A stretch of DNA of 64,000 bases from NCBI GenBank assembly GCA_963842815.1, contig CAWJHU010000001.1, forward strand, positions 264,708-328,707, written 5' to 3'. The notes beneath the pieces are model-generated. The model had not been told where the DNA came from. It worked only from the letters and a program-made list of their open reading frames with translations, and ran no database searches. Numbering within the stretch: position 1 is the stretch's first letter; the number at the start of each line of letters is the position of its first letter. The stretch is from Candidatus Nomurabacteria bacterium. Lineage in GTDB: Bacteria; Patescibacteriota; Minisyncoccia; Phycocordibacterales; UBA9973. Of this stretch, positions 1 to 64,000 are shown piece after piece. The position numbers were made by a program, and so were the translations under genes.

Positions 1-698
1 GAAATTAATCCGCCCTTTCTTTTTTTTATCGGCAAGTCTTCTTCCTCCCCGCCTGCATCAGCTATGATGAAAGCATTGCGGGCAGGCTCTTCCTCCTTAA
101 CTTTAATTTTTTCCTCCTTGGTTATGGACTTTTCCACTTCTTTTTCTTCATCTTCATTTAGAGTTGATTCGGGTTTCTCTTTTTTTCTTCTGATAAAATT
201 CCAAATATTTTTCAAAAATGGGGCAAGGTCAGGTCTTGCGTCAAACATTACCAGAATTGAAATTATTAAAATTGCGCCCAGGAAAATTATGCTTGCATAA
301 ACATCAAAAAGAGAAACAAAAGGTGTTGATAAAATTCTCCCCAAAAGTCCGCCGGCATGTTCCTGCGAAACCACATCTATCATGCCGAGGCCGGAAAGCA
401 AAAACATTGTTCCGCTCAGGGCGCGGGTCCATCCGATGTTCGGAGTTTCTGATTTTATAAACGAAAACCCAAGCAGGAGAAAAAGAAGAGGAAGAAGAAT
501 ATATCCAATGCCCAAAAAATAATCCAAAATCTCGTAAGCATTTTTGCCGGCGACTCCTCCCATATCAAACATAGACATGAAAAGAAATAGTGCCAACACG
601 AAGAAAAGAATTGCCCAAATGGTGTGCTTGGTTTCGGTTTTTAATTTATTTATTGAGGAGTTATTTTTAGAAAATTTCTGCTTGTCTTTTTTTGCCAT
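1..698 (-). CDS. FtsK/SpoIIIE-family DNA translocase, N-terminal polytopic membrane domain plus acidic/Lys-rich linker (partial; ATPase domain would lie beyond position 1)
   Basis: Reverse-strand ATG at 698-696 opens a stop-free frame to the window edge (MAKKDKQKFSKNNSSINKLKTETKHTIWAILFFVLALFLFMSMFDMGGVAGKNAYEILDYFLGIGYILLPLLFLLLGF...). Several hydrophobic helices are followed by a charged linker, as in FtsK N-termini. It is absent from the ORF track because no stop falls in the window. Confidence 0.45.
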   Translation of the reverse strand, partial: MAKKDKQKFSKNNSSINKLKTETKHTIWAILFFVLALFLFMSMFDMGGVAGKNAYEILDYFLGIGYILLPLLFLLLGFSFIKSETPNIGWTRALSGTMFLLSGLGMIDVVSQEHAGGLLGRILSTPFVSLFDVYASIIFLGAILIISILVMFDARPDLAPFLKNIWNFIRRKKEKPESTLNEDEEKEVEKSITKEEKIKVKEEEPARNAFIIADAGGEEEDLPIKKRKGGLI

Positions 699-882
699 AC
701 AGCTATTTTAACACAAATTACCCATATCAAAAAGACAGATTATTATTTTATACTGCACGGATATTTTTTTGCTAAAAAATTCCTCGTGCTCGCGCCGTCG
801 CGCTCCCAAGGCAGTCTTAAACAACAATCTGTCTTTTTTAAAATTTGTATTTTTGCTTGCATTTTTATTTGTCCTATATATA

Positions 883-1716
883 ATGGACAGCATGTTAGGG
901 GAAAATAAAAACCTAAAAGACACCTCTAAAGATTCCATAAAAGACACTTCTTCTGCCTCCACTTCTTTGACTATGCCTTGGCGAGACCAAGCAGGGTATT
1001 TTAATAAAATAAACAAACTCATTACTGCCCTCTACATAGTAACAGACACGATGGAAAAAGATGAGCCACTGCGTCTAAAGTTAAGGACATTTGGAGTTGA
1101 AATTCTATCAGACATTGCTTCCTTGCCCAAAGGGACATTTGGCAACCTTGATGAAAAAATTACTGCAATTTTGTCCCTTTTGAATATTGCTTTTGACGTT
1201 AGAATGGTCTCTGAAATGAACTTCAATATCCTCAAAAAAGAGTTTTTGGAAATGAAGCAATCTATCCAAGAATTCACTAAACGCAATAATGCTTGGCTGG
1301 AAGAGTTCATAAATACTTCCTCTCCTTTTCAGGGGAAGACTGAGGAGGGGTTCTTGAAAAATTCACCTCACCCCAACCCTCTCCTGATAAAGGAGAGGGG
1401 GCAAGAAATTTCTAAAGGACAGGGTACCAGAATCGGTGTCCAAAAGGGAAGTACTTTAATGAAAGCTTTAAACAAGGTTGAAAGTGGAAATAACAATTTT
1501 GAAATAATAAAGAAGCAAAGAAGAGAATCAATAATAAAAATCATAAAAAATAAACCTATCGGCGCAAGCATAAAGGACATCATTCTTGCCGTTAGAAATC
1601 TCGGAGAAGAGATGGGAGAGAAAACCCTTCAAAGGGAGCTTGTCTCTATGGTAAAGGACAATGTCCTTAAGAAAACCGGAGAGAAACGTTGGTCTCTATA
1701 TTTTATAAATAGTTAG
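883..1716 (+). CDS. hypothetical protein with C-terminal winged-helix-like segment; carries an in-frame REP-A palindrome (alternative upstream start at 769)
   Basis: ORF 769..1716 in the track. ATG at 883 lies directly after TATATAAT; the C-terminus (GASIKDIILAVRNLGEEMGEKTLQRELVSMVKDNVLKKTGEKRWSLYFI) looks like a wHTH. Residues NSPHPNPLLIKERGQ are encoded by the palindromic repeat at 1366-1401. Confidence 0.4.
   Translation: MDSMLGENKNLKDTSKDSIKDTSSASTSLTMPWRDQAGYFNKINKLITALYIVTDTMEKDEPLRLKLRTFGVEILSDIASLPKGTFGNLDEKITAILSLLNIAFDVRMVSEMNFNILKKEFLEMKQSIQEFTKRNNAWLEEFINTSSPFQGKTEEGFLKNSPHPNPLLIKERGQEISKGQGTRIGVQKGSTLMKALNKVESGNNNFEIIKKQRRESIIKIIKNKPIGASIKDIILAVRNLGEEMGEKTLQRELVSMVKDNVLKKTGEKRWSLYFINS
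1366..1401. repeat. REP-A nested palindrome copy (CCTCACCC..CCCTCTCC-loop-GGAGAGGG), in-frame inside CDS 883..1716
   Basis: cacctcaccccaaccctctcctgataaaggagaggggg shares its core with copies at 5871, 6010, 6591 and 21676. Confidence 0.6.
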
Positions 1717-2098
1717 GGCCTAAATTATTTATTTTAAAAACCGCGCATATTTGCCTGTTGGCAAATTGCTATGCTCGGCTACCCGCCTGCGCAATGCTTT
1801 TTAAAACAAACAATTTAGGCCCTATAAAAGCACCTTTTTGGGCCGTTTCCCCGTATACTCTTAAAGAGCCCGAATGACATAGTTTTTTATATTTGCATTT
1901 TAACTAAAATTATGTAAAAATAGGCTTATGGATACATGGCTTTTTAAAGCCTAATTTCGTCAAGAAAAACGAGCTTGCTCCTTTTGGGCGAGTTATCCAC
2001 ATAATATGTTGCTCTTCCTTAGAGCTATATATTATAATGTTTGAGTGATTACAGGTTATGCACTGAGAAGTGTGTTCTGTATTCGCAAATTGTATTTG

Positions 2099-2140
2099 TT
2101 TTCGTTCACGATTACATCGAAATAATCGTGAACGAAAACA
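2099..2140. repeat. 16-bp perfect inverted repeat hairpin (TTTTCGTTCACGATTA / TAATCGTGAACGAAAA, 8-nt loop) in a 640-bp intergenic region
   Basis: Read directly from the sequence at 2099-2140, upstream of the large surface-protein gene; candidate regulatory or ncRNA structure. Confidence 0.4.
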
Positions 2141-2356
2141 ACCAATCAAAGGTCGCAATTTTTGATTGGCTAAGGGCATGGTCATTGAAAATAAAATAGT
2201 TTTTTGTTTTCAATGTATTAGTTTAAATCTGTTCATTGTTTGATGTCCGTCGCATTATTAATTGTTTTAATTATAAGTTATAGGCGGATAAAAAATAATG
2301 ATAGAAAAATACGCTTTTAGTTTTGTCGAAACTAATTAATGGCGTAGAAAAAAAAT

Positions 2357-5300
2357 ATGAGTAAATTATTAAAAACAAAATTTCTTCTTGGAATTGCGAT
2401 ATTCGCACTTGCTGCTGTTGTAACAACTTCAGCTAATGCCGCTATCACTTCCACATTGAAGAAAGGAATGAGAAGCGCTCAAGTCACAGAACTTCAGAAA
2501 GACTTGAACGTAACTCCAGCTACAGGTTACTTTGGTAATCTTACGTTAGCTGCAGTCAAGGCTTTTCAATCAGCTCACGGTTTAACCGCTGATGGAATCT
2601 TTGGCGCAAAGTCTCGTGCGGTATTATCAGGTGGTACAGTTTCAACTACGTTTCCGGCAGGTTGCACGTCAACCGCAGGATTCAGTTCTCTAACTGGCAC
2701 TCCATGCAATGGCAGCACGAGCACTGTAGTTTCAAATCCTACAGGTCCTCTATCAGTGCAATTAGCTTCTGACAACCCAGCTTCCGGAGTGTTGGTCGGA
2801 GGTCAAGCAACAGGAGACTTGATGCATTTTACTTTCAGCGGTTCTGGAACAATCAACAACATTACACTTCAACGCACAGGTATTACAGCAAACACTGCTC
2901 TTACAAATGTATACCTTTACAATGGAGCATCTCGCATTACAGACTCAGCTTCTGTTAATACGAACGGTGTGATTAGTTTCAACGGTGTCAATTTCCCAGT
3001 AAATGGTTCAGCAGTTATTTCTGTCAAAGCTGATATTGATTCCACCTTGACTGGCGGAACAGTCGGCGTAGCTCTTACTGGTTACACAGTAGCCGGTTCA
3101 ACTAGCGCTACAGTAGCAAATATCTCTGGTAACTTAATGAGCATTACTACAGGAACAAATATCCTCGGTAGTGTTAATTTTTCCACGATAGCTGGCACTA
3201 CTCCTGCTGTTAATGCCGGAGTTTCCCAATATATTCTTTGGACTGATTCAGTACAAGTTAGTACTCACTCCGTCTTAGTGAAGAGCGCGTCTTTCCACTT
3301 TGTCGGTTCAGCTCCAACTGATTCATTGGCAAATGTTGGACTCTTTATTGATGGATCTAAAGTCGCATCTTCAACCGGTATAAATTCACTCGGTTATGTG
3401 GTGTTTGACTTAAGTTCAGTTCCATTCAGTCTAGCGACTGGTTCGCACACAGTGGATGTTCGAGGTGATATCATTAAAGGTTCTTACAGAAGCATTCAAC
3501 TCACTTTGCAGAATGCCGGTGACTTCATGGCTACCGATTCTCAAATTGGCGTAAACATTGCTTCCAAATACAACAACTTGGCGTTTGCCCCAGCTGCTGG
3601 CCCAGCCATCAGTGTCAATCAGGGAACGCTTTCTTTCCAACTTGATCCTACCTTCACTACCATGACAAATGTCACAGGTGGCGCAACCAATGCTTTGATT
3701 GGTAAATACACAGTCTCAGCTTACGGGGAAGATATGAAGATTCAGACTATTGTGCTTACTCCTACCCTTGCTGGTACGGACAATACAAGCGCAAGAAGCA
3801 TAAATAATGTTCAGCTCTTCTACAACGGTTCACAAGTTGGTTCAGCTCAGAGTTATGTATCTACAGCTCTTACCTTTAACCTTGGATCTTCCTTTATTGT
3901 TCCAGCCGGAACAGTTGGCACATTTGAGGTTCATGCGGATATGATAGATGCAGGTGGTGACAATTACATTACTGATACGATTCAAGTCACTTCAGCATCT
4001 GTCACAGTTGCTCAAGGTATGAATTCACTTCAGACGACTACTGCAGCTATCCCTGATTCTACAATCTTGACTGCTGTAACAGGAACACTTTCTGTTGCCG
4101 CAAACAGTGGATATACAGCACAGTCATTCAATCCAAACACAGCTAATGCGAAGATTGCATCATTTGTTCTTCAAAATCAGACTTCTTCTGAGTCAGTTCG
4201 TGTTACGAACTTGAAGATAGGAGTAACTGAAACAGATGCAACTTCCACAAACCTTACAAACTTGAAGACATCTGAAACATCCGGTTCAGGAGCAACTCCA
4301 ATCGCTCTTGCCACAGCAGCTTCTACTGTTGAATCAGTAAACAACTTCTCAGTTGACTTTACTCTTGCACCAGGTGCAACTAAAGTAGTTGATGTGTTTG
4401 CTGATATCGGTGCTGATGTTGCTAATACCATAGCTACCCGTTTATCGGTTACAGCTCGTGGAGCAAGTTCAAATGTTAGTGCTGATCAAAACGATAAAGC
4501 AGGACAAGCCATTACTGTCGCTACTGGAACATTCGCAAACGCAGGAGTAGTTATCTCTTCTACCTCACAACCACAACTCGTGGCTGCTGGTAGTACAGGT
4601 GCTACTGATGCTACAGTTGCAACATACAACTTCAAGTCAGCAAGCGGTTCAGCAACCGTTTCTGAACTTAAGTTCTTGATTACGACCACAGGTGCTCATC
4701 TTTCCGTATCTTCAGTTCGTGTCGGTTCAGTTAGCGCTCCTGTCGTATCAAATATTGCTTACTTGACTAGTCTTAACATCGCAGTTCCAAATGGAGGCTC
4801 CGGTGTTAATGTCCCTGTCTACTTCACTTATGGTCCTGTAGGTACAAACGGAAACACTTCCGGTGATACATCCGAAGTTGAAATGACATACATTAAATAC
4901 ACAGTTGGTGGAACAACTGGTACATTAGTAGGTGGTAGTGCAACTGCAGGGGCAACAGCCGCTGCTACTGGCACTTTGCTTGCAACAGCAACCGCAGGAA
5001 CATTGCCTGCACTTCTCGCAACGGCAGCCGATATTACTGTTAGTTCAAATGCATTATTGCAACCGGGTATGAGGGTTATCGTTTATAACTCTTCCGTCTC
5101 TGCTACTATTCCTGATTCTATCGCTGAAGTTCAATCGCTTTCAGGCACAGCACATGTAAATCTTGTAAGCTTGAAATTAGGTACAGCTGCTCTTGGTGCT
5201 ACATCTACTCTTAACTTCTTCTCAGTACCTATGAACCCAACTTATCCATCTGTTTCAGGTGGAGTTGCTACAGTTGGAAATGGTAAGAGTCGCGATATGG

Positions 5301-5857
5301 CTGGAATTACGGTATTAGGTGGTTCTACTTCTGGTCTTGCTGCTATGCAAATAGTAGGTTCTAAGCCATCTTTGGCAGTCATTGATGCAACCACTTTGCT
5401 TACCAATGGTTTGGTAAAAGTCGGTTCAGTTTCAGTTGCCGCGGATCCTAAGGGTGATATCTCAGTAAGTGCGATTCCTCTTCTCTTCGCTTCAACTGGA
5501 AATGTAGCATCTACTTTGGCAAATGATGGAACGATTGTAGTAAAGAATGCTGCTGATAACAGTACTATTTCTACATCGATTACCGATATCCATGTCTTAA
5601 CAGGAGGGCTAACCGATGGTACCGCAACAGTCAACTTTACTGGTGGTTACACAGTAACCGCTGGCAACACTGTTACCTTTGATATCTATGTCAATACGAC
5701 TGGTGTCACAGGCGGTCCTAGCGCAAATGCTCTATCAATGAAGCTTGGTACAAACACTTCATTCGTATGGACAGATATTGCTGGAAGTGCTACAAGCACA
5801 ACCACAGGTAAACTTATCTACAACTACCCAACCAACTCTTCAGTCATTAACGACTAA
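2357..5857 (+). CDS. large secreted surface protein: signal peptide, N-terminal peptidoglycan-binding (PG_binding_1-like) domain, Cys-bounded loop motif, then ~1000 aa Thr/Ser/Gly/Ala-rich repetitive beta-rich region
   Basis: 1166-aa ORF with N-terminal hydrophobic leader. LKKGMRSAQVTELQKDLNVTPATGYFGNLTLAAVKAFQSAHGLTADGIFGAKS matches the PG-binding fold; GCTSTAGFSSLTGTPC motif follows; then low-complexity repetitive sequence. Confidence 0.65.
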   Translation: MSKLLKTKFLLGIAIFALAAVVTTSANAAITSTLKKGMRSAQVTELQKDLNVTPATGYFGNLTLAAVKAFQSAHGLTADGIFGAKSRAVLSGGTVSTTFPAGCTSTAGFSSLTGTPCNGSTSTVVSNPTGPLSVQLASDNPASGVLVGGQATGDLMHFTFSGSGTINNITLQRTGITANTALTNVYLYNGASRITDSASVNTNGVISFNGVNFPVNGSAVISVKADIDSTLTGGTVGVALTGYTVAGSTSATVANISGNLMSITTGTNILGSVNFSTIAGTTPAVNAGVSQYILWTDSVQVSTHSVLVKSASFHFVGSAPTDSLANVGLFIDGSKVASSTGINSLGYVVFDLSSVPFSLATGSHTVDVRGDIIKGSYRSIQLTLQNAGDFMATDSQIGVNIASKYNNLAFAPAAGPAISVNQGTLSFQLDPTFTTMTNVTGGATNALIGKYTVSAYGEDMKIQTIVLTPTLAGTDNTSARSINNVQLFYNGSQVGSAQSYVSTALTFNLGSSFIVPAGTVGTFEVHADMIDAGGDNYITDTIQVTSASVTVAQGMNSLQTTTAAIPDSTILTAVTGTLSVAANSGYTAQSFNPNTANAKIASFVLQNQTSSESVRVTNLKIGVTETDATSTNLTNLKTSETSGSGATPIALATAASTVESVNNFSVDFTLAPGATKVVDVFADIGADVANTIATRLSVTARGASSNVSADQNDKAGQAITVATGTFANAGVVISSTSQPQLVAAGSTGATDATVATYNFKSASGSATVSELKFLITTTGAHLSVSSVRVGSVSAPVVSNIAYLTSLNIAVPNGGSGVNVPVYFTYGPVGTNGNTSGDTSEVEMTYIKYTVGGTTGTLVGGSATAGATAAATGTLLATATAGTLPALLATAADITVSSNALLQPGMRVIVYNSSVSATIPDSIAEVQSLSGTAHVNLVSLKLGTAALGATSTLNFFSVPMNPTYPSVSGGVATVGNGKSRDMAGITVLGGSTSGLAAMQIVGSKPSLAVIDATTLLTNGLVKVGSVSVAADPKGDISVSAIPLLFASTGNVASTLANDGTIVVKNAADNSTISTSITDIHVLTGGLTDGTATVNFTGGYTVTAGNTVTFDIYVNTTGVTGGPSANALSMKLGTNTSFVWTDIAGSATSTTTGKLIYNYPTNSSVIND

Positions 5858-5870
5858 CAAGTTAGATTTA

Positions 5871-5915
5871 CCTCTCCCAACCCTCTCCTTATTAAGGAGA
5901 GGGCGAAGGGTGAGG
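5871..5915. repeat. REP-A nested palindrome copy
   Basis: cctctcccaaccctctccttattaaggagagggcgaagggtgagg lies immediately downstream of the stop of the 2357..5857 gene. Confidence 0.6.
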
Positions 5916-5980
5916 TCGGGAGTTTAGAATCTTAGTAAATAAATAGCATTAAGTAGTCGATTACTTAAAGCACAAAAAAA

Positions 5981-6006
5981 ACCACCCTTCGGGGTGGTTT
6001 TTTTGT
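5981..6006 (+). terminator. Rho-independent terminator (ACCACCC-TTCG-GGGTGGT + T-run)
   Basis: GC-rich 7-bp stem with a TTCG loop followed by ten T-rich bases. Confidence 0.7.
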
Positions 6007-6009
6007 TTG

Positions 6010-6074
6010 CCTCACCCGGCATTCTGCCACCCTCTCCATTTTAATAAAACGGAGAGGGGAAAAGGGGGGTGAGG
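6010..6074. repeat. REP-A nested palindrome copy (full form: CCTCACCC...CCCTCTCC A/T-loop GGAGAGGG...GGGTGAGG)
   Basis: cctcacccggcattctgccaccctctccattttaataaaacggagaggggaaaaggggggtgagg. Confidence 0.6.
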
Positions 6075-6181
6075 TATATTTTCGGGGAAAGGTCTTGCCT
6101 TAAAGAGAGCCCAAAGGCAAGTCCTTGAGGAGAAAATGAGTTAATTTGCGTTTTTTATTTGTGTTATGATATACTTTAAAT

Positions 6182-6397
6182 ATGGTTAAACATAATTTTA
6201 CAGCTGTATACAAAAAAAGTGGAAAATGGTTTTTAGGTTGGGTAGAAGAAATTCCTGGCGTTAATACTCAAGGAAAAACCCTAAAAGAAACAAAAGCAAA
6301 TTTACTTGAAGCAACCAAATTAATCATTGAAACAAATCGTTCTATAAATACCAAGCAAAGGAACCTTATAAAAGAACCTTTGATTTTCGCTTTTTAA
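6182..6397 (+). CDS. hicB: HicB-family antitoxin (UPF0150-type N-terminal domain only)
   Basis: 71 aa; FTAVYKKSGKWFLGWVEEIPGVNTQGKTLKETKANLLEATKLIIE matches the HicB/UPF0150 pattern (Y.A...E..GGy.a.vPdlPGc.TqGdTleEa..nl.eAi). A HicA-like gene follows after a 4-bp gap. Confidence 0.6.
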   Translation: MVKHNFTAVYKKSGKWFLGWVEEIPGVNTQGKTLKETKANLLEATKLIIETNRSINTKQRNLIKEPLIFAF

Positions 6398-6401
6398 GAG
6401 T

Positions 6402-6587
6402 ATGAAAAGAATTGATTTTTTAAAATTCATAACCAAACAGGGTTGTGTTTTTCTTCGTCAAGGGGCTAAGCATAGTGTTTATTTTAACCCTATGACAAAC
6501 AGGTCTTCAACAATACCAAGACACAACGAAATTGATAATTTTCTCGTCAAAAAAATCAGCAATGATTTAGGAATACCCAAACCATAG
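6402..6587 (+). CDS. hicA: HicA-family mRNA-interferase toxin
   Basis: 61 aa; ...FLKFITKQGCVFLRQGAKHSVYFNP...STIPRHNEID...ISNDLGIP matches the HicA/YcfA pattern (l..l.k.Gw.lvRqkGSHh.f.hp...g..tvP.H...). Confidence 0.6.
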   Translation: MKRIDFLKFITKQGCVFLRQGAKHSVYFNPMTNRSSTIPRHNEIDNFLVKKISNDLGIPKP

Positions 6588-6590
6588 AAT

Positions 6591-6637
6591 CCCCCTCCTT
6601 TACCACCCCCAACCCCCTCCTTAATTAAGGAGGGAAG
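6591..6637. repeat. REP-A variant palindrome (CCCCCTCC-TTAATTAA-GGAGGG)
   Basis: ccccctcctttaccacccccaaccccctccttaattaaggagggaag lies directly after the hicA stop. Confidence 0.5.
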
Positions 6638-6857
6638 TTATCCACATATCATATTTCACCTCATTTTTTAATGATTATGCTATAATATATGCGTCGAGTT
6701 TTGTGCTCAAAAACTTTAGATTTTATTATTTATTAACAAATTTAGAATATGAATCCCGTTAGAAATTCGCTAATCGGGAGAATATTATAAACATAAAAAT
6801 TATCTGTCTTTATGTATATGGAAATTATATGTACGGATGGTATGATTTCTAAACGGG

Positions 6858-9446
6858 ATGAAATTAACTTTAAAAAACGTTTTTCTTTCGGTCGGAATTT
6901 TCGCTTTCACTCTTGCCTTGGCTGGAGCTATTTCAGTAAACCAAGCGCAAGCGGCAGCGCTATGTACAGCTAAAGCTATTGGCGTTTGGAGTGCGTCTAC
7001 TACGTGGACTTGTACCGGTACTACTGATACCACTCCAACTGCAAGTGACCCTGTAGTAATTGCTTCCGGTTTTACTGTGACTGTGGATGGAATGGATGCC
7101 GCTGCGTCTGTTAATATTAACAATGCCGGAGCAGCCACGGGCATAACTATTAGTGGTGGAAATTCTCTCACAGTATCGGGTGCAGTAAACTTAAACGCTC
7201 CATCAGCGGGAGGTACTACTACTCTGGCTGTTGGTATCGGCACATTAACTGTCGGCACCGTCGGCACTCCGGCTAATTTGACTATTACCGCAGGAGATGC
7301 AACTGAAATTTCAACTGTCACTCTTGGCACTACTGGAACCATAACTGTTCACGGCAGTATTGCTTTCGGCGGAGATGCTACGGCTGCCAGATTAGCCGTC
7401 ACAGGCGCCGGCGCAATTAGCGTCACGGGAGATTTTGGTTCTAATGGAACTTTAACTGGTGGCACTAGTACGATTACTTTTAACGGAACCGGCGCCCAAG
7501 CAATGGGAACTTACACAACATACAAAAATGTTACTATTGCCGGAACTGCTAACACAGTAACTGCAGCTGGGGCAACAACTGTTGGTACTGTACTTACTGT
7601 TACGACCGGTACTTTAGATTTGGCGGACAGTACCTTTACGGTAACGGGAGCCACAAGTATTGCCAGCGGAGGAACATTAAAATTTTCTTCTCCAACCAAC
7701 CTTAAAACTTTCACGGGTGATGTAACTAACGCAGGCATTTGGAATGAAACAGCTGCTACTGCTATTACTTTTGCCGGCAGTTTGACTAATACCGGTACAT
7801 ATACAGCAAGCTCAGGTGTACATACATTTTCTGGAGGAAGTAAAACTATTACCGGCACCGGAACTGCTGCTATTTCCATTCCAAATTTGACTATTTCCGG
7901 AGCAACAACTAATAGTGGTATATTAACCGTTTCCGCTGATTTGGCTGGTGCTAGCTCTTTGACGAATGACGCGGGAGCTACTCTAAATATCGGAGGTGTT
8001 TCAGATATCACTACTCTCATTCCAGCGGCAAGCGCCAATACTATTAATTATAATGGTACAGGACAAACCGTACACGCGGCAGGCACCAATGCTTACTGGC
8101 ACTTAGGTTTCGGTGGTACAGGAGCAATTGCTCTTCCAGGTTCGGTTGGCGGAATAAGCGGGAATTTGGAACTTTCTAATACAGCTAATTTAACTACGGG
8201 GGCTAATCTCACAATCGCAGGCACAGTACACGTTGCCACTGGGAGCACTCTCACTGTCGGAGCATATACTCTTTCCGTTGGTGGAACTACTACTATTGAC
8301 CAGAACGGGTCATTAGTATTTTCATCAGTTACCAACCCTGGCAAAACTTTCACAGGCGCGGTTACGGTCAATGGTGTTTGGAATGAAGCGTACGCTGTTA
8401 CTCCAACCTTTCATGCCGGTTTGACGAACAATGCTACCACATGGACAGCAAGCACCGGAGTACACACATTCAACGGAACTGCTCAAATTATTACTGGGAA
8501 TACTGCCACGGTTATTCCAAGTGTAACTATTACCGGAACAACAACCAATAATGGGACATTAACTGTCGGCACGGCTTTGGTTTGCACGGCAGCCCTCACT
8601 AACGGCACTACTGGTGTTTTGAATATCGGTGGCACGTCTTCCGGTACATTGGCGGCAGCTACATCTGGCAACACTGTTGTTTACTATAAAACTGACGTGC
8701 AGACAGTTTTGGCGCCATCAACAAGTTATTACAATCTTACTTTGAATGGCACTGGAGACAAAACTCTTACTAACATCGCAGTCTCTAACACGCTAACTGT
8801 AAGTGGAGCAATAGCGGATTTGGAAACCACGGGTTCAACAGCCAAATATTTGACATTAGGAAATGTTTTGATGCGCGCAGGTGTTTGGGGCGCAACTGGC
8901 TCTGGCGCAACTTATGTAAATGATACTTATTTTTACGGCAACGCAAAACTTACAGTTGCCTCTGGTAGAAAAATTTCCGCTACGGGAGATATAGATACAA
9001 CTCCTACACCAACAGTTACAAGTTCAGGTACAACAACAACCACTACCACCACAACAACCACCCCAACTACGACAACTACCACTACGGCAACTGCTCCAGG
9101 TCTTATTATCACTGCAGTTCCAAATGCAGTAGCCATCCCCGGCTGTGACAATAGGACCACTGGCTTCAGCACCACCACCGGCGTATCCTGCGCAGGAAAC
9201 GCAGGCACGGGCGTAACAGCTACTTACAACCTCGGTACGGTCACCTTGAAAAACGGAAGCAGAGGAGCAGCCGTTATGGAATTGCAAAGATTCCTGAATG
9301 ATAAATTAAGTCTAGGCTTGGCAGTAGATGGGAAACTAGGCCCGAAGACAATTGCTGTCATCAAGAAATGGCAAAAAGCCCAAGGCTTGGTAGCCGATGG
9401 TCTTGTGGGAGCGAAGACTAAAGCGAAAATGCTCGCAACTCAATAA
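6858..9446 (+). CDS. large secreted surface protein: signal peptide, long Gly/Thr/Ala-rich parallel-beta-helix-like repeats, poly-Thr linker, Cys-bounded motif and C-terminal peptidoglycan-binding domain
   Basis: 862-aa ORF. Repeated TVTGA../TLNIGG.. units; TTTTTTTTTTTPTTTTTTTATAP linker encoded at 9040-9100; GCDNRTTGFSTTTGVSC motif; C-terminal LKNGSRGAAVMELQRFLNDKLSLGLAVDGKLGPKTIAVIKKWQKAQGLVADGLVGAKT reads as PG_binding_1-like. Confidence 0.65.
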   Translation: MKLTLKNVFLSVGIFAFTLALAGAISVNQAQAAALCTAKAIGVWSASTTWTCTGTTDTTPTASDPVVIASGFTVTVDGMDAAASVNINNAGAATGITISGGNSLTVSGAVNLNAPSAGGTTTLAVGIGTLTVGTVGTPANLTITAGDATEISTVTLGTTGTITVHGSIAFGGDATAARLAVTGAGAISVTGDFGSNGTLTGGTSTITFNGTGAQAMGTYTTYKNVTIAGTANTVTAAGATTVGTVLTVTTGTLDLADSTFTVTGATSIASGGTLKFSSPTNLKTFTGDVTNAGIWNETAATAITFAGSLTNTGTYTASSGVHTFSGGSKTITGTGTAAISIPNLTISGATTNSGILTVSADLAGASSLTNDAGATLNIGGVSDITTLIPAASANTINYNGTGQTVHAAGTNAYWHLGFGGTGAIALPGSVGGISGNLELSNTANLTTGANLTIAGTVHVATGSTLTVGAYTLSVGGTTTIDQNGSLVFSSVTNPGKTFTGAVTVNGVWNEAYAVTPTFHAGLTNNATTWTASTGVHTFNGTAQIITGNTATVIPSVTITGTTTNNGTLTVGTALVCTAALTNGTTGVLNIGGTSSGTLAAATSGNTVVYYKTDVQTVLAPSTSYYNLTLNGTGDKTLTNIAVSNTLTVSGAIADLETTGSTAKYLTLGNVLMRAGVWGATGSGATYVNDTYFYGNAKLTVASGRKISATGDIDTTPTPTVTSSGTTTTTTTTTTTPTTTTTTTATAPGLIITAVPNAVAIPGCDNRTTGFSTTTGVSCAGNAGTGVTATYNLGTVTLKNGSRGAAVMELQRFLNDKLSLGLAVDGKLGPKTIAVIKKWQKAQGLVADGLVGAKTKAKMLATQ

Positions 9447-9465
9447 TTATTATTAGAAACAATTT

Positions 9466-9486
9466 CCCCTGACCCTGGGTCAGGGG
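9466..9486. repeat. REP-B palindrome copy (CCCCTGACCCTGGGTCAGGGG) followed by T-run; likely also acts as terminator
   Basis: Perfect 21-bp palindrome 20 bp after the stop at 9446, followed by attttgttttgtt. Confidence 0.7.
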
Positions 9487-9532
9487 ATTTTGTTTTGTTG
9501 CCTTTTTTAATTTTTTTGGTATAATAACCACT

Positions 9533-10021
9533 ATGAAAAACTCAAAGGGCAAGAATGTGTGGATAGGAGTGGCCGTGATATTAGTTGTAGCCATAATTGT
9601 TTTTCTGTTCAGTTTGTTAAAAAAGGAAACCGTCGGAGTAGATGGAATAATTTCACCCAACAGTAACAATACTGCTCTTTTTCCTCCGTCAACCCTAGAT
9701 ACCAGCGGTAGCTCTGTCCAAGGAACAAAACCAATCTCTATTTCTTATATTGATGCCTTGGCAAAATATGCCAATAAAAGAATTCAATTGGATAAAAATT
9801 GTCAGGCTTTTCCAAACACTGTTACCTACAAAGACAACACGGGAATTATGATAGACAACCGTTCTCCGGAAGTTCGCACGATAAAAATCGGAACAAGCTT
9901 TACGATAAAAGCTTGGGGATTTAAAATAATTACTCTGCCCAACGTTGTTCTCCAATCAAAAACCATCTTCGTTGATTGCGATAAATCTCTAAACGTAGCC
10001 ACCATTCTCGTCCAGGAATAA
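9533..10021 (+). CDS. hypothetical membrane-anchored/secreted protein
   Basis: 162-aa ORF with an N-terminal TM helix (VWIGVAVILVVAIIVFLFSLL) and no recognisable domain. Confidence 0.4.
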   Translation: MKNSKGKNVWIGVAVILVVAIIVFLFSLLKKETVGVDGIISPNSNNTALFPPSTLDTSGSSVQGTKPISISYIDALAKYANKRIQLDKNCQAFPNTVTYKDNTGIMIDNRSPEVRTIKIGTSFTIKAWGFKIITLPNVVLQSKTIFVDCDKSLNVATILVQE

Positions 10022-10105
10022 AAACTAAAATTCCCCTGACCCAGGGTCAGGGGAAGAGAGGTTTTCCACATAATTTAAGGCACTTGTAATGTTATAATAA
10101 GTAGA

Positions 10106-10810
10106 ATGACATATAGAAAAACTCCTCTAATGTCTGGAGAATATTTTCATGTTTATAATAGAGGGAACAGTAAACAAGAAATTTTTTTAGATGATGAAGA
10201 TAGGAGTCGTTTTGTAAAATTACTTTACCTTTCCAATTCAAAAAAGTATATTAATTTCCGTGACGATATAGTAGGGCAAAAAATAGACGCTTTTGATTTT
10301 GGAAGAGGAGAACCCGTTGTATTCATTGGTGCATGGGTTTTAATGCCTAACCATTTTCATATTTACATAACTTCCCCTGACCCTGGGTCAGGGGAAACAG
10401 AAGAAAGCAAGAAAAATAAGAGGAATAAAGAAAATATTGCCTTTTTTATGAATAAACTTTGCTCAAGTTACGCTAAATATTTTAATAAAAAATATAGCCG
10501 TACAGGGTCTCTTTTTGAAGGGCCATTCAAATCTACTCATATTGAGGACGATAGTCAGGCGAAATATCTTTTTTCATATATACATCTTAATCCAATAAAA
10601 CTCATTGACTCAGGATGGAAAGATAATGGTATTAGTAATATAAAAACGGCGTTAGAACACTTGAATACATACAAGTGGAGTAGTTATCAAGATCATCGTG
10701 GGGTTTTAAGGAAAGAAAATAAAATTCTTAAATTAAATTCTTTTCCTGAATATTTTTCTGATATAAAAGATTTTGATTCAGAAATTATTTCTTGGTTGCA
10801 ATATATGTAA
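10106..10810 (+). CDS. REP-associated tyrosine transposase (RAYT), IS200/IS605 Y1 transposase family; contains an in-frame REP-B insertion
   Basis: GEYFHVYNRG, HUH motif in LMPNHFHIYI and catalytic Tyr region YIHLNPIK. SPDPGSG between the HUH and Tyr motifs is encoded by the palindrome at 10374-10394. A paralogue lies at 36636..37322. Confidence 0.7.
   Translation: MTYRKTPLMSGEYFHVYNRGNSKQEIFLDDEDRSRFVKLLYLSNSKKYINFRDDIVGQKIDAFDFGRGEPVVFIGAWVLMPNHFHIYITSPDPGSGETEESKKNKRNKENIAFFMNKLCSSYAKYFNKKYSRTGSLFEGPFKSTHIEDDSQAKYLFSYIHLNPIKLIDSGWKDNGISNIKTALEHLNTYKWSSYQDHRGVLRKENKILKLNSFPEYFSDIKDFDSEIISWLQYM
10374..10394. repeat. REP-B palindrome copy inserted in-frame within the RAYT CDS
   Basis: cccctgaccctgggtcagggg encodes SPDPGSG; the paralogous RAYT2 lacks this segment. 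Confidence 0.7.
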
Positions 10811-10899
10811 ATAATTTTTCCCCTGACCCAGGGTCAGGGGAAGAGAGGTTTTCCACAGAAATTGTTGGGATTGGAATGTTTTTAGAATATAATTAGAGA

Positions 10900-11526
10900 A
10901 TGGAAAAAATAAAAATGTTCTTTGCTCACAAAATTTTTAAAATATTGAAGTGGGCTTTTTTAATTTTGGTCGGATTATATTTAATTCTGATTATCGGTCG
11001 GGTAATTTTTTTGAACAACAAAGCCAAAACAGATGCGCAAGTGATAAAAATTCATAATACCAAACTTACTCTGGATGATGTAATGGGCAAAAATCTTCCG
11101 CCAGACCCGGGGGCCCTAGCTGATGCGACCGTGCAGGGGATTGATGCAAATAATAACGGTATTCGGGATGACGTTGAACTGGCTATTTTTAATGCGTATC
11201 CAAATTCTGCCAAAACCCGCGCCGTGCTTTTGCAGTATGCGCTGGCGTTGCAGATGGAGTTTGCACAATCAATAATAAATAAAGAAATAGTAACAGTGGT
11301 CGCAGAAAAAACATCTGCTGGATATTATTGTATTAGTCAAATAACTTCCAGAGTAGATATGAAAAAGTTTATTGAAATTGGTGATAAATTACACAACTTT
11401 ATTGAAAATAAACAAATAAATACAGAAGAAAGAAAAAAAGCTGAAACAGATTTTTATAAAGGCAACCTTGGTAGTTATGAATTACCTTCCGAATGTGATA
11501 TAGACTTAAATAAATTACAAAATTAA
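10900..11526 (+). CDS. hypothetical membrane-anchored protein
   Basis: 208-aa ORF with an N-terminal TM segment (ILKWAFLILVGLYLILIIGRVIFL); no recognised domain. Confidence 0.4.
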   Translation: MEKIKMFFAHKIFKILKWAFLILVGLYLILIIGRVIFLNNKAKTDAQVIKIHNTKLTLDDVMGKNLPPDPGALADATVQGIDANNNGIRDDVELAIFNAYPNSAKTRAVLLQYALALQMEFAQSIINKEIVTVVAEKTSAGYYCISQITSRVDMKKFIEIGDKLHNFIENKQINTEERKKAETDFYKGNLGSYELPSECDIDLNKLQN

Positions 11527-11538
11527 TTTTTATTTTTT

Positions 11539-14500
11539 ATGAAATTAAAATCAGTAATCATATTATTGTTGTTTTTGTTACCACATTTACTTTTTGCCTC
11601 AACTTGTTCCAGTAATGGTTACACAGTCCTAACTGTTAATGGAATATTTACTGATGAAACTGGAGCAAAGAAAAATTCTGATAAACTGAAATATTATTTT
11701 GAAAATACTTACAACAACCAACCACTTATCGTTGATTTTCTTTATAATCAAACCCACCTCGCCGGTTTTGGGGATGTTATTGACTATGTAAAACAAGGGT
11801 TTTTTGATCAAAAATCGGATTATGACCTGGTGGAAATGCTGAATGACGCCAGTCAAAAAGTCACAACTCAAAAACTTCTCCTCGTTGCCCACTCTCAGGG
11901 CAATTTTTATGCCAATAACTTTTATGATAAAACTGCGTCACAGCCTGGAGGAGTTCCGAGCCAATCTATCGGTGTGTATGGTGTAGCCACTCCTGCCAAT
12001 CGTGTGGCCGGCGGAGGAAGATATTTAACTTCCGATACGGATAAAATTATTGCTGGTTTGGTCGGAGGTACTTTGGCTAGAACTATTATGTCGCCTAACG
12101 CACACATTGTTTTGCAAGAGGGTGATGACAAAAATGGGCATGATTTTTCCGGTGTTTATTTAAAATATCAAAGCGACAAAATTGTTTCCGATATTAAATC
12201 ATCCCTTGATAAACTTCAAAATAATGACGAGCAGGAATCGCAGGACCCTTGTATTTCTCCGCCGGAACTTACCGTTTTTCATAAGGCAGAAGGTGTGGCT
12301 CTTACGTCCGCTGATTTTCTTATAAATAACACAAAAAATGCTGCCGTTTATATTGGAAATGGCATATACAATACCGGCTTGGCGATTGGTAATGCTTTTT
12401 CGGGATTATTTGCCAATGTAGCCGAAATTTTGCCAAGTGGCAATAGTTTGACGACCCTTTCTCCCGATGTTTTGGAACCGACGGATAATCCTTTGGCAAG
12501 TTCTTTCCCGAATTCTTCTGTAAATCAGGAGCAGACATCAGAAATAATAGGAGAAACAGTTACAATTCCAACCACGGAGGCAACGCCTCCGTATACAGAA
12601 AATGTGACGAGTGACAAAATAATAACTACAACCGAATCCATTCCTGTTTCCAATATTCCCAAAGACGAAGAACCAATTTTTGAATTTCGCCGGGGTAATA
12701 ATGGCGCATCAATATCTCAGTCTGAATCCCAATCTGAAACTAAATCCGGGACAGGTTCATCCGGAGAAGAACAGGGAGGACAAGGAGGAAATAATAATTC
12801 ATCAGCTCCGGATATTATTCCTCCAATTATCACCCTGCTCGGCAATAATCCCGAAGTGGTTGTAAAAGGTTCTGCGTACACTGATGCCGGCATTATGGTT
12901 ACTGATGCAGTTGATAGCGCACCCACTTTCACAATGGAAGGAACGGTAAATATCAATACTGTCGGTGTTTACACTATTACCTATACCGCAAAAGATTCTT
13001 CCCAAAATATCGCTACCGCAACACGCACGGTGATAGTTGATGATGGGGCAAAATTAAATAGTCCTAATTTTGTCACTGTCTCCGGCAACTATGCCTATGT
13101 GGTTTCAAGCGCCGGCAATTCTTTTGAAATTATAGATATTTCCAATCCTTCCACTCTAGTGCATAAAAGTTCTCTAGTGCACAACAACGACAACATACAA
13201 CTTTATTCTCCCGGAGGAGTTGCCGTTTCCGGTGATTATGCTTACGTAGTTTCTTACAGTAATAATTTAAATGTTATTGATATCAGCAATCCTCTTTTAC
13301 CTACTATTAAAAGCACTTTAAAAAACGGCGATGGCGGGGCGCAACTTATTCATCCGAATTTTATAACTATTTCCGGCAATTACGCATATATTATTTCCTA
13401 TGGAGGACAGAATGTTGAAATAGTGGATATTTCCGACCCGATTTATCCTGCCCACAAAGGTTCGTATTATATAAATTCGCTTTCCGCGCCGACTTCTTTA
13501 TTTGTTTCCGGCAATTATATGTATTTGACATTTTCTGTTGTAGGGCAAAGCAGCGGAGGTCTTCAAATTTTAGATATTTCTAATCCAGCGCAGCCTGTTT
13601 TAAAAAGCACCGTGAATGATGGTTCCGGTGGAGCAACCATTTCCAATCCGCAATTCGTTTTTGTCTCCGGCAACTATGCTTATATTGCTTCTCGAGGGAC
13701 CAACACTCTTGAAATTATTGATGTTTCAAATCCCGGTTCACCGATTCACAAAGGAAAAATAACCGTTGGTGTTGCCCCGATTTCCGTATCCATTTCCGGC
13801 AATTATGCCTATGTAGCTTCTTTTGTCGGGAGCGCCCTTGAGGTCATAGATATTTCTGACCCAACTAATCCTATTCACAAAGGGAGTTTAGCGAATGGCG
13901 TTTATAATTCGGCTCTTTCTTACCCAACTTCTATTTTTATTTCCGGCAACCTTGCTTATATTTCTTCTTCAATGAGCAAAGCCTTGGAAGTTGTAAATAT
14001 TTCCGACCCGGCTAATCCGATTCATTTAAACAAAATATTAAATGGCGAATTTAATCATACAGACCCGCCTGTCATAATCCCTTCAGCTCCTCCGGCAGAT
14101 ACTACTCCGCCTGTAATTTCTGCGCTTTCTATTTCTCCGTCGCCGGCTGTTTCCGGCTATGCGAAAATTGGCGACACCATAACCCTTTCCATCACCGCTG
14201 ATTCTGCGGGATATACGGCGAAGGCTATCAGCATTAATAATGTTTCCGTAACAAATTTTACCGATAATGGAAATGGGATGTATACAGCTACCTACACTGT
14301 TTCATCCGGAGATAATGATGTGGTTTCCGGCACTATTCCTGTCAGTGTTGTTTTGACTGATGCGGCTGGAAATTCAAATATTGCATATACCACAGTGATA
14401 GCAAATAAATTAAAAATTGACGCCCATGAACCGATTCTCATTTTTGCCAATGTTACTTCAGCGACTACTATCGATGCCACATTCAGCGAAGATATTGATG

Positions 14501-14736
14501 GAAAAACAGTCAATTCTACCGGCACTGAATTTACAGTTTCAGGGCATCCGGTTTTGAGCGCTCATGAATTAGAAGGTGTCGTGACGTTAACTCTCGGAAC
14601 GGCTATCGGAGCAGGGGAAAAACCCGATGTCACATTTCAAAGTACTTTATTTAAAGATGTTGCCGGCAATGAAGCCATAAGTCCGGCCACGGTAACGGCA
14701 ATAAATGACGTGATTTCTCCTCCGTCTTTGGAATAA
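11539..14736 (+). CDS. large secreted protein: N-terminal alpha/beta-hydrolase (lipase/esterase-like, GxSxG = AHSQG), Ig-like (DUF5011/HYR-like) domain, ~8 LVIVD-type beta-propeller repeats, C-terminal Ig-like domains
   Basis: Signal peptide; LLLVAHSQGNFYANNFYD nucleophile elbow; PPIITLLGNNPEVVVKGSAYTDAGI...GVYTITYTAKDSSQNIATATRTVIV; repeated SGNYAYVxSxxxNxLEIIDISNPxxPxHKGS units. Confidence 0.6.
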   Translation: MKLKSVIILLLFLLPHLLFASTCSSNGYTVLTVNGIFTDETGAKKNSDKLKYYFENTYNNQPLIVDFLYNQTHLAGFGDVIDYVKQGFFDQKSDYDLVEMLNDASQKVTTQKLLLVAHSQGNFYANNFYDKTASQPGGVPSQSIGVYGVATPANRVAGGGRYLTSDTDKIIAGLVGGTLARTIMSPNAHIVLQEGDDKNGHDFSGVYLKYQSDKIVSDIKSSLDKLQNNDEQESQDPCISPPELTVFHKAEGVALTSADFLINNTKNAAVYIGNGIYNTGLAIGNAFSGLFANVAEILPSGNSLTTLSPDVLEPTDNPLASSFPNSSVNQEQTSEIIGETVTIPTTEATPPYTENVTSDKIITTTESIPVSNIPKDEEPIFEFRRGNNGASISQSESQSETKSGTGSSGEEQGGQGGNNNSSAPDIIPPIITLLGNNPEVVVKGSAYTDAGIMVTDAVDSAPTFTMEGTVNINTVGVYTITYTAKDSSQNIATATRTVIVDDGAKLNSPNFVTVSGNYAYVVSSAGNSFEIIDISNPSTLVHKSSLVHNNDNIQLYSPGGVAVSGDYAYVVSYSNNLNVIDISNPLLPTIKSTLKNGDGGAQLIHPNFITISGNYAYIISYGGQNVEIVDISDPIYPAHKGSYYINSLSAPTSLFVSGNYMYLTFSVVGQSSGGLQILDISNPAQPVLKSTVNDGSGGATISNPQFVFVSGNYAYIASRGTNTLEIIDVSNPGSPIHKGKITVGVAPISVSISGNYAYVASFVGSALEVIDISDPTNPIHKGSLANGVYNSALSYPTSIFISGNLAYISSSMSKALEVVNISDPANPIHLNKILNGEFNHTDPPVIIPSAPPADTTPPVISALSISPSPAVSGYAKIGDTITLSITADSAGYTAKAISINNVSVTNFTDNGNGMYTATYTVSSGDNDVVSGTIPVSVVLTDAAGNSNIAYTTVIANKLKIDAHEPILIFANVTSATTIDATFSEDIDGKTVNSTGTEFTVSGHPVLSAHELEGVVTLTLGTAIGAGEKPDVTFQSTLFKDVAGNEAISPATVTAINDVISPPSLE

Positions 14737-14754
14737 AGCCCCGTCGGGTGTTTT

Positions 14755-14774
14755 CCCTGACCCTGGGTCAGGGG
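14755..14774. repeat. REP-B palindrome copy (one C short)
   Basis: ccctgaccctgggtcagggg lies 19 bp after the stop at 14736. Confidence 0.65.
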
Positions 14775-14787
14775 AAACACAAAAAAA

Positions 14788-14823
14788 GGGGCTTTTGAAA
14801 AAGTCCCTTTTTCAAAAGCCCCT
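14788..14823. terminator. bidirectional Rho-independent terminator (GGGGCTTTTGAAAAAG/CTTTTTCAAAAGCCCC hairpin flanked by A- and T-runs)
   Basis: 16-bp perfect stem lying between convergent genes 11539..14736 (+) and 14830..15219 (-). Confidence 0.7.
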
Positions 14824-14829
14824 AATGAG

Positions 14830-15219
14830 TTAATCCCATGTGAATTTTTTTAAATCGTGTCTTGCTGCCCAAAAAAACAAAACATTAAAAAACAGCAAGA
14901 ACAGTAAAACTAAGGGAAGATAAATTACGTTATCCTTTATTGAAAAAATAAAAGACAACATCAGAGAAAGAGAACAAGCTAAAAAGAAAACAAGTTTTAG
15001 ACACTTAATTCTGACACACATAAGTCCCCAAAACAGGAAAAAAAATTTTGTCCCATTTTCATTTTTTATAACGTATTTCTTCAGATCTGATATCTTCCTG
15101 GCTGGTAAGTACTCTCTTGTCCAGTATTTTTCAGCCATCTTCGAGGAAATAAAAAATGAAAAAATTCCCAAAAGATTGATAGCAAAAGCAGAAACATAAA
15201 CCACAATATTATTTTCCAC
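14830..15219 (-). CDS. hypothetical small polytopic membrane protein
   Basis: 129-aa ORF with several hydrophobic segments; its stop abuts the bidirectional terminator. The ORF at 15236..15439 (-) may be a related upstream fragment. Confidence 0.3.
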   Translation of the reverse strand: MENNIVVYVSAFAINLLGIFSFFISSKMAEKYWTREYLPARKISDLKKYVIKNENGTKFFFLFWGLMCVRIKCLKLVFFLACSLSLMLSFIFSIKDNVIYLPLVLLFLLFFNVLFFWAARHDLKKFTWD

Positions 15220-15904
15220 AGCAATTCCTTTCTTTTTATATTTTCTTGAATTTTTTTAGTACACTCGTGGCCCAAAAGTCTAACCCGATATTAAGGCTTA
15301 AAAGCAATATTGAAACAATAAAAATAAAAAGCATTTCATTTCTGAAAATAAATCCGAAAGCACACGACAGTACGCCATAATTATAGTAATTATTACTTTT
15401 GTTTACAGCTTGCAGACCATTCACAAATAGCCATTTCATTATTGTTTTTTTCTATAGTTCACAAAAACGAAAGACTCCAACAAGGAAAGTTCACGTATTC
15501 CCGCTTGGTATTCTTTTTTTGCCAACCATATAAAACAATTTAAACTTAACACACCCTTTAGGCTCAAAAGAGTGAATCCTCCCCAAAAAATAAAAAGAAA
15601 TAAATTCAGTGACATTTTTATACCCTCCTTTTTTTATTGACAGAGAACAAATTAATTAGTTTGTTCTATTATATTACATTTTTGTCTTTTGTCAAATAAA
15701 CTTATAGGAAATACTTATGTTATAATCAAGACTAATGGCAAAACATTTTTTTAAAACATTGGTTATCTTTTTGGTAATTATAGTCCTGGGGCTCATTGGT
15801 ATATTTTTAACAAGCAATTCCGGCGGAAACGGAAGCTCGGCGAATACGCCCAATAATCAAGTGGAAGTTGCAAAATAAAAATATTGTGCTATCCTATAAA
15901 TACC

Positions 15905-16032
15905 GCAAAGAAAATAGGCACAGAAATTTTTCTGGATAAGTCCTGTTTAGTGGGTCGATATCTCTCTGTCTCGGACAGGAGAAATACTTGCGGCGAAAGC
16001 CGTTTTTTTGTTTAAAATTATCGAAAAAAATT
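15905..16032 (+). promoter_or_regulatory. putative structured leader of the rplJ-rplL operon (candidate L10 autoregulatory leader)
   Basis: About 130-nt untranslated region before rplJ containing paired segments (gtcctgtttagtgggtcgatatctctctgtctcggacaggag). Call is by position only; no covariance model was run. Confidence 0.25.
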
Positions 16033-16512
16033 ATGTTACAAAAATCAAAAAAAGAAGAAATGGTAAAAGACCTTGAAAAAGCTATCAAGGGTTCTGAATC
16101 TGTTGTTTTCGTAAATTTTCACGGAATGAAGGTGAGCGACGAAACAATTCTTCGCAGAGGATTGAGAGACCAGGGAGTGGGTTATAAAATTTCCAGAAAA
16201 ACTTTACTAAGACGCGCCCTGACCAAAAAAGCTGAAGGAGAAACACCGGAGCTTACGGGTGAAGTCGCCATGGCTTATTCTAAAGACCAAACCGCATCTC
16301 CACGCGAAATTTATAATTTTCAAAAAACTCACAAGGGTCTTTTGGAGATTCTGGGGGGAATTTTTGAAGGAAAATTCGTGGGCAAAGAAAAAATGATGGA
16401 AATAGCCACCATTCCTTCCAGGGAAGTGCTACTTGGCAAAATTGCCTTCCTGCTCAAATCTCCCATACAACGTTTGGCCATCGCAGTTAATGAAGTTGCC
16501 AAGAAAAAATAA
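16033..16512 (+). CDS. rplJ: 50S ribosomal protein L10
   Basis: MLQKSKKEEMVKDLEKAIKGSESVVFVNFHGMKVSDETILRRGLRDQG... is the typical L10 N-terminus, and the gene sits immediately upstream of rplL. The track ORF begins at 15988; ATG at 16033 is preferred. Confidence 0.85.
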   Translation: MLQKSKKEEMVKDLEKAIKGSESVVFVNFHGMKVSDETILRRGLRDQGVGYKISRKTLLRRALTKKAEGETPELTGEVAMAYSKDQTASPREIYNFQKTHKGLLEILGGIFEGKFVGKEKMMEIATIPSREVLLGKIAFLLKSPIQRLAIAVNEVAKKK

Positions 16513-16537
16513 TTATCAATTAATTTAAAAAAATATC

Positions 16538-16903
16538 ATGTCAAAATTTGATTCATTTATGAAAGACCTTGAAGGCGCATCAGTTTTGGAACTGAATGAG
16601 CTTGTAAAGGCGATAGAAGAAAAGTTTGGAGTTTCCGCAGCCGCTGTGGCCGCCGTTGGTCCTGCTGCAGGCGCTCCAGCAGAAGAGGAAAAAGATTCGT
16701 TTACCGTTGTGCTTGCTTCAGCCGGTGAACAAAAAATAGCCGTAATGAAAGTCGTCAAAGAAGCCCTAGGCCTCGGTTTGAAAGAAGCGAAAGATTTAGT
16801 GGATGCTGCTCCTTCCACCTTGAAAGAGGGGATGAAGAAAGCTGAAGCCGAAGATATCAAGAAAAAAATTGAAGCAGCCGGAGGAAAAATTGAACTCAAA
16901 TAA
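16538..16903 (+). CDS. rplL: 50S ribosomal protein L7/L12
   Basis: 121 aa: N-terminal dimerisation helix, Ala/Pro/Glu hinge ([19 protein letters not shown]), C-terminal domain ...[27 protein letters not shown]...[10 protein letters not shown]. Confidence 0.95.
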
Positions 16904-16943
16904 ATACTTGTTTTTTGCCTAAAAAGCGTTATTATATACGCAT

Positions 16944-17525
16944 ATGGAAATTCTAGGGAAAATATTGGGTAGTCCGGCCAGAGTGAAAATAATGCGCCTT
17001 TTTCTGTTGAATTCCAAGGTTGGTTTTAGCCGAAAAGATATCAAAAAAAGAAGCCGAGTAAGTTCCAATATCGTAAGCCGGGAAATTAAGCTCTTGGCCT
17101 CTGTTGGTTTTGTTAAGAAGCATGGCAAAGTCTGGTTTTTTAACCCGCTTTTTAAATATGGCGGAGAACTGGACAAACTTTTGGTAAATTCCGATAGTTT
17201 GGATAAAAAAACCATTGTGGATAATTTTAGAAAAGTTGGAAGAGTAAAATTTTTACTGGTTTCCGGTATTTTTATTAAAAACAAGGATACCAGAGTAGAT
17301 TTGCTGATTGTGGGGGATAGGATGAAAAAAAGTAAAATTGAAGAGGAAGTGCGCAAGCTTGAAGCGGAAATAGGAACAGAACTTTCCTACGCTATTTTTG
17401 ATACGAAGGAATTTATTTACCGATTGGACATGTACGATAAGCTCGTGCGAGACATTCTTGATTTTCCCCACGAAGTTATTTTCCAAGCTAAAGAGTTATC
17501 CACACAGACTTCAAAAAAAGCCTAG
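16944..17525 (+). CDS. hypothetical protein with N-terminal winged-helix DNA-binding domain and a possible nucleotidyltransferase-like C-terminal region
   Basis: ILGSPARVKIMRLFLLNSKVGFSRKDIKK... reads as wHTH; the later VSGIFIKNKDTRVDLLIVGD resembles a minimal NTase motif only weakly. Confidence 0.35.
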   Translation: MEILGKILGSPARVKIMRLFLLNSKVGFSRKDIKKRSRVSSNIVSREIKLLASVGFVKKHGKVWFFNPLFKYGGELDKLLVNSDSLDKKTIVDNFRKVGRVKFLLVSGIFIKNKDTRVDLLIVGDRMKKSKIEEEVRKLEAEIGTELSYAIFDTKEFIYRLDMYDKLVRDILDFPHEVIFQAKELSTQTSKKA

Positions 17526-17603
17526 AAATTGGTATAATAAACTCATAACTTTTAAAAGGTCGAAACTTAAAAAGTCTTATTAATTAACGTTTTTTTATTT
17601 ATT

Positions 17604-18302
17604 ATGACTAATATTTGGTTAACCTGGGGCGATGTTTTTAATGCGTCACTGCAAAATTTATGGTGGGGCTTTATCCAATTCGCTCCGAAACTCATTTTAG
17701 CTATCGTCTTTTTTGTTATCGGCTGGGTTTTGGGTTCTCTCATCGCCAAAGCCTTTGAACAGGTCTTCAAAGCTTTAAAGATAGACAGTTTTTTCCGTTC
17801 TATTAAGGTAGATAATTTTTTTAGAAAAGCGGGTATGAATCTTAACTCCGGACATTTTGTCGGAGAAGTGGTAAAGTGGTTTGTCATTATTATTTTCCTT
17901 CTTCCTTCCCTTAACCTGATTGGTCTGGATTCCATTGCATCTTTCTTGGAAAATGACGTGTTAGGATTTTTGCCGAAAGTTGTCGTAGCTGCCTTTGTCC
18001 TAATCATTGCTACCATTGTTGCTGATTTTCTTTCCAAAACGATTGTGGCCGGTTCTCGCGCCATGAATCTTAAGTCAGCCAATATGCTTGGCTCTTTGGC
18101 AAAATATGTTATCTGGGTATTTGCCTTCATTATTGCCCTGGGTCAATTGGGAATTGCCGAAGGTTATATGAATATTCTCTTTACCGGTATAATCGGAATG
18201 CTTGCCATCGGTGGCGCTCTGGCTTTTGGCTTGGGTGGCAAAGATGCAGCAGCTCGATTTATTGCAAAAATCGGCGAAGATATGTCTCACAAGGAATACT
18301 AA
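17604..18302 (+). CDS. membrane protein of the conserved-TM-helix repeat family (MscS-associated N-terminal-like)
   Basis: 232 aa with 4-5 TM helices and repeated IxxxxxIIGWVLGSLIAKAFEQ-type helices resembling the conserved-TM-helix repeat. Confidence 0.4.
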   Translation: MTNIWLTWGDVFNASLQNLWWGFIQFAPKLILAIVFFVIGWVLGSLIAKAFEQVFKALKIDSFFRSIKVDNFFRKAGMNLNSGHFVGEVVKWFVIIIFLLPSLNLIGLDSIASFLENDVLGFLPKVVVAAFVLIIATIVADFLSKTIVAGSRAMNLKSANMLGSLAKYVIWVFAFIIALGQLGIAEGYMNILFTGIIGMLAIGGALAFGLGGKDAAARFIAKIGEDMSHKEY

Positions 18303-18337
18303 AAAATAGCTTTAATTTAAGGTTTATTTTAGAAAAA

Positions 18338-18364
18338 AGATGTCCCCAGTTGACATCTTTTTTC
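18338..18364 (+). terminator. Rho-independent terminator (AAGATGTC-CCCAGTT-GACATCTT + T-run)
   Basis: Hairpin followed by TTTTTT, about 35 bp after the stop at 18302. Confidence 0.6.
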
Positions 18365-19152
18365 GTTCTGATATACTCTTTTAATCAGTATGAATATCAC
18401 AAGAAACAGTTTAAAAAGGCGGTTTTAAGCAGGCTTTCTTTTGTCTGTTGGCCGCCTGAAAGGCGGTTTTTTTGTTCACAGTAAGGCTTGAATATTGACA
18501 ACTTAAATCCTGTTCTGGCTTTCGAGGGTCTTTTCAAAGTGCCAGAGACAGGAAAAAATTCTAAAAAATTATTTCCGAGCGGTCGGTTCAATAATTTTTT
18601 TTGAGTTTTGTTTTACCCTGATGTAATGTCAGGGTTGTGGTTTGTAAATTTCTTAACAGGAAATTTAAGGGCGTACGGTGGATGCCTTGACTTTAAGAGG
18701 CGATGAAGGACGTGGCGTTGCTGCGATAAGCTTCGGGGAGGTGCTTAGCTACCTTTGATCCGGAGATTTCCGAATGGGGAAACCCTATCAAGTAAACCTT
18801 GATAATTTTGATCTTTATGCTCAAAATGCGCACCCTGGGAAGTGAAACATCTTAGTACCAGGTGGAAAAGAGACAAATATGAATTTCCCTAGTAGCGGCG
18901 AGCGAAAAGGAAAAAGCCCAAACCGTTCTCGCAAGAGAGCGGGGTTGTAAGATGACAATTTTTATTTAATTAAAGAAGAGTCAAAAAATAAATTATTAGT
19001 TGAAGTTGCTGGAAAGCGACACCATAGGAGGTGATAGTCCCGTAAACGAAAATAATTTATCTCTTTTATTGTTATTCTTGAGTACCCCAGGACATGAATG
19101 GCCGGGGGGAATCCGGCGGAACTAACCGCTAAGGCTAAATACTCTTAAAGAT

Positions 19153-19189
<37 letters not shown>

Positions 19190-19877
19190 CAGCCCGATTA
19201 GGGCGGTGAAATAGACCTGAACCCGTATGTCTACAAGGAGTCGAAGCTAGGTATTTATATCTAGACGACGGCGTGCCTATTGAAGAATGAGCCAACGAGT
19301 TTATTCATATTGCAAGGCTAAGCTGGCTAAAACAGCGCAGCCAAAGGGAAACCGAGTGTTAATAGCGCGAATGAGTAGTATGCATAAGACCCGAAGCCAG
19401 GTGAGCTTGCCATGAGCAGGATGAAGTTCGTCGAAAGACGAATGGAGGTCCGAACCGGTAGATCGTTCAACGTCTTCGGATGACTTGTGGTAAGGAGTGA
19501 AAAGCTAATCGAACCTGGTAATAGCTGGTTCTCTCCGAAATAGCTTTAGGGCTAGCGTCGAGTGTTTTTTCTGGGGGTAGAGCACTGGAAGGTTCGGACA
19601 GGTCGAAAGATCGCTGAACCTATCAAACTCCGAATACCAGAAACCAAAGCTCGGCAGTTAGGCTATGGGGGCGAAGCTCCATTAGCCAAAAGGGAAACAG
19701 CCCAGATCTCAAAATAAGGTCCCTAAATTTATGCTAAGTGTAAAATAAGAAGGTGAAATTTCTCTGACAATGAGGAGGTTGGCTTAGAAGCAGCCATCCT
19801 TTAAAGATAGCGTAACAGCTCACTCATCTAGAGATTTTGCGTCGAAAATAATTGGGGCTAAGCATAGTACCGAATTT

Positions 19878-20222
19878 GAGGATTCGTGAACTTCATAGAG
19901 GAAAAGTTTTTTTTTGTTCTTTGTTTTTATTTTCTTGCTCGGGTAGCTCAAGCGGTGGAGCATTGGATTTTCTTTATAGTCCAAAGGTTGTGGGTTCAAG
20001 TCCCATCCCGGGTACGAAAAGAGGCCATCAGCGATTGGTCTCTTGCTAGATAGATATTGAGAAACTACTATGTCAATTTGATTGAAGCGCAAATAGAACT
20101 TCATGATTTTGATATAGGCAGGTGAGATCCCTGCTCTAGCACTAATTTATTGGCAAACTTTTTTAAAAATTTAATTTTAAAAAAGTTTGCCTCTTCTATG
20201 AAGTTCACGAATGGTAGGAGAG
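19878..20222 (+). other. intervening sequence / expansion in 23S helix 45 (~345 nt) closed by a 20-bp stem; contains a tRNA-like segment and a perfect 40-bp AT-rich hairpin
   Basis: Insertion follows ACCGAATT, where E. coli has the short helix 45. attcgtgaacttcatagagg (19883-19902) pairs with cctcttctatgaagttcacgaat (20194-20216). Internal gggtagctcaagcggtggagca...ggttcaagtccca at 19936-20010 resembles tRNA D- and T-arms. ggcaaacttttttaaaaatttaattttaaaaaagtttgcc spans 20146-20187. Confidence 0.5.
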
Positions 20223-20932
20223 TGTTCCACTCTGCTGTGAAGCAGGACTCGTGAGAGCCTGTGGAGCGTGTGGAAGTAAGAATGTTGGCACAAGTAACCG
20301 CAATGATGCTGAGAACGCATCACGTCGAAAGATCAAGGTTTCCTTGGTAATGTCAATCAGCCAAGGGTTAGTCGGGCCTAAGGGAATGGCGAAAGCCGTA
20401 CTCGATGGACAGCAGGTTAATATTCCTGCACTTCTGTATTTTGTGATGGGAGGACGGAGCGCAGTATGTATTGCTCATTATTGGATTTGAAGTTTGTTTA
20501 TTAAGAATGTTGCATAGGAAAATCCGTGCATTGCCTTTAAGTGGCGCATTCAAGAGAAATGAAAAGTTTTCGACTTCGGTCGAAGGATAATGATACAAAG
20601 CGCGCTTCCAAGAAAAATCTCTAAACTTAAAAATATAGAATCCGTACCGCAAACCGACACAGGTGATCAGGTCGAGTAGACCAAGACGAACGAGTGAGTG
20701 GTCCCCAAGGAACTCGGCAAAAAAGCAGCCGTAACTTCGGGATAAGGCTTGCCCCATATTCTATGTTATGGGGCCGCAGCGAAAGTTTCTCTGGCAACTG
20801 TTTACCAAAAACACAGCTCCCTGCGAACTCGCAAGAGGATGTATAGGGGGTGACACCTGACCAATGCCAGAAGGTCAAATATCGACGGTGCTATGGTCGC
20901 AAGATTGTAGTGCATGATTGATATAAGCCCTG

Positions 20933-20975
<43 letters not shown>

Positions 20976-21630
20976 ACCTTGTCGGGTAAGTTCCGACGCG
21001 CACGAATGGTGTAATGACTGGAGAACTGTCTCGGGGACCAGCTCGGTGAAAATACAATGCCGGTGAAGATGCCGGTTAAGTGCAGTTAGACGAAAAGACC
21101 CTAGAAGCTTTACTATAACTTGATATTGAGCATGTTTTTGGACTGCGTAGCATAGATGGGAGAGGTTTGATGTGTTCGTTTTCGGATGAATTCTACTCGT
21201 CAGTGAAATACCATTCTTTTTGAAGGCATGTTCTAACCAATACGGCAAAAACGTATTGAGACAGTATCTGGTGGATAGTTTTACTGGGGCTGTACCCTCC
21301 TAAAAAGTAAAGGAGGGGTTTAAAGGTCAGCTAGGCGCGAATGGAAACCGTGCCGATAGTGTAATGGCACAAGCTGGCTTGACTGTAAGAGGTACATCTC
21401 AAGCAGGTGGGAAACCAGAACATAGTGATCCGACCATACGCATTAGATGCGGTGGAAGATCAACGGATAAAAGCTACTCTAGGGATAACAGGCTAGTTCC
21501 GCCTAAGAGTTCATATCGACGGCGGAGTTCGGCACCTCGATGTCGGCTCACCTTAGCGCGGCGGTGGAGAAGCTGCCAAGCGTTTGGCTGTTCGCCAATT
21601 AAAAAGGTACGCGAGCTGGGTTCAGACCGT

Positions 21631-21970
21631 TTAGAACCTCACTCGCCCTAACGGATCTTCTCCATGAAATTTCAAGGAGAGGGCTGGGGTGAGGGTTAAA
21701 CAGTTTGAACCCTCAGAGGAAGAAAATTTATTACGAAATTAGAACTGTTATAAATTGAAATCAATCATTGCTAAGTTTTAGCAATCACGGCGGCGCTTTG
21801 TAGAAATACAAAGTGAGCAAGCTAACTTATATCGGAGAAACCCAATTCGCGAAAGCGAAGGACAACGCCGAGGGAAGAGTTATTTACTCACCCGTAGAGA
21901 CTGAATGTTAGCAATCTCGCAATAGATTAATGTCACAGTCCAATCCCATAAGTAATTATGGACGTAGATG
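21631..21970 (+). ncRNA. ORF-less group-I-like intron in 23S rRNA at the position homologous to E. coli ~2593 (I-CreI/I-CeuI homing-site region)
   Basis: Exon sequence GGGTTCAGACCGT | CGTGAGACAGGTTGG is interrupted by 340 nt. The 5' exon ends in T and the insert ends in G (omega-G). Candidate P7 pairing GAGACTG/CAGTCC and a GCGAAAGC GNRA hairpin are present. No ORF of 60 aa or more lies inside. Confidence 0.55.
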
Positions 21971-22301
21971 CGTGAGACAGGTTGGTCTCCTATCTACTGC
22001 ACTCGTTGATTCTTGAGAAGATTTGTTTCTAGTACGAGAGGACCGAAATGAACTGACCTCTGGTGTACGAGCTCTCCTGCCAAGGGCAATGCTCGGTAGC
22101 TATGTCGGGATTGGATAACCTCTGAAAGCATCTAAGAGGGAAGCCAGCTTCAAGATTAGGAATCGTTAAGAACCGTGAGAGATGATCACGTTGATAGGCT
22201 TTAAGTGTAAGCGCAGTAATGCGTTGAGCTGAGAAGTACTAATGTTTCGATTCCTGTTAAGAAATTTGCAAACCACAAAAAATAATAAACTTGAATATAG
22301 T

Positions 22302-22413
22302 GTTCTGGTGCTTTGACGATGGAGAAACATCTCTTCCCATTCCGAACAGAGCAATTAAGCCCATTAGTACCGATGATAGTCCCTTGGGGCGAAAGTAGGT
22401 AAGCGCCAGAACA
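22302..22413 (+). rRNA. rrf: 5S ribosomal RNA
   Basis: gttctggtgctttgacgatggagaaacatctcttcccattccgaacagagcaattaagccc...gcgccagaaca has terminal helix pairing and the CCGAACAGAG motif, 40 nt after the 23S 3' end. Confidence 0.85.
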
Positions 22414-22574
22414 ATGTATTTAAGGTCATATGATAGTTCCGAGGGGTGAGAAGCGAATACTTGGAGCTTCGCAAGTCCGGAGCGCGACGGCGCGAGGAGG
22501 GGTCGCGAGCAAAATCAGTAGATTTTGACTTGTGATAAAGTAGGCTATCGCCAACACTGAGCATTTGATTAAAA

Positions 22575-22606
22575 AAGCACACTTAAAAAAGTGTGCTTTT
22601 TGCGTT
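22575..22606 (+). terminator. Rho-independent terminator after the rRNA operon (AGCACACTT-loop-AAGTGTGCT + T-run)
   Basis: aaaaaagcacacttaaaaaagtgtgctttttgcg. Confidence 0.65.
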
Positions 22607-22744
22607 ATGTATATAAATTTTTTAAATTTTAGACAAAAAAATACCCTGATTTCTTATTCAGAAACCAGGGCATCGAAGAAAACAAAAATATATTTGCCTG
22701 AATATCTTACGGGATATCCAGGACTTTGCAATGCTCGGAAAATA

Positions 22745-22849
22745 CGTTAGCCTGTGAGGATTGCAGCGACGTTTCCGAATTGATCAATGGTTTTCGCCTC
22801 CATAGTACAAGCCACAATAGTGGCCGGAGTAAAACAAGTGATATACTTC
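22745..22849 (-). CDS. possible small ORF (34 aa, MKYITCFTPATIVACTMEAKTIDQFGNVAAILTG) with strong Shine-Dalgarno (GGAGGA, 7-nt spacer)
   Basis: Only SD-preceded ORF in the 670-bp intergenic stretch 22607-23277; too short for the ORF track. Confidence 0.2.
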
Positions 22850-23277
22850 ATAAAAAATCCTCCATATGTTGAAGATAAAACTAGGTTTGAAAAAAATATG
22901 TGGATTGTGAATTCACACCCAATTGTTCTTTTTCAAACGAAAACAGGATAAGTTTTTTTATACCGCATATGGGTATTTGTTTTTCATCCTAGTTATTTTC
23001 GTTTTAGGACAAATGAAAAAGAACAAAATCAGGCTGATTAAGATACTACTCTTTGGCTTCATGAAAGTCAAATGAAAAATGTGCAAAAAAATACCCCGAC
23101 CAATCAGTTGCCCACTGTTCTGGCCGAGGTACATAAGGAGTTTTAACTATTGAAAAGAACGAACCTCTTCCTTAACTCTCGGAGGAAAAGATTAGGTTCA
23201 TTTAAATAATACATTTATTTTTAAAAAAGTCAAATAAAAAAGTGGAAATCTGATGAGCAAAAAGGTATAATACTTTT

Positions 23278-24060
23278 ATGACCTGGGCGCTTAGAAGACA
23301 ACTTTTTTATGTAACAGTTTTAATTATATTTTTTGTGGCGCTTGGATTTCTGATAATTTCTCCATATGTAAATAAATTGCCGACTTGCGCGGATGGAAAA
23401 CAAAACGGAGATGAAACGGGCATAGATTGTGGAGGCTCTTGTTCCACAGCTTGTACTTTTCAGGTGGACCAAATTTCTATTTTATGGGCCCGTACCTTTG
23501 AAGTGATTCCCGGACGCTACAATGCAGTCGCCTATCTTGAAAATCACAACAGAAGCGCGGCCATTGATAAAATAAGCTACAGATTTCGTTTTGCCGATAA
23601 GAATAATATTTACATAGGCAAGAGAGAAGGGGAGACTTTCATTCCGCCGTCGGGGAAATTTGCTATTTTTGAGCCTGGCATCGGCGTGGGAAATTCCATT
23701 CCTGTTTACACAACTTTTGAATTTACCGAAGTACCTCTATGGAATAATGTTTCGGAGGATAAATTAAACCAATTAAAAGTGTCGGTTTCCAATATAAAAC
23801 TGGAAAATCAAGACACAAAACCGCATTTGTCCGCTGTCATCAAAAACGACTCTCTTTTTACCATTCCGGAAGTAGGAGTGGTAGCGCTTTTATATGATGA
23901 AAATGGCAATGCCATCTCCGCCAGCCGGACCTATTTGGATGTCTTGAACGGGGAGCAAAGCCAAGATGTTAATTTTACCTGGCCGGAACCGATGCCGGGA
24001 AATGTGATTGCCGAGGAAATAATTCCGATGTACAACATTTTTTCGGTTAAATTGAAATAA
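23278..24060 (+). CDS. hypothetical membrane-anchored protein (N-terminal TM, extracytoplasmic Cys-rich segment)
   Basis: 260-aa ORF, 4 bp upstream of ftsW; no recognised domain. Confidence 0.4.
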   Translation: MTWALRRQLFYVTVLIIFFVALGFLIISPYVNKLPTCADGKQNGDETGIDCGGSCSTACTFQVDQISILWARTFEVIPGRYNAVAYLENHNRSAAIDKISYRFRFADKNNIYIGKREGETFIPPSGKFAIFEPGIGVGNSIPVYTTFEFTEVPLWNNVSEDKLNQLKVSVSNIKLENQDTKPHLSAVIKNDSLFTIPEVGVVALLYDENGNAISASRTYLDVLNGEQSQDVNFTWPEPMPGNVIAEEIIPMYNIFSVKLK

Positions 24061-24063
24061 AAA

Positions 24064-25194
24064 ATGGCACAAAAAGTTTTAAAAAGAATAGATTGGCTCT
24101 TGGTTTTTTTTGTGGTTCCCATAATCTTGGCCGGTCTTTTCACCATGAAGTCATTTATTCCTCAGGAAAATACGATTAATTTTTTTGATAAGCAGATTAT
24201 CTGGATTATTTTATCTCTTTTTGTTTTTTTCGCTTTTTCTTTTATTGATTTTGGATTTTTGCGTCGGACGGATGTATTGGTGGCTTTATTTTTGATATTT
24301 TGTGGGTTACTCATCATTTTATTTATTATCGGCCATTTGGTAAATGGAGCCCAAAGCTGGTTTTCTTTCGGCGTTTTTTCATTTCAGCCTGCGGATATGA
24401 TGAAGCTTGTGCTTATTCTCATTTTAGCCAAATACTTTTCTCGCCGGCATGTGGAAATCCGGGACATCAAGCATATTTTTATTTCCGGGTTCTATGCTTT
24501 TATTCCTTTTGTTTTGATTTTGCTCCAGCCTGATTTTGGTTCGGCCATGGTTATATTTTTTATATGGCTCGGTATGGTGCTGGTTTCCGGAATTTCTAAA
24601 ATGCATCTGCTTTTTGTTTTTTTATCAGGGGCAATTATTTTTGCTTCTCTTTGGGTCTTTGCTTTTGCCCCATATCAGAAAGAGCGCATTTTGAGTTTTA
24701 TAAATCCGTTGGCGGACATCCATGCCTCCGGCTATAACGCTTCCCAATCCACCATTGCCGTCGGCTCCGGGCAGGTTTTAGGCAAGGGCTTGGGTTTTGG
24801 CACCCAATCGCGATTAAAATTCTTACCGGAACCCCAAACCGATTTTATTTTTGCCGCCTTCTCCGAAGAATGGGGATTTGTTGGTTCCTGTTTTCTTCTT
24901 TTACTTTTTGGGCTCGTTCTTTGGAGAATTCTCCATTGCGCTTCCCTTGAGGCTTCTAATTTTGAAATGCTTTTTGGCATAGGAATTGCTATTTTTTTTA
25001 TGAGTCATATACTCATAAACATTGGCATGAATATAGGGCTCTTGCCGGTAACGGGCATTCCGTTGCCGTTTATGAGTTATGGAGGTTCGCATTTGCTTAC
25101 TGAATTTATGGCGCTTGGAATTTTAATGAGCATGCGCAAATATGCCAGGCCGGCGCACCGAGACGATATGAAGAATGAATTTTTGGGGATATAA
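24064..25194 (+). CDS. ftsW: SEDS-family peptidoglycan glycosyltransferase (FtsW/RodA)
   Basis: About 10 TM helices; conserved QPDFGSAMV, SGYNASQSTIAVGSGQVLGKGLGFGTQS, FIFAAFSEEWGFVG and GLLPVTGIPLPFMSYGGS segments. Confidence 0.85.
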   Translation: MAQKVLKRIDWLLVFFVVPIILAGLFTMKSFIPQENTINFFDKQIIWIILSLFVFFAFSFIDFGFLRRTDVLVALFLIFCGLLIILFIIGHLVNGAQSWFSFGVFSFQPADMMKLVLILILAKYFSRRHVEIRDIKHIFISGFYAFIPFVLILLQPDFGSAMVIFFIWLGMVLVSGISKMHLLFVFLSGAIIFASLWVFAFAPYQKERILSFINPLADIHASGYNASQSTIAVGSGQVLGKGLGFGTQSRLKFLPEPQTDFIFAAFSEEWGFVGSCFLLLLFGLVLWRILHCASLEASNFEMLFGIGIAIFFMSHILINIGMNIGLLPVTGIPLPFMSYGGSHLLTEFMALGILMSMRKYARPAHRDDMKNEFLGI

Positions 25195-25197
25195 ATT

Positions 25198-25219
25198 TTC
25201 CCTGTCCCCGGGTCAGGGA
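25198..25219. repeat. degenerate REP-B copy (TCCCTGTCCCCGGGTCAGGGA)
   Basis: Imperfect palindrome related to CCCCTGACCCNGGGTCAGGGG, 4 bp after the ftsW stop. Confidence 0.45.
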
Positions 25220-25230
25220 AAAATAAAATT

Positions 25231-26064
25231 ATGCAAATTATTGACGGTAAAAAAATAAGAGATAAAATTTTAGCTGAAGTAAAAAAAGAAGTTGTAGTTT
25301 TGCCTTTTCAGCCCATTTTTTGTGATGTTCTGGTGGGGGAAGACCCTTCTTCGGTGCAATATATTAAAATGAAAGCGAAAACTGCCGAGTCTGTGGGTAT
25401 AAAATTTCACAATGCTTCTTTCCCGCGCGATATAAGTACGGAAGATTTAATAAAAGAAATAAAAATTTTAAATAAAATACCTAATATGTGTGGAATTATT
25501 GTGCAACTTCCGCTGCCAGAAACGCTTAATTCTAGAAAAATCTTAGATGCCATTGACCCATCTCTAGATGTTGATTGTCTAGGAACGATAGCAAGTGAAG
25601 AATTTTACAGTGGCAAAACCACAACAGGGAGTTCCCCCACTGCTCTTGCCTGCTTGAAATTATTGGACCTTACCGGTATTTCTCTGGAAAATAAAAAAAT
25701 AGCAGTTTTAGGACAGGGAGATTTAGTAGGCAAACCGACGGTCGCCCTGCTCCAATTCCGCGGTTTTCAGCCGGATATTATAATAAGTACAAGCGAAAAC
25801 AAGGAGAGAATTATAAAAGAAGCGGATATTATAATTTCTGGTATGGGTAAAAGTAAATATATTAAAGGTGATATGATAAAAAAGGGGGCAGTGCTGATAG
25901 ATGCGGGAACTTCTGAGTCTGAAGGTGGAATTGTGGGAGATATTGATTTTGAATCCGTAAAAAATGTGGCAAGTTTTATTTCTCCTGTGCCTGGAGGAGT
26001 AGGTCCGGTAACAGTAGCAATGCTTCTTAATAATGTGCTTAATGTGGCGAAAAATAAACAATGA
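25231..26064 (+). CDS. folD: bifunctional methylenetetrahydrofolate dehydrogenase/cyclohydrolase
   Basis: IIDGKKIRDKILAEV, VGEDPSSVQYIKMK, IVQLPLPE, VLGQGDLVGKP, GGVGPVTVAMLL motifs. Confidence 0.85.
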   Translation: MQIIDGKKIRDKILAEVKKEVVVLPFQPIFCDVLVGEDPSSVQYIKMKAKTAESVGIKFHNASFPRDISTEDLIKEIKILNKIPNMCGIIVQLPLPETLNSRKILDAIDPSLDVDCLGTIASEEFYSGKTTTGSSPTALACLKLLDLTGISLENKKIAVLGQGDLVGKPTVALLQFRGFQPDIIISTSENKERIIKEADIIISGMGKSKYIKGDMIKKGAVLIDAGTSESEGGIVGDIDFESVKNVASFISPVPGGVGPVTVAMLLNNVLNVAKNKQ

Positions 26065-26585
26065 ATAACGCAATATTTTTCTTTTTTTATAATTTAGCTC
26101 ATCAATCAGTTTTTTTTGACAAGCTGGTTATTTTCTTTGCCGTTTATTTTCCGTATATTGTGATTTTATCGGCTGCAATTTTTTTACTTTTTCATCATGA
26201 AGTTTTCTCCTCTGAAAAACCGCCCAAAGCCTTTGCGCAAAAATGGAAAGAAATTTTTGCGGTGTTTTTTTCTGGCATAGCCGCCTGGGCTTTGGCCTAT
26301 GGATTGAAATATTTATTCCATATAAGCCGTCCATTCGTCCAATTTCCCAATATTCATCCTCTTTTTTTAGAAACGGATTATTCTTTTCCCTCAGGACACG
26401 CCACTTTTTTTATGGCGCTGGCGCTGGCTTTATTTTTTAGCCATAAAAAAGCCGGCTACTGGTTTATATTATTTGCTCTGCTTATAGGCATTGCTAGAAT
26501 TATCGCAGGAGTTCATTTCCCGATGGATATTTTAGGTGGATTTATCTTGGGTTTTATCATTGCATTTTTCTTAAAAAATGTGTAG
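26061..26585 (+). CDS. PAP2-family phosphatase (undecaprenyl-diphosphatase-like)
   Basis: KYLFHISRP, PSGHA and ARIIAGVHFPMD correspond to the three PAP2 signature motifs; polytopic membrane protein. Confidence 0.8.
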   Translation: MNNAIFFFFYNLAHQSVFFDKLVIFFAVYFPYIVILSAAIFLLFHHEVFSSEKPPKAFAQKWKEIFAVFFSGIAAWALAYGLKYLFHISRPFVQFPNIHPLFLETDYSFPSGHATFFMALALALFFSHKKAGYWFILFALLIGIARIIAGVHFPMDILGGFILGFIIAFFLKNV

Positions 26586-26600
26586 AATGGCTGTATCTTT

Positions 26601-27962
26601 ATGTGGAAAAAAATTATTTCTATATTAATTGTGCTTATTTTAGGAGCTGCGGTGGCTTTTTTTGTTTTTAAATCAGAGCCTAAATTGAACCCTAATTTTG
26701 CCCAGGAAAGCTCTTTTTTCAAGAGTTTTCCGTTTCGCCTAGGCCTTGACCTTTCCGGCGGAAGCCATTTGATTTATAAAGCAGATATCAGCGGGGTGCA
26801 GGCGGGAGACGTTTCCGCTTCAATGGATGCCTTGCGTGATGTGATAGAACGCAGAGTAAATCTTTTCGGCGTCTCCGAACCGGTAGTCCAAGTGCAAAAT
26901 AGCGGATTTGTTTCCGGTTCTGATGAAAAATTAATAGTGGACCTTCCGGGAGTGACGGATGTAGAAAAAGCGACAGCCATGATTGGACAAACTCCGCTTT
27001 TGGAATTCAAAGTTGAAGCTCCAGCTGGAACGCCCCAAAAAGCGACAGTAGATAAAAATGGGAAAGTGACTGCGGACATAGGTTCTCAGTTTGTTTCCAC
27101 TCAACTTACCGGCAGGTATTTAAAAAAGGCTACTCTTGAATTTGACCAGACTACCCGCGCGCCGCAGGTAAGTTTGCAATTTGACGATACTGGCACAAAA
27201 CTTTTTGACCAAATTACAAAAGATAATGTGGGGAAAATAGTAGCCATCTATTTGGACGGAGCGCCTATTTCCACTCCGGTTGTAAAAGAAGAAATTCCGA
27301 ATGGTCAGGCTGTCATCTCCGGCAGTTTTACCCCGGCTGAAGGAAAGCTCTTGGTGGGCAGATTGAATTCCGGCGCCCTTCCGGTACCTATTTCATTATT
27401 GTCCAGACAAACCATAGGAGCGACACTGGGTGGCGATGCTGTTAATGCCGGAGTAAAAGCGGCTATTATTGGATTCCTGATTGTTGCCTTGTTTTTAATT
27501 CTTTGGTATCGCTTGCCAGGATTTATCGCTGTGCTTGCTTTATGCATATACATAACCATAGTGCTTGCTCTGTTTAAATTGCTTCCGGTCACTCTGACGG
27601 CAGCCGGTATTGCGGGATTTATTATTTCCATAGGTATAGCCGTGGATGCCAACATTCTTATTTTTGAACGAGTAAAGGAAGAATTGCGTTCCGGTCGTAC
27701 CATTGCCGATGCCGTTTCTGCGGGTTTTCAAAGAGCTTGGTCTTCTATCCGAGACTCAAATATTTCCAGCATTATTTCTGCCATTATTCTTTTCTGGTTT
27801 GGAACTTCTTTAATCAAAGGATTTGCCCTGACCCTAGGTATGGGAGTTTTGGTCTCAATGTTTTCGGCCATCATGATTTCCAGAATTTTCCTTTCGGGAC
27901 TTATTTTTATCGGTGAAGGCAAGGTCGCCAGATTTTTATTTTCAAGCGGATTTAGCAAATAA
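26601..27962 (+). CDS. secD: protein translocase subunit SecD
   Basis: N-terminal TM, LGLDLSGGSHLIY, large periplasmic domain, C-terminal 5-TM bundle with IGATLGGDAV. Confidence 0.85.
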   Translation: MWKKIISILIVLILGAAVAFFVFKSEPKLNPNFAQESSFFKSFPFRLGLDLSGGSHLIYKADISGVQAGDVSASMDALRDVIERRVNLFGVSEPVVQVQNSGFVSGSDEKLIVDLPGVTDVEKATAMIGQTPLLEFKVEAPAGTPQKATVDKNGKVTADIGSQFVSTQLTGRYLKKATLEFDQTTRAPQVSLQFDDTGTKLFDQITKDNVGKIVAIYLDGAPISTPVVKEEIPNGQAVISGSFTPAEGKLLVGRLNSGALPVPISLLSRQTIGATLGGDAVNAGVKAAIIGFLIVALFLILWYRLPGFIAVLALCIYITIVLALFKLLPVTLTAAGIAGFIISIGIAVDANILIFERVKEELRSGRTIADAVSAGFQRAWSSIRDSNISSIISAIILFWFGTSLIKGFALTLGMGVLVSMFSAIMISRIFLSGLIFIGEGKVARFLFSSGFSK

Positions 27963-27973
27963 TTCATAAAAAT

Positions 27974-28870
27974 ATGTTTATTATAAAAAACAAAAAAATA
28001 TTTATAAGCATCTCAACGATTTTAGTTTTGATTTCAGTCGTTTTGCTTTTTGTGTTTCCTCTGCACATCGGAATTGATTTCAAGGGGGGGGCGCTGACGG
28101 AAGTCGCCTATACAGGTTCTCGGCCGGCCCAAGCCGATTTGGATACGGCATTCAAGGCGATTAATTTTGGCCCTGTGCTTATTCAACCGACGGGAGATTC
28201 AGGATACATTGTAAAATCTTTAGACCTTAGCGAAGCCCAACACTCTCTGCTTTTAAGCACTCTTTCACAAGGGGGCAAAAGTCCACTGGAAGAAAAGAAT
28301 TTCAATTCCATCGGGCCTTCCGTCGGACAGGAACTTACCAGAAAAGCAATCATTGCCATCATTTTGGTTTCACTTGGGATTATCTTTTTTATTGCTTTCG
28401 CTTTCAGAAAAGTTTCCAAGCCGGTTTCTTCCTGGAAATATGGAGTAATTGCTGTCATAACCCTTCTGCATGACGTGATGATTCCAATCGGACTTTTCGC
28501 AATTCTAAGCCATTTTTACGGAGCAGAAGTAGATACTTTATTTGTGGTGGCAGCCCTTACCATTTTAGGATTATCGGTTTCCGATACCATAGTTATTTTT
28601 GACAGAATCAGGGAAAATTTAAGAAATAGGATTGAAAATAATTTCAGCGACACCGTCGGTAAAAGTTTGGACCAATCATATATGCGTTCCATTTTCACTT
28701 CACTTACGGTCATCATTGTTCTGTTGTCTCTTTTCTTCTTCGGCCCGGAATCCACCAAATATTTTGCGCTGATGCTCACTGCCGGCATGTTTTTCGGAAC
28801 CTATTCCTCTATTTTCCTTGCCTCTCCGCTGCTTGTTTTGATTGAAGAGTGGCAAAGTAAAAAGAAATAA
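27974..28870 (+). CDS. secF: protein translocase subunit SecF
   Basis: GIDFKGGA, SIGPSVGQELTRKA and 6-TM architecture; immediately downstream of secD. Confidence 0.85.
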   Translation: MFIIKNKKIFISISTILVLISVVLLFVFPLHIGIDFKGGALTEVAYTGSRPAQADLDTAFKAINFGPVLIQPTGDSGYIVKSLDLSEAQHSLLLSTLSQGGKSPLEEKNFNSIGPSVGQELTRKAIIAIILVSLGIIFFIAFAFRKVSKPVSSWKYGVIAVITLLHDVMIPIGLFAILSHFYGAEVDTLFVVAALTILGLSVSDTIVIFDRIRENLRNRIENNFSDTVGKSLDQSYMRSIFTSLTVIIVLLSLFFFGPESTKYFALMLTAGMFFGTYSSIFLASPLLVLIEEWQSKKK

Positions 28871-28894
28871 TTATTAATTAATAATAAAATACAC

Positions 28895-29476
28895 ATGGAA
28901 CAAAATTTTTGGCAGAAAAATAAAACGCTTGTAATTGTTTTAGTTGTAATTATTGTTTTGGCAATTTGGATTGTGGGGAAATATAATTCTTTTGTGGTTC
29001 AAAATGAAGCCATCACCAACCAATGGGCGCAGGTGGAGGCTCAACTACAAAGACGTTTTGATTTGATTCCGAATGTTATTAACACGGTTAAAGGCATAAC
29101 CAAGCAAGAACAAACCGTATTTTCACAATTGGCAGAAGCTCGCACACATTACGCCGGTTCCACTACCGTGGACCAAAAAGCAGCGGCAGCCGGAGAAGTG
29201 GAATCATCTTTGGGAAGACTTTTACTTATTACCGAAAATTATCCACAGCTCCAATCTTCCCAATCCTTTCGTGATTTGACTGTGGAGCTAGAAGGTACCG
29301 AAAACAGGATTTCGGTGGAAAGGATGAAATATAACGATTTGGTAAAAAGCTTAAATGCCAGCATTAAGATGTTCCCAAGTTCTGCCATCGCTTCTATTTT
29401 TGGGGTAAAAGAACGTTCTTATTTTGAAGTAGCAAGCGGGGCAGAGGCGGTTCCTAAAGTGGATTTTAGCCAATAG
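28895..29476 (+). CDS. lemA: LemA-family protein
   Basis: N-terminal TM then NEAITNQWAQVEAQLQRRFDLIPN...YAGSTT...ENYPQLQSSQSF...ENRISVERMKYND, matching the LemA pattern. Confidence 0.8.
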   Translation: MEQNFWQKNKTLVIVLVVIIVLAIWIVGKYNSFVVQNEAITNQWAQVEAQLQRRFDLIPNVINTVKGITKQEQTVFSQLAEARTHYAGSTTVDQKAAAAGEVESSLGRLLLITENYPQLQSSQSFRDLTVELEGTENRISVERMKYNDLVKSLNASIKMFPSSAIASIFGVKERSYFEVASGAEAVPKVDFSQ

Positions 29477-29485
29477 CACAACCCA

Positions 29486-30220
29486 ATGAAAAGATTTCCT
29501 TTTCTTTTATTTTTCTTGCAGATTTTTGCGTTTTTTGTTGGGGTCCGCGTGAGCTCGGCTTTTGATATTCCAAATAAACCGCAGAGTTTTGTAAATGATT
29601 ACACCAATACTCTTTCCGCGGAAGACAAAAATTCTCTGGAAAATAAAATTTCAAATTTTGAAAAACAAACTAGCGATGAAATTGCCGTAGTCATAGTTCC
29701 TTCTTTGGACGGAGACACGGTTGAAAATGTCGCTCAAAATATTTTTACGAAGTGGAGCATAGGCAAAAAAGATAAAAATAACGGAGTGTTGCTTTTGGTG
29801 GCTATGGCGGAACACAAAACTCGCATTCACACTGGTTACGGAGTGGAAGGGGATTTGACCGACCTTGCCACTTCTTATATTCAAAGTGAAATTATTACTC
29901 CCGCCTTTCAAGCAGGAGACTATTACTCCGGAATCAACGGAGCAGTAGATAAAATAATTGAAACTCTCAATGGAAATAATATCGTGCCGGAGAACTATAC
30001 TCCGCAAAAAGAAATAAATATAAATTGGTGGAAAATAACTGCTTTTTTAATATTTTTTATTGTTATGGCAATCTTAAATAGAAAATCCAAATCAAAATGG
30101 TGGTGGATATTTTTAGGGCGTGGCGGTGGCGGAGGATTTGGTGGCGGTTCCGGAAGTGGTGGTTTTGGAGGATTTGGTGGCGGTGGTTCCGGTGGCGGTG
30201 GTTCGTCCGGTTCCTGGTAA
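29486..30220 (+). CDS. TPM-domain (TLP18.3/Psb32/MOLO-1 family) protein with TM helix and C-terminal Gly-rich tail
   Basis: FVNDYTNTLSAEDKNSLENKISNFEKQTSDEIAVV...GVLLLVAMAEHKTRIHTGYG; C-terminal GRGGGGGFGGGSGSGGFGGFGGGGSGGGGSSGSW. The LemA-TPM gene pair is a conserved arrangement. Confidence 0.75.
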   Translation: MKRFPFLLFFLQIFAFFVGVRVSSAFDIPNKPQSFVNDYTNTLSAEDKNSLENKISNFEKQTSDEIAVVIVPSLDGDTVENVAQNIFTKWSIGKKDKNNGVLLLVAMAEHKTRIHTGYGVEGDLTDLATSYIQSEIITPAFQAGDYYSGINGAVDKIIETLNGNNIVPENYTPQKEININWWKITAFLIFFIVMAILNRKSKSKWWWIFLGRGGGGGFGGGSGSGGFGGFGGGGSGGGGSSGSW

Positions 30221-30259
30221 AGTTTCTATTTTCTCCTTTATTTTGTTATACTTTAACCA

Positions 30260-30768
30260 TGCAGGATAAATTTTTCGGTTCAAAATTAAACAGCGTTTTG
30301 CTTCTAATTCTCATTATTTTAGTGGCTGGGGCCATATATATTATGCTTCAAAATAAAGAAACATACCTGAATATTTTTGGTATTTCCCCTGACCCTGGGT
30401 CAGGGGAACAAGAGCCGGTGCAGAACAAAGATGGAATTTTAGGGAACAAGGATGATTTAATTTCTTTTTCCATTTCACCTTACACTAAAGTTCATGGAAT
30501 TTTGTCCTATAGGGGAGTGATTCAAGGCGGATATTTTTTTGAAGGCAATATTTTGATAAACATTCTTGATGCTAAAAAAAATATTTTAAAGAAAAGCAAT
30601 GCAGTTGCTAAGACAGAATGGACGACATCAGGATCAGTCAATTTCGAAGGAAATGTTGATTTTACCGGACTTCCAAAAGGTTCTGCTTATTTTGAAATCC
30701 ATAACGACAACGCTTCCGGCCTTCCGAAAAATGATAAATCCATTTTAATCCCAATTATTATTGAATAA
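30260..30768 (+). CDS. hypothetical membrane-anchored protein carrying an in-frame REP-B palindrome
   Basis: Preferred start MQDKFFGSKL at 30260; the track ORF 30097..30768 begins inside the upstream gene. N-terminal TM; ISPDPGSGE is encoded by the palindrome at 30386-30406. Confidence 0.45.
30386..30406. repeat. REP-B palindrome copy in-frame in CDS
   Basis: cccctgaccctgggtcagggg. Confidence 0.7.
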
Positions 30769-30776
30769 GAAATACC

Positions 30777-31049
30777 ATGGAAATTAAAGACATAGAAAAT
30801 CTGGCGGAACTGGCAAAAATTGAATTATCCGATAAAGAAAAAGAAACTTTCCTGAAAGATTTGGATGGTATTTTGGATTATGTTAAACAGGTAAGTGGGG
30901 TAAAAGTGAAAGATTCTGAGGTAAAATACAAAAATAAAAATGTTTGGCGGGAGGATGAGTTAAAATCTCCTGTTTTTTCTTCTGATTTGATAATTAAACA
31001 ATTTCCGGATTCGCAGGATGGATTTTTAAAAGTGAAGAAGATTTTATGA
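30777..31049 (+). CDS. gatC: Asp-tRNA(Asn)/Glu-tRNA(Gln) amidotransferase subunit C
   Basis: 90 aa with typical GatC N-terminus MEIKDIENLAELAKIELSDKEKETFLKDLDGILDYVKQV; overlaps gatA start by 4 nt. Confidence 0.75.
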   Translation: MEIKDIENLAELAKIELSDKEKETFLKDLDGILDYVKQVSGVKVKDSEVKYKNKNVWREDELKSPVFSSDLIIKQFPDSQDGFLKVKKIL

Positions 31050-32509
31050 TAGATATAAAAAATCTGACAATAGAAAAAGCCGGAGAAATGCTGAAAAAAG
31101 GAGAATTAACTTCGGTGGATTTAGTGTCGGCCTGTTTGAAAAATATAGAAGAAAAAAATAAGGAACTGAATATTTTTTTGGAAGTATTCAGCGATGCTTT
31201 AGAACAGGCTAAAAAGGCGGATGAAATAATAAAGTCGGGCAAAGGAACAAAACTCACAGGCATACCTCTTGCCATTAAAGACAATATTTTAATAACCGGA
31301 CGCAAGGTGAGTTCCGGTTCCAAAATGCTGGAAAATTATGTGGGAAGTTATGATGCTTTTGTCATTAAGAAACTAAAAGAAGCAGGGGCAATTTTTATGG
31401 GCAGAACCAATATGGATGAATTTGCCATGGGCTCTTCTACGGAAAATTCCGCCTATGGGCCGACCAAAAATCCGCTTGACCCATCTCGAGTTCCGGGCGG
31501 TTCTTCCGGTGGTTCGGCTGCAGCCGTGGCTTCCGGTATGGTCCTAGGAGCCTTGGGCTCCGACACAGGGGGTTCTATTCGCCAACCGGCATCTTTTTGC
31601 GGGATAGTGGGAATGAAGCCTACCTATGGCGCAGTTTCGCGTTCCGGGCTTACGGCCATGTCTTCTTCGCTTGACCAAATAGGTCCTTTTGCCAAAACTT
31701 CCGAGGACGCAAAAATAATTTTTGATTGTATAGCGGGATATGACGAGATGGATTCCACTTCTCTCAATATAGACTTCGCCAGCCGAAGCATTTCTTCAGG
31801 TCCTCGGATCTCCGGGGCCCCAACCCCGGCCAGACCATTCAGAAATGCTTCGGCTGGCTGTGTCATCGGCATTCCCCGAGACTTTTTGAAAGAAGGAGTT
31901 GATGTCGAAGTTTTGAAAAATTTTGAAGAAACAGTAGAAAAATTAAAAAATAAAGGATACAAAATAAAAGATGTTGCAATGCCGTATTTAAAATATTCTT
32001 TGCCGGTTTATTACATCATCATGCCGGCGGAAGTTTCCACCAATCTCTCGCGTTTAGATGGAGTTCGCTATGGACTTCGAAAGGAAGGAGAAAATATTTT
32101 TGACAGCTATAAAAAAAGCAGGTCGGCTGGGTTCGGCTCTGAAACAAAAAGAAGAATTATTCTAGGCACCTATGTTTTGTCTCACGGATATTATGATGCC
32201 TATTACAATAAAGCTTGGGAAGTCCGTCGAGCCATCATGAAAGAATACGAAAATGTCTTTAGAGAAGTAGATTTTGTAATGACTCCTACGGCACCTACTA
32301 GCGCATTTAAATTTGGCGAGAAAAAAGACCCTTTGCAAATGTATTTGGAAGATATTTTTACCGTGTCAGCCAATTTAACCGGCCTGCCTTCTATTTCTAT
32401 TCCTTCAGGATTTTCTTCTTCAAAATTGCCATTCGGCATAGAATTTACCGGACCTCTTTATTCCGATGCGTCCTTGTTTGCCATTGAAAAAGATTTAAGA
32501 GATAATTAA
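31046..32509 (+). CDS. gatA: Asp-tRNA(Asn)/Glu-tRNA(Gln) amidotransferase subunit A (amidase signature family)
   Basis: IPLAIKDNI, GGSSGGSAAAVASG amidase signature, catalytic Ser region SIRQPASFCGIVGMKPTYG. Confidence 0.85.
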   Translation: MIDIKNLTIEKAGEMLKKGELTSVDLVSACLKNIEEKNKELNIFLEVFSDALEQAKKADEIIKSGKGTKLTGIPLAIKDNILITGRKVSSGSKMLENYVGSYDAFVIKKLKEAGAIFMGRTNMDEFAMGSSTENSAYGPTKNPLDPSRVPGGSSGGSAAAVASGMVLGALGSDTGGSIRQPASFCGIVGMKPTYGAVSRSGLTAMSSSLDQIGPFAKTSEDAKIIFDCIAGYDEMDSTSLNIDFASRSISSGPRISGAPTPARPFRNASAGCVIGIPRDFLKEGVDVEVLKNFEETVEKLKNKGYKIKDVAMPYLKYSLPVYYIIMPAEVSTNLSRLDGVRYGLRKEGENIFDSYKKSRSAGFGSETKRRIILGTYVLSHGYYDAYYNKAWEVRRAIMKEYENVFREVDFVMTPTAPTSAFKFGEKKDPLQMYLEDIFTVSANLTGLPSISIPSGFSSSKLPFGIEFTGPLYSDASLFAIEKDLRDN

Positions 32510-32513
32510 GCAT

Positions 32514-33152
32514 ATGTATAACACAGCAGATACCTTTAATAATACCAACCCTCTCATCCAAAATTCTTTTCTTGGTTCCAAATATTTTAATCCGGACTAT
32601 TTGTTCAATCAGGGAGTTAATTTTTTAAGCCATACTTTTACCGCAACAACGTTGGAGGTTTTTTATATCATACTTTCCGTCCTGGCTATATTTTTTATTG
32701 GCGTTATTGTTTATTCCACAATTAGAATGTTTGAAATTAGAGAGAAAGAAGAACAAGTTCACTTGCATCATGAAATTGAAGAATATGCGCACAAGCAAGC
32801 TGAAAAAGAAAAGGAAGCGCAGGGGGCAGGGGTGTTTAAAAACGAGCGATGGAAAAAAGTTTTGGATTATCTTTTTTCCGCAAGTGAAAATGATTGGAAA
32901 CTCGCGGTCATTGAAGCGGATTCCATGCTTTTTGACCTGCTCACTCAACTGGGATTCAAGGGAGAGACCCTGGGAGACAGATTGAAAGAAGCCAATCAGA
33001 ACAATTTTCGCAGTATCAGTTCTGCCTGGGAGGCGCACAATGTAAGAAATAGAATAGCTCACGAAGGCGTCTCTTTTGAACTTTCTCTGCGCGAAGCAAA
33101 AAGAGTAATTGCCCTATATGAGCAGATTTTTCAAGAATTCGGGTATATTTAA
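32514..33152 (+). CDS. membrane-anchored hypothetical protein with C-terminal HEPN-like helical domain (Rx4H motif RNRIAH)
   Basis: TM helix FYIILSVLAIFFIGVIVYSTI; C-terminal KLAVIEADSMLFDLLTQLG...AWEAHNVRNRIAHEG...REAKRVIALYEQIF resembles HEPN/DUF4145-type domains. Confidence 0.4.
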   Translation: MYNTADTFNNTNPLIQNSFLGSKYFNPDYLFNQGVNFLSHTFTATTLEVFYIILSVLAIFFIGVIVYSTIRMFEIREKEEQVHLHHEIEEYAHKQAEKEKEAQGAGVFKNERWKKVLDYLFSASENDWKLAVIEADSMLFDLLTQLGFKGETLGDRLKEANQNNFRSISSAWEAHNVRNRIAHEGVSFELSLREAKRVIALYEQIFQEFGYI

Positions 33153-33226
33153 AAAATAAAAGCCGGTTTACTTTTTCAATAATTTGAGATAGAATAAAAA
33201 GTGCCTTTTAAGGGCATTTTATTTAT

Positions 33227-33297
33227 AGCGGGGTAGAGAAGAGGTATCTCGTAAGGCTCATAACCTTAAGACTCTGGTTCGATTCCAGACCCCGCAA
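33227..33297 (+). tRNA. tRNA-Met (anticodon CAT), initiator-like (A1.A72 mismatch; close overall resemblance to bacterial tRNA-fMet)
   Basis: AGCGGGG...GTAAGG-CTCATAA-CCTTAAG...CTGGTTCGATTCCAGACCCCGCAA gives anticodon loop CTCATAA and an unpaired 1:72 position. Confidence 0.55.
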
Positions 33298-33348
33298 CAA
33301 TCCGGCCAAGTGACATGGCAAAATCACTATTGTCGGAATAATCAAACT

Positions 33349-33421
33349 GTCGGGGTAGCTCAGTTGGTAGAGCACAGGACTCATAAGCCTGGGGTCGTGG
33401 GTTCGATCCCCACCTCCGACA
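33349..33421 (+). tRNA. tRNA-Met (anticodon CAT; elongator Met or lysidine-modified Ile2 cannot be distinguished)
   Basis: GTCGGGGTAGCTCAGTTGGTAGAGCACAGGACTCATAAGCCTGGGGTCGTGGGTTCGATCCCCACCTCCGACA folds into a cloverleaf with a 7-bp acceptor stem and anticodon loop CTCATAA. Confidence 0.6.
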
Positions 33422-33440
33422 CCCTCAAAAAGAGGAAATT

Positions 33441-33514
33441 GCGATCGTAGCTCAACTGGTTAGAGCACCCGCCTGTCACGCGGGAGGTTGCCGGTTCAAA
33501 TCCGGTCGGTCGCG
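33441..33514 (+). tRNA. tRNA-Asp (anticodon GTC)
   Basis: GCGATCGTAGCTCAACTGGTTAGAGCACCCGCCTGTCACGCGGGAGGTTGCCGGTTCAAATCCGGTCGGTCGCG has anticodon stem CCCGC/GCGGG and loop CTGTCAC. Confidence 0.7.
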
Positions 33515-33541
33515 CCCTGAACCATATGCTATAATAAAAAT

Positions 33542-33781
33542 ATGAAAATCCAAGTGTTAGGTTCTGGTTGCAATACCTGTAAAAAACTATATGAAATAAC
33601 TCAAAAAGCTATAGCTGAATTGGATTTAAATGAGAACGTTGAATATATTACTGATGTTCAAAGGATAGTAGCTATGGGTTTAATGCAAAGCCCTGTTTTG
33701 GCTATAAATGATAAACCAGCTTTAGTTGGTTTTACTTCTGATTTAGAAAAAATAAAAAAATTAATTCAAGAGAACATGTAA
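33542..33781 (+). CDS. thioredoxin-fold CxxC protein (MTH895/TM0996-like redox-active disulfide protein family)
   Basis: 79 aa, MKIQVLGSGCNTCKKLYEITQKAIAEL...VAMGLMQSPVLAINDKPALVGF. These small proteins are typically encoded next to YraQ/ArsP-type permeases. Confidence 0.55.
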   Translation: MKIQVLGSGCNTCKKLYEITQKAIAELDLNENVEYITDVQRIVAMGLMQSPVLAINDKPALVGFTSDLEKIKKLIQENM

Positions 33782-33783
33782 TT

Positions 33784-34750
33784 ATGGATATTTTTTACCC
33801 CATACAATTGCTTGCTGACTGGCTTACTTATTCTATTTTTAATATTGTTCCAAAAACTCTTCTGGCCAGCGCTGTGAATTTTTTCATCTTTGACACAATC
33901 AAAATATTTCTCTTGTTATCGGTAATTATTTTTACTGTTTCAATAATCAGATCATATCTTCCACCAGAGAAAATACGAGCCATCTCTGTCTCATAAAAAC
34001 AAATATGTAGGCAATATTCTGGCTTCGCTGTTGGGAATTATTACTCCTTTTTGTTCCTGTTCTGCTATTCCTTTATTTCTAGGATTTATTCAAGCAGGCG
34101 TTCCGCTTGGGACGACTTTTTCTTTTCTTGTAGCCTCGCCAATGATCAACGAAGTAGCATTAGTGTTGCTTTTAGGATTATTTGGCTGGAAGATTGTCCT
34201 TATCTACATCATAAGCGGATTTAATTATTTCTATTTTGTCGGGGATAGTTATAGGCAAATTAAAAGTGGAAAATTTAGTTGAACCATTTGTCTATCAAAA
34301 TTCAGTAAACGGCAATATTGATTTACCAAATATGTCTCGTCAAGAAAGAATCACTTATGCCAAAGATTACACATAAGATATTATTAAAAAAGTTTGGCTT
34401 ACATCCTAATCGGTATTGGAGTTGGTGCTTGGATACACGGTTATATTCCGGCTGATTTTTTGGCTCAATATGCAGGAAGTGGCAAATGGTATGCCGTACC
34501 TCTGGCTGTACTTATAGGCATTCCTCTATATTCAAACGCTGCTGGAATTATCCCCCTTGTGTCTGCTTTGACTGAGAAAGGAGTATCCATGGGTACCACG
34601 CTTGCTTTTATGATGTCCGTCACCGCTTTGTCTCTGCCAGAATTTATGATTTTGAAAAAGGTGATGAAAATTAAATTAATTTTCATTTTCGCTGGAATAG
34701 TGGCCTTTGGTATTATTTTTACCGGGTATCTCTTTAATTTAGTTTTATAA
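33784..34750 (+). pseudogene. YraQ/UPF0718 (ArsP-like) permease, disrupted into at least 3 reading-frame fragments
   Basis: Fragments 33784..33996, 34031..34282 and 34394..34750 together span the family (..PPEKIR.., GIITPFCSCSAIPLFLGFIQAGVPLGTTFSFLVASPMINEV, then AVPLAVLIGIPLYSNAAGIIPLVSALTEKGVSMGTTLAFMMSVTALSLPEFMILKKV). They are separated by a frameshift near 33990-34030 and a stop-containing gap at 34283-34393. Confidence 0.5.
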
Positions 34751-34796
34751 CTATACTTCATGAAGATTTCATTCGTAGTATAATACTATATAAAGT

Positions 34797-35465
34797 ATGA
34801 AAATATTAGTAGTTGAAGACAATAAAAAACTGGCGGAAAATTTAAAACAGGGATTAATGCAGGAAGGCTACGCCGTGGATGTGATTGAAGAAGGGATGGC
34901 TGCCGAACGCCGTATTTTAATTAATCGGGACGAATATGATTTGGTAATTTTAGACAGAATGCTTCCGGGCAAGGATGGCGTATCTGTCTGCACTTTTTGG
35001 CGAGAGAACGGGGTGGTGGTTCCAATTTTAATGCTTACTGCCTTGAATACCACGGACGACAAAATTGTGGGCTTAGACGCAGGAGCAGATGATTATCTGG
35101 CCAAGCCCTTTGCTTTCAAAGAACTTCTGGCCCGCATTCATGCGCTATTGCGACGCCCAAAACAATCTTTTCCTGATATACTTAATTTTGAAGATATCAG
35201 TGTAAATACCACAAGCAGAATAGTAACCCACAAAAATAAGCCCATTTCTCTTACTCTGAAAGAATTTATGGTCCTTGAATATCTGATGCGCAATGAAAAC
35301 AAAGTGGTTACCCGGGACGAACTCTATTCTCACGCCTGGGATTTCGCGGATTCATCTTTTAGCAATACGGTGGACGTGCATATAAAAAATCTGAGAAAAA
35401 AAATTCACGACAATGCAAAAATTATACAAACAATTCGCGGGGTGGGCTACAAGATGGGAAATTAA
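34797..35465 (+). CDS. OmpR-family two-component response regulator (receiver + winged-helix)
   Basis: MKILVVEDNKKLAENLKQGL...DLVILDRMLPGKDG phospho-acceptor region; C-terminal ...VDVHIKNLRKKI...IQTIRGVGYKM. Confidence 0.85.
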   Translation: MKILVVEDNKKLAENLKQGLMQEGYAVDVIEEGMAAERRILINRDEYDLVILDRMLPGKDGVSVCTFWRENGVVVPILMLTALNTTDDKIVGLDAGADDYLAKPFAFKELLARIHALLRRPKQSFPDILNFEDISVNTTSRIVTHKNKPISLTLKEFMVLEYLMRNENKVVTRDELYSHAWDFADSSFSNTVDVHIKNLRKKIHDNAKIIQTIRGVGYKMGN

Positions 35466-36435
35466 TAATAGGATTGACGAGTTTTTTACTGCGCGACTGG
35501 GACTCACGCTTTATTATTTGATTACCGCCATAATAATTTTAGGCGGTTCGAGCGTCATTACCTATAATGCCATTCTTTCTAATTTTACCGAATCAATTTT
35601 GGAAAGGGGATTTGACCCGTATATTTTTCAAGCCATCATCGCCGATGCCAGGGCTATTTTGTTGGACCGTTTTATAACCATAGATACCATAATCATCCTG
35701 CTTACCGTGGTGGCAGCCTTTTTGCTTACCAGCAGAACGCTTAAACCCATTAAATCCAATATGGATAAACAAAAAAGATTCATTGCCGATGCTTCCCACG
35801 AACTGCGCACTCCCACAGCGGTAGTTATTTCCGGATTGGAAGTTGCCCTGAGCAATAAAAAATTGGATTTTCCTACGGCTAAAAAAACGCTGGAAAATAC
35901 CCTGGAAGAAATGAGAGAATTTTCAAAACTGAGCAATTATTTGTTGGACATATCAAAAAACGATGCCCGGGTTAAAATAGAATATGAGCTAGTTCATATC
36001 AATGAACTAATAAAATCCATTATAGAAAAAAGCAAAAATCTAGCCAAACTCAAAGAAATAAATATTGAAGCAAAAATAGAATCGCCAGCAACTGTTTATG
36101 GAAATAAAATTGAACTGAGCCGAGTATTTTATAATATTCTGGACAATGCCATTAAATATACTTCTCCCAGGGGAACAATAACCATTTCGGATAAAATTTC
36201 CCTGAATAAATATATACTAACTGTCAGCGATAATGGCAACGGCATCCCCAAAGATATTATTGGCAAAATATTTGAACCATTTTTCCGCGGAGAAGCGTCC
36301 CGAAGCATGGAAGGAGCGGGTCTGGGACTTACTTTGTCAAAAAAAATTATTGAAAATCATAAAGGAACAATTTCCATAAAAAGCGAAGAAAATAAAGGAA
36401 CCAATGTGATAATTTCTCTGCCGATTCATTCATAG
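35413..36435 (+). CDS. sensor histidine kinase (HisKA + HATPase_c), partner of the preceding regulator
   Basis: Two N-terminal TM helices; H-box FIADASHELRTP; N-box ILDNAIKYT; G1 DNGNGIP; G2 GAGLGLTLSKKIIENHKG. Start at 35413 overlaps the regulator gene by 53 nt. Confidence 0.85.
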   Translation: MQKLYKQFAGWATRWEINNRIDEFFTARLGLTLYYLITAIIILGGSSVITYNAILSNFTESILERGFDPYIFQAIIADARAILLDRFITIDTIIILLTVVAAFLLTSRTLKPIKSNMDKQKRFIADASHELRTPTAVVISGLEVALSNKKLDFPTAKKTLENTLEEMREFSKLSNYLLDISKNDARVKIEYELVHINELIKSIIEKSKNLAKLKEINIEAKIESPATVYGNKIELSRVFYNILDNAIKYTSPRGTITISDKISLNKYILTVSDNGNGIPKDIIGKIFEPFFRGEASRSMEGAGLGLTLSKKIIENHKGTISIKSEENKGTNVIISLPIHS

Positions 36436-36595
36436 TGATTTCATCTGGCAAACATACAATGTATGCATACACTAGGGTCGGGGTGTACGTTAGCAAGAGA
36501 AAGCAAAATAAAATAAGTTTGTTTTTTATGTAATAAAATCTCTAGCCAAAAACTAGGGATTTTATTATTTTAGGAAGTTGGAGTTGTTGTTGTAA

Positions 36596-37316
36596 CTACG
36601 GAGGCGTTGCCTCCGTAGCCGTCTCCGTGGATGAATTATTCGTCGTTAAAACTTAGCCATTCAAACAGCTCTTTTTTATAATCAGTCAGTTTTTTAAAAT
36701 AAGCGGGAAATTCTGATGGATTTATAATTTTAAATTTTCCATCTTTGTATTCTTCCATGCTTGAATATGGATATTCAAAAACATATTGTAAAAGTTTCGT
36801 TAAAGGTTTGTTTCTTTCTTCTTTCCAATTTTTGTCTATCAATTTAGCGGGATTTAAATGTATATAGGAATATATGTATTTTAAATATCTATCGTTGTTT
36901 ATGTGGATTGATTTAAATACTCCTTCATATAATTTGCCTGTTCGTTCATATTTTTTATTGAAATACATTGAATAACTAGTCATTAATTTATGTATGTATT
37001 TAGAAATTCCATTTTCTGTCTTTTCACGAACAAGAATATGAAAATGATTTGGCATTAAGCAATATGCTCCTATATTAACTATAGTTTTTCCACGATCAAA
37101 ATTTTTGCCAATATTTCTTAACTCTATACTTTTTGTTGTATTACAAATATGCATTAAAAACAAAAAGTGCTCATAATCTTTTTTATCTATAAAAATAACC
37201 CTTTTTTCCGTTCCACGATTATATAAATGATAATACTCGTTTGGAGCGAAAGATTGTTTTCTTAAGGCCATTTGTTGATTATAACAAAAGGGGACTACGG
37301 AGGCAACGCCTCCGTG
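36596..37316 (-). mobile_element. REP-RAYT unit 2: second Y1 (RAYT-like) transposase gene bracketed by REP-C palindromes (ACGGAGGC-GTT/AAC-GCCTCCGT) and by an imperfect ~25-bp direct repeat of the adjacent gene terminus
   Basis: CTACGGAGGCGTTGCCTCCGTAG at 36596-36618 and CTACGGAGGCAACGCCTCCGTG at 37295-37316. ttaggaagttggagttgttgttgtaac (36571-36597) matches ttaagaggtcggagttgttgttgtagt (37325-37351) at 22 of 25 positions. Confidence 0.6.
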
Positions 37317-37322
37317 TCTCAT
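36636..37322 (-). CDS. REP-associated tyrosine transposase (RAYT), IS200/IS605 Y1 family, paralogue of 10106..10810 (likely true start MALRKQ at 37271; the first 17 codons of the track ORF are encoded by the REP-C palindrome)
   Basis: NEYYHLYNRG, HUH motif CLMPNHFHILV, Tyr region YIHLNPAKL; the Tyr-rich C-terminal tail resembles RAYT1. Confidence 0.7.
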   Translation of the reverse strand: MRHGGVASVVPFCYNQQMALRKQSFAPNEYYHLYNRGTEKRVIFIDKKDYEHFLFLMHICNTTKSIELRNIGKNFDRGKTIVNIGAYCLMPNHFHILVREKTENGISKYIHKLMTSYSMYFNKKYERTGKLYEGVFKSIHINNDRYLKYIYSYIHLNPAKLIDKNWKEERNKPLTKLLQYVFEYPYSSMEEYKDGKFKIINPSEFPAYFKKLTDYKKELFEWLSFNDE

Positions 37323-37327
37323 GACTA

Positions 37328-40267
37328 TTAAGAGGTCGGAGTTGTTGTTGTAGTGGTATCTGTTGCTGGCGTTGTAGTTGTATCTGTTGAAGAATTGGTA
37401 TCGGTAGAAGTTGTATCTGAAGGTGGGGTGGTTGTATCTGTACTTTCCGTAGTTGTGGTGCTTCCTACCGTTACGGTTCTAGTGACCGGCGTTGCCGAAT
37501 GTCCGACCGAATCTGTTGCAGTGTAGGTGATGGTGTAAGTGCCGGCAGTGGATGTGTCAACCGAACCGTTTACCACCACAGCCACATCACCTTCTTTTTC
37601 TGTGGCTACTGCTCCGGCTTCATTATAAGTTGCTCCGATATCCAAGACTACTGTTGTTTCTCCGTTGAGAGTAATAACCGGTACATCCACATCTCCGGAA
37701 GAAATCGTTCCACCTGCTAAGGTAGAACTATCTGATGACGGAGGCAACGCCTCCGTAATGGGGGTGGTAGAAATAAGTGCTGTAGCTGGGGCGCATTCTC
37801 CGAGCGTGGTTTTAGCTTCTCCGTTTACTATAGAGAAACAATTTGGATTGCCGTTTGCTTCATCATAAAGAGTTATGCCGGTAGGTTTTTCCGGACTTCC
37901 GATTTTCAATGCATCCACCACTAAAGATTTCATATAAGCTACGCCGTCTTGAACTTTTACCAGCGCGTCGCTGAAGAAAGAAACAGCATCTTGGCCGAGC
38001 GTGTCGGTAATAATTTGGCCTTTATTCAAATTTTCTATTTGCAGATTTAATTCTTTGATGGAAGCCATTAATAATCCATTCACTGATACTTGGTCAATGG
38101 TATTACCCCACATAAATGCCGGGTCAACTTCATCAGCTATAAATCCGATGCGAACTTTAGCCAGAGGAGAATCGGTGCCATAACCATTAACTTCGTTTTT
38201 ATAACGGAAAGTGTGAAGCGGCGCAGTTAGCACCATATTGAGAGCATCGCTATAATCAGTGTAATCTTTGATATCTTGTTTTGTATTTCTGGTGGAAGTT
38301 TGAGTGCCGATAACTATGCCGGATGTATCATTGGCGCTGGAAGGAGCGGAGTCGCTAACTCTCATATTTCCGGCAGAATCTTGCCAAACATAGCCGGCTC
38401 CGCCGGATTTGTTTAGGAAATTAATAGAACCGGCGGCAGGATCGGTAGTATTTATATTTATACCAAGAGTAATTGTTGGTCCGGCTGTTCCGTCACCTAA
38501 ATCGGAAGAGCCGATTTCTAATACGGTGCTTGGTGTTGCCGTCCCGATACCGATGTTGCCTGAAGAATCAACGACCAGATTTTTCTCTCCGATGGTTAAA
38601 GTATCGGCCGTTAATTTGCCGGTAAAACTAGCGTCGCCATTTTCATTCAAAGTAAAAATATCCGCGCCATTTTGGTTTTTAAAAATCAAACCTTCCGGAT
38701 TACCCGGGCCCTCGGTGATTTTAAAGTTGTTGGCAAAAACTACATCGCCGAAGAACTGGGCGGTTGAAGTGGTGCTATTATTGCCGAGCTGAATCTCACT
38801 AGAGGAAATACCTAAACCAACTTGGTAAGAAGTAGGGGTCGTAGTTAAATTGCCATTGGAATCAACATAATATATTGAACCTGGGGTTAAACCTGTCAAA
38901 CCGTCAGCCACTCCGGAAATAATTACCGGCACACTTTGCCCAGATGAGGTGGTAGTTTTTACTATGCCGACAAATTTTCCAGATGAAGAATAATTAATAA
39001 TAGACTCGCCACTAGTACTGCCACCTCTATTATAAATTACCACGAAATGGGAGGAATCAAGATTGGCTATGGAAATATAATTAGTAGTAGTAGTGCCATT
39101 AAATATAACAGCCGCATTAGGGTAAGTAATAGTTGTACCGGAAGAAACTAGTCCTACTATACTGGCACCATAACCACTAATATTGGCATAAGCTACTGCA
39201 AAATGAGTGGCATCAAGCATTGCCACAGAAATATATGAGGTGGTAGCAGAATTAAAAGCAAGAATTGCACCGTAAGTAATAGTCGTACCGGAAATTGAAC
39301 CTGCTCTGGCAGCACCAAAATCGGTAGCATTATACCAAGCCACCACAAAGTGGGTGGTATCAAGCGTTGCCACGGAATTATATGTAGTGGTAGCATTGGA
39401 CGAAAATTGAACAGGTGTTGTGCCGTAAGTAATGGTGGTGCCAGAAATAGAATTCGCTTTGGCCCAACCGTAACCGGTACTGGTAACCGTATAAGCCACC
39501 ACGAAATTATTGGCACCAAAGGCGGCTACTGAAATATTTGAACAGGCAACAGACCCATCAAAACTAGAAGCTGCAGTAAAAAAGGAAAAGGTTGTACCGG
39601 AAGAAATTAATCCCACCCTGGCAGCACCATAATCGGTAGCATTATACCAAGCCACTACGAAACTAGAAGAACTAAGCGTGGCTACGGAAATATATGAAGT
39701 GGCAACAGAAGCCGAAAATTGAACAGCTGCACCGTAGGCAATGACATTACCGCTGGAAACGGTACCTATAATGGCAGTACCATAAGTGGTACCATTATAA
39801 TAAGCTACCACGAAACTAGAAGAACTAAGCGCAGATACGGAAATATAGGTAGTGGTAGTACCATTGAATGTAAGAGGTGAACCATAAGAAATAGTTGTGC
39901 CGGAAATTGAGCCGATAACGGCGAGGCCAAGGCTGTTTTTAGTATCTGCATAAGCCACCACGAAGTGAGTGGAATCAAGTACAGCTGCAGAAAAAGGGCT
40001 TGTTGGGTTAATATCTGTAAATGCAGCAACTACACCATAAGAAGAAATGGTCGTGTCGCCGTTAGTAAGACCCACAATAGCATTGCCATAATTGTTAGTA
40101 CCAGCGGAATAGTTTGCCACAAAATGGGTGGAATCAAGTGCGGCTATGGAATCATAATCATTACTAGAAACAGAATAAAAAGCAACACCTGCGCCGGTAG
40201 TAATAGTTGTACCGGAGACCAGTCCCACCCTAGCGGCGTGAATATTATTCGCATAATAGTTTACCAC
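37328..40267 (-). CDS. C-terminal part of a giant tail-fibre-like surface protein: ~14 tandem ~45-aa beta repeats, intramolecular-chaperone (Peptidase_S74-like) domain, Ig-like (DUF5011/HYR-like) domain, Thr/Ser-rich tail; probably one gene with 40245..43883, split by a 1-nt frameshift
   Basis: Repeats of type YG.A.VG..SGTTITYG...F....TTYISVA.LDS.HFVVAY. Chaperone-like segment NTKQDIKDYTDYSDALNMVLTAPLHTFRYKNE...RIGFIADEVDPAFMWGN...SVNGLLMASIKELNLQI matches the C-terminal intramolecular chaperone of phage tail fibres/endosialidases. In-frame REP-C copy at 37737-37758. Confidence 0.6.
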   Translation of the reverse strand: MVNYYANNIHAARVGLVSGTTITTGAGVAFYSVSSNDYDSIAALDSTHFVANYSAGTNNYGNAIVGLTNGDTTISSYGVVAAFTDINPTSPFSAAVLDSTHFVVAYADTKNSLGLAVIGSISGTTISYGSPLTFNGTTTTYISVSALSSSSFVVAYYNGTTYGTAIIGTVSSGNVIAYGAAVQFSASVATSYISVATLSSSSFVVAWYNATDYGAARVGLISSGTTFSFFTAASSFDGSVACSNISVAAFGANNFVVAYTVTSTGYGWAKANSISGTTITYGTTPVQFSSNATTTYNSVATLDTTHFVVAWYNATDFGAARAGSISGTTITYGAILAFNSATTSYISVAMLDATHFAVAYANISGYGASIVGLVSSGTTITYPNAAVIFNGTTTTNYISIANLDSSHFVVIYNRGGSTSGESIINYSSSGKFVGIVKTTTSSGQSVPVIISGVADGLTGLTPGSIYYVDSNGNLTTTPTSYQVGLGISSSEIQLGNNSTTSTAQFFGDVVFANNFKITEGPGNPEGLIFKNQNGADIFTLNENGDASFTGKLTADTLTIGEKNLVVDSSGNIGIGTATPSTVLEIGSSDLGDGTAGPTITLGININTTDPAAGSINFLNKSGGAGYVWQDSAGNMRVSDSAPSSANDTSGIVIGTQTSTRNTKQDIKDYTDYSDALNMVLTAPLHTFRYKNEVNGYGTDSPLAKVRIGFIADEVDPAFMWGNTIDQVSVNGLLMASIKELNLQIENLNKGQIITDTLGQDAVSFFSDALVKVQDGVAYMKSLVVDALKIGSPEKPTGITLYDEANGNPNCFSIVNGEAKTTLGECAPATALISTTPITEALPPSSDSSTLAGGTISSGDVDVPVITLNGETTVVLDIGATYNEAGAVATEKEGDVAVVVNGSVDTSTAGTYTITYTATDSVGHSATPVTRTVTVGSTTTTESTDTTTPPSDTTSTDTNSSTDTTTTPATDTTTTTTPTS
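37737..37758. repeat. REP-C palindrome copy in-frame within the giant gene (encodes ..TEALPPS..)
   Basis: gacggaggcaacgcctccgtaa. Confidence 0.65.
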
Positions 40268-43200
40268 AAAATGAGCAGTATCGAGTGCATCTACAGAAGG
40301 GTGATAGCAAGTAACACCACCACCAGGCGAAAATATAACACCTGCGCTGGGTAGTAATAGTTGTACCGGAGACTAGTCCTACCCTAGCGGTACCGTAATT
40401 ACTGTTGTCATCATAAACCATCACGAAATGAGCGGAGTCAAGCTTGGCCAGAGAAAAATTTTGTATACTGGTGGCAGTGGAAGAAAGAGATGCCGTGGGA
40501 AAGGAAAAGGTTGTACCGGAAGAAATTAATCCCACCATAGTGTAACCTTTGTAATCGCTAGTAGTAGTATTAGAAAAACCCACCACAAAGTGGGCAGAAT
40601 CAAGCGCAACTACGGCAATATAAGTAGTAGTAGTGCCATTAAATATAACACCTGAACCAAAAGAAGAAATAGTTATATTGCCATCAGTAACACCCACCTT
40701 AGCCGTACCCCAATGATTGGCAGTATCATCATAAGCTACCGCAAAATAAGTAGAGCTAATCGCGGCTACAGAAATATAACTATTGGTAGTAGAATTGAAA
40801 TTTTTAATTCCGCCAAAAGAGGAAATAGTTACAGAACCGTCAGTAGTACCCACTATAGCATTGCCGTAAGTGCTTGCGTCATTATAAGCCACTACGAAAT
40901 GAGTGGAATTAAGTGCAGATACGGAAATACAAGTAGTGGTATTAGTATTGAAAATAAAAGGTATACCAAAAGTAATAGTTGTACCAGAAACTGAACCAAC
41001 AATAGCTGTACCATAACTATTGGAATCAGTATAAGTTACCACGAAATGGGAGGAATCAAGCTTGGTTGCGTAAGTAGAAGTTACTCTAACGAGAGAAGGA
41101 ATTTTAGTGATTGAGCTTGAAGATATTCCTCCAGGAAAGGCACCACCACTCTTCTTTACTTGATTGTTAATATATTGGACAACATCTCCGGCATTTAGAT
41201 TTTCGCCGGCGGTAAAGTTTTCGGTGAGTTGTTTAAGATTATCCCAACTCATAACGCCAGAACCGTTGGTGGTAAGAGCTTGTCCGCTTGTGCCGTCAGC
41301 GCTAGGCAAAGTATAGGTAGTTGAACCTGCGGCAGCAGCGGCAGTCAGCCCGACATATCCGGAACCTGAACCATCTAAGCGAAGAGCTCCATTCACATCC
41401 AATTTACTCCCTGGCGTCGTTGTTCCAATCCCCACATTGCCCGCGTAGGTTCCTGCTCCGAAGAAACTGGCGATGGTCGTTCCGCCACTGTTTCCGCCTT
41501 TGATGTAAACTGCGTCACCAGAACCAGTCCCGCTGGTGCTGGTAAGAGAAAGAGTGCTTCCTCCCGCTGTGCCACCGTAAATAATAGGAGTAGTGGCAGA
41601 GGTAGTGAAGGTTGGAGTGACAATGGTCGGTGAACCAGAAAAGACTACATTGGTACTTGTTGTTCCAGCTGTCCCTGTTGCACTGGTAAGGTAATTTAAT
41701 TTGGTAGAAGTGGAAGTCAAAGCCACCGCTTCATTCACATTCGGAGAAGTCAAAGTTTTGTTGGTTAAGGTCTGGGTTCCATCTATGGTAACTACGCTGG
41801 TGGCAGTATTTGTCGGAGTGGTAATTTTCAAGGTTCCGGTGCCGAGAGTGAGTATGCCGGAAGTATGGGTCAAAACTACATTGGAGTTGGCATAATTAAT
41901 GACCGCCCCGCTGGCCAGAAACAAATCGGAGAAATTGTGGGTGATATCTCCCAAAGGCGCGCCGTCATCCGAGGTTGGAGATATTTCGGTGGTGATGGTG
42001 GGGGTGGTAAGGACGGGACTTTCCAAAAAAGCAAAAGTTTTTCTAGCAGCGCCGGTAGTAATAGTTCCATAATATTTATCTGTTAAAAATTCCACTGCTC
42101 CAGCTTCTGGGGCCGACAGAAGCGTTCCGCTGGTAAATTTTAACGGAGAGCTTCCGGCTGTTGCCGTGCCGGCTCTTAAATCAAGAGTTGCTGTGGGCGC
42201 AGAAGCCCCCAAACCGATGCCCACATTGCCATTTGTTCCAACCAAACGAAAATTTGTGGTGCCACCACTGCTGGCAATTGCCAAGCCACCGTCTTCCGGA
42301 GCAGTAATATTTCCTCTGCTGGTCGGATAACCGAAATATATTGCTCCCGCTTGGTCAAGAACGGCATTGCGGGTATATACATCATAGCCTCCATTCACTG
42401 TGATATCTCCGTTGGTAGTAATTCCACCATTCACATCCAAAGTATCGCCCGGATTGGTTGTTCCGATGCCCACATTGCCAGCCTTAAAATAAATGCCGGT
42501 GGTAGAAGAGGGGCCGATCCAGGATTCAGCCGGAGTGATGAGAGGATTGATTTGATTAAAGGTGTTGGAGGTATTTGTATAGACTCCATTGGTTACCGAG
42601 CCGGCATTTCCGGAAATACTTGAATCGGTAAAGGCGAATTGTTTTCTGGCCGCACCGGTAGTAATGGTTCCATAAAATTTATCGCTGTTGAATTCTACCG
42701 CCCCAGCCTCGGGGGCTGAGAGAAGAGTTCCGTCAGTGAATTTCAGTGGCGCAGTTCCTGCTGAAGCTGTGCCTGCTTTCAAGTTAAGAACTGCGGAAGG
42801 GGAAGGAACGCCGACGCCTACATTGCCCGCAGAATTAACCACAAGCTTTGCCGTGCCGTCTGTTATTAAGGATAACATTCCCGCTCCGTCCCCTCCGATG
42901 CCGGTGGTTCCGTCGGAAGCAATTCCGAATGAGGTTCTGTTAATGGTAGGATTATTATCTGCCGCAAATTGTCCAGTAGTAACAAAATTGCCTCCGCCGG
43001 TTATATAGGCCACTCTGGTGGATGCGCTATTCCATTCCATAATAGAATTGCCGTCAGTGCTGTTGCTTCGAACCACCAGAGCGGTAGGTCCGATGCCCGT
43101 CCCGCTTAAATCGCGAAACCATAAGCCGGTGCCCGGATAATCTTTTGATTCTACGCTTAGAGCGCTTGTTGACCCGGTAGGAATAGTAATGCCATTTTTA

Positions 43201-43883
43201 AAATCTTGGGCCTGAGAAGTTGCGCCTGTAATCGAACCATCCGCCAGCAGAACGCCGGACACATCACTACCGGCGATCGTATCCCAAGCGGGAATAGCAC
43301 CATTAGTGCCATCACCTGTCATCCTAAGGAATTTTTTTGTAATGGTTGTGTTTGGAGTTAGAAGGGTAGTGGTATTTGTGTCCGATTGATATGGAATAGA
43401 GCCAAGCAGGGTAGTGGGATTTCCGCCAATGATATTCAATGCGGTTTCGGACACTACAGCAGCAGGAACAGCGCCAAGTTTTTTGCGTGGAACCATTTCT
43501 CCATCGCTTTCAATATTCACGCCCAAATAAAGTGTTTGGTTGAAATTAACTCCGGTCAGGGGAGTAACTTCTCCCAACATCACGCTAAAGAGTCCGCTGG
43601 TCACTTGCACTTTATCTCCTCCGGTCCTGGTTTCTGTCCACAAAAGATGTGCGGGTGAATCGCTTAAAGTCGGGTCATTATACAATTTAAATTCCATACT
43701 GTAAGTGCCGTTTGGAACAGCTATCCCGAGACTGTTGGTAAGTTTACCCTGATAATTTATTTGCTTATTTATCTGAGCGGAAACATTTGTGAATGGGGAA
43801 AGTATAAAAATTAAAATAAACAAACAACAAATTAAAAAATTTATTAAATAAAATCTTTCTTTTTTTGTAAATAAAATCTTCAT
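40245..43883 (-). CDS. N-terminal part of the giant tail-fibre-like surface protein (signal/anchor, internally duplicated ~200-aa modules, start of the ~45-aa repeat array)
   Basis: N-terminal MKILFTKKERFYLINFLICCLFILIFILSPFTNVSAQ; duplicated blocks AGTAPLKFTDGTLLSAPEAGAVEFNSDKFYGTITTGAARKQFAF / AGSSPLKFTSGTLLSAPEAGAVEFLTDKYYGTITTGAARKTFAF. The last ~45 aa (QRRCYIFAWWWCYLL...) are out-of-frame sequence after a 1-nt insertion near 40343. Confidence 0.6.
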   Translation of the reverse strand: MKILFTKKERFYLINFLICCLFILIFILSPFTNVSAQINKQINYQGKLTNSLGIAVPNGTYSMEFKLYNDPTLSDSPAHLLWTETRTGGDKVQVTSGLFSVMLGEVTPLTGVNFNQTLYLGVNIESDGEMVPRKKLGAVPAAVVSETALNIIGGNPTTLLGSIPYQSDTNTTTLLTPNTTITKKFLRMTGDGTNGAIPAWDTIAGSDVSGVLLADGSITGATSQAQDFKNGITIPTGSTSALSVESKDYPGTGLWFRDLSGTGIGPTALVVRSNSTDGNSIMEWNSASTRVAYITGGGNFVTTGQFAADNNPTINRTSFGIASDGTTGIGGDGAGMLSLITDGTAKLVVNSAGNVGVGVPSPSAVLNLKAGTASAGTAPLKFTDGTLLSAPEAGAVEFNSDKFYGTITTGAARKQFAFTDSSISGNAGSVTNGVYTNTSNTFNQINPLITPAESWIGPSSTTGIYFKAGNVGIGTTNPGDTLDVNGGITTNGDITVNGGYDVYTRNAVLDQAGAIYFGYPTSRGNITAPEDGGLAIASSGGTTNFRLVGTNGNVGIGLGASAPTATLDLRAGTATAGSSPLKFTSGTLLSAPEAGAVEFLTDKYYGTITTGAARKTFAFLESPVLTTPTITTEISPTSDDGAPLGDITHNFSDLFLASGAVINYANSNVVLTHTSGILTLGTGTLKITTPTNTATSVVTIDGTQTLTNKTLTSPNVNEAVALTSTSTKLNYLTSATGTAGTTSTNVVFSGSPTIVTPTFTTSATTPIIYGGTAGGSTLSLTSTSGTGSGDAVYIKGGNSGGTTIASFFGAGTYAGNVGIGTTTPGSKLDVNGALRLDGSGSGYVGLTAAAAAGSTTYTLPSADGTSGQALTTNGSGVMSWDNLKQLTENFTAGENLNAGDVVQYINNQVKKSGGAFPGGISSSSITKIPSLVRVTSTYATKLDSSHFVVTYTDSNSYGTAIVGSVSGTTITFGIPFIFNTNTTTCISVSALNSTHFVVAYNDASTYGNAIVGTTDGSVTISSFGGIKNFNSTTNSYISVAAISSTYFAVAYDDTANHWGTAKVGVTDGNITISSFGSGVIFNGTTTTYIAVVALDSAHFVVGFSNTTTSDYKGYTMVGLISSGTTFSFPTASLSSTATSIQNFSLAKLDSAHFVMVYDDNSNYGTARVGLVSGTTITTQRRCYIFAWWWCYLLSPFCRCTRYCSFCGKLLCE

Positions 43884-43886
43884 TTA

Positions 43887-44267
43887 CTAATTTATTGCCT
43901 CTGGGTCGGGGGAGAGCGTTTTTTTTCCTTCCTCCAAAATTACTTTGCTATTTTTATCATGAAAATAAATTCCAAGCAGAAAAATACCCAGAAAAATAAT
44001 TCCGGTCAATATCAAAATTTTTTGGGTTCTTTTTCGGGAGAAAAATTCTCCAACGGCAAATTTTCTATGACGGATTTTTTGCTTAAAAATGTAATCTTTT
44101 ATCTCTTCTTCGGTGGTGAACCAATTGCCTCCGACTTTTTCGCCTTTTATCTCTCCTTTGCGGATTAAAGCGCTTAAATAGTCCGAATGATATCCGGTAA
44201 TCCTGGATGCCTGGCTCAGAGAGATAACTTTTTTAATATTTTCCATTTCTACAAAGATATATAACAA
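43887..44267 (-). CDS. small HTH (excisionase/MerR-like) DNA-binding protein with C-terminal TM helix
   Basis: KVISLSQASRITGYHSDYLSALIRKGEIKGEKVGGNWFTTEEEIKDYI is HTH-like; hydrophobic ILILTGIIFLGIFLLGIYF follows. Alternative start MENIKK at 44246. Confidence 0.4.
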   Translation of the reverse strand: MLYIFVEMENIKKVISLSQASRITGYHSDYLSALIRKGEIKGEKVGGNWFTTEEEIKDYIFKQKIRHRKFAVGEFFSRKRTQKILILTGIIFLGIFLLGIYFHDKNSKVILEEGKKTLSPDPEAIN

Positions 44268-44393
44268 CTTCTCGGGTACCCGATATGCAGAAAAATGGAA
44301 TCTCGGCTATCCGATATTTATTTATACCCTTATATTATAGTGGATAATGCACAGCATATCAACTAGTTATCCACAGATGGAGATTATTCTTAT

Positions 44394-45707
44394 CTAAGCC
44401 TTATTTTGTTGAGTTTTTTGCCTAGTTTTTAGGAAAAATCCTATTAAAAATAGTATTAACAAAATGACAATTATGTAAATATAGTAATCAATGTAAATAT
44501 TACCATAGGGCTCTTCAACCACTGGCGGTATGTTTTCTCTGACATTCAGCAATCCTTCGCTTATTATTGTTTGCACATCATCTTTATATCTAAAAATTTC
44601 CACGTTGTAAGTCCCGGCTTTTCCCAACGGGGGAATGACGCTCTGATAGCGTCCGCTGTCCAGATTAAATGAAAATAAATATTGTCCGAAGAGTTTTCCG
44701 TTTTCATCAGTGATGGTCATAAAGTCGTCCGGCAAAGTTTTTGAATTTGTATCAATGACAGTATCTTTGTCATTGTCTATGGTAATAGCTTTGGCGCTCA
44801 CAAGCGGTTCAACCAGCTGATTGTATTGGTGCGCGAAAAAAGTTCCGGTAATAAAAACTTGAAGCGGTATCACTTCCGCCGGTTTTTGCGGAGGAATTGC
44901 CTCCGGAGAATAAGCCACCTGGGAAGCTCCCACTCCCACCGAAAAATTTCCTTTGGTATCTCTGGCAAATAATACATAAAAATATTTTTTGCCTGGGATG
45001 ACATCTTTATCCAGAAATTTTTCTGTAGAACCCTCATAGATTAATTTTCCCCAAAATGGGTCTCCATAAAAACGGTCTTCATGCCGCATAATGCGGATGT
45101 AGGAAAAATTATTATCGGGCGGATTCTGCCAGGTAATGGTGATGCCGGAAATATCCGCCGAAGTTTTTACATTGCGGGGACTCAGCGGGAAAATCGTATT
45201 GACTAAAAATTTTGTGAAGAAATAGATCGGCTGGGAAATATTAATTTTTCCGCTGGTGTCCCGGCTTTCAATGGTAAAATAATACATCGTTCCCGCCTTG
45301 AGATTTATTATTTCCATTTTGTGCTCTCTGGCAAAAATAACACTTTCCAGAGTTCCTTCCTGAACTTCGGTGGTTTGGCCCCATTTTATGGTACTAATGG
45401 TGCTGAGAGAACTGTCCCAGGAAATAACTGCGCTTGTAAAGCTTGGTTCTATGGACAAATTATATAGATAGATATTTTGCTCCGGCAATATGGTCATTCC
45501 GCCCGGAGGAGAAGGAGGAGTGGGGGCGGCACAATCCACAGGACAGCTGAGCGCCGTTTCGCCGGGTTCACATAGGCCGTTATTATTGCATCCGCTTACT
45601 CCCAAATTTACCTGAATATCGTCTGAAGCCGCAAAAACAGGGACAATATTAGCCCCCAGTAAAGATGCCAAAAAAAAGACATAAATAATTTTTCCGAATC
45701 TCTTCAT
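44394..45707 (-). CDS. secreted protein with Cys-rich N-terminal region, two fibronectin-III-like domains and C-terminal TM anchor
   Basis: Signal peptide; ...SAVISWDSS...YYFTIESRDTSG and ...ITITWQNPPDNNFSYIRIMRHED...YFYVLFARDTKGN FN3-like units; C-terminal IYIIVILLILFLIGFFL. Confidence 0.45.
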   Translation of the reverse strand: MKRFGKIIYVFFLASLLGANIVPVFAASDDIQVNLGVSGCNNNGLCEPGETALSCPVDCAAPTPPSPPGGMTILPEQNIYLYNLSIEPSFTSAVISWDSSLSTISTIKWGQTTEVQEGTLESVIFAREHKMEIINLKAGTMYYFTIESRDTSGKINISQPIYFFTKFLVNTIFPLSPRNVKTSADISGITITWQNPPDNNFSYIRIMRHEDRFYGDPFWGKLIYEGSTEKFLDKDVIPGKKYFYVLFARDTKGNFSVGVGASQVAYSPEAIPPQKPAEVIPLQVFITGTFFAHQYNQLVEPLVSAKAITIDNDKDTVIDTNSKTLPDDFMTITDENGKLFGQYLFSFNLDSGRYQSVIPPLGKAGTYNVEIFRYKDDVQTIISEGLLNVRENIPPVVEEPYGNIYIDYYIYIIVILLILFLIGFFLKTRQKTQQNKA

Positions 45708-45719
45708 AACTCTTCTATC

Positions 45720-46499
45720 TTATAACGTTATGGCAGTTACAACAATCGGAGCGGAATAATTTCCTGCCGGCTGAATATGATTGGCTCCTGATTCCGCGCG
45801 AAAACGAACAGTCACCGCATCTCCGCTGGGGTCGGTTCTAACTGTTTTTTGAGCTATTATTTTCGGCGAAAGAGAAAGTCCGTCCCAGCATTTGCTTTGA
45901 GTTTCTTCCGTTCCAGTATTGCATGTTGAACTATTATTATTTAAAAAACGAGCCGAGGTATCTGTTCCTTCCGGAGAAAATCCAAAAGCCGATGTGGAAG
46001 GGTCAATGGAAAAATTATAATCAGGGTCCGGACTGCTTGCTGGCACATAATCCGCAAAAGAATTGGAACCGGAAGTAAGCGCCGGGGTGCTATCAGTTTT
46101 TATATTCATGCTATAGCCGGCGGAGTTGTCCGTGTTTATCTGCCAAACCAGTGTTCCTTCGCTGGCCTCGCCGTTTATTCCGCCCATTGGGGCCAATACC
46201 AAATCGGAAGGAATGGTAACAGCAATATAACTTTCCTGCATCTGCCAAAAACCTGCATGCATATAATAGGTGTTGCTGTTTGAATTTCCGGTGCCAACTT
46301 CTCCGGCCGTATCGCCAAGCTTATATATTGAACTGGAAGAATCTGCTCCGCCGGCATTGATGGAATCGGAAGTTATTTTATAGGTGTTGCTGTGCATGGC
46401 TTCTGCCAGGACTAGGTAAAAAGGCAGCATTAAGAAAAGAATAAGTGAAAAAAGTACGGCACTTCTTTTTTTGTAAAAAGGCATAATAATTTTTTTCAT
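45720..46499 (-). CDS. secreted beta-rich protein, paralogue of 47500..48342 (WxL-like candidate)
   Basis: Signal peptide; shared block GTLVWQINTDNSAGYSMNIKTDSTPALTSGSNSFADY (compare SSSWTVKTNSTNGYTLAVKASASPALVSGGNSFADY in the paralogue). Confidence 0.45.
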   Translation of the reverse strand: MKKIIMPFYKKRSAVLFSLILFLMLPFYLVLAEAMHSNTYKITSDSINAGGADSSSSIYKLGDTAGEVGTGNSNSNTYYMHAGFWQMQESYIAVTIPSDLVLAPMGGINGEASEGTLVWQINTDNSAGYSMNIKTDSTPALTSGSNSFADYVPASSPDPDYNFSIDPSTSAFGFSPEGTDTSARFLNNNSSTCNTGTEETQSKCWDGLSLSPKIIAQKTVRTDPSGDAVTVRFRAESGANHIQPAGNYSAPIVVTAITL

Positions 46500-46503
46500 T
46501 TTC

Positions 46504-47481
46504 TTATGGCTGTTTTTTTCTTAACTCAAAACGTGTCAAGAAATAGTAAGCGAGAGCGACAAGGAAAGCGAGAGAGACAAATCCCACAAGAAGTATCTTC
46601 CATGGAAGCACCCAGAAGGATAAATTTACATCCTGATATAAATCGCTGTATCCTTTATTCAAGTGAAGACTAGCCGTGTAATAGCCAAGGCTAAAACCGG
46701 CGGTCCAGTCCACATCTCTGTATCTGGTGGAATCCGGAAGCACGAAATAGGCATCTACCGGCAGTGAACTGACAACTTTGCCGAACATATTTTTGATGGT
46801 TATCATTCCGTAGGGAACAAGATGGACATTTCCTGTATTTTTATAGGCGATTTCAAATCCTTCCGGCCTTGCGTCGTAAAAAGCTTTCTGCGGTCCGATC
46901 AGTTTGAAACTTTCAACATTTCCTTCTTCTTTTCCTTCGCCGTTTATTTTAAGCAAAAAAAGCGAACCGATTCTGGAAATAATTCTCGTTTGCCCCTGCA
47001 CTTCGGCGGAGCCTCCGCTTGTCAAAGTGTCCGGTTCATTGGAAACAATAAGCGCTCCATAATATCCCCGCGGTTCGGCATTTTTGGGAACGGAGATGGT
47101 CACCGGAATGACAATTTTTTCTCCCAGCTCCAGAGAAAATTCGCTGATTTCAGGAACAATAAAATCTTTCAGAGAATATGGACTATGGGTATCGCCCAAA
47201 AGCACCACTGGCTGTTTCGGGTCGTCGGTTCCCACAAAATCTTCGGTGGTAAGTTTAAATTTAACGGTTTTATTTATACGGTTGGTGATGGTAATATTTT
47301 TCACCATGTTCTCTCCGGGATTCAAAAACACTTCCGTCTTTCCGGGTTCTACCACGAAATCATTTTGAGCAACCATATTTGTTTTGCTTTTTTGGAAAGC
47401 CGATGAATACCGAGGCGCAACAACACCACCAAGAATGATAGATATGGCGATTATATATAAAAATTTTTTCATATTAGACAA
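46504..47481 (-). CDS. secreted protein with C-terminal TM anchor (architecture like DUF916/DUF3324 CscA-type cell-surface proteins)
   Basis: 325 aa, signal peptide, beta-rich body, C-terminal ILLVGFVSLAFLVALAYYFL + RFELRKKQP. The DUF916 assignment is by architecture only. Confidence 0.4.
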   Translation of the reverse strand: MSNMKKFLYIIAISIILGGVVAPRYSSAFQKSKTNMVAQNDFVVEPGKTEVFLNPGENMVKNITITNRINKTVKFKLTTEDFVGTDDPKQPVVLLGDTHSPYSLKDFIVPEISEFSLELGEKIVIPVTISVPKNAEPRGYYGALIVSNEPDTLTSGGSAEVQGQTRIISRIGSLFLLKINGEGKEEGNVESFKLIGPQKAFYDARPEGFEIAYKNTGNVHLVPYGMITIKNMFGKVVSSLPVDAYFVLPDSTRYRDVDWTAGFSLGYYTASLHLNKGYSDLYQDVNLSFWVLPWKILLVGFVSLAFLVALAYYFLTRFELRKKQP

Positions 47482-47499
47482 AAGATAAACAGCTCCGAA

Positions 47500-48342
47500 T
47501 TATAATGCCGTAGCCGTGGCGGTAATGGTGGCAGTATAAGTTCCGGAAGGCGCGTAAACGGAATTTTGCGCTGCGGCAAAACAAATTGTCGTTGCGATGC
47601 CGGCATTAGGAGTAACGGCAGCTCTTGTGGCGATTGTATGGTTGGACATAGAAAACCCCGCATAATTTTGAGAGCCATCCGGTACGCCGGCTGAACCGCA
47701 GGATGCGGCTGTTCCCCATGTTCCCGTATCCGTGTCGGTACCGTAGGCTGAATATCCGAATTCTTTATTCCCAACGCCTACGCTCCAGGTTGCGGGCGTA
47801 CCTCCCGCATGATAATCGGCAAACGAATTGCCACCGCTTACCAAAGCCGGAGAAGCGGATGCTTTTACCGCCAGGGTATATCCGTTGGTTGAATTTGTTT
47901 TAACCGTCCAGGAAGAAGAACCGATTGCCGAGTCGCTGGCTACGCCGATATTAGGGGCCATCAAAACATCTGCGCCGGCCGAAATGGTAATGCCTGAAGT
48001 AACATCAAGAGTGACATGAACATCATTGGTGCCGGCGAACTCCGCGGTAACAGTTATGTCTCCTACCACTGTTAAATCTGTTCTTGCGGCCGTTAATACA
48101 TCATCGCTCCATTTTACAAATAAATAACCGGCATCCGGTACGGCTGTTACCTCTGTTCCATCTCCACCTGCAGTTACCGTTTGCGGATTACTGCCGGTAA
48201 TGGAACCGCCGGTTGTTGGAATATAGGTCAGTGTGTAGGAAGTGGCGGCTACCACAAGCGGATAAAATTGAACCACAAAAAAAGTAAAGAGAGCCGCAAA
48301 ACCCAGCACAATTTTTTTATTAAAATTTATTTTTATTTTCAT
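47500..48342 (-). CDS. secreted protein with Listeria-Bacteroides-type repeat (Flg_new-like) and WxL-like C-terminal region; paralogue of 45720..46499
   Basis: Signal peptide; LTYIPTTGGSITGSNPQTVTAGGDGTEVTAVPDAGYLFVKWSDDVLTAARTDLTVVGDITVTAEF repeat; shared C-terminal block with 45720..46499. Confidence 0.45.
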   Translation of the reverse strand: MKIKINFNKKIVLGFAALFTFFVVQFYPLVVAATSYTLTYIPTTGGSITGSNPQTVTAGGDGTEVTAVPDAGYLFVKWSDDVLTAARTDLTVVGDITVTAEFAGTNDVHVTLDVTSGITISAGADVLMAPNIGVASDSAIGSSSWTVKTNSTNGYTLAVKASASPALVSGGNSFADYHAGGTPATWSVGVGNKEFGYSAYGTDTDTGTWGTAASCGSAGVPDGSQNYAGFSMSNHTIATRAAVTPNAGIATTICFAAAQNSVYAPSGTYTATITATATAL

Positions 48343-48546
48343 TTTTATTTTTCCGATTTATTAAAATTAATTCTCAGTAATGAAGTATATAAAAAAAACT
48401 TTTCAAAACAAAGCGTTTTTATCCACTGAATCCACATTATCCACAGGTCCTATTTTGGGGATACATTTTGTAATCTTTCTTAAGAAAAAATTTTGCAAAA
48501 TAAGTCAAAATACACTAAGATGTTTTGGTAGCCGAGTTTTGATTTT

Positions 48547-48619
<73 letters not shown>

Positions 48620-48626
48620 CCGGCAG

Positions 48627-48733
48627 GGGACAAAAGTAATCTTTAAAATGTCCGCATAAAATTCTGCTGAATTTTTGCTCAGGACTCGGCCCGTCGGCCT
48701 CCGTAGCCATTTTAAAAATTACTTTTGTCCCCT
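48627..48733. repeat. structured inter-tRNA spacer closed by a perfect 15-bp inverted repeat (GGGGACAAAAGTAAT / ATTACTTTTGTCCCC); contains a REP-C half-site (CGGCCTCCGTAGCC)
   Basis: Read directly from the sequence; the stem brings the 3' end of tRNA-Thr(GGT) next to the 5' end of tRNA-Thr(CGT). Confidence 0.5.
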
Positions 48734-48734
48734 T

Positions 48735-48807
48735 GCCACCCTAGCTCAGTTGGTAGAGCACCGCTTTCGTAAAGCGGGGGTCCGCAGTTCAATCCTGCGG
48801 GGTGGCT
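48735..48807 (+). tRNA. tRNA-Thr (anticodon CGT)
   Basis: GCCACCCTAGCTCAGTTGGTAGAGCACCGCTTTCGTAAAGCGGGGGTCCGCAGTTCAATCCTGCGGGGTGGCT has anticodon stem CCGCT/AGCGG and loop TTCGTAA. Confidence 0.7.
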
Positions 48808-48808
48808 C

Positions 48809-49693
48809 ATGGATAATGAAAATTTAAAATTGGAAGAAGAAATAAAAAAGCTTGAAGAAGAAACTCAAGGAGTAAATTTTTGGAATGACAAAAATAAAGC
48901 GCAAGAAACATTAAAAAAAATTGCGGAACTCAAAGACAAACTTGCCGGCGCTGAAAAATACGACAAGGATAATGCCATCATTACCATAATTTCCGGCGCA
49001 GGGGGAGAAGACGCCGAAGATTTTGCCCGGATGCTTTTGGATATGTATATGAAATATGCCGAGAAAAAAAAATGGGAAATATTTTTTATCCACGAACACA
49101 AAAATGATAACGGCGGATACAGAAATGTTTCTTTTGAAATGCAAGGAAAGGGAGCCTACGGAATATTAAAAAAAGAGTCCGGAGTACATCGGATGGTGCG
49201 CATCTCGCCCTTTGACGCGAAAAAATTAAGGCATACTTCTTTTGTGCTGGTTGAAGTTCTGCCGAAATTTTCCAAGCTGGAAGAAAAAGATATTATCATC
49301 CCGGAACGTGACATAAGAATAGAATACAGCCGTTCCAGTGGTCCTGGCGGGCAGAATGTGAACAAAAGAGAGACGGCTGTCCGGCTTATTCATATTCCTA
49401 CTAATATTGCCGTGCATTCTTCCGAAGAACGGTCCCAGGAGCAGAATCGGGAACGGGCCATGTCCATCCTGCGGGCAAAAATTTTCAAAAAAGCCGAAGA
49501 AGAGAAAAAAAGCGTAGAAGAAAGTATGAAACTTAAGAATACGGAGATAGAATGGGGGAGTCAGATACGTTCCTATGTATTGCATCCCTATAAAATGGTT
49601 AAAGACCACCGCACTGGCGCAGAAACCTCTAATATAGATGAAGTTTTAGCCGGAAATCTTGATTTATTCATTGAGGCGGAGAAGAATTTGTGA
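48809..49693 (+). CDS. prfB: peptide chain release factor 2 (N-terminally short form; no programmed +1 frameshift site evident)
   Basis: SPF motif (RISPFDAKK), GGQ motif (SGPGGQNVNKRETAVRLIHIPT), C-terminal ...WGSQIRSYVLHPYKMVKDHRTG. The ORF starts 1 nt after tRNA-Thr and aligns to E. coli RF2 from about residue 40 onward. Confidence 0.75.
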   Translation: MDNENLKLEEEIKKLEEETQGVNFWNDKNKAQETLKKIAELKDKLAGAEKYDKDNAIITIISGAGGEDAEDFARMLLDMYMKYAEKKKWEIFFIHEHKNDNGGYRNVSFEMQGKGAYGILKKESGVHRMVRISPFDAKKLRHTSFVLVEVLPKFSKLEEKDIIIPERDIRIEYSRSSGPGGQNVNKRETAVRLIHIPTNIAVHSSEERSQEQNRERAMSILRAKIFKKAEEEKKSVEESMKLKNTEIEWGSQIRSYVLHPYKMVKDHRTGAETSNIDEVLAGNLDLFIEAEKNL

Positions 49694-49705
49694 TAGAATA
49701 AAAAG

Positions 49706-50386
49706 GTGATTTATTTTAACAACGTTTCAAAAATCTATAACAAAGATTCGGTGGCCTTGGATGATGTTACCTTGACCATTACGGCGGGGGAATTTGTTTC
49801 CATCGTAGGACATTCCGGTGCCGGCAAGACCACTCTCGTCAAAATGATTTTAGCAGACGACGTTCCGACCAATGGAACGGTTTTTTTTGAGTCCATAAAT
49901 GTATTTAAATTAAAAAACAAGGATTTAACCAAGCTGAGGAGAAGAATCGGCGTAGTCTTTCAGGATTTTAAATTGCTTCCCAATAAAACTGCCTATGAAA
50001 ATATCGCTTTTGCCATGGAGGCCGTTGGCAAGACCAATGAAGAAATAGAAAGCGATGTTCCTCATGTTCTGGAACTGGTTGATTTAAGCAACAGAATGTT
50101 TCATTTCCCCAATCAGATGTCCGGAGGGGAACAACAACGTTTGGCCATTGCCCGGGCCATCATTAATCAGCCGGAACTTATTATCGCCGATGAACCGACA
50201 GGGAATTTGGATGCCATCAACACATATGAGATAGTTCAAATTTTAAAGAAGATAAATGATTTAGGGACGACGGTTATTTTAACGACCCATAATCGCGGGG
50301 TGATTGATTCCATTAAAAAAAGAGTAATTACCATGGAAAAAGGCAAAATTATCAGAGATGACAAAGATGGGAAGTATGTTGTATAA
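49706..50386 (+). CDS. ftsE: cell-division ABC transporter ATP-binding protein FtsE
   Basis: Walker A GHSGAGKTT, ABC signature LSGGEQQR, Walker B LIIADEPTGNLD. Confidence 0.85.
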   Translation: MIYFNNVSKIYNKDSVALDDVTLTITAGEFVSIVGHSGAGKTTLVKMILADDVPTNGTVFFESINVFKLKNKDLTKLRRRIGVVFQDFKLLPNKTAYENIAFAMEAVGKTNEEIESDVPHVLELVDLSNRMFHFPNQMSGGEQQRLAIARAIINQPELIIADEPTGNLDAINTYEIVQILKKINDLGTTVILTTHNRGVIDSIKKRVITMEKGKIIRDDKDGKYVV

Positions 50387-50398
50387 TGGCTATTATCT

Positions 50399-51323
50399 AT
50401 GGTAATGATTGAACTAAAAAGAATAATAAAAGCGGGGTTCCTAAACTTTACCAGAAGCGGAATTATTTCTTGGGCGGCTGTCCTGGTGGTTACCATTACG
50501 CTTTCGGTTATTACCACGATTATTTTACTGCAGGCGGTTTTGCATTTTTCCTTGAACCAAATAAAAGACAAAGTGGATGTGACAATTTATTTTAATGTGG
50601 GCGCGCCGGAAAGCAGTATTTTGTCTTTAAAACAATCTCTGGAAGGTTTGCCGGAAGTGGCGCAGGTTTCCTACACCAGCGCGGATGATGCCCTGAAACT
50701 TTTCCGAGAGCGCCATCAGGGCGATTACTCCACCATTGCCGCTTTGGATGAGATACAAAATAATCCACTGGGAGGCTATCTCAATGTTAAGGCTAAAGAA
50801 ATTTCTCAATATGAAAGCATTGCCAATTTTCTGAAGTCGGAACAATGCGCTTGTTTCAGGCTCCACTTCCATCATAGATAAGGTAAATTATAATCAAAAT
50901 AAAATGGTTATAGACAGATTGAACAACATAATATCCGGCGCGCAAAAATTGGGTTTTCTGATAACGCTCATTTTGGTAATTATTTCCATCATTATTACTT
51001 TTAACACCATTCGGCTGACCATTTTTATTTCCAAAGAAGAAATAGGAGTAATGCGTTTAGTGGGGGCAAGCAAAATGCGAGTACGCGGGCCTTTTATGGT
51101 GGAGGGTGCTATTTATGGGATTATTGCCACAGTCATAACTCTGATTCTTTTCTTCCCGCTTACCATTTATCTGGGTCATAATATGGCCAGATTTTTAGGA
51201 CTCAATATTTATGATTATTATCTTTCTAATTTATTTCAAATTTTCATAATTATTTTATTATCAGGGGTTCTTTTGGGCGTGATTTCCAGTTTCTTTGCAA
51301 CTAGGAAATATTTAAATAAATAA
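50399..51323 (+). CDS. ftsX: cell-division permease FtsX, interrupted by a frameshift near 50840 (track ORFs 50399..50881 and 50904..51323)
   Basis: First ORF gives the N-terminal TM and periplasmic domain (..PEVAQVSYTSADDALKLFRERHQGDYSTIAALDE..NPLGGYLNVKAKE). Second gives the C-terminal 3-TM region (TFNTIRLTIFISKEEIGVMRLVGASKMRVRGPFMVEG). The -1 frame across 50840-50905 reads ..SNNALVSGSTSIIDKVNYNQNKMV.. and joins them. Confidence 0.6.
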
Positions 51324-51326
51324 AAA

Positions 51327-52973
51327 ATGTCAAAACAAACGAAATACATTTTTGTCATAGGAGGAGTTATTTCCGGAGTGGGGAAGGGTATAACTTCATC
51401 CTCTCTGGGACTTATTTTAAAAAATCGCGGGCTTTCGGTAACCGCCATAAAAATTGATCCTTATATTAATGTGGATGCCGGCACCATGAATCCTACCGAG
51501 CACGGAGAAGTTTTTGTGTTGAAAGACGGCGATGAAACGGACCAGGATATGGGCAATTACGAGAGATTTCTTGATATAAATTTGACTCGCATAAATTATA
51601 TGACCACAGGCCGGGTGTACAAGACCGTTATAGAAAAAGAACGCAATTTGGAATATAAAGGCAAGTGCGTGGAAGTGGTCCCGCATATTCCCCTTGAAGT
51701 CATCGGGCGTATTAAGGAAGCCGGTAAGAATGCCAAGGCGGATGTGGTGATCATTGAAATCGGAGGAACCGTCGGAGAATATCAGAATATGCTCTTTTTG
51801 GAAGCCGCCAGAATGATGAAGCTCGCATCCCCCAAGGATGTTTTTTTTGTCATGGTTTCCTATTTGCCCACGCCCCAAACGGTCGGCGAAATGAAAACCA
51901 AACCGACCCAGCATGCTGTCCGGGCGCTGAATGCTTCGGGTATTCAGCCGGATGTTTTAATAGCCCGAGCCAATGTCAGTCTGGATAAAAAAAGAAAAGA
52001 AAAAATTTCTCTTTTCTGCAACGTGCCGGCGGACAGAATAATTTCCGCTCCGGATGTTGATAGCATCTATGACATACCCCTTAATTTTGAAAAAGAAAAA
52101 CTTTCGGACAGGCTTTGCGATGTTCTGGGTGTTTCGGCCAAAAAACCGGACGCAAAAACCTGGAGAAAGTGGAAAAATTTTGCCAAACATTCGCACAACG
52201 GCCAAAAGACGGTGAAAATCGCCATGGTGGGAAAATATTTTGAAACGGGAGATTTTATCTTGTCCGATTCATATTTGTCCGTCATTGAAGCGCTCAAATA
52301 TTCCTGCTATATCCAGAATAGAAAACCGGTTTTAACCTGGCTCAATTCCGCCGATTTTGAGAAACCCGCCAAGCTGAAAGAATTAAAAAAATATGACGGC
52401 ATTATCATTCCCGGAGGCTTCGGCTCCCGGGGGGTGGAGGGAAATTTGAATGTTATAAAATTTGTCCGGGAAAATAAAATTCCTTACTTCGGCCTTTGCT
52501 ACGGAATGCAGATGATGGTCATAGAATACGCGCGTAATATTCTGAAATTGAAAGATGCCAATACCAGGGAAGTGAACCCCAGTTCAAAAAATCTGGTGAT
52601 AGACATTATGGAATCGCAGAAAGAAATTTTAAAAAATAATTTATATGGAGGCAGTATGCGTTTAGGGGAATACAAAGCAATTCTGCGGGATGGCACGGTG
52701 GCAAGAAATGCCTACGGAAAAAAGGAAATAATAGAAAGGCATCGCCATCGTTATGAGGTGAATCCCGCTTTCATCGGCGATTTGGAAGCCAAAGGGTTGA
52801 TATTCTCCGGCCGTTCCCCGGACGGACATTTAATGGAAATAGCCGAACTTCCGAAAAAGAAACATCCATTTTTCCTGGGTACCCAATTCCATCCGGAATT
52901 TCTTTCGCGCCCGCTGTCGCCTCATCCTCTTTTTACGGCTTTCATAAAAGCCTGCATTGATAAAAAGCGATGA
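51327..52973 (+). CDS. pyrG: CTP synthase
   Basis: KYIFVIGGVISGVGKGITSSSLGLILK N-terminus; glutamine amidotransferase domain with GLCYGMQ nucleophile and HRHRYEVN. Confidence 0.9.
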   Translation: MSKQTKYIFVIGGVISGVGKGITSSSLGLILKNRGLSVTAIKIDPYINVDAGTMNPTEHGEVFVLKDGDETDQDMGNYERFLDINLTRINYMTTGRVYKTVIEKERNLEYKGKCVEVVPHIPLEVIGRIKEAGKNAKADVVIIEIGGTVGEYQNMLFLEAARMMKLASPKDVFFVMVSYLPTPQTVGEMKTKPTQHAVRALNASGIQPDVLIARANVSLDKKRKEKISLFCNVPADRIISAPDVDSIYDIPLNFEKEKLSDRLCDVLGVSAKKPDAKTWRKWKNFAKHSHNGQKTVKIAMVGKYFETGDFILSDSYLSVIEALKYSCYIQNRKPVLTWLNSADFEKPAKLKELKKYDGIIIPGGFGSRGVEGNLNVIKFVRENKIPYFGLCYGMQMMVIEYARNILKLKDANTREVNPSSKNLVIDIMESQKEILKNNLYGGSMRLGEYKAILRDGTVARNAYGKKEIIERHRHRYEVNPAFIGDLEAKGLIFSGRSPDGHLMEIAELPKKKHPFFLGTQFHPEFLSRPLSPHPLFTAFIKACIDKKR

Positions 52974-53329
52974 ACCCCAAGCAAAAAAAAATAATAACCA
53001 TTGCCATAATTATTTTGGGCGTATTCTCCTGGATATACGTTGCTCTTGATATATATAGGCTGGAAAATAATCAAAATTTTCCCTGGCAAAATTATTACAA
53101 ACAACCTGTTTTAATCTCGGATATTTCCTCCTGGATGACCTTTGACTATATAAATAAAGTATTTAATTTGCCCCCGGCTTATCTGAAAGAAAAACTCCTG
53201 GTAAATGACACAAGGTATCCTCTTCTTACCCTAAGACAATATTCCAGAAGGACAAAAATCAGCACCAATGGATTTATTATAAACCTGCAGAACGCTGTCA
53301 AAGCATATCTGACACCTTCAACCCCTTAA
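52970..53329 (+). CDS. hypothetical membrane-anchored protein
   Basis: 119-aa ORF with N-terminal TM (IITIAIIILGVFSWIYVALDIY), overlapping the pyrG stop. Confidence 0.35.
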   Translation: MNPKQKKIITIAIIILGVFSWIYVALDIYRLENNQNFPWQNYYKQPVLISDISSWMTFDYINKVFNLPPAYLKEKLLVNDTRYPLLTLRQYSRRTKISTNGFIINLQNAVKAYLTPSTP

Positions 53330-53336
53330 AACTATA

Positions 53337-53933
53337 ATGAATGTCTTTCTTTCAGCCATATTATCCTATCTTTTACTCTATAAATACACAGCTCTTTTTG
53401 TTATAACTTTTTTGGCGTCTTTATTATTGCCTTTGCCTTCGGACACGGCCCTTTTAGCCACCGGAGCTTTTGCCGGACAGGGATTTCTGAACATATATGT
53501 TGTGATTTTTTTGGCGCTGGGAGGCAGTATTTTGGGGGATATCGCCGGTTTTTTGATTGCCCGCCGCTATGGCAAAGAATTTTTAATGAAAATAGGTCTC
53601 CGTAAAATGATAGCTTCGGAAAAATTTATCAGTCTGGAAAAATTTATTGATAAAAATTACGGTCCGACTATTTTTATTACCCGTTTTATCGGCCAGTTGG
53701 GGCCTCTGGTAAATATTCTGAGTGGCTTGTCGGACATAACATTTAAAGAATTTTTTTCTTATGCCGTAGCGGGGGAATTTACCAATACTATTATTCTGGG
53801 CGTAGCCGGATATTTTCTGGGAAGCGAATGGGAAGATTTTACCCTGGTTATTGAATTTGCCGGCGTGGCAATTATCGTTATGATTATTGCTTTTATTTTC
53901 GGTAAAATGTATTTCGGCAAACTCAAACACTAG
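53337..53933 (+). CDS. DedA/VTT-domain (SNARE-associated) family membrane protein
   Basis: PLPSDTALLATGAFAGQG..., GGSILGDIAGFLIARRYG, TIFITRFIGQLGPLVNILSG match the DedA family pattern. Confidence 0.75.
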   Translation: MNVFLSAILSYLLLYKYTALFVITFLASLLLPLPSDTALLATGAFAGQGFLNIYVVIFLALGGSILGDIAGFLIARRYGKEFLMKIGLRKMIASEKFISLEKFIDKNYGPTIFITRFIGQLGPLVNILSGLSDITFKEFFSYAVAGEFTNTIILGVAGYFLGSEWEDFTLVIEFAGVAIIVMIIAFIFGKMYFGKLKH

Positions 53934-53988
53934 CTAAAAAATGTTCCTTCATTAAGTCTTAATTTTTGTTTTATAGTATAATTACGAT

Positions 53989-54579
53989 ATGAAAACTATA
54001 AACAACAGAACAACCAAATATGAAATTGAAGATATTTTTTTAAAACGCTATTCGCCGAGGGCTTTTTCGGTGGAAATTCTTTCAGAAAACAAATTGATGG
54101 CTTTATTTGATGCCGCCCGCTGGGCTCCTTCTTCAAATAATATCCAGCCCTGGAGATTTTTATACGCCATACGCGGTACTTCCGACTTTGATTTATTTTT
54201 ATCTTTTCTGATGGAAAGCAACAGAGTTTGGTGCAAGAGCGCCGGAGCTTTGGTTATCGGCTTGTCTAAGAAAAATTCCGATGATGGAAAGTTTAATGCA
54301 AAACATTCCTTGGATACCGGTTCCGCCTGGGAAAATTTCGCCCTGCAGGCAACGGCCATGGGCCTAATTGCTCACGGAATGGGCGGATTTGACGGACAAT
54401 TATTGAGAGAAAAATTGAATATAAAAGAAGATTATGAAATAGAATTGATGATTGCCGTAGGCAAGCTCGGAAATGCCAAAGACCTGCCGGACTATTTACA
54501 AGAAAGGGAAAAACCCAGCGACAGGAAAAAACTTTCAGAAATTGTATTCAAAGGCGCAGAGGGAGCTAAAAAACTTTAA
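53989..54579 (+). CDS. nitroreductase-family protein
   Basis: RYSPRAF, ARWAPSSNNIQPWRFL and the later FMN-binding region are typical of the nitroreductase fold. Confidence 0.8.
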   Translation: MKTINNRTTKYEIEDIFLKRYSPRAFSVEILSENKLMALFDAARWAPSSNNIQPWRFLYAIRGTSDFDLFLSFLMESNRVWCKSAGALVIGLSKKNSDDGKFNAKHSLDTGSAWENFALQATAMGLIAHGMGGFDGQLLREKLNIKEDYEIELMIAVGKLGNAKDLPDYLQEREKPSDRKKLSEIVFKGAEGAKKL

Positions 54580-54836
54580 TACAAAGGCAAATCACCGTCT
54601 AAAAACCATCTATTTTGATATTTGACTAATTTTATTATTTCTCCGGATGAGAGTTTACATGTCCCATATGTATCTGTCTTTTCAAGTAGTTCCACACAAC
54701 CCCGAAATTTATAATAATTTTCAAATGAACTGTGGGCAATCCTTAAATAATTTATCCAATAAATACCAAAAGCAAGAAATATCAAAAACAGAACCGCAAC
54801 AAAAACTATATTTCTTTTTGTATAAAATTTTTGCAT
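54576..54836 (-). CDS. hypothetical small membrane protein
   Basis: 86-aa ORF with one TM helix (IVFVAVLFLIFLAFGIYWI); the 4-bp overlap with the nitroreductase stop is convergent. Confidence 0.3.
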   Translation of the reverse strand: MQKFYTKRNIVFVAVLFLIFLAFGIYWINYLRIAHSSFENYYKFRGCVELLEKTDTYGTCKLSSGEIIKLVKYQNRWFLDGDLPLY

Positions 54837-54838
54837 TG

Positions 54839-54909
54839 CTGGGAGACTTGGACTCGAACCAAGATAACATCCTCCAGAGGGATGTGTCCTACCATTAGAC
54901 GATCTCCCA
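54839..54909 (-). tRNA. tRNA-Gln (anticodon CTG)
   Basis: Reverse complement TGGGAGATCGTCTAATGGTAGGACACATCCCTCTGGAGGATGTTATCTTGGTTCGAGTCCAAGTCTCCCAG has a U1-A72 pair and G73 as in bacterial tRNA-Gln, with anticodon loop CTCTGGA. Confidence 0.65.
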
Positions 54910-54949
54910 ATGGCCTATATACAATAATACAAAATTAGCTTTTTATCAA

Positions 54950-55369
54950 ATGGATTTTATTTGCTATAATAAACCTATGAAATACTTTCACACGGCAATA
55001 TCGGTAAATAGTATAGAAAAATCGCAGGCATTTTATGAGTCGGTTTTTGGTTTAAAATTTCAATCAAAAGGGGGAAGACCAGAGCTCAAGATAAAATTTG
55101 TTAATTTGGAAGATGAAAGCGGAAATGTTATTGAACTTTTTGAACATGAAAATCCATTGCCATTAAAAGATGATTTGATGGATTTTCAGAAAGTGGGAAT
55201 TAAACATATTTCTTTTATTGTTGAAAATCTTGAAGAAGCGATAGAAAAAGCGACATCTTTTGGCGCCAAAATTGTTTGGCCCATAAAAGAGGGAATAACA
55301 GTCAAAAGACTCGCTTTCATTTCCGACCCAAATGGAATACCTATTGAATTGGTGGAATTAAAAGATTAA
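54950..55369 (+). CDS. VOC/glyoxalase-family protein (alternative start at 54977)
   Basis: MKYFHTAISVNSIEKSQAFYESVFGL...VGIKHISFIVENLEEAIEKA...PNGIPIELVE matches the glyoxalase fold. Confidence 0.65.
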   Translation: MDFICYNKPMKYFHTAISVNSIEKSQAFYESVFGLKFQSKGGRPELKIKFVNLEDESGNVIELFEHENPLPLKDDLMDFQKVGIKHISFIVENLEEAIEKATSFGAKIVWPIKEGITVKRLAFISDPNGIPIELVELKD

Positions 55370-55379
55370 TTATAAAAAT

Positions 55380-55844
55380 ATGAAAATTACTATTTGTGGT
55401 AGTATTGGGTTTTATAAAGAAATGGAATCTGCCAGAGATGAACTTTTAGAGCTTGGTCATGAGATAAAAATACCAGAATTAGCCCTTGAAGTTCCTAAGG
55501 AATTTGGAGGGGGCAAGAAAATGTATTTTGGTCAATACATTGAAGAAAACGGAGGCATTGATTCTTTTCCTGTTGGGAATAAAATATGGGATCTCAAAGA
55601 AAATGCAATAAGAGACCACTATGAAAAAATTAATTGGGCTGATGTGATTTTGGTAATTAATCAAGAGAAACGAGGTATCGCAGGATATATTGGCGGTAAT
55701 ACTCTTATTGAAATAAGGGTTGCTTTTTACTTTAAAAAACCAATTTTTATTTTAAATCCTGTGTCATCAGAACTTTCTTATAAACAAGAAATACTGGGCA
55801 TAAAACCAGTTATTTTGAATGGTAATTTAAATAATATTAAATAA
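55380..55844 (+). CDS. nucleoside 2-deoxyribosyltransferase-like / DNPH1-like N-glycosidase fold protein
   Basis: MKITICGSIGF (compare K-I-Y-L-A-G-P) at the N-terminus; C-terminal GNTLIEIRVAFYFKKPIFIL (compare sGTafEiGyAyalgKPvi, catalytic Glu). Confidence 0.45.
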   Translation: MKITICGSIGFYKEMESARDELLELGHEIKIPELALEVPKEFGGGKKMYFGQYIEENGGIDSFPVGNKIWDLKENAIRDHYEKINWADVILVINQEKRGIAGYIGGNTLIEIRVAFYFKKPIFILNPVSSELSYKQEILGIKPVILNGNLNNIK

Positions 55845-55848
55845 AATT

Positions 55849-56412
55849 ATGAATGATTATTTACAAATGTTAGAAATTGTTAACGAAAATGATAAAGTCA
55901 TTGGTCTTGAAAATCGTACAAAAATTCACAAAGAAGGGCTACTTCATCGTGAAATACACATTTGGTTTATTACCCCACAGGGGAAAATTATTTTTCAGCA
56001 TAGGGCAAAAGACAAAGACACATACCCCGATAAACTAGATGCAACCGTGGGGGGACACGTTGAACCCAATGCATCTTACGAAGAAACCGCCATTAAAGAA
56101 TGCAAAGAAGAAACAGGAATAAAAATAGACGTTAAAAAGCTTTTTTTTCTTGCGAAAATGAAAAAGAAAAGTTTTGATAAAGTAACCGGCTTAACAAATA
56201 ATACCATACGCAGTCAATACGCTTATTTATACGAGGGTTTAATAAAAGACTTACAAATTGAAAAGGGAAAGTCGGAAGGTTTTGAGGCCTGGAAAATTGA
56301 CGACTTATCAAATCTTTCTGAAAATGATAAAAGTAAATTCATCGGACTTATTCTCAACGAGGACATGTTAGCTCTTTTTAAAAAAGCAAAGGAAGCTCTA
56401 ATTAAAAAGTAG
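55849..56412 (+). CDS. NUDIX hydrolase
   Basis: Nudix box GGHVEPNASYEETAIKECKEETGI (Gx5Ex7REuxEExGu). Confidence 0.8.
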   Translation: MNDYLQMLEIVNENDKVIGLENRTKIHKEGLLHREIHIWFITPQGKIIFQHRAKDKDTYPDKLDATVGGHVEPNASYEETAIKECKEETGIKIDVKKLFFLAKMKKKSFDKVTGLTNNTIRSQYAYLYEGLIKDLQIEKGKSEGFEAWKIDDLSNLSENDKSKFIGLILNEDMLALFKKAKEALIKK

Positions 56413-56496
56413 CCTTATTTTGTAATAAATAAGTTACAACGTCGTACCAGACTCTCAACCAGAGATTTTAGCTAAAACTTGGTATAATAAAAGCAT

Positions 56497-57051
56497 ATGA
56501 AAATTAATATTTGGATAATGCTGAAGGACATATTGCCAGTTTTATTAATGTTTTGGCCTGTTTGGCTGGCCCTTATTATATTGTTTTTAACAAAGATACT
56601 ATTTGAAGTGGTTATTCCTAAATGGCGCAATAATAATCGTTTTTGGGCTGGTAAAAAATGGCGGTCTGATCGTGAACTTCTTCAGTCGCTTCAAAAATTA
56701 ACTCCTACGGAATTTGAAAATTATATAGCCAATCTATTCTCGCACTTAGGATACAATACAAAAGCTGTCGGGCAGTCGCACGATGGTGGTATTGACGTTG
56801 TTGTAGAGAAAAATAGAGTAGTAAATTACATTCAATGCAAAAAATATATTACAAGCACAGTTCCCGTAGGGGCAGTACGAGATTTTTATGGGGCTTTAGC
56901 TGATCATCTTGCAAATGGCAAAGGATATTTTATTACAACAAACAAATTTACTCTAGAGGCTGAAAATTTTGCGAAAGACAAACCAATTGAACTCATTGAT
57001 GGTCTGAAATTGATACACTATATTCATATGTACCAATCAAATAGTCGTTAA
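56497..57051 (+). CDS. membrane-anchored restriction-endonuclease-like (Mrr_cat, PD-(D/E)xK) protein
   Basis: Two N-terminal TM helices; FENYIANLFSHLGYNTKAVGQSHDGGIDVVVEKNRVVNYIQCKKY carries the D...E.K catalytic core. Confidence 0.7.
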   Translation: MKINIWIMLKDILPVLLMFWPVWLALIILFLTKILFEVVIPKWRNNNRFWAGKKWRSDRELLQSLQKLTPTEFENYIANLFSHLGYNTKAVGQSHDGGIDVVVEKNRVVNYIQCKKYITSTVPVGAVRDFYGALADHLANGKGYFITTNKFTLEAENFAKDKPIELIDGLKLIHYIHMYQSNSR

Positions 57052-57068
57052 TCTGCCATAATAAACCT

Positions 57069-57662
57069 ATGCAAACTGAAATTGAAGCCAAGTTTTTAAA
57101 TATAGAGTCCGATAAAATCAGAGCCAAATTAAAAGAAATAGGAGCTGTTTTGAAATACCCGGAGCGCCTTATGAAAAGAAAAGTTTTTGATTATCCGGAT
57201 GAAAGATTAAAAAAAGAAGGAGCTTGGGTGCGGGTTAGAGACGAGGGAGACGGGAAAATAACTTTAAGCTATAAAAAACTTATAGACAGAACTCTTCATG
57301 GCACGAAAGAAATAACCTTGGATGTAAGCGATTTTGAAACCATGTGCGATTTTCTTCAGGCTTGCGGATTTGATAGTAAATCATATCAAGAAACGAAAAG
57401 AGAAAAATGGATGCTTGGAAAATCGGAAATAACCATTGATACCTGGCCTTGGATACCGACTTTTGTAGAGGTAGAATCGGAAACGGAAGAGGATGTCCGC
57501 GAAGTTTCAAAATTACTGGGTTTTGATTGGGCCAAAGCACTTCATGGAAGCGTGGAGACGGTCTATCAGGCCCTATTTGATGTCACAGAAGACGAAATTG
57601 ATAGCTGGGAAGAGATTACATTTATTCCTGTCCCGAATTGGTTGGAAATTAAAAGAAGATAA
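57069..57662 (+). CDS. CYTH-domain protein (triphosphate tunnel metalloenzyme; class IV adenylate cyclase / thiamine-triphosphatase fold)
   Basis: Hallmark N-terminal EIEAKF motif (MQTEIEAKFLNI) plus later charged beta strands (WVRVRDEGDGKITLSYKK). Confidence 0.75.
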   Translation: MQTEIEAKFLNIESDKIRAKLKEIGAVLKYPERLMKRKVFDYPDERLKKEGAWVRVRDEGDGKITLSYKKLIDRTLHGTKEITLDVSDFETMCDFLQACGFDSKSYQETKREKWMLGKSEITIDTWPWIPTFVEVESETEEDVREVSKLLGFDWAKALHGSVETVYQALFDVTEDEIDSWEEITFIPVPNWLEIKRR

Positions 57663-57666
57663 TAAA

Positions 57667-57690
57667 AAGGCAGAATACTCTGCCTTTTTT
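57667..57690. terminator. bidirectional Rho-independent terminator (AAGGCAGA-ATAC-TCTGCCTT + T-run)
   Basis: Located between convergent genes 57069..57662 (+) and 57710..57985 (-). Confidence 0.65.
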
Positions 57691-57709
57691 GATAATACTT
57701 TTTAGAACT

Positions 57710-57985
57710 TTAATTCTTTTGAAAATTTTTCAAGAGAAGAATTTGGGGTGAATCGTTAATCTCTTCAGAATCCACCGGGGTATCCAATTTTAAATTTTTA
57801 GATAATTCAATAAATCCGTCTAAACTAAAAAGAACAGGAATTTTAGCGCCACAAGCAAGGCACTGGAATAGAAAAACATATCCGCACTCTTTCAATTCTA
57901 TTCTTATGGAAAGTACTGTTTGTCTTCCATTGCAAGTACATTTGGGGTCTAGGTAAATGACGTTGTTTTCCATTTGAACCTCCAA
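57710..57985 (-). CDS. hypothetical small Cys-containing protein (CxC...CxxC)
   Basis: 91-aa ORF ending at the bidirectional terminator; possible zinc-binding Cys pairs. Confidence 0.3.
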   Translation of the reverse strand: MEVQMENNVIYLDPKCTCNGRQTVLSIRIELKECGYVFLFQCLACGAKIPVLFSLDGFIELSKNLKLDTPVDSEEINDSPQILLLKNFQKN

Positions 57986-58073
57986 GATGTTGGTTATTTG
58001 TCAAAGGGGTTGGTTACTATAATTATAGCACTAACCCTATAAAAAATATGCTAGTATATATAATAATAAAAAA

Positions 58074-58727
58074 ATGTTTAAATTTATAAAAATAAATAAA
58101 ACAACCCAATGGCTTCTTTTAATTTCCATCATCGCCGTTATTTTTGACCTGGTCCGGGGCGATTTGTTAGGGAAGACAGGCATACTCTATTTGGTCTGGA
58201 ATCTTTTTTTGGCCTGGATACCCTATATTATTTCTTTGTGTTTTATAAAAAAAGAAATGCCCATAAAACGTTTTATTCCGATTTTTATTATCTGGCTTTT
58301 ATTTTTTCCCAATGCTCCCTATCTGGCCACCGATGTTCTGCATATAGTTTCAAGGAATTCGCCTTTGTTGTGGTATGATAGTTTGCTTTTCTTTTTCTTC
58401 GGCTGGATTGGTTTGCTTTTGGGAATGCTTTCGCTTTCCCATATGCATCAATACATAAAAAATCATTTCAGTTTTTGGCTTTCCGAGCTGAGTATTTTTT
58501 TAATTTGTTTTTTAGCGAGCTTCGGAATATATCTGGGCAGATTTGAAAGATGGAACAGCTGGGATGTTTTTATTAATCCGGTGGAAATAATAAAACACTC
58601 TGTTAATATTTCCGCCAATCTTGCATATACCAAAACTCCGGCGATGTTCATACTTGTTTTTACCGTCTTTATGTATTCGGTCTATAAAACGGTATCTGTT
58701 TTGCTTGGGCGCGAGGTTGAATCCTAA
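58074..58727 (+). CDS. hypothetical polytopic membrane protein
   Basis: 217 aa with about 6 predicted TM helices; no recognised motif. Confidence 0.4.
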   Translation: MFKFIKINKTTQWLLLISIIAVIFDLVRGDLLGKTGILYLVWNLFLAWIPYIISLCFIKKEMPIKRFIPIFIIWLLFFPNAPYLATDVLHIVSRNSPLLWYDSLLFFFFGWIGLLLGMLSLSHMHQYIKNHFSFWLSELSIFLICFLASFGIYLGRFERWNSWDVFINPVEIIKHSVNISANLAYTKTPAMFILVFTVFMYSVYKTVSVLLGREVES

Positions 58728-58748
58728 ATGTGCTATTATATTTAATAT

Positions 58749-59102
58749 ATGGAACCAAATACTTGTCCAGTTTGCCATCAGCCCATACTCCCTCAGTATT
58801 ATTTTTGCCCCAATTGCGGAACGAAATTAAATTCGGCTCCGCTTTCCACCACAGCCCAGACCCAAGCCTGGATATACGGACTGAGCCTTATTCTTCCCAT
58901 GTTCCTTTTTGTTTTTATAAAAAAATGGCCCGCAATAAAATATTTCAAATCCAGCGACCCGAAAGCAAAACAAATCGGCCAGGTAGCCTGGGCTATTTTG
59001 ATTATTTCCACTATTCTCACCATTTGGCTTGCCGTTGTCTGGACCCAACAAACAATCCAATCATCCATTGATAGCATCAATACTGATATAGGTAATTTCT
59101 AA
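58749..59102 (+). CDS. zinc-ribbon (CPxC...CPxC) membrane protein
   Basis: MEPNTCPVCHQPILPQYYFCPNCGTK followed by two TM helices. Confidence 0.45.
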   Translation: MEPNTCPVCHQPILPQYYFCPNCGTKLNSAPLSTTAQTQAWIYGLSLILPMFLFVFIKKWPAIKYFKSSDPKAKQIGQVAWAILIISTILTIWLAVVWTQQTIQSSIDSINTDIGNF

Positions 59103-59140
59103 TTTGCACCATTTTCTCCAATATATCGTATAATATATAT

Positions 59141-60994
59141 ATGAGATACAAAATATCTAGGCAGTCTATTTCGTTTTCACATTATTATTTATCTTTGTTT
59201 TTTATCGGTATTTTTGCGTTTTTAATGTTTGCTTCTCCTGTGCAGGCCACTACTCCTACGCTTACTCTTTCTCCCACCGGTGACGGGGATACGGTCAATG
59301 TGAATGTAACGGGCGACCCCAGCACCAGCGTCATTCTTTATTATATGAAAACCAATTACGGCCAGCAGATAAATCCCATTGGGACAACCAATGCAAATGG
59401 AATTCTGGCTACCACCATCAGCACCAGCACCTACGGCATTGTGGCCAATAGTTCGGTTTACATTACCATGGGCAGTTTGAATGGTCCACAATCGGCAACC
59501 GTTTCTTGGCCCATAGCTTCGGCTTTAATTTCAAGCAGCAACATGCTTTCTCTGAGCCAGACCGGCGTTGTTCTTTCCCTCGGGCAATCTTCCACCATCA
59601 CTGCCAGCAACATGAATTCCAGTTCGCTTTATTTATCAAACAATTCCACTCCGGCCATAGCCAACGTAAATATAAGCGGCAGCCAAATTACCATTTTGGC
59701 GAATAGTTATGGTTCAACGGTGGCTACCATTTGTTTGGTCAACAACAGTTCAAATTGCTCCAGCGTTTATATTACCGTTCAGAATTCCAGCGCTCAGCCG
59801 TTAACTTTCAGCCAAAATACGGTTTCCATGTATTCCGGACAAAGCATTTCCGTGCAAATATCCGGCGGTTCCGGGACCTACTCGGTATTTAATAACACAA
59901 GCCAGAATGGCGGGGTGGTGCAGACCAGTATTTCCGGTTCAAATATTACATTAACTACCACAAGCACTTCCGGTTCATCTTCCATCACCGTCTGTTCCAC
60001 CAATATGAGTTCCTGTGGAATTATAAATGTTACCATCGGCTCCGGAAGTTCTACCGCTATTTCTTTCAGCCAATCAAATCCGACGGTTGTCATCGGGCAA
60101 ACCACAAACGTGAGCGTCTATGGCCCGACCAGCAGTTTATTTTATGTTTCTTCAAATTCCAATCCGAGCATCGTACAAGCCAATTTATCCGGAACCACTT
60201 TAACTTTGATGGGAATTACAAATGGTTCTTCCACCATAAGCGTATGTTCTTCATCTAGCAATTGCGGGTCTCTGACGGTAACGGTTAATTATAGTTCCAC
60301 CAATGGCGGGGGATATCCTGTTCTAAGCCAGGACAATGTTTCTTTGGCGGTGGGTCAAACGTTGAATATTACAATTTCCGGAGGGTCAATGCCTTATAAT
60401 ATTCTTTCCACGACAAATAATATTTTTCAACCGACTTTAAACGTTAATATGCTTTCTATTTATGGCTTGGGTGCTGGTTCCGGAGCGATGAATGTATGTT
60501 CTTCCGGCGGAAATTGCGCCACTCTTTCGGTGACAGTGGGCAACAGCTCTTCTGCCGTCACCACATTGCCTGTCGGTTGTTATACGACGACGGGTTATAG
60601 CCAAACCACCGGCGTGCTTTGCAATTCCACCACCACTCCGGCTACAACTATTATTCCAACTGGCTGTACTTCTTCCACTTTATTTAGTACGATTACCGGA
60701 CAATCTTGTCCAAATTATGTTTACACATCCACCACCGCAACTACCACCACAAACACAACAACTTCCAGCACAACTACAACTTTTAAATTTACTTTACCGC
60801 TGAAACTGGGCTCAAGCGGTACGGAAGTAATTGAATTGCAAAAGAAATTAAAAACCCTTGGCTACTATAACGGCAAAGTTGACGGAGGATTCGGTCCTAT
60901 GATGGTCAAAGCGGTAAAAGCTTTCCAAAAAGCGCACAAGCTTGCCCAATTGGGCAGTGTTGGTCCGGGGACGAGAGCTTTGCTCAATAAATAA
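59141..60994 (+). CDS. secreted surface protein with repeated Ig-like (Big-like) Ser/Thr-rich domains, two Cys-bounded loop motifs and C-terminal peptidoglycan-binding domain
   Basis: Signal peptide; about 5 repeats of ~85 aa (..SQ..VS...GQS.....SGGSG.Y.......); CYTTTGYSQTTGVLC and CTSSTLFSTITGQSC motifs; C-terminal LKLGSSGTEVIELQKKLKTLGYYNGKVDGGFGPMMVKAVKAFQKAHKL. Confidence 0.6.
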   Translation: MRYKISRQSISFSHYYLSLFFIGIFAFLMFASPVQATTPTLTLSPTGDGDTVNVNVTGDPSTSVILYYMKTNYGQQINPIGTTNANGILATTISTSTYGIVANSSVYITMGSLNGPQSATVSWPIASALISSSNMLSLSQTGVVLSLGQSSTITASNMNSSSLYLSNNSTPAIANVNISGSQITILANSYGSTVATICLVNNSSNCSSVYITVQNSSAQPLTFSQNTVSMYSGQSISVQISGGSGTYSVFNNTSQNGGVVQTSISGSNITLTTTSTSGSSSITVCSTNMSSCGIINVTIGSGSSTAISFSQSNPTVVIGQTTNVSVYGPTSSLFYVSSNSNPSIVQANLSGTTLTLMGITNGSSTISVCSSSSNCGSLTVTVNYSSTNGGGYPVLSQDNVSLAVGQTLNITISGGSMPYNILSTTNNIFQPTLNVNMLSIYGLGAGSGAMNVCSSGGNCATLSVTVGNSSSAVTTLPVGCYTTTGYSQTTGVLCNSTTTPATTIIPTGCTSSTLFSTITGQSCPNYVYTSTTATTTTNTTTSSTTTTFKFTLPLKLGSSGTEVIELQKKLKTLGYYNGKVDGGFGPMMVKAVKAFQKAHKLAQLGSVGPGTRALLNK

Positions 60995-61017
60995 AAAATA
61001 AATTTTTTACTCTACTT

Positions 61018-62514
61018 TTATTCCACATGCACTTTTATATCAGTGCGTTCGTTTTTAAGTCTTAGAAAAAGAATAGTAAAAGACCCGAGAAAAACTATAA
61101 TGGAGGCAATCAAAAAAACATAATCATAGGCGTCAATCTGGGCCTTCAGCGCTATGAGCGTAATATATTTTTGAATAACGATGGGAATATGGCTGTGAAG
61201 TTTGCTTAGACTGTTGATATTTATCACGTTGCTGTTAATTCTATTATTCAATATGGTGGCAAAAATAGCGATGCCGAAAGCGCCGGAAATATTTCTTATC
61301 AAAGCAAGAATGGATGAAGCGATGCCGATTTCACTTTGGGGGACAACCGAGGCGATAATGTTGGTACGCTGAGCCATGCCGAAGCCAAGGCCGAAAGCCA
61401 TAACCGAAAGGGGAATTATAATCGCCAAGGCAGTTGATTTTGGGTCCAGACCGGTAAAAAGAAAAATACCCAGCGAAGCAACCAAGGTGCTGGCAAATAT
61501 TATATAACGAGACTGCACTTTTCCGGTGAGCATTCCACCCAAAGGAGAAGCCAGCATCATGGCCACGGCCATGGGCACAAAAAGATATCCGGACTGGGTT
61601 GCCGTATATCCGAGAAATGTCTGAGCAAAAATCGGCAGCAAAAAAACACCGCCCATCATGCCCATAAAGACGACAAAATTATTCAAAAGGGCATTAACGA
61701 AAGCCGGAATTTTGAAAAATTTAAGGTCCACAATAGGCTCCGAAGCTTTTTGTTCAATTTTAATAAAGACTCCCAGAAGTACAACAGTGAAAAAATAACA
61801 AATCATACTTCCTGCCGAGAACCATCCCCAGGTGGCCCCTTGGTCCAGCACCAGCACCAAAGCGGAGAGCATGCCTCCCAGAGTGAACGCTCCCCACCAA
61901 TCAAAGAATCTGGTTTTTATATTTGAACGCGATTCGTTGATGAAACGCATGGCCATAAGAATGCCTAGAATGCCGATGGGAAGATTCACCAAAAAAACCG
62001 AACGCCAGCCGAAGTTATCAATAAGCGGTCCGCCCAACAAAGGACCGAAGACCACTGCGGCCGCGAAAGAGGTGGACCAAATTCCCAACGCCTGAGCCCT
62101 TTCTTTTCCTTGTTTAAATGTTACTGCCAGAATAGCCATGGCTGTCGGATAATCTGCCGACCCGGCGATTGCCTGAATCACGCGAAAAATAATCATAGAA
62201 GAAAGATTCCAGGAAAGTCCGGCTAAAACTGACCCGAAAATAAAAATAGAAAATCCAATGATGTAAACTTTTTTTCGTCCGATGGTATCTCCCAATTTTC
62301 CCCAGATGGGGACGAAGACGGCATTGGCCAAAATATAAGCGGTGGCAATCCATCCGGCGGCGGAAACCGTAATGCCGAAGTCATTAATAATTTTAGGCAA
62401 AGCCAAATTCACGATGGTTTGGTCTAGCCTTCCCAGAAATGTCCCTATGATAACCGTGAGCAATATCCACCAACGCAAGTTTGAGCCTTCCTTTTTATTC
62501 TCATTCTCTTCCAT
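61018..62514 (-). CDS. MFS transporter, 14-TM drug:H+ antiporter (DHA2/EmrB-like)
   Basis: 498 aa; LGRLDQTIVNLALPKI, GKLGDTIGRKKV and 14 hydrophobic segments. Confidence 0.8.
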   Translation of the reverse strand: MEENENKKEGSNLRWWILLTVIIGTFLGRLDQTIVNLALPKIINDFGITVSAAGWIATAYILANAVFVPIWGKLGDTIGRKKVYIIGFSIFIFGSVLAGLSWNLSSMIIFRVIQAIAGSADYPTAMAILAVTFKQGKERAQALGIWSTSFAAAVVFGPLLGGPLIDNFGWRSVFLVNLPIGILGILMAMRFINESRSNIKTRFFDWWGAFTLGGMLSALVLVLDQGATWGWFSAGSMICYFFTVVLLGVFIKIEQKASEPIVDLKFFKIPAFVNALLNNFVVFMGMMGGVFLLPIFAQTFLGYTATQSGYLFVPMAVAMMLASPLGGMLTGKVQSRYIIFASTLVASLGIFLFTGLDPKSTALAIIIPLSVMAFGLGFGMAQRTNIIASVVPQSEIGIASSILALIRNISGAFGIAIFATILNNRINSNVININSLSKLHSHIPIVIQKYITLIALKAQIDAYDYVFLIASIIVFLGSFTILFLRLKNERTDIKVHVE

Positions 62515-62515
62515 T

Positions 62516-63160
62516 TTATTGTTCAGTGTAAACCGTTATCTTTGCAGACATCCCACTTTTCAATTCGGGATAATCCGCAACATTGAAACGTATTTTCACA
62601 TCAAATTTTTTGATTGGACGCTGGTCCGAAATACTGAAGACAACACTGGCATCATCCGAAACGGGACTGATTTGGTCCACCACGCCTTCATAGGTTTTGC
62701 CCGGAAAAGCATCTACGGAAAAAGTTGCCCGTTGTCCGGCCTGAAGATTGTTCAGTCCTTTGGTTTCTTCAATTTGTCCCACCACTTTCATTTCCTGGTC
62801 ATTCACAATGGAAACAATGCTTTGTCCCGGAGAAAAATAAGACCCCAAAACAAGAGGAGCGCTGGAAATAATGCCGGGTTCCTGGGTATAAATAATCTGC
62901 GAACCAACCAGGGCAATTTGCGAATTTGCCTGCACTCGGTCTCCCTCTTTTACATACAGAGCGTTCAAAGTTCCGGGCAAGGTCGGTGAAAGATTTATAA
63001 TTGGTGCATCCAAATATGAATTTTCAATAAATACGGTGCCTTTTTGTGTTTGCCAAAATAAAAACACAATAAGCAGGCCGAAAATAACCACGAAAGAAAT
63101 CAAACTATGCATCCAGGGTCTTTTTAAAATATGTATTTTGTTTTGATTATTATTTTCCAT
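62516..63160 (-). CDS. HlyD-family membrane-fusion (periplasmic adaptor) protein, short form with N-terminal TM and beta-barrel/lipoyl-like domains but no long coiled coil
   Basis: TM SLISFVVIFGLLIVFLFW; ..LYVKEGDRVQANSQIALV.., ..FSVDAFPGKTYEGVVDQISP..; 1-bp gap to the MFS gene. Confidence 0.6.
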   Translation of the reverse strand: MENNNQNKIHILKRPWMHSLISFVVIFGLLIVFLFWQTQKGTVFIENSYLDAPIINLSPTLPGTLNALYVKEGDRVQANSQIALVGSQIIYTQEPGIISSAPLVLGSYFSPGQSIVSIVNDQEMKVVGQIEETKGLNNLQAGQRATFSVDAFPGKTYEGVVDQISPVSDDASVVFSISDQRPIKKFDVKIRFNVADYPELKSGMSAKITVYTEQ

Positions 63161-63162
63161 TT

Positions 63163-64000
63163 TTAATTTGAAGAAGTTTTGCTGATAAATTCAATGGCTG
63201 GAGCGTTGGGTGTCGCTATTTGTCCGGGAGCAATGGCGATGGATAGCACAATTCCGTCCGAAGGAGCCGTAATAATAGTATTCTGATAAGCAGCTTGGGC
63301 AATTTGCACTGCGCCGGCGGCATTGTTCATTTGGGCTTGAGCGATGGCTATATCTTCCGGACGCGCAGAAGCTGTTAGGGCATCCAAAGAAGCGTTAGCT
63401 TGGTCGAGAGATGCCTGCGCATTTGAAATGACTTGATTTTTTGTTTCCAAAGCCGATTGATAGGCATTATAATTTGCCAAATAATTCGGCGCGGTATTGT
63501 TCGGAATAACAATATCCCAAGTTGTTCCAACATAGGGAGAAAATGAAGAAGGAAATTGTATAAAAAGTCCCGTATCGGCAATAGGTTCTTGTGCAGTTGT
63601 ACTTGCTGTACCTATTCCACTTACTATTCCAGAAATAGTAAAATAACCACCGCCCCCGGTTTGATAAACGGTAATAATTATTTTTCCTTCAATATCTTTG
63701 CTATAAGTTCCGCTTAAGAAAGGGGCAGTTAGGGAAGTGTTTCCTTCCGCTTTTGCCGTCAAAGTAGAATTTAAAAGATTTGTTTTGGCATTTGCCACCA
63801 ATAAATTTTGCTGATTGGTTGCTCCATTTAAATTAACCTGAGCTGTATTCACTGCTGCCTTGGCCACATCTATGGCCGGATTCGTCGCTCCGTTTTTAAC
63901 TTTTTGATAATTGGCTTGGGCTGTTTCATAGGCAGCTTTTGCCTGGGTCAAGGCGCCCAGCATATTTCCCGCGTCAATGGTTGCGAGCACTTGCCCTTTT
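63163..64000 (-). CDS. HlyD-family periplasmic adaptor protein with long coiled-coil hairpin (N-terminus beyond window end; partial)
   Basis: Ala/Gln/Asn-rich coiled coil (LDQANASLDALTASARPEDIAIAQAQMNNAAGAVQIAQAAYQNT) followed by barrel strand IITAPSDGIVLSIAIAPGQIATPNAPAIEF. The reading frame stays open to position 64000. Confidence 0.5.
   Translation of the reverse strand, partial: KGQVLATIDAGNMLGALTQAKAAYETAQANYQKVKNGATNPAIDVAKAAVNTAQVNLNGATNQQNLLVANAKTNLLNSTLTAKAEGNTSLTAPFLSGTYSKDIEGKIIITVYQTGGGGYFTISGIVSGIGTASTTAQEPIADTGLFIQFPSSFSPYVGTTWDIVIPNNTAPNYLANYNAYQSALETKNQVISNAQASLDQANASLDALTASARPEDIAIAQAQMNNAAGAVQIAQAAYQNTIITAPSDGIVLSIAIAPGQIATPNAPAIEFISKTSSN

Follow-up and report, generated by a model that had tools for sequence, protein, structure and literature searches.

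Here we describe a family of short dispersed repeats, REP-A, in a 64,000-nt stretch of DNA (the window) from a Candidatus Nomurabacteria bacterium. The window contains a conserved protein gene, a gene for a 1166-aa product, the toxin–antitoxin pair hicBA and a 23S rRNA gene with a group I intron, and the repeats lie in or beside all of these. A preliminary description placed them at 1366, 5871, 6010, 6591 and 21676, and all five exist at these coordinates (0 of 100 shuffles by chance). The unit is composed of a pyrimidine arm (CCCTCTCC), an A/T-rich loop, a purine arm (GGAGAGGG), a spacer and a third block, also purine (GGGTGAGG), which reads as the purine arm in mirror image. The spacer is usually 3 nt long and sometimes contains a mini-hairpin. 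The third block can occur on either strand, and its presence on both gives the repeat its nested-palindrome look; two units can also pair as an inverted doublet. The defining form is therefore not the two-layer palindrome originally proposed but an asymmetric three-block unit, a hairpin plus a mirror purine block. In all five window copies, a single strand carries the three blocks, with the pyrimidine arm first, then the purine arm and then the second purine block.

Copy 1 (1366–1399, plus strand; CCTCACCC-CAA-CCCTCTCC-TGATAAA-GGAGAGGG) has a third block on the left only and lacks a right outer arm. With a degenerate left half (1318–1350, plus strand; TCCTCTCC-TTTTCA-GGGGAAGA-CT-GAGGAGGGG) it makes up an inverted doublet, of which it is itself the right half, in a layout that matches an intact doublet at 10815–10892 of the related locus L162. 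Sub-threshold long-hairpin matches cover 1313–1404. Both halves lie not in a spacer but inside a real gene (769–1716, plus strand), which encodes a conserved Patescibacteria protein with 1135 homologues (P0001 is 100% identical). A structure model and a fold search give this protein a four-helix bundle at the N terminus and, beyond a disordered linker, a winged helix (wHTH) at the C terminus. The degenerate half is in frame in the linker, and copy 1 is translated there as NSPHPNPLLIKER, a stretch with pLDDT below 50 in the AlphaFold model; the linker varies in length in the alignment of homologues. In relatives, the wHTH gene contains 33 pyrimidine/purine hairpins in total, spread over 24 of 80 loci, and the same linker holds different subfamilies in different lineages.

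As initially reported, copy 2, a terminator and copy 3 lie in the spacer (5858–6181) that separates hicB from the 1166-aa gene. Copy 2 (5871–5915, plus strand; CCTCTCCC-AA-CCCTCTCC-TTATTAA-GGAGAGGG-CGAA-GGGTGAGG) is double-sided and begins 14 nt past the stop codon of the 1166-aa gene. The bidirectional intrinsic terminator (5975–6004; AAAAAAACCACCC-TTCG-GGGTGGTTTTTTT) lies outside the repeat and recurs in relatives, with an element directly after it in L124, L125 and the window, and about 40 nt downstream of it in L194. Copy 3 (6010–6074, plus strand; CCTCACCC-GGCATTCTGCCA-CCCTCTCC-(13-nt loop)-GGAGAGGG-GAAAAGGG-GGGTGAGG) is also double-sided, with a mini-hairpin in its left spacer. The hicB and hicA genes follow on the plus strand (6182–6397 and 6402–6587, together 6182–6587); HicA matches Pfam HicA_toxin and HicB matches Pfam UPF0150-like at 24.1 bits, below the 27.3 cut-off. 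Copy 4 (6591–6634, plus strand) starts directly after hicA, 4 nt past its stop codon, and the toxin–antitoxin pair is indeed bracketed, with copy 3 before it and copy 4 after it. Previously listed as a variant, copy 4 is intact and belongs to a sister subfamily; it has an extra CCCCCTCC followed by ACCACCCCC (the third block)-AA-CCCCCTCCTT-AATT-AAGGAGGG, and its minus-strand mirror block GGGTGGTA scores 8/8. The ACCACCCCC-AA-CCCCCTCCTT-AATT-AAGGAGGG form is also present in L125, L147 and L188, and members of the subfamily occur in L124, L125, L130, L147 and L151.

Copy 5 (21637–21694, plus strand; CCTCACTC...TCTTCTCC-(12-nt loop)-GGAGAGGG-CTG-GGGTGAGG), formerly regarded as a half-copy, is a complete double-sided element; although its left half (CCTCACTC...TCTTCTCC) has decayed, this half retains its pairing with the right arm by way of two G-U pairs. 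In the group I intron (21631–21970, plus strand; boundaries inferred from the exon alignment), the distal part of the P1 hairpin consists of this copy. Alignment to the LSU rRNA (23S) model gives a 344-nt insert, whose match to Intron_gpI falls short of the gathering score (29.3 bits, E = 1.5e-5). In 57 related introns, a plain A/T hairpin of 26–34 nt sits where copy 5 is found.

Matches to CCCTCTCC-N(3–20)-GGAGAGGG occur in the window at 1377–1399, 5881–5903 and 6030–6058, and there are none in shuffles. The outer block, CCTCACCC or GGGTGAGG, was observed five times (at 1366, 5908, 6010, 6067 and 21687), against 0.8 expected. Copies 2, 3 and 5 fold far better than shuffled sequences (z = −4.5, −4.9 and −3.8, respectively), whereas the effect is weaker for copies 1 and 4 (z = −1.95 and −2.3). 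With the third block antiparallel to the purine arm, the triads of the purine motif (G.G-C, A.A-T and T.A-T) account for 8/8 positions in copies 1–4; for copy 5 (GGAGAGGG-CTG-GGGTGAGG), the fit was judged by eye. The second spacer is CAA in copy 1, CTG in copy 5, 2 and 4 nt in copy 2, and 8 and 12 nt in copy 3, and the hairpin loops of copies 1, 2, 3 and 5 span 7–13 nt. Many loops are themselves palindromic (TTAnTAA), and hairpin and loop then make up an almost perfect 23-bp palindrome.

To survey relatives, we used 1.39 Mb of related Nomurabacteria/Paceibacteria DNA in 80 loci, which with the window make 81 sources. REP-A is a genuine dispersed family rather than a set of five unique sites, with about 75–87 copies in the 80 Patescibacteria loci as well as copies in viral contigs. 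Of 175 pyrimidine/purine hairpins in the 1.39 Mb, 151 (86%) have a mirror third block matching at 7/8 or better, compared with 0.9% at random positions. Among asymmetric arms, we found 109 perfect mirror matches and 5 perfect direct-repeat matches, distributed over at least eight subfamilies. With the canonical arm excluded, mirror matches outnumber direct matches by 46 to 0 in the Patescibacteria loci and, among the matches listed, by 21 to 3 in viral loci. The conserved feature is thus the relation between three blocks and not one particular sequence. The spacer has a mode of 3 nt (84 of 172 third-block sides). Opposite a duplex A, the third strand has A in 167 cases and T in 148; the purine motif accepts either base, and the pyrimidine motif bars T. 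Judged by these comparisons, the mirror covariation fits a purine-motif DNA triplex, and neither a G-quadruplex nor a REP/RAYT site.

Comparison with homologous sites shows copies 2, 3 and 5 to be insertions. The syntenic loci L159, L166 and L125 lack copies 2 and 3, and against these loci copy 3 stands out as a clean 65-nt insertion/deletion difference, with no duplication of the target site visible in this comparison of distant species. The short hairpin in the 57 related introns and the translation of copy 1 in a disordered linker likewise mark copies as insertions. Copies thus vary in presence at syntenic sites, and REP-A is a repeat family and not a conserved functional RNA. An Rfam search with the repeats gave only sub-threshold hairpin-type matches and no family at or above the gathering score. 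Copies have also multiplied inside Nomurabacteria/Paceibacteria genomes: among copies with the same arm, the loop is identical in 39% of within-locus pairs and 7.9% of between-locus pairs. The distribution is patchy, with at least one copy in 47 of the 81 sources and 16 in one of them. Intergenic DNA contains 0.51 copies per kb and predicted coding DNA 0.072, a split that is approximate since genes in the related loci were called heuristically as long ORFs. An association with gene 3′ ends is borne out in the related loci, the nearest gene end being 3′ for 58 copies and 5′ for 30, at a median distance of 19.5 nt from the stop codon. Copies persist at the sites of least harm, which are those just past stop codons or terminators, disordered linkers in which the copy stays in frame, and a hairpin at the periphery of an intron. 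The analysis of the REP-A copies revealed neither a copying mechanism nor a target-site duplication nor an enzyme associated with them.

We consider the REP-A sites to be small, non-coding, non-autonomous dispersed repeats of the BoxC/PIT/TMECO class ('intrastrand triplex motif'), with a probability of roughly 0.6. This triplex motif is known from E. coli, Enterobacter and cyanobacteria (Holder et al. 2015, PMC4666352), and that article cites earlier descriptions of BoxC/PIT by Bachellier and by Hoyne/Maher. The two sets share block order and core letters (CCCTCTCC / GGAGAGGG / GGGTGAGG; PMC4666352 Table 1), a second spacer of 3 nt (the mode in the Patescibacteria relatives and the length in copies 1 and 5, whereas copies 2 and 3 depart from it), inverted doublets (14–29 nt apart here and 16–27 nt in E. 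coli, from the Table 1 coordinates), occurrence in both orientations, locally variable DNA nearby and the absence of an associated mobile-element gene. They differ in that blocks here are 8 nt instead of 9, and A/T-rich loops are 7–13 nt, instead of 3–6 nt, in every window copy except copy 4. Further differences are spacers that bear mini-hairpins, third blocks on both sides of one hairpin, the Patescibacteria setting at 38–40% GC, and an in-frame copy in a gene plus a copy in a group I intron, whereas the E. coli K-12 motif is reported to be always intergenic. The strict TMECO pattern (CCCTCNCCC-N3–6-GGGNGAGGG-N3-GGGNGAGGG) has no match in the window or the 80 Patescibacteria loci and, among the matches listed, at least 76 in viral loci; a relaxed pattern has 5 matches in the window and 37 in related loci. 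The core motif also occurs, among the matches listed, in viral contigs of 35–73% GC. REP-A is a class already described yet still unexplained, and not a new REP family.

REP/REPIN-type elements, in which a Y1 (HUH) transposase acts in trans on the hairpin as its recognition site and the flanking block serves as guide or cleavage site, would account for several of these features. Like REP, BIME and REPIN sequences, REP-A is short, palindromic and dispersed, lies mostly downstream of genes as singlets and inverted doublets, the latter resembling REPINs, and has undergone copying within genomes and lineage-specific expansion. The window even contains a RAYT-like Y1_Tnp gene (36636–37322). However, a different palindrome (CTACGGAGGC..GCCTCCGTAG) lies on either side of this gene, the sole Y1 transposase gene of the window. 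REP-A has no conserved GTAG-like tetranucleotide at the hairpin foot and, within the window, no repeat-flanked cognate RAYT, and a scan of about 50 window ORFs found no other transposase. One sequence-specific enzyme would not explain the coexistence of at least eight subfamilies with one architecture, several of them per locus (for example, in L125), and recognition by a protein gives no reason to expect the third block to covary as a mirror. We regard such a REP/RAYT assignment as unlikely. The same doubt applies to RNA-level cis elements, that is, 3′-UTR hairpins that stabilize transcripts or insulate neighbouring genes and are selected for function rather than selfish. Many copies do begin 4–20 nt past a stop codon and occupy the entire spacer, copy 2 lies between stop codon and terminator, and the decayed copy 5 retains its RNA pairing. 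Yet a hairpin alone needs no third block, which 86% of them nevertheless have, with mirror covariation; copies occur in both orientations in tandem gene contexts, in coding sequence and after terminators (copy 3), and syntenic relatives do without them. An intrinsic-terminator scan reports 5975–6004 alone and scores none of the repeats, and the E. coli motif had neither promoter nor terminator activity in earlier work.

A switch between G-quadruplex and hairpin, in which two purine blocks supply four G-tracts (the Doluca and Kaplan model, bioRxiv 10.1101/032615), seems improbable here. The E. coli versions (GGGAGAGGGTTAGGGTGAGGG) are a textbook G3N3 x4 motif, and 156 of the 172 third-block sides have four tracts of at least G2. 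By contrast, four tracts of at least G3 are found in only 3 of the 172, which means that these genomes have not conserved a three-tetrad quadruplex, and a quadruplex needs neither a same-strand pyrimidine arm nor the mirror symmetry that prevails here. Integron-like recombination sites that mobilize toxin–antitoxin and other small cassettes are more improbable still, despite the bracketing of hicBA, the similar bracketing of AbiEii and HEPN/MNT toxin–antitoxin modules in L133 and a cassette-like array in L125 (terminator, element, promoter, small gene). A hicBA pair occupies this site in L159 as well, and the low identity between its proteins and those of the window (HicB 35%, HicA 31%) makes a cassette swap possible. 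However, the L159 pair has no repeats, which are thus not needed for a toxin–antitoxin pair at that site. No integrase or recombinase lies nearby, attC-like core sites are absent, and most copies adjoin ordinary genes or sit in a housekeeping-type gene or intron.

Other selfish or structured DNAs offer partial parallels. Rickettsia palindromic elements (RPE) are reportedly selfish palindromic repeats that survive in frame in protein genes and in RNA genes, as REP-A does in a protein gene and within an RNA gene. RPE are about 100–150 bp long and lineage-restricted, and do not have pyrimidine/purine arms with a mirror block. Double-sided REP-A resembles MITEs such as the Correia element in its 8-bp terminal inverted repeats (CCTCACCC/GGGTGAGG) and its behaviour as a discrete indel of about 45–65 nt, but it is much shorter and without a visible target-site duplication, and terminal inverted repeats are missing from the single-sided form. 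With H-DNA and homopurine mirror repeats, REP-A shares the mirror symmetry of its purines and the triad rules of reverse-Hoogsteen pairing. H-DNA, however, arises from duplex DNA and needs no same-strand pyrimidine arm, whereas REP-A has all three blocks on the same strand, an arrangement that points to the folding of a single strand.

Such a fold could arise when the G-rich strand becomes single-stranded during replication or in a transcription bubble, the hairpin and third block then folding together, probably into a purine-motif reverse-Hoogsteen triple helix with G.G-C, A.A-T and T.A-T triads. The triple helix may stall polymerases and promote indels and recombination at the site, an effect that would accord with the variable hicBA/cassette region around it. 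At the RNA level, the hairpin alone would form, possibly as a 3′-end stabilizer. For the E. coli motif, the triplex was seen in vitro only; in vivo DMS footprinting and CD/NMR of the duplex were negative, and the earlier work that found no promoter or terminator effect found none on in vivo replication either. Copies 1 and 5 also speak against a triplex, being transcribed while RNA does not form purine-motif triplexes, as does the near-perfect 23-bp palindrome, to which a dimeric protein could bind. We propose only tentatively, from the third-block covariation seen over many independent subfamilies, in Patescibacteria as well as unrelated viral contigs, that an intramolecular DNA triplex, or a factor that reads the mirror, may be under selection in living cells.

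The setting is a candidate-phyla-radiation (Patescibacteria) genome, in which the sites lie after genes, in frame in a gene and in a self-splicing intron. If this proposal is true, the repeats would constitute a pan-bacterial class of structure-defined mobile DNA that colonizes protein linkers and ribozyme loops.

All five REP-A sites were recovered in the window, four in the first 6.7 kb (copies 1–4; 1366–1399, 5871–5915, 6010–6074 and 6591–6634) and one in the 23S rRNA gene, within its group I intron (copy 5; 21637–21694). Three matches to the inner hairpin, CCCTCTCC-loop-GGAGAGGG, were found (1377, 5881 and 6030) versus none in 100 shuffles, and five to the outer word CCTCACCC or its complement versus 0.8 expected, which bears out the sites of the preliminary description; the inner-hairpin scan with one mismatch also found the variant at 6591 and the copy in the intron. 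Fold z-scores of copies 2, 3 and 5 range from -3.8 to -4.9. The C-rich side lies on the + strand in all five copies (G-rich strand of copies 2–4, for example: 5'-CCCTCTCCTTATTAAGGAGAGGGCGAAGGGTGAGG-3').

Each unit is composed of a pyrimidine arm, a loop, a purine arm, a spacer and a third purine block that mirrors the purine arm. Copies 2, 3 and 5 look like nested palindromes because the third block flanks one hairpin on both sides, which gives the two-layer palindrome originally described. A scan of viral contigs with the pattern CCTCACCC-N3-CCCTCTCC-N(3-20)-GGAGAGGG returned at least 120 loci (GC 35–73%), and among the matches listed the unit is asymmetric, a hairpin with one flanking block and the other side usually empty.

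We obtained 80 related Nomurabacteria/Paceibacterota loci (L121–L200; 1.33 Mb, 38% GC) via alignment of the winged-helix (wHTH) protein whose gene hosts copy 1. They hold 75–87 canonical three-block elements, in both orientations; with the viral loci, this makes REP-A a dispersed family and not five unique sites. A sequence-blind search of the 80 loci and the window for perfect pyrimidine/purine hairpins, 8 bp or longer, returned 175. A mirror block lies 1–9 nt from the purine arm, on one or both strands, in 151 of these (86%). A match here means G to G, and either A or T to A, at no fewer than 7 of 8 positions, a score that 0.9% of random positions reach. The canonical arm cannot tell a mirror from a direct repeat because it is itself nearly mirror-symmetric. 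Among asymmetric arms, perfect mirrors number 109 versus 5 perfect direct repeats, and with the canonical arm excluded the Patescibacteria loci give 46 versus 0 and the viral loci 21 versus 3. The mirror relation holds in at least eight subfamilies (purine arm/third block): GGAGAGGG/GGGTGAGG; AGGAGGGGG/GGGGGTGGT, the type of copy 4; GGGGGAGG/GGAGGGGG; AGGGGAGG/GGAGGGGT; GGGGAGGA/AGGAGGGG; AGGGGGAG/GAGGGGGT; AGGAGGAG/GAGGTGGT, with the third block after a hairpin spacer; and GGAGAGGA/AGGTGAGG.

The mirror block has no Watson–Crick partner within the three-block unit, and the only structure we know of that uses such a block is a third strand antiparallel to the purine arm. The third-block base facing a duplex A is A in 167 cases and T in 148, and the purine motif permits both (PMC4666352). 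A pyrimidine-motif triplex, which RNA could form, was rejected, as half of the bases facing A in the third block are wrong for it (T). Because all three blocks are on one strand, the arrangement points to a probable single-strand fold and not to H-DNA. Four G3+ tracts are present in 3/172 cases only, so that a three-tetrad G-quadruplex is not the conserved feature. This covariation, in which the third block changes with the arms so as to mirror them, favours a triplex over both the G-quadruplex and the REP readings. The G-rich strand would thus form a hairpin plus third strand, and this single-strand DNA fold is the best-supported mechanism, suggested by the covariation together with published in vitro work. 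Oligonucleotides would allow a direct test of the covariation argument for a triplex.

BoxC/PIT/TMECO repeats have been known since the 1990s; to our knowledge, neither their function nor the mechanism by which they spread has been established. A full-text search with two G-rich words linked REP-A to this class through Holder et al. 2015 (PMC4666352), in which the E. coli motif is 5'-CCCTCNCCC-N3-6-GGGNGAGGG-N3-GGGNGAGGG-3' (CCCTCTCCCTGTGGGAGAGGGCCGGGGTGAGGGC is an example from their Table 1). On the opposite strand, the copies in the window read as this motif, and the family represents a variant of the class in Patescibacteria. The purine-motif triplex of TMECO is stable in vitro, its signal is absent in duplex DNA and by in vivo footprinting, and no promoter or terminator activity is reported for TMECO; in E. 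coli K-12 the elements are strictly intergenic and include five inverted pairs, and local variability between strains is raised around them (PMC4666352). The same paired arrangement is seen at copy 1, which belongs to an inverted doublet as its right half, the left one (1318–1350) having decayed; the doublet is intact in L162 (10815–10892). By contrast with TMECO, the window blocks are 8 nt long, copies 1, 2, 3 and 5 have A/T-rich loops of 7–13 nt (N3-6 in TMECO), spacers may contain a mini-hairpin (GGCATTCTGCC in copy 3), and copies 2, 3 and 5 have their two-sided third block. The strict published pattern has no match in the window or the 80 related loci, and 76 in the viral loci. The published screen admitted hairpin loops of up to 6 nt only (PMC4666352) and is older than most genomes of the group, and would for these reasons have missed most of the copies described here. 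Literature searches on the motif in candidate phyla radiation genomes and on later BoxC/TMECO work yielded nothing beyond Holder et al. 2015 and a Doluca/Kaplan preprint.

A new REP/RAYT family, in which a Y1 transposase would mobilise the palindromes, was also considered. The window does encode a RAYT-like Y1_Tnp protein (36636–37322, - strand; Pfam E = 9e-9, NCBIfam REP_Tyr_transpos below cut-off). However, this gene has its own palindrome on both sides, CTACGGAGGC-N3-GCCTCCGTAG (also written CTACGGAGGC-N3-GCCTCCGT(A/G)G; 36596–36618 and 37294–37317), a classic REP/RAYT arrangement unrelated to REP-A. REP-A belongs to the BoxC/PIT/TMECO class and is not a new REP/RAYT family. Pfam scans of the ~50 window ORFs found no further transposase or integrase, and the earlier statement that no transposase accompanies REP-A in the window stands, the lone Y1_Tnp gene being flanked by a different palindrome. 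The repeats were rejected as terminators by a terminator scan and as a known RNA family by comparison with Rfam, and an integron attC reading was rejected because neither core sites nor an integrase were found. Another palindrome family, TTCCCCTGACCC(W)GGGTCAGGGGAA, occupies eight sites between 9457 and 30412, mostly 3' of genes, and is not of the pyrimidine/purine type.

Same-arm pairs have an identical loop in 39% of cases within a locus versus 7.9% between loci. Copies are missing altogether from 34 of 81 sources (the 80 loci and the window), and L125 has 16. Such loop sharing and patchy counts are the pattern that lineage-specific copying would leave. With ORFs called heuristically, hairpins number 0.51 per kb of intergenic DNA and 0.072 per kb of predicted coding DNA. 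For 58 copies the closest gene end is a 3' end, and for 30 it is a 5' end (median 19.5 nt from the stop codon), in agreement with the association with gene 3' ends raised earlier; between co-directional genes, elements are found in both orientations.

Three sets of comparisons bear on whether the copies are insertions. The spacer 3' of the large surface-protein gene can be aligned between the window, L159, L166 and L125 by a common box, AGTCGATTA, and the same terminator, with a hairpin, GGTCTTGCC...GGCAAGWCC, downstream of these in the window, L159 and L166. L159, L166 and L125 all lack copy 3, as a clean block of 65 nt, and copy 2 as well. For copy 5, 57 contigs from a metagenome scan share the intron's 5' exon and internal guide sequence (GGTTCAGACCGT...CAGTTTGAACC), and in these the P1 distal hairpin is 26–34 nt long and A/T-rich (for example, TTAGAAATTAATCACAGATTGATTTTTAAA), the scan design excluding element-bearing introns; the same position in the window reads TTAGAA[58-nt element]GTTAAA. 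Copy 1 encodes NSPHPNPLLIKER in a linker of the wHTH protein that varies in length in the protein alignment and is modelled as disordered (pLDDT <50). Other subfamilies occupy the same linker or the disordered N-terminus in other lineages, and 33 hairpins lie within the wHTH gene in 24 of the 80 loci, at 5–8% and 41–61% of gene length. These comparisons indicate that the copies are insertions, with boundaries and target duplications judged across species only, because no near-identical relative was found (best wHTH-protein homologue, 67% identity).

The wHTH gene (ORF 769–1716) has 1135 homologues, one of them 100% identical, and all named ones are from Patescibacteria (Nomurabacteria/Paceibacterota); the protein matches no Pfam or NCBIfam family. 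Its predicted N-terminal four-helix bundle weakly resembles the 'S23 ribosomal protein family' structures 2gsc/2rld (target-normalised TM-score ~0.75, E ~0.01), and its C-terminus is modelled as a Fur/ArsR-like winged helix. The gene is always divergent from ftsK. Triplex-type elements in L121–L200 reach 0.50 per kb in this gene and 0.27–0.34 per kb in its 1-kb flanks, with 0–0.2 per kb (about 0.1) further away, and 47% of all hairpins lie within this ~2.8-kb zone, which is thus a hotspot for them. The wHTH protein was set aside as a binding or mobilising factor: flank density is within ~2-fold of the general intergenic density, the in-gene copies lie exactly in the two disordered segments, several subfamilies coexist and the fold is generic.

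Gene order in this part of the window (40% GC overall) is ftsK (on the minus strand and extending past the left edge), wHTH, ~640 nt of conserved non-coding DNA, a 1166-aa PG_binding surface protein, hicB–hicA and an 862-aa surface protein. The ~640-nt gap is strongly conserved at the nucleotide level (window 1990–2356 and equivalents in L125 and L159), and comprises a promoter-like TTGC...TATATTATAAT and a conserved leader of ~130 nt. A 60-nt segment just 5' of the surface-protein start is 100% conserved and encodes a 13-aa upstream ORF (MIEKYAFSFVETN). The gap, which has no Rfam match, is likely to be a regulatory leader. The window also holds 5S rRNA, tRNAs and a 23S rRNA of 3608 nt with two inserts. 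The second insert (~310 nt, approximately 19895–20205) falls in the region of helix 45 (position ~1218 of the LSU rRNA model) and contains a well-scoring tRNA-like structure at 19937–20015 (Rfam tRNA, 55 bits), which ARAGORN calls tRNA-Glu(ttc), its anticodon region being enlarged. It is unusual for a tRNA to lie inside a 23S intervening sequence.

The toxin–antitoxin pair (hicB 6182–6397, hicA 6402–6587) is indeed bracketed. Copy 2 lies 14 nt 3' of the stop codon of the 1166-aa gene and is followed by an intrinsic terminator (5975–6004), copy 3 and the hicB promoter region; copy 4 lies 4 nt 3' of the hicA stop codon. AbiEii and HEPN/nucleotidyltransferase (MNT) toxin–antitoxin modules in L133 (11800–14830) are likewise bracketed, and in L125 a terminator, an element, a promoter and a small gene stand in a row. 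In L159 the hicBA pair at the corresponding site is free of elements. HicB is 69% identical between L125 and L159, and window and L159 are 35% (HicB) and 31% (HicA) identical. From the bracketed modules, the element-free hicBA and this divergence, the hicBA site is therefore a variable cassette spot in which the repeats are frequent residents; as suggested before, they are plausibly recombinogenic.

Several further features were noted around these cassettes. The L133 modules are separated by three-block elements and doublets, with the ~54-nt doublet centre repeated at 94% identity. A near-identical bidirectional terminator, AAAAAACCACCC-(TTCG)-GGGTGGTTTTTT, is present in the window (5982–5997) and at ~18 sites in L124–L197; a three-block element lies directly 3' of it in L124, L125 and the window, and ~40 nt downstream in L194. 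Between terminator and next promoter, a hairpin, TTCGGGRAAGGTCTTGCCTTAARGRGAGYCC(A)AAGGCAAGWCCTTGAGGAGAAAAT, is conserved in the window (6087–6140), L159 (14744–14796) and L166 (14712–14765), and the gene that follows differs (hicBA in the window and L159, a hydrophobic ORF in L166).

The material provides clean comparisons of filled and empty sites for repeats of the BoxC/PIT/TMECO class. For annotation, these repeats give spurious-looking peptide segments, such as that encoded by copy 1, inside a real protein. The elements tolerate being translated as part of a disordered linker as well as lying in the hairpin of a group I intron, and the class now extends to the Patescibacteria, an ultra-small, low-GC lineage.

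Follow-up and report, generated by a model that had tools for sequence, protein, structure and literature searches.

Introduction

To our knowledge, work on RAYT/REP systems has dealt almost exclusively with Proteobacteria and Cyanobacteria, and our literature search found no description of such systems in Patescibacteria. The closest described arrangements are the REPtrons and TIRtrons, in which a Y1 gene is flanked by its cognate repeats (PMC3733652). The TnpA-REP enzyme of E. coli is monomeric and Mn-dependent; it binds the REP hairpin and cuts and rejoins beside it, with Y115 as catalytic tyrosine and N119 as metal ligand (PMC3479197).

Palindromes of this kind can also lie inside coding sequences. 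In-frame REPs located between the HuH motif and the Y of tnpA-REP genes have been called a 'unique feature' of subclass 2.4, and the variable insertions that this subclass carries in the same region were judged peripheral to the active site (PMC6006769). In other genes, in-frame palindromes are represented by the Rickettsia RPEs and by other REPs (PMC3733652).

Here we analyse a RAYT-like Y1 HUH nuclease gene and its associated palindromes in a stretch of 64,000 nucleotides from a Candidatus Nomurabacteria bacterium (GCA_963842815.1, CAWJHU010000001.1:264708-328707), hereafter the window; positions are counted from its first letter. A first-pass annotation, made from the sequence alone, had drawn attention to this locus, and its claims are taken up where our results bear on them.

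Results

The nuclease gene and its product

The RAYT-like gene occupies positions 10106..10810 on the + strand and encodes a protein of 234 aa. The two hallmarks by which it had been recognised as a Y1 enzyme, LMPNHFHIYI and YIHLNPIK, are both present, and their catalytic residues align with those of E. coli TnpA-REP (4ER8). Indeed, the HUH motif (H83-F84-H85, in LMPNHFHIYI) places H83/H85 opposite H59/H61, Y158 in YIHLNPIK, the catalytic tyrosine by alignment, falls opposite Y115, and N162 aligns with the metal ligand N119. The HUH motif and Y158 are invariant across our protein alignment (A1), as is the whole segment Y158-I-H-L-N-P163, which is the class 2 Y---NP signature. The 234-aa protein has an RRM-like HUH nuclease fold, and in the structure model its HUH motif lies on strand 83-89.

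The profile check proposed in the first-pass annotation gave a divided answer. The protein itself stayed below threshold both for Pfam Y1_Tnp (PF01797; 15.4 bits for a cut-off of 23, E 0.021) and for NCBIfam NF047646 REP_Tyr_transpos (36.9 bits for an equivalog cut-off of 80, E 3e-9), but 25 of 26 sampled close relatives matched Y1_Tnp (E up to 1, the best being 7.6e-9). A profile search of the PDB returned E. coli TnpA-REP (4ER8) as sole match, in an alignment spanning the HUH and Tyr motifs. The homologues, more than 6,500 in number, are found essentially all in Patescibacteria (Paceibacterota, Nomurabacteria and related groups). Judged from these sequence comparisons, the family-level assignment to the Y1 HUH nucleases is solid.

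The protein ends in a helical C-terminal tail of ~70 aa that carries WSSY (W191-S-S-Y). The Tyr-rich C-terminus that had been described as typical of RAYTs does not define them; the tail is the SS-motif tail of subclass 2.1 (PMC6006769). A Pfam search of the 234-aa protein gave no match to Bac_DnaA_C or to an HTH in this tail. On the DNA side, a putative -10 hexamer, TATAAT, with TGT just before it, is located at 10093..10098 on the + strand, 7 nt ahead of the ATG; the promoter scan omitted it because its -35 is weak. This arrangement suggests a leaderless or near-leaderless RAYT mRNA, which would start downstream of the upstream hairpin described below.

Repeats and palindromes in the window

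The gene is bracketed by identical 40-bp direct repeats, as the first-pass annotation had stated: the 40-mer TTCCCCTGACCCAGGGTCAGGGGAAGAGAGGTTTTCCACA is found at 10031-10070 and 10818-10857 and nowhere else in the window, with 0 such matches expected by chance. The upstream repeat (10031..10070), which starts 10 nt past the stop codon of ORF 9533..10021 and 75 nt ahead of the RAYT start codon, is composed of a 25-nt palindrome, TTCCCCTGACCCAGGGTCAGGGGAA (10031-10055), a 6-nt spacer and TTTTCCACA (10062-10070), a DnaA-box-like sequence that ends both repeats. The downstream repeat (10818..10857) starts 8 nt past the RAYT stop codon and carries the palindrome at 10818-10842 and TTTTCCACA at 10849-10857; a predicted promoter of gene 10900..11526, TTGGGA-17-TATAAT (10865-10893), follows it.

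The palindrome was said to be dispersed in the window, and this holds. In its 21-nt form, CCCCTGACCCWGGGTCAGGGG (the hairpin motif is also written TTCCCCTGACCCWGGGTCAGGGGAA), it occurs in the 64-kb window with 0 mismatches at 9466, 10033, 10374, 10820 and 30386 and with 1 mismatch at 14754. These six copies are joined by a degenerate one at 25198, TTTTCCCTGTCCCCGGGTCAGGGAAAA, which differs from the 21-mer at 4 positions and is palindromic nonetheless; the 21-nt palindrome gave 0 matches in 100 shuffles. In computed folding, each copy forms as ssDNA an 11-bp stem with a 3-nt loop (~-12 kcal/mol, z ~-4). When the palindrome is read as coding sequence, two of the three frames are open.

Five of the seven copies, and not four as previously counted, lie 4-20 nt past stop codons (9466, 10033, 10820, 14754 and 25198). 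Like both 40-bp repeats, the dispersed copies of this group are given without strand. The copy at 9464..9488 follows the stop codon of ORF 6858..9446 by 18 nt, has a T-run next to it and is the sole window copy to resemble an intrinsic terminator of the + strand. At 14748..14780, 12 nt past the stop codon of ORF 11539..14736, the copy with 1 mismatch has its palindrome lengthened to a 15-bp stem and adjoins a separate bidirectional terminator hairpin (14787-14823). The degenerate copy (25196..25222) sits between the stop codon of ORF 24064..25194 and the start codon of ORF 25231..26064. The remaining two copies, both on the + strand, are in coding sequences: an exact copy at 30384..30408 in CDS 30259..30768, and a copy with a central T at 10372..10396, in frame inside the RAYT gene itself (codons 89-97). 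That the 10374 copy is in frame inside this gene had been overlooked, and we consider it the most informative feature of the locus.

All copies have hairpin feet that are T-rich on the 5' side and A-rich on the 3' side (TTCCCC...GGGGAA). The GT[AG]G foot is absent, as no GTAG or GTGG adjoins the stem in any copy. REPIN inverted doublets, the occurrence of which the first-pass annotation had left to be checked, do not occur in the window, where nearest neighbours are 341-567 nt apart; among the relatives, doublets were found in L002 (3' end), L067, L095 (upstream), L096, L129, L151 and L161. The earlier interpretation of the locus as a REP/REPIN-RAYT arrangement is supported in part, by the aligned catalytic residues and the flanking cognate palindrome; it is qualified by the sub-threshold profile scores, the missing GT[AG]G foot, the lack of REPIN doublets in the window and a copy number that is low and concentrated near the gene.

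A hairpin inside the gene

The palindrome at 10372-10396 encodes T89-S-P-D-P-G-S-G-E97, starting 3 codons past the HUH histidines, and a variable K/E-rich linker comes after TSPDPGSGE. In the structure model, pLDDT averages 46 over residues 91-100 and is <50 at residues 93-106; the intragenic copy is predicted to fall in a disordered, low-confidence loop that connects the HUH strand to the helix after it.

The comparison across lineages covered 80 loci of species-representative genomes and 80 metagenomic ones. The alignment variants at the loop, SPxPGxGE, SHMSDMWE, SRTPGVRE and SPKSDLGE, differ in sequence, and each back-translates to a palindrome. Nearly all orthologues of the clade have a 9-15-bp stem at the internal position, the sequence of which is lineage-specific (TTCCCCTAAGTCGGACTTAGGGGAA, TTCCCACATGTCTGACATGTGGAAA, CACGCCTTGCCCTGGGCAAGGCGCG and TACCGAAGCAAGGCTTCGGTA are examples). 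Stems of at least 8 bp are present in 52 of 66 distinct coding sequences, and the clade that keeps the internal hairpin at this one fixed position extends over 56-77% identity.

Covariation was measured over the 75 nt past the HUH codons of 45 loci, in an alignment made by MAFFT with no fitting to the structure. In this alignment 91.7% of the cells are paired, compared with 72.3% in shuffles, and 10 of the 12 stem pairs have changes on both sides. The covariation score reaches 0.543, compared with 0.183 when shuffled (0 of 500 shuffles scored as high), and controls in which the partner columns were slid stayed at or below 0.156. As G-T and A-C mismatches are balanced in number, with no strand bias, there is no evidence for a strand-specific RNA structure in the intragenic hairpin, and this candidate was dropped. 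Rfam at gathering thresholds, run over the whole window, matched rRNA and tRNA only.

The internal copy is not indispensable. It has decayed in L002, L138 and L140, both flanking copies being perfect there, and the hairpin is lacking from the internal position in the whole sister clade, including L043 and L059.

Three copies that change together

We then considered the flanks of 58 distinct orthologous loci, seeking in each the locus's own internal hairpin with 2 mismatches allowed. Of 55 loci, 49 have it again 35-105 nt ahead of the start codon, and of 52 loci, 42 have it on or around the stop codon, whereas the hairpins of other loci, used as control, are found in 29 of 2000 cases upstream and 30 of 1882 at the 3' end (~1.5%); since metagenomic loci share descent, such locus counts do not equal numbers of independent events. 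Because the own hairpin recurs at both places, the order of the unit is hairpin, promoter, N-terminal HUH half, hairpin, C-terminal Tyr half, hairpin.

The central base of the palindrome is the same between copies in 64 comparisons. When it differs, the change is complementary in 53 and non-complementary in 2, which indicates copying in both orientations rather than point mutation. In L095, the upstream and internal copies have identical mismatches in common. Of 38 loci with three copies, 17 have all of them identical; the odd copy is the upstream one in 9, the internal one in 8 and the downstream one in 3. No copy being preferentially the odd one out, the idea of a 'master copy' was abandoned.

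Gene neighbourhood and inheritance

In ~45 loci the RAYT gene is found between homologues of g6858/g9533 and of g10900-g11539...g17604. The conserved upstream neighbours are homologues of ORFs 6858..9446 and 9533..10021, and the conserved downstream neighbours are homologues of 10900..11526, 11539..14736, 15988.., 16944.. and 17604... Loci L043 and L059, which belong to the insert-less clade, have this same neighbourhood. Across the ~45 syntenic loci the RAYT protein is 58-77% identical, and the nuclease is at least as conserved as its neighbours. The gene is thus old and vertically inherited, and is not a hopping insertion sequence. Consequently, the 40-bp repeats must owe their identity to recent homogenisation rather than to a recent insertion; a fresh target-site duplication by an insertion sequence is ruled out by the synteny. 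In the window, this RAYT clade is represented by a single copy, together with one paralogue that is 38% identical.

Copies outside the unit

A stretch of 5.3 kb around the gene holds five of the seven window copies, and the part between 30.4 and 64 kb holds none. In the related loci, 502 kb of flanking sequence contain 16 copies outside the gene unit, or ~0.3 per 10 kb, and among the 22 related loci whose flanks extend to 8 kb or more, 18 have zero. With so few copies outside the unit, dissemination is weak. Several of these extra copies, in L088, L101 and L112, sit at the site equivalent to 9466, just past the stop codon of the g6858 homologue, and each has the sequence of its own lineage.

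The second coding sequence with a palindrome gives another example. CDS 30259..30768 encodes a Gmad2 Ig-like domain protein with a transmembrane helix. This helix is followed by a variable linker, in which the 30384-30408 copy falls; it encodes SPDPGSGE, the frame being that used in the RAYT gene. Most orthologues of this Gmad2-like protein have an unrelated linker at the equivalent site, and one that is 77% identical (P0128, on the L081 contig) has no palindrome. L161, L162 and L163 carry different palindromes at the exact site; one of these three is a 47-bp inverted doublet, and another is the hairpin type that surrounds the RAYT genes of L083 and L093. This turnover points to overwriting in place.

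The paralogue of the RAYT gene, at 36636..37271, belongs to the sister clade, which has lineage-specific flanking hairpins of its own and no internal one. The hairpin of this second unit is ACGGAGGCGTTGCCTCCGT; the paralogue and the RAYT gene of one and the same genome are therefore associated with different palindromes.

Discussion

The locus is probably a REPtron/TIRtron-like unit, made of a fixed-locus, 'domesticated' Y1 HUH nuclease of the RAYT/TnpA-REP class and of its cognate GC-rich palindrome. The palindrome has three fixed positions: one ~35-105 nt ahead of the start codon, one at the stop codon and one within the gene, in frame. Further copies are few, nearby and mostly just past stop codons, with an occasional one in the flexible linker of another protein. 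What we observed are the fold and catalytic motifs, the three-site architecture, the lineage-specific covariation, the conserved neighbourhood and the low copy number outside the unit. From these we infer an enzyme that acts on the hairpins, a copy-and-replace mechanism and the neutrality of the internal copy.

How could such a unit change? With E. coli TnpA-REP taken as the model, the present enzyme most likely binds the hairpin where it is extruded on ssDNA, cuts beside it and rejoins. Cutting and rejoining would copy or replace nearby hairpins in either orientation, such that all copies within a genome stay alike while their sequence drifts between lineages (concerted evolution). As the palindrome is perfect, both strands would give the same substrate, and this fits the orientation-free pattern of the central base. 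The perfect match of the two 40-bp repeats would then be the latest product of this homogenisation, and the internal copy presumably a tolerated passenger in a permissive loop, continually refreshed. The cleavage chemistry and cleavage site of the E. coli enzyme are not confidently transferable to the present one, because these hairpins are devoid of the GT[AG]G guide tetranucleotide required by the E. coli enzyme. In principle, short-patch gene conversion, or selection on three independent binding sites, could also bring about concerted change with no copying by the enzyme.

The long retention of the intragenic hairpin raises the question of a function. The nuclease could bind the hairpin of its own gene, as ssDNA or in the mRNA, and so limit its own expression, or the gene-embedded copy could serve as a protected template that re-seeds the flanking and dispersed copies. 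Such long retention is what a functional element would show: the position is fixed clade-wide over 56-77% identity, with stems of at least 8 bp in 52/66 sequences and strong covariation, and, besides the 3' copy, this is the only one inside the predicted transcript. However, the hairpin has decayed in L002, L138 and L140 next to perfect flanks, and it is absent from the sister clade even where the neighbourhood is the same (L043, L059). Moreover, an RNA structure would lead us to expect the strand bias of G-T versus A-C that we did not see, and a template is difficult to reconcile with the lack of a master copy (odd one upstream 9, internal 8, downstream 3). Taken together, we hold these two variants of a functional hairpin to be unlikely, at about one chance in five. 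If the internal copy were functional, the gene would be a minimal enzyme-plus-substrate replicator contained in one ORF and kept throughout the history of a large Patescibacteria clade.

Two other explanations would do without a domesticated unit. The palindromes could be ordinary host regulatory hairpins, namely terminators, stabilisers of mRNA 3' ends or the site of some other protein, to which the nuclease is linked only incidentally. The location of 5/7 copies 4-20 nt past stop codons goes in this direction, as does the terminator-like score of the copy at 9465-9487 with its T-run. Nevertheless, a sense-strand T-tract accompanies only 1/7 copies, two are in coding sequences and the 14754 copy adjoins a separate, genuine-looking terminator; the hairpin sequence is lineage-specific and tracks the nuclease at three positions, and the palindrome of the paralogue is a different one. 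We therefore regard host hairpins as quite improbable, although some copies possibly act as secondary terminators, which is compatible with the domesticated unit that we favour. The Y1 transposase fold, the hairpins at both ends and the identical 40-bp repeats also recall an autonomous insertion sequence of the IS200/IS605 type, with the hairpins as its ends and the 40-bp repeat as its duplicated target. Against this, the window has a single copy of the clade, and its location is syntenic in ~45 loci, which leaves this explanation scarcely any credit.

Considered as a REPtron/TIRtron-like unit, the locus has several implications. Dozens of enzyme lineages, each with a different cognate hairpin written three times around and inside the gene, constitute a natural experiment, and matched protein-hairpin pairs could yield a recognition code for a ssDNA nuclease. 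Hairpins that are overwritten in place at orthologous positions bear on the persistence of REPs and on their co-evolution with the enzyme. The presence of a REP in its own transposase gene extends beyond the single subclass for which it had been called unique, and streamlined genomes tolerate palindromes written into their proteins.

Among the known systems, E. coli TnpA-REP (YafM, 4ER8; subclass 2.2, Bertels group 2) is the one recovered by the profile search of the PDB, at an identity of ~12-14% to the 234-aa protein. The present enzyme differs from it by its extra helical C-terminal tail of ~70 aa and falls below the NCBIfam equivalog cut-off. The hairpins differ as well, being perfect, symmetric palindromes that have neither a GTAG foot nor a bulge, unlike the E. 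coli REPs. Furthermore, where E. coli has hundreds of REPs, the window has 7 copies, of which the flanking ones are direct repeats and one is inside the gene. The criterion for the RAYT class is typically >100 REPs per genome; here, 7 copies were counted in a 64-kb window, and they are clustered near the gene, which, like the ~0.3 copies per 10 kb outside the unit in related loci, points to low abundance.

Subclass 2.4 (Bertels group 4; Cyanobacteria and Bacteroidetes; Quentin et al.) also has an in-frame REP between HuH and Y, in the beta3-alphaC region. In both cases a peripheral variable loop holds the internal copy, and flanking REPs are present in addition. The motifs nonetheless distinguish the two, subclass 2.4 having YIxNNP and WQ and no tail, whereas the present protein has YIHLNP, F-E (LFEGxF) and an SS-motif tail (PMC6006769 Table 1). 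The hairpins found here have neither the GT[AG]G foot nor the 'double foot' of those of subclass 2.4, and in place of variable insertions there is one hairpin, at a clade-wide fixed position, that co-varies with the flanks.

The resemblance to subclass 2.1/TIRYT (Bertels group 1) is a matter of motif comparison only, and includes NH[YF]H, Y[IV]HLNP, the serine motif and a length of ~238 aa. As in the TIRtrons of this subclass, the flanking repeat is of low copy number, and some TIRs are self-complementary (De Nocera et al. 2013, PMC3733652). On the other hand, the TIR consensus GGGGWSAS was not seen here, subclass 2.1 was reported to be without nearby REP-like hairpins whereas hairpins flank the present gene, and an intragenic copy, not reported for subclass 2.1, is present here. 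Read from the motif table only, the enzyme fits subclass 2.1-type motifs and not the E. coli type, 2.2.

The Rickettsia RPEs are likewise short palindromic in-frame inserts that add a short peptide in a tolerant region of a protein. They measure ~100-150 bp and have no known cognate transposase, whereas the inserts described here, of 25 nt, are linked with one particular nuclease gene. IS200/IS605 elements (IS608, ISDra2) have in common with this unit a Y1 HUH enzyme acting on ssDNA and the recognition of subterminal hairpins. Those elements are multi-copy and mobile, with distinct ends, a Y---Q motif and often tnpB; the present unit is syntenic and single-copy, and has the same palindrome at both ends.

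In conclusion, Y1 genes with cognate repeats, in-frame REPs in subclass 2.4 and in-frame palindromes elsewhere are known already. What differs here is the association of subclass 2.1 motifs with a single intragenic hairpin that holds a fixed position and co-varies with both flanks, in Patescibacteria.

A second RAYT-like unit beside a repeated gene end

The window holds, besides the RAYT gene at 10106..10810, a RAYT-like paralogue on the minus strand (36636-37271), 38% identical to it and devoid of an intragenic hairpin. This paralogue is flanked in inverted orientation by a palindrome of its own, ACGGAGGCGTTGCCTCCGT (37297-37315) and CTACGGAGGCAACGCCTCCGTAG (36596-36618), which differs from that of the RAYT gene and occurs nowhere else in the window. 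In the clade to which the paralogue belongs, matching lineage-specific hairpins lie about 48 nt upstream of the gene and at its stop codon, as found under a strict test in 20 of 49 cases.

The last 24 nt of a surface-protein gene (37328..40267, minus strand), ACAACAACAACTCCGACCTCTTAA at 37328-37351, recur directly past the paralogue unit as ACAACAACAACTCCAACTTCCTAA (36570-36593, same strand). Both copies encode TTTTPTS followed by a stop, and their four differences are all synonymous. The unit of about 740 bp therefore looks, from its sequence, like a cassette inserted at the 3′ end of the surface-protein gene, where the end of that gene is duplicated or replaced by a surrogate.

The window also has three copies of a palindrome that belongs to a third family, CCCTCTCCT...AGGAGAGGG (and CCCTCCTTAATTAAGGAGGG), and is unlike the palindrome of the RAYT gene. 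One copy (1377-1399) lies within CDS 769..1716, another (5881-5903) shortly after the stop of 2357..5857, and the last (6615-6634) precedes a DnaA-box-like motif at 6638. We found no cognate nuclease gene for this family within the window.

The DnaA-box-like motif

Both copies of the 40-bp repeat that brackets the RAYT gene end in a DnaA-box-like motif, (A)GTT(A/T)T(C/G)CACA(G), at 10062-10070 and 10849-10857. Of 48 orthologous RAYT loci, 25 have this motif on the 3′ side of the downstream hairpin, at a distance of 4-15 nt, against a background of 1.5% per 45 nt; in the insert-less clade, the sister clade that includes the paralogue, 4 of 47 loci have it. The window carries further copies, at 1993, 6638, 17496, 29239, 44367 and 48437 on the plus strand and at 17216 on the minus strand. 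The motif is also found 22-38 nt upstream of the TATAAT hexamers of other genes, and a cluster of three stands ahead of the tRNA-Thr at 48547. Domain searches of the RAYT-like protein and its relatives revealed no DnaA-like domain. The motif may stand outside the nuclease system, as a promoter-upstream element or as a genuine DnaA box.

Ribosomal RNA and tRNA genes

No 16S rRNA match was obtained anywhere in the window. The 23S rRNA match (18654-22261) spans 3,608 nt versus 2,925 nt for the model, so that about 680 nt of it are insertions; a tRNA-Glu(TTC) is predicted inside it (19937-20015), and a 5S rRNA follows (22304-22411).

Hairpins in related loci

At three related loci, half-relics of another hairpin type are found directly 5′ of the present intragenic hairpin (L134:4245-4319, where TTCCCCTGAA is followed by CCCCGAAGACGGTCTTCGGGG; L110:6668-6742; L001:10241-10315), which suggests that the intragenic site underwent successive replacement events. 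In related genomes the cognate hairpin also occurs as inverted doublets: in L095 upstream of the RAYT gene, at the 3′ end of L002, at L067:4285-4332 and in a Gmad2-like gene (L161:499-620). One of these doublets, 47 bp long, lies in frame within the Gmad2-like gene, at the very site of the single copy in the window (30384-30408, in CDS 30259..30768). These doublets form longer palindromes and are, in this respect, REPIN-like.

What the first reader, a model, noticed from the sequence alone, without database searches (positions are those of the whole stretch)
10374..10394. REP palindromes inserted in-frame into protein-coding genes, including the RAYT gene itself
Four CDSs carry a complete palindrome in-frame without stops: RAYT1 (10374-10394, SPDPGSG), hypothetical 30260..30768 (30386-30406, SPDPGSGE), the giant surface gene (37737-37758, REP-C, TEALPPS), and CDS 883..1716 (1366-1401, REP-A, NPLLIKERG). 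RAYT2 lacks the segment that REP-B adds to RAYT1: HFHILV-REKTE versus HFHIYI-TSPDPGSGETEESKKNKRNKE. The insertions therefore look recent and tolerated, analogous to Rickettsia palindromic elements that create new peptide segments.
Basis: seen in the sequence. Interest (0 to 1): 0.7.

Follow-up and report, generated by a model that had tools for sequence, protein, structure and literature searches.

The report
Transposase gene carries its own palindrome
A short palindromic repeat that normally sits between genes is also found, in frame, inside the gene of the enzyme thought to move it; this is not a recent accident, because in a whole clade of ultra-small bacteria it sits at the same spot and changes in step with each genome's own repeat.

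Summary
The 21-nt palindrome at 10374-10394 is real, with 6 copies in the window against 0 expected, and lies in frame in RAYT1 as S90-PDPGSG-E97. The other three in-frame cases also exist, and I found a fifth at 12574-12592.

CDS 883-1716 shows a clean 10-aa gain against a syntenic orthologue. In the Gmad2-like CDS about 110 of 120 orthologues lack the repeat, but REP-B replaced about 12 linker residues rather than adding to them. The two surface-protein cases sit in hypervariable linkers and cannot be proven.

For RAYT1, "recent insertion" is refuted. Homologues at 56-77% identity carry a palindrome in the same loop after the HUH motif: 58 of 78 genome loci, and 60 of 67 metagenome loci. Its sequence differs between genomes with compensatory changes, 94% paired against 68% when shuffled. 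It matches the REPs about 50 nt upstream and about 10 nt downstream of the same gene.

More distant RAYT2-like relatives lack the segment, so the acquisition was ancient and single. The internal copy is a full member of a co-evolving REP triad. I found no description of this in the REP/RAYT papers I searched. Its function is inferred, not shown; my leading guess is a RAYT-recognised cis element giving negative feedback.

The parts
10374..10394 (+). Internal REP-B copy inside RAYT1 (full palindrome 10372-10396). It encodes S90-PDPGSG-E97.
   Evidence: It folds as an 11-bp hairpin: RNA -20.4 kcal/mol (z -3.96), DNA -11.9 kcal/mol (z -4.2). It lies in a low-confidence loop of the AF2 model.
10106..10810 (+). 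RAYT1, a Y1 HUH transposase of the clade that carries an internal REP.
   Evidence: H83, H85, Y158 and the YIHLNP motif are invariant in alignment A1. NCBIfam REP_Tyr_transpos scores 36.9 bits, below its cutoff of 80. There is no Pfam Y1_Tnp hit. The best PDB fold match is 4er8_A, E. coli TnpA_REP bound to REP (E 1.7e-6).
10031..10100 (+). Upstream REP-B (10033-10053), followed by TTTTCCACA (10062) and TATAAT (10093), then the RAYT1 ATG.
   Evidence: It forms a 70-nt direct repeat with 10818-10887 (family D18).
10818..10887 (+). Downstream REP-B (10820-10840), 10 nt after the RAYT1 stop, followed by TTTTCCACA (10849).
9466..9486 (.). Intergenic REP-B copy followed by a T-run; it looks like a terminator.
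14754..14774 (.). Intergenic REP-B copy with 1 mismatch, after CDS 11539-14736.
30386..30406 (+). REP-B copy in frame in the linker of the Gmad2-like protein (CDS 30259-30768), after the N-terminal hydrophobic segment I read as a transmembrane helix.
   Evidence: Orthologue comparison.
1366..1401 (+). Truncated REP-A copy in frame in CDS 883-1716.
   Evidence: It is a 10-aa gain relative to the syntenic orthologue.
5870..5916 (.). Full-length intergenic REP-A copy.
37738..37756 (-). REP-C copy in frame (TEALPPS) in surface-protein CDS 37328-40267. It lies in the linker between the Peptidase_S74 and Ig-like domains.
12574..12592 (+). REP-C copy in frame (TTEATPPYT) in CDS 11539-14736.
   Evidence: It lies in a stretch of about 31 aa that the syntenic orthologue lacks.
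36636..37271 (-). RAYT2, a second RAYT with a short loop and no internal REP.
   Evidence: Pfam Y1_Tnp 36.2 bits. It is 38% identical to RAYT1, with a gap at the REP segment. Sequence.
37297..37315 (.). REP-C upstream of RAYT2 (loop GTT on the gene strand), followed by TTGTTATAAT.
36598..36616 (.). REP-C downstream of RAYT2 (loop AAC on the gene strand), inverted relative to the upstream copy.

Best explanation
The window comes from a Paceibacteria-type (candidate phyla radiation) genome. It holds two REP/RAYT systems: RAYT1 with REP-B, and RAYT2 with REP-C.

Most REP copies are intergenic. A few have landed in disordered, Pro/Gly/Ser/Thr-rich linkers of non-essential-looking proteins, where they are translated and tolerated. 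This is the known, Rickettsia-RPE-like situation.

The copy inside RAYT1 is different. It is the local example of a clade-wide feature. An ancestor of this RAYT clade acquired a copy of its REP in the loop between the HUH beta-strand and the following helix. That copy has since been kept at the same place and almost always in the same frame. It persists as an intact hairpin-forming palindrome whose sequence tracks the genome's current REP.

Each locus is therefore a triad: an inverted REP about 50 nt upstream of the ATG, the in-frame internal REP, and a REP about 10 nt after the stop.

Shown: the fixed position, the base-pair covariation, the match to the flanking REPs, the conserved catalytic residues, and the loop location.

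Inferred: the hairpin is kept because the RAYT, which by analogy with E. coli TnpA_REP binds its REP hairpin on single strands, also recognises this copy. My preferred role is negative feedback on its own gene. This could work by binding or cleaving the extruded hairpin, or by stalling ribosomes or processing the mRNA at a -20 kcal/mol stem. It would also keep gene and repeat family in register.
For: Position is conserved while sequence varies. Nearly all of the 120 closest homologues read PNHFHIYITS-P-x-P-G-x'-G-E, with x and x' paired as a palindrome requires: D/S, S/E, T/V, I/I, K/L, R/L. Other lineages read PKSDLGE or HMSDMW.

At the DNA level, 58 of 78 genes have a perfect arm of 8 nt or more in the 81 nt after HUH. 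Only 10 of 468 control windows in the same genes do. The loop nucleotide falls at codon position 3 in 35 of 41 one-nucleotide-loop cases.

Covariation on 44 sequences is strong. 94.1% of cells are paired against 68.3% when shuffled, and 11 of 12 pairs change on both sides. The covariation score is 0.691, against 0.188 shuffled and 0.08-0.135 when the pairing is slid. The unpaired centre base varies freely (G16, C14, A8, T6).

The internal palindrome equals the local REP. In 59 of 68 loci it recurs at about -280 and +460 nt from the HUH codon. The metagenome contigs, which overlap in part with the genome set, show the same: an internal palindrome in 60 of 67 genes, a matching upstream copy in 50 of 55, and a matching downstream copy in 39 of 50.

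In 86 loci with all three copies, the internal copy differs from each flank no more than the flanks differ from each other (3.4 and 3.2 against 3.0 differences per 26 nt). Its stem is equally good (11.4 of 13 paired).

Some internal copies differ from their flanks by compensated pairs, for example L026, L065 and L015.

The segment is clade-specific. 50%-cluster representatives at 35-45% identity are RAYT2-like, with a short loop and no excess of palindrome-compatible peptides (5% against 5.6% in controls). The close set shows 63% against 2.2%.

The protein looks functional. HUH and Tyr are invariant, the fold matches 4er8, and the locus is syntenic with a 78%-identical relative whose REP type differs at all of its copies.

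Other REPs near these genes are intergenic in 26 of 28 cases.
Against: No experiment or transcript data bears on function. Everything beyond the statement that this is a conserved, co-evolving nucleic-acid element is inference.

The internal copy behaves exactly like its flanking copies. This is equally what a functionless passenger would show if the process that keeps all REPs alike also homogenised it.

It is not followed by a T-run, so it is not a canonical intrinsic terminator.

The palindromes used for covariation were chosen by a palindrome search, so the paired percentage is inflated by selection. The control windows and the independent match to flanking REPs answer this only in part.

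About 10-25% of clade members have a degenerate internal palindrome, so it is dispensable at least for a time.

The REPs lack the GTAG or CGTC tag that E. coli-type RAYT recognition needs. The analogy to TnpA_REP binding is therefore untested here.
Confidence: 0.55

Rival explanations
1. Selfish passenger. A REP once landed in a tolerant loop of the RAYT. It persists only because the process that homogenises all REPs of a genome also rewrites this copy. That process could be RAYT-mediated copying, hairpin-templated repair, or short-tract gene conversion using the shared outer CCC/GGG stem as homology. The copy does nothing for the gene or the host.
For: The internal copy is statistically indistinguishable from the flanking copies in divergence and stem quality.

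The outer stem is conserved and the inner stem is variable, which would allow patch conversion.

The mosaic genes L021 and L018 carry the resident REP type on a foreign backbone.

The encoded peptide is a low-confidence loop with no consistent chemistry.

A minority of genes have decayed copies.
Against: The copy is retained across a clade reaching down to about 55% identity, at a rate as high as the flanking REPs, despite the added burden of staying translatable.

Compensated differences between the internal and flanking copies in some loci show that the internal stem is maintained in its own right.

Other REPs essentially never persist inside genes in these loci (2 of 28).
Confidence: 0.3
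2. One reading: all in-frame copies, including the one in RAYT1, are recent, independently tolerated insertions of mobile REPs, like Rickettsia palindromic elements.
For: This holds for CDS 883-1716, which shows a clean 10-aa gain.

It holds broadly for the Gmad2-like gene, where most orthologues lack the repeat.

Different REPs sit in the same Gmad2 linker in other lineages, which shows repeated insertion.

RAYT2 lacks the segment.
Against: For RAYT1, the segment is present at the same site, mostly in the same frame, in the great majority of clade members. Independent insertions would not hit one loop and one phase hundreds of times.

In Gmad2 the repeat replaced linker residues rather than adding to them.
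Confidence: 0.05
3. Protein-level selection. The loop peptide (SPxPGxGE and its variants) is what matters. The DNA palindrome is a by-product, because Pro (CCN) and Gly (GGN) codons are reverse complements.
For: The closest group shares a P-x-P-G-x-G-E pattern. The loop adjoins the helix that follows the HUH strand; I suggest, without a residue alignment, that this is the helix bearing the hairpin-contacting residues R78 and K82 of E. coli TnpA_REP (PMC3479197).
Against: The variable residues covary as base pairs, not as any chemical class. Other lineages encode HMSDMW, HKSDLW, AEARLP or PKQGFG.

Stem third-codon positions are fixed by pairing while the loop third position is free.

The same 21-25 nt recur in non-coding DNA on both sides of the gene.

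The AF2 confidence is below 50.
Confidence: 0.03
4. Recombination or processing module. The internal and downstream REPs lie on the same strand in the same orientation, like the left and right ends of an IS200/IS605 element. The RAYT could therefore excise or exchange the 3' half of its own gene, for self-inactivation or for shuffling of gene halves.
For: In the three-nucleotide-loop families the downstream copy has the orientation of the internal one in 12 cases against 3, and the upstream copy is inverted in 13 against 3.

N-terminal and C-terminal half identities correlate only weakly (r = 0.38), and clear mosaics exist.
Against: The best-supported mosaic breakpoints fall at residues 50-70, upstream of the REP at about 90-97.

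No detached RAYT half-genes are seen in the window.

Orientation is uninformative in the one-nucleotide-loop families.
Confidence: 0.07

Closest known systems
REPtron / REP-RAYT systems (E. coli TnpA_REP, Pseudomonas REPIN-RAYT)
   Same: A single-copy, vertically inherited Y1 HUH transposase gene is bracketed by copies of the genome's short palindromic repeat in inverted orientation. The enzyme and repeat co-evolve. The fold matches 4er8 (PMC3333891; PMC8266576).
   Different: A third, in-frame copy of the cognate REP sits inside the coding sequence at a fixed site. This was not mentioned in the REP/RAYT papers I could search.

The REPs are perfect 10-13 bp palindromes with TT/AA extensions and no GTAG or CGTC tag. 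They are mostly singlets rather than REPIN doublets.

The proteins fall below the NCBIfam RAYT cutoff, and RAYT1 misses Pfam Y1_Tnp.
Rickettsia palindromic elements and other intragenic REPs (Di Nocera et al. 2013, PMC3733652)
   Same: Palindromic repeats are inserted in frame in protein-coding genes, translated into short extra peptides, and tolerated in variable regions. This fits the Gmad2-like, CDS 883 and surface-protein cases.
   Different: Those insertions are sporadic and lineage-specific, in unrelated genes. The RAYT1 copy is clade-wide, fixed in position, and always the cognate repeat of the enzyme it interrupts.
IS200/IS605 insertion sequences
   Same: Both have a Y1 HUH transposase and subterminal hairpins recognised on single-stranded DNA. 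Two same-strand hairpins delimit the mobile segment.
   Different: Here the gene is single-copy and syntenic between relatives. The hairpins are identical perfect palindromes rather than distinct left and right ends. One of them lies within the ORF.

Membership tests
REP/RAYT (REPtron) | Y1 transposase with an HUH motif and a catalytic Tyr, and a TnpA_REP-like fold | tested here: met
   H83, H85, Y158 and YIHLNP are invariant in A1. The AF2 model (pLDDT 77) has 4er8_A as its top PDB hit, E 1.7e-6.
REP/RAYT (REPtron) | Passes the curated family HMM thresholds (NCBIfam REP_Tyr_transpos, Pfam Y1_Tnp) | tested here: not met
   NCBIfam scores are 36.9 bits (RAYT1) and 39.1 bits (RAYT2) against a cutoff of 80. 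Pfam Y1_Tnp is hit only by RAYT2, at 36.2 bits against 23; RAYT1 has no hit.
REP/RAYT (REPtron) | The gene is flanked by copies of the genome's REP, typically inverted | tested here: met
   RAYT1 is flanked by REP-B at 10033 and 10820, and RAYT2 by REP-C at 37297 and 36598 with inverted loops. The same holds in 59 of 68 related loci.
REP/RAYT (REPtron) | The repeat is multi-copy and predominantly extragenic | tested here: met
   There are 6 REP-B, 4 REP-C and 2 REP-A copies in 64 kb. 26 of 28 extra copies near related RAYTs are intergenic. Whole-genome copy number was not available.
REP/RAYT (REPtron) | A conserved 5' tetranucleotide tag (GTAG or CGTC) at the foot of the hairpin | tested here: not met
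   The flanks are TT(T)/(A)AA extensions of the palindrome. No GTAG or CGTC is seen at any copy.
REP/RAYT (REPtron) | The RAYT binds and cleaves its REP on single-stranded DNA | not testable with these tools
   This requires biochemistry.
RPE-like in-frame palindromic insertions | The repeat lies in frame, without stops, inside a real gene | tested here: met
   There are five cases in the window. The host genes have conserved orthologues or Pfam domains.
RPE-like in-frame palindromic insertions | Close orthologues lack the insert (a lineage-specific gain) | tested here: inconclusive
   Met for CDS 883, a clean 10 aa. Met with replacement for Gmad2. Unprovable for the surface proteins. Not met for RAYT1, where clade members carry it.
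IS200/IS605 autonomous insertion sequence | Multiple near-identical copies of the element, and not syntenic between relatives | tested here: not met
   The two RAYTs are only 38% identical. There are no further copies or fragments in the window. The RAYT1 locus is syntenic with relative L083.

The most novel reading that the evidence does not exclude
The in-frame REP is a functional cis element through which a domesticated transposase is coupled to its own repeat family. The enzyme recognises a copy of its substrate inside its own gene or mRNA, which limits its expression or activity. Because that copy is translated, every protein of the clade spells out its cognate REP in its own sequence. 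The clade would then be a natural, thousands-strong record of RAYT-REP specificity switching.
Probability: 0.4. Interest if true: 0.85.

Novelty: new variant of a known kind. Interest (0 to 1): 0.7.

Why it matters
REPs are by name extragenic. How RAYTs and REPs stay matched over long periods is an open question in the field. Here the cognate REP is embedded in the transposase ORF and co-varies with the flanking copies across hundreds of genomes.

This gives three practical gains.
- The REP of an uncultured genome can be read from the RAYT protein or gene sequence alone.
- There is a large natural series of specificity switches: the same backbone, the same locus, and a different inner stem.
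- There is a concrete, testable candidate for self-regulation of a domesticated transposase.

It also shows that the general claim, REPs inserted in genes, is ordinary here, while the RAYT case is of a different nature.

Tried and rejected
- PDB sequence searches. The RAYT1 profile and RAYT2 found no TnpA_REP match. Only the fold search did.
- REP-B pattern scan of JGI metagenome contigs. An exact scan gave 0 hits, so I could not make a REP-centred census.
- Internal REP as the recombination breakpoint of mosaic RAYTs. Breakpoints map to residues 50-70, not to the REP.
- REP type tracking one half of the protein. REP distance correlates equally with both halves.
- Internal REP as an intrinsic terminator. 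It has no T-run and the scan does not call it.
- Detached RAYT fragments in the window. None were found.
- Rfam. No family matches any REP; only rRNA and tRNA genes are found.
- Clean-insertion test for the giant surface gene. It failed for lack of close orthologues.
- Literature. I found no mention of an internal REP in RAYT genes, nor of RAYTs in Patescibacteria, in the searchable library. This is absence within that library only.
Full report
**What is in the window**

The sequence has 40% G+C. It encodes Paceibacteria/Nomurabacteria-type proteins; the nearest homologues are named Candidatus Paceibacterota and Nomurabacteria.

Three palindromic repeat families occur.
- REP-B is TTCCCCTGACCCnGGGTCAGGGGAA. 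It has six copies against none expected in shuffles.
- REP-C is ACGGAGGC-AAC-GCCTCCGT, with four copies.
- REP-A is CCCTCTCC-n7-GGAGAGGG with outer arms, with two copies.

Two Y1 HUH transposase genes are present.
- RAYT1 (10106-10810, +) has REP-B 53 nt before its ATG, 10 nt after its stop, and once inside.
- RAYT2 (36636-37271, -) has inverted REP-C copies on both sides and none inside.

Both match NCBIfam REP_Tyr_transpos weakly, below its cutoff. Only RAYT2 reaches Pfam Y1_Tnp. They are 38% identical, with a 15-residue gap in RAYT2 exactly where RAYT1 has SPDPGSGETEESKKN.

**Checking the observation**

Four small corrections apply.
- The Gmad2-like CDS starts at 30259.
- The REP-A copy in CDS 883-1716 is truncated on its right side.
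- RAYT2's real start is the ATG at 37271, so the REP-C at 37297-37315 is upstream of the gene, not in it.
- A fifth in-frame copy exists: REP-C at 12574-12592 in CDS 11539-14736, reading TTEATPPYT.

**The ordinary cases**

A 70-kb metagenome contig (loci L081 and L083) is syntenic with the window. Its RAYT1 and Gmad2-like orthologues are 78% identical, its CDS 883 orthologue 60% and its CDS 11539 orthologue 40%.

CDS 883-1716. The orthologue lacks exactly 10 residues (30 nt) at the REP-A site. This is a clean gain. Just beside that site the relative has its own 15-bp-arm perfect palindrome in frame.

The Gmad2-like protein. About 110 of the 120 closest orthologues have an ordinary linker after the N-terminal hydrophobic segment, which I read as a transmembrane helix, for example NVFQKQVPVENVIDKTQEPMQ. 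Our linker, NIFGISPDPGSGEQEPVQ, is the same length or shorter. REP-B therefore replaced about 12 residues rather than adding 7-12. Several orthologues carry other REPs at the same place. These include a 27-nt palindrome in L086, a 55-nt REP doublet in L087, and a 23-nt palindrome in L089 with a second copy in that locus. The linker is thus a recurrent landing site.

CDS 11539-14736. Its REP-C copy lies in a stretch of about 31 residues absent from the syntenic orthologue.

CDS 37328-40267. Its REP-C copy lies in the linker between the Peptidase_S74 and Ig-like domains. That linker is hypervariable among homologues, and the best of them are only 55-57% identical. Insertion is plausible in both REP-C cases but cannot be proven.

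In-frame REPs of this sporadic kind are already documented, as Rickettsia RPEs and as the intragenic GTAG/CGTC REPs of PMC3733652.

**The RAYT1 case is not a recent insertion**

A protein search found 6234 relatives with E at or below 1e-10. Almost all of the 120 best (60-77% identical, 220-250 aa) have a segment right after PNHFHIYITS of the form P-x-P-G-x'-G-E. The residues x and x' pair as reverse-complementary codons require: D/S, S/E, T/V, I/I, K/L and R/L. More distant members read PKSDLGE, HMSDMW, HKSDLW, AEARLP or PKQGFG.

I fetched 80 loci from species-representative genomes. At the DNA level, 58 of 78 genes have a perfect palindrome arm of 8 nt or more within 81 nt after the HUH motif. 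Only 10 of 468 control windows in the same genes do. In one-nucleotide-loop palindromes the centre falls on codon position 3 in 35 of 41 cases.

Forty-four centre-anchored sequences give strong covariation.

| Measure | Observed | Shuffled | Pairing slid |
|---|---|---|---|
| Cells paired | 94.1% | 68.3% | 31-53% |
| Pairs changed on both sides | 11 of 12 | 8.1 | 6-10 |
| Compensatory cells | 134 | 38.5 | 19-32 |
| Covariation score | 0.691 | 0.188 | 0.08-0.135 |

The unpaired centre base, a synonymous third position, is free. The windows were chosen by a palindrome search, so the paired percentage is optimistic. The next result does not depend on that choice.

**The internal palindrome is the local REP**

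In 59 of 68 loci the same palindrome recurs at about -280 and about +460 nt from the HUH codon. These positions are about 50 nt upstream of the ATG and just after the stop.

In the three-nucleotide-loop families the upstream copy is inverted relative to the internal one in 13 cases against 3. The downstream copy is in the same orientation in 12 against 3.

Metagenome contigs, which overlap in part with the genome set, repeat the result. 60 of 67 genes have the internal palindrome. It is matched upstream in 50 of 55 and downstream in 39 of 50.

In 86 loci with all three copies, the internal copy differs from each flank about as much as the flanks differ from each other: 3.4 and 3.2 against 3.0 differences per 26 nt. 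Its stem is as good, at 11.4 of 13 positions paired.

Where my strict search missed a flank, the flank carries a related palindrome that differs by compensated pairs. An example is L026, with internal CCATAAGTC against flanking CCACAAGTC. In L016 the upstream copy is the exact reverse complement of the internal one, including its T-T mismatch.

The syntenic relative has a different REP (CCGTACCCC/GGGGTACGG) at both its upstream and internal sites. A decayed palindrome that looks like another REP type sits at the old -45 position. Other REP copies near these genes are intergenic in 26 of 28 cases.

**How old and how wide**

I searched one representative per 50%-identity cluster. It found 10626 relatives at E up to 1e-3, 1931 up to 1e-10, and 104 up to 1e-30.

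Only roughly the 15 closest clusters have the long post-HUH segment. The bulk, at 35-45% identity, read PNHFHLLVKE..GGISKFMQKL like RAYT2. They show no excess of palindrome-compatible peptides (5% against 5.6% in control windows). The close set shows 63% against 2.2%.

The segment is therefore a derived character of one RAYT clade, acquired once and kept.

**Where it sits in the protein**

AlphaFold2 with a 30-sequence alignment gives pLDDT 77 and pTM 0.78. The REP-encoded residues 90-99 form the loop between the HUH strand (83-89) and a long helix (100-129), with pLDDT below 50 at 93-98.

The model's best PDB match is E. coli TnpA_REP bound to a REP hairpin (4er8_A, E 1.7e-6). HUH and the catalytic Tyr motif are invariant in the clade, so the proteins look functional.

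**How it most likely works**

Shown: a position-fixed, frame-fixed, hairpin-forming copy of the cognate REP inside the ORF. It is maintained at the nucleic-acid level and evolves in concert with the flanking REPs.

Inferred: it is kept because the RAYT recognises it. E. coli TnpA_REP binds its REP hairpin on single-stranded DNA and cleaves nearby (PMC3479197; PMC3333891). I favour negative feedback on the RAYT's own gene. The hairpin is strong: RNA -20.4 kcal/mol (z -4.0) and DNA -11.9 kcal/mol (z -4.2). It is not a canonical terminator.

The main rival is that the copy is a functionless passenger, kept alike by whatever homogenises all REPs. The equal behaviour of internal and flanking copies fits both views. 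So does the patch-like presence of the resident REP type in the mosaic genes L021 and L018. The compensated differences between internal and flanking copies, and the near-absence of other intragenic REPs, lean towards a maintained element.

A purely protein-level explanation is excluded by the covariation and by the non-coding twins. A role as the recombination junction is not supported, because the breakpoints map upstream of the REP.

**Comparison with what is known, and novelty**

The system works like a REPtron and has the RAYT fold and flanking architecture. It fails the curated HMM cutoffs and lacks the GTAG/CGTC tag.

Sporadic in-frame REPs are known. A conserved cognate REP inside the RAYT gene is not mentioned in the key REP/RAYT papers I could search. 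I also found no paper treating RAYTs in Patescibacteria. I rate it a new variant of a known kind.

**Verdict**

Interest is 0.7, because the RAYT case gives a readable, clade-wide record of enzyme-repeat co-evolution and a testable self-regulation hypothesis.

Noticed in passing
window 10062-10070 and 10849-10857, plus 9 other sites; downstream REP flanks in L003, L007, L009, L012, L018, L021 and others: The DnaA-box-like motif TTWTCCACA occurs 11 times in the window against 2.2 expected. It follows the REPs on both sides of RAYT1 by 8-10 nt. It also lies just 3' of the downstream REP in 14 of 47 related loci, although the REP sequences differ. Its role is unknown; it could be a promoter element, a DnaA or regulator site, or a RAYT cleavage or guide site.
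   Followed up: partly
window 9533-10021: A 162-aa ORF with no Pfam hit lies between two REP-B copies (9466 and 10033). It is absent from the syntenic relative L083. It may be a REP-bounded gene gain.
   Followed up: partly
window 18654-22261: The 23S rRNA gene spans 3608 nt against a 2925-nt model. It contains a tRNA-like Rfam hit at 19937-20014, and ORF 20368-20757 lies on the minus strand. It probably holds an intron or insertion, as is common in these bacteria.
   Followed up: no
L083:2342-2370: The relative's orthologue of CDS 883-1716 carries its own perfect palindrome with 15-bp arms, in frame: GGTCGGACCTCCTCC-aaaat-GGAGGAGGTCCGACC. It sits right beside the site where the window has REP-A, so this linker attracts palindromes in both genomes.
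   Followed up: partly
L086:10095, L087:557, L089:448 (Gmad2-like orthologues): REPs of different sequence, including a 55-nt inverted doublet, occupy the same linker in orthologous Gmad2-like genes. They lie next to a native AT-rich palindrome that encodes ETYLNVF. This is a recurrent insertion hot spot.
   Followed up: partly
L021 and L018 (RAYT genes): These RAYT genes are mosaics. The first 50-65 residues resemble the L069 group, and the rest is 78-86% identical to the L009 group. The internal REP is nevertheless of the resident, L069-like type.
   Followed up: partly
L083:9842-9990: Upstream of the relative's RAYT, an intact REP sits about 150 nt from the ATG. A decayed palindrome that looks like another REP type occupies the usual -45 position. 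This suggests REP turnover at the locus.
   Followed up: no
window 10093-10108 and 37271-37290: For both RAYT genes a TATAAT-like box ends about 7 nt before the ATG, with no room for a Shine-Dalgarno sequence. The transcripts may be leaderless.
   Followed up: no
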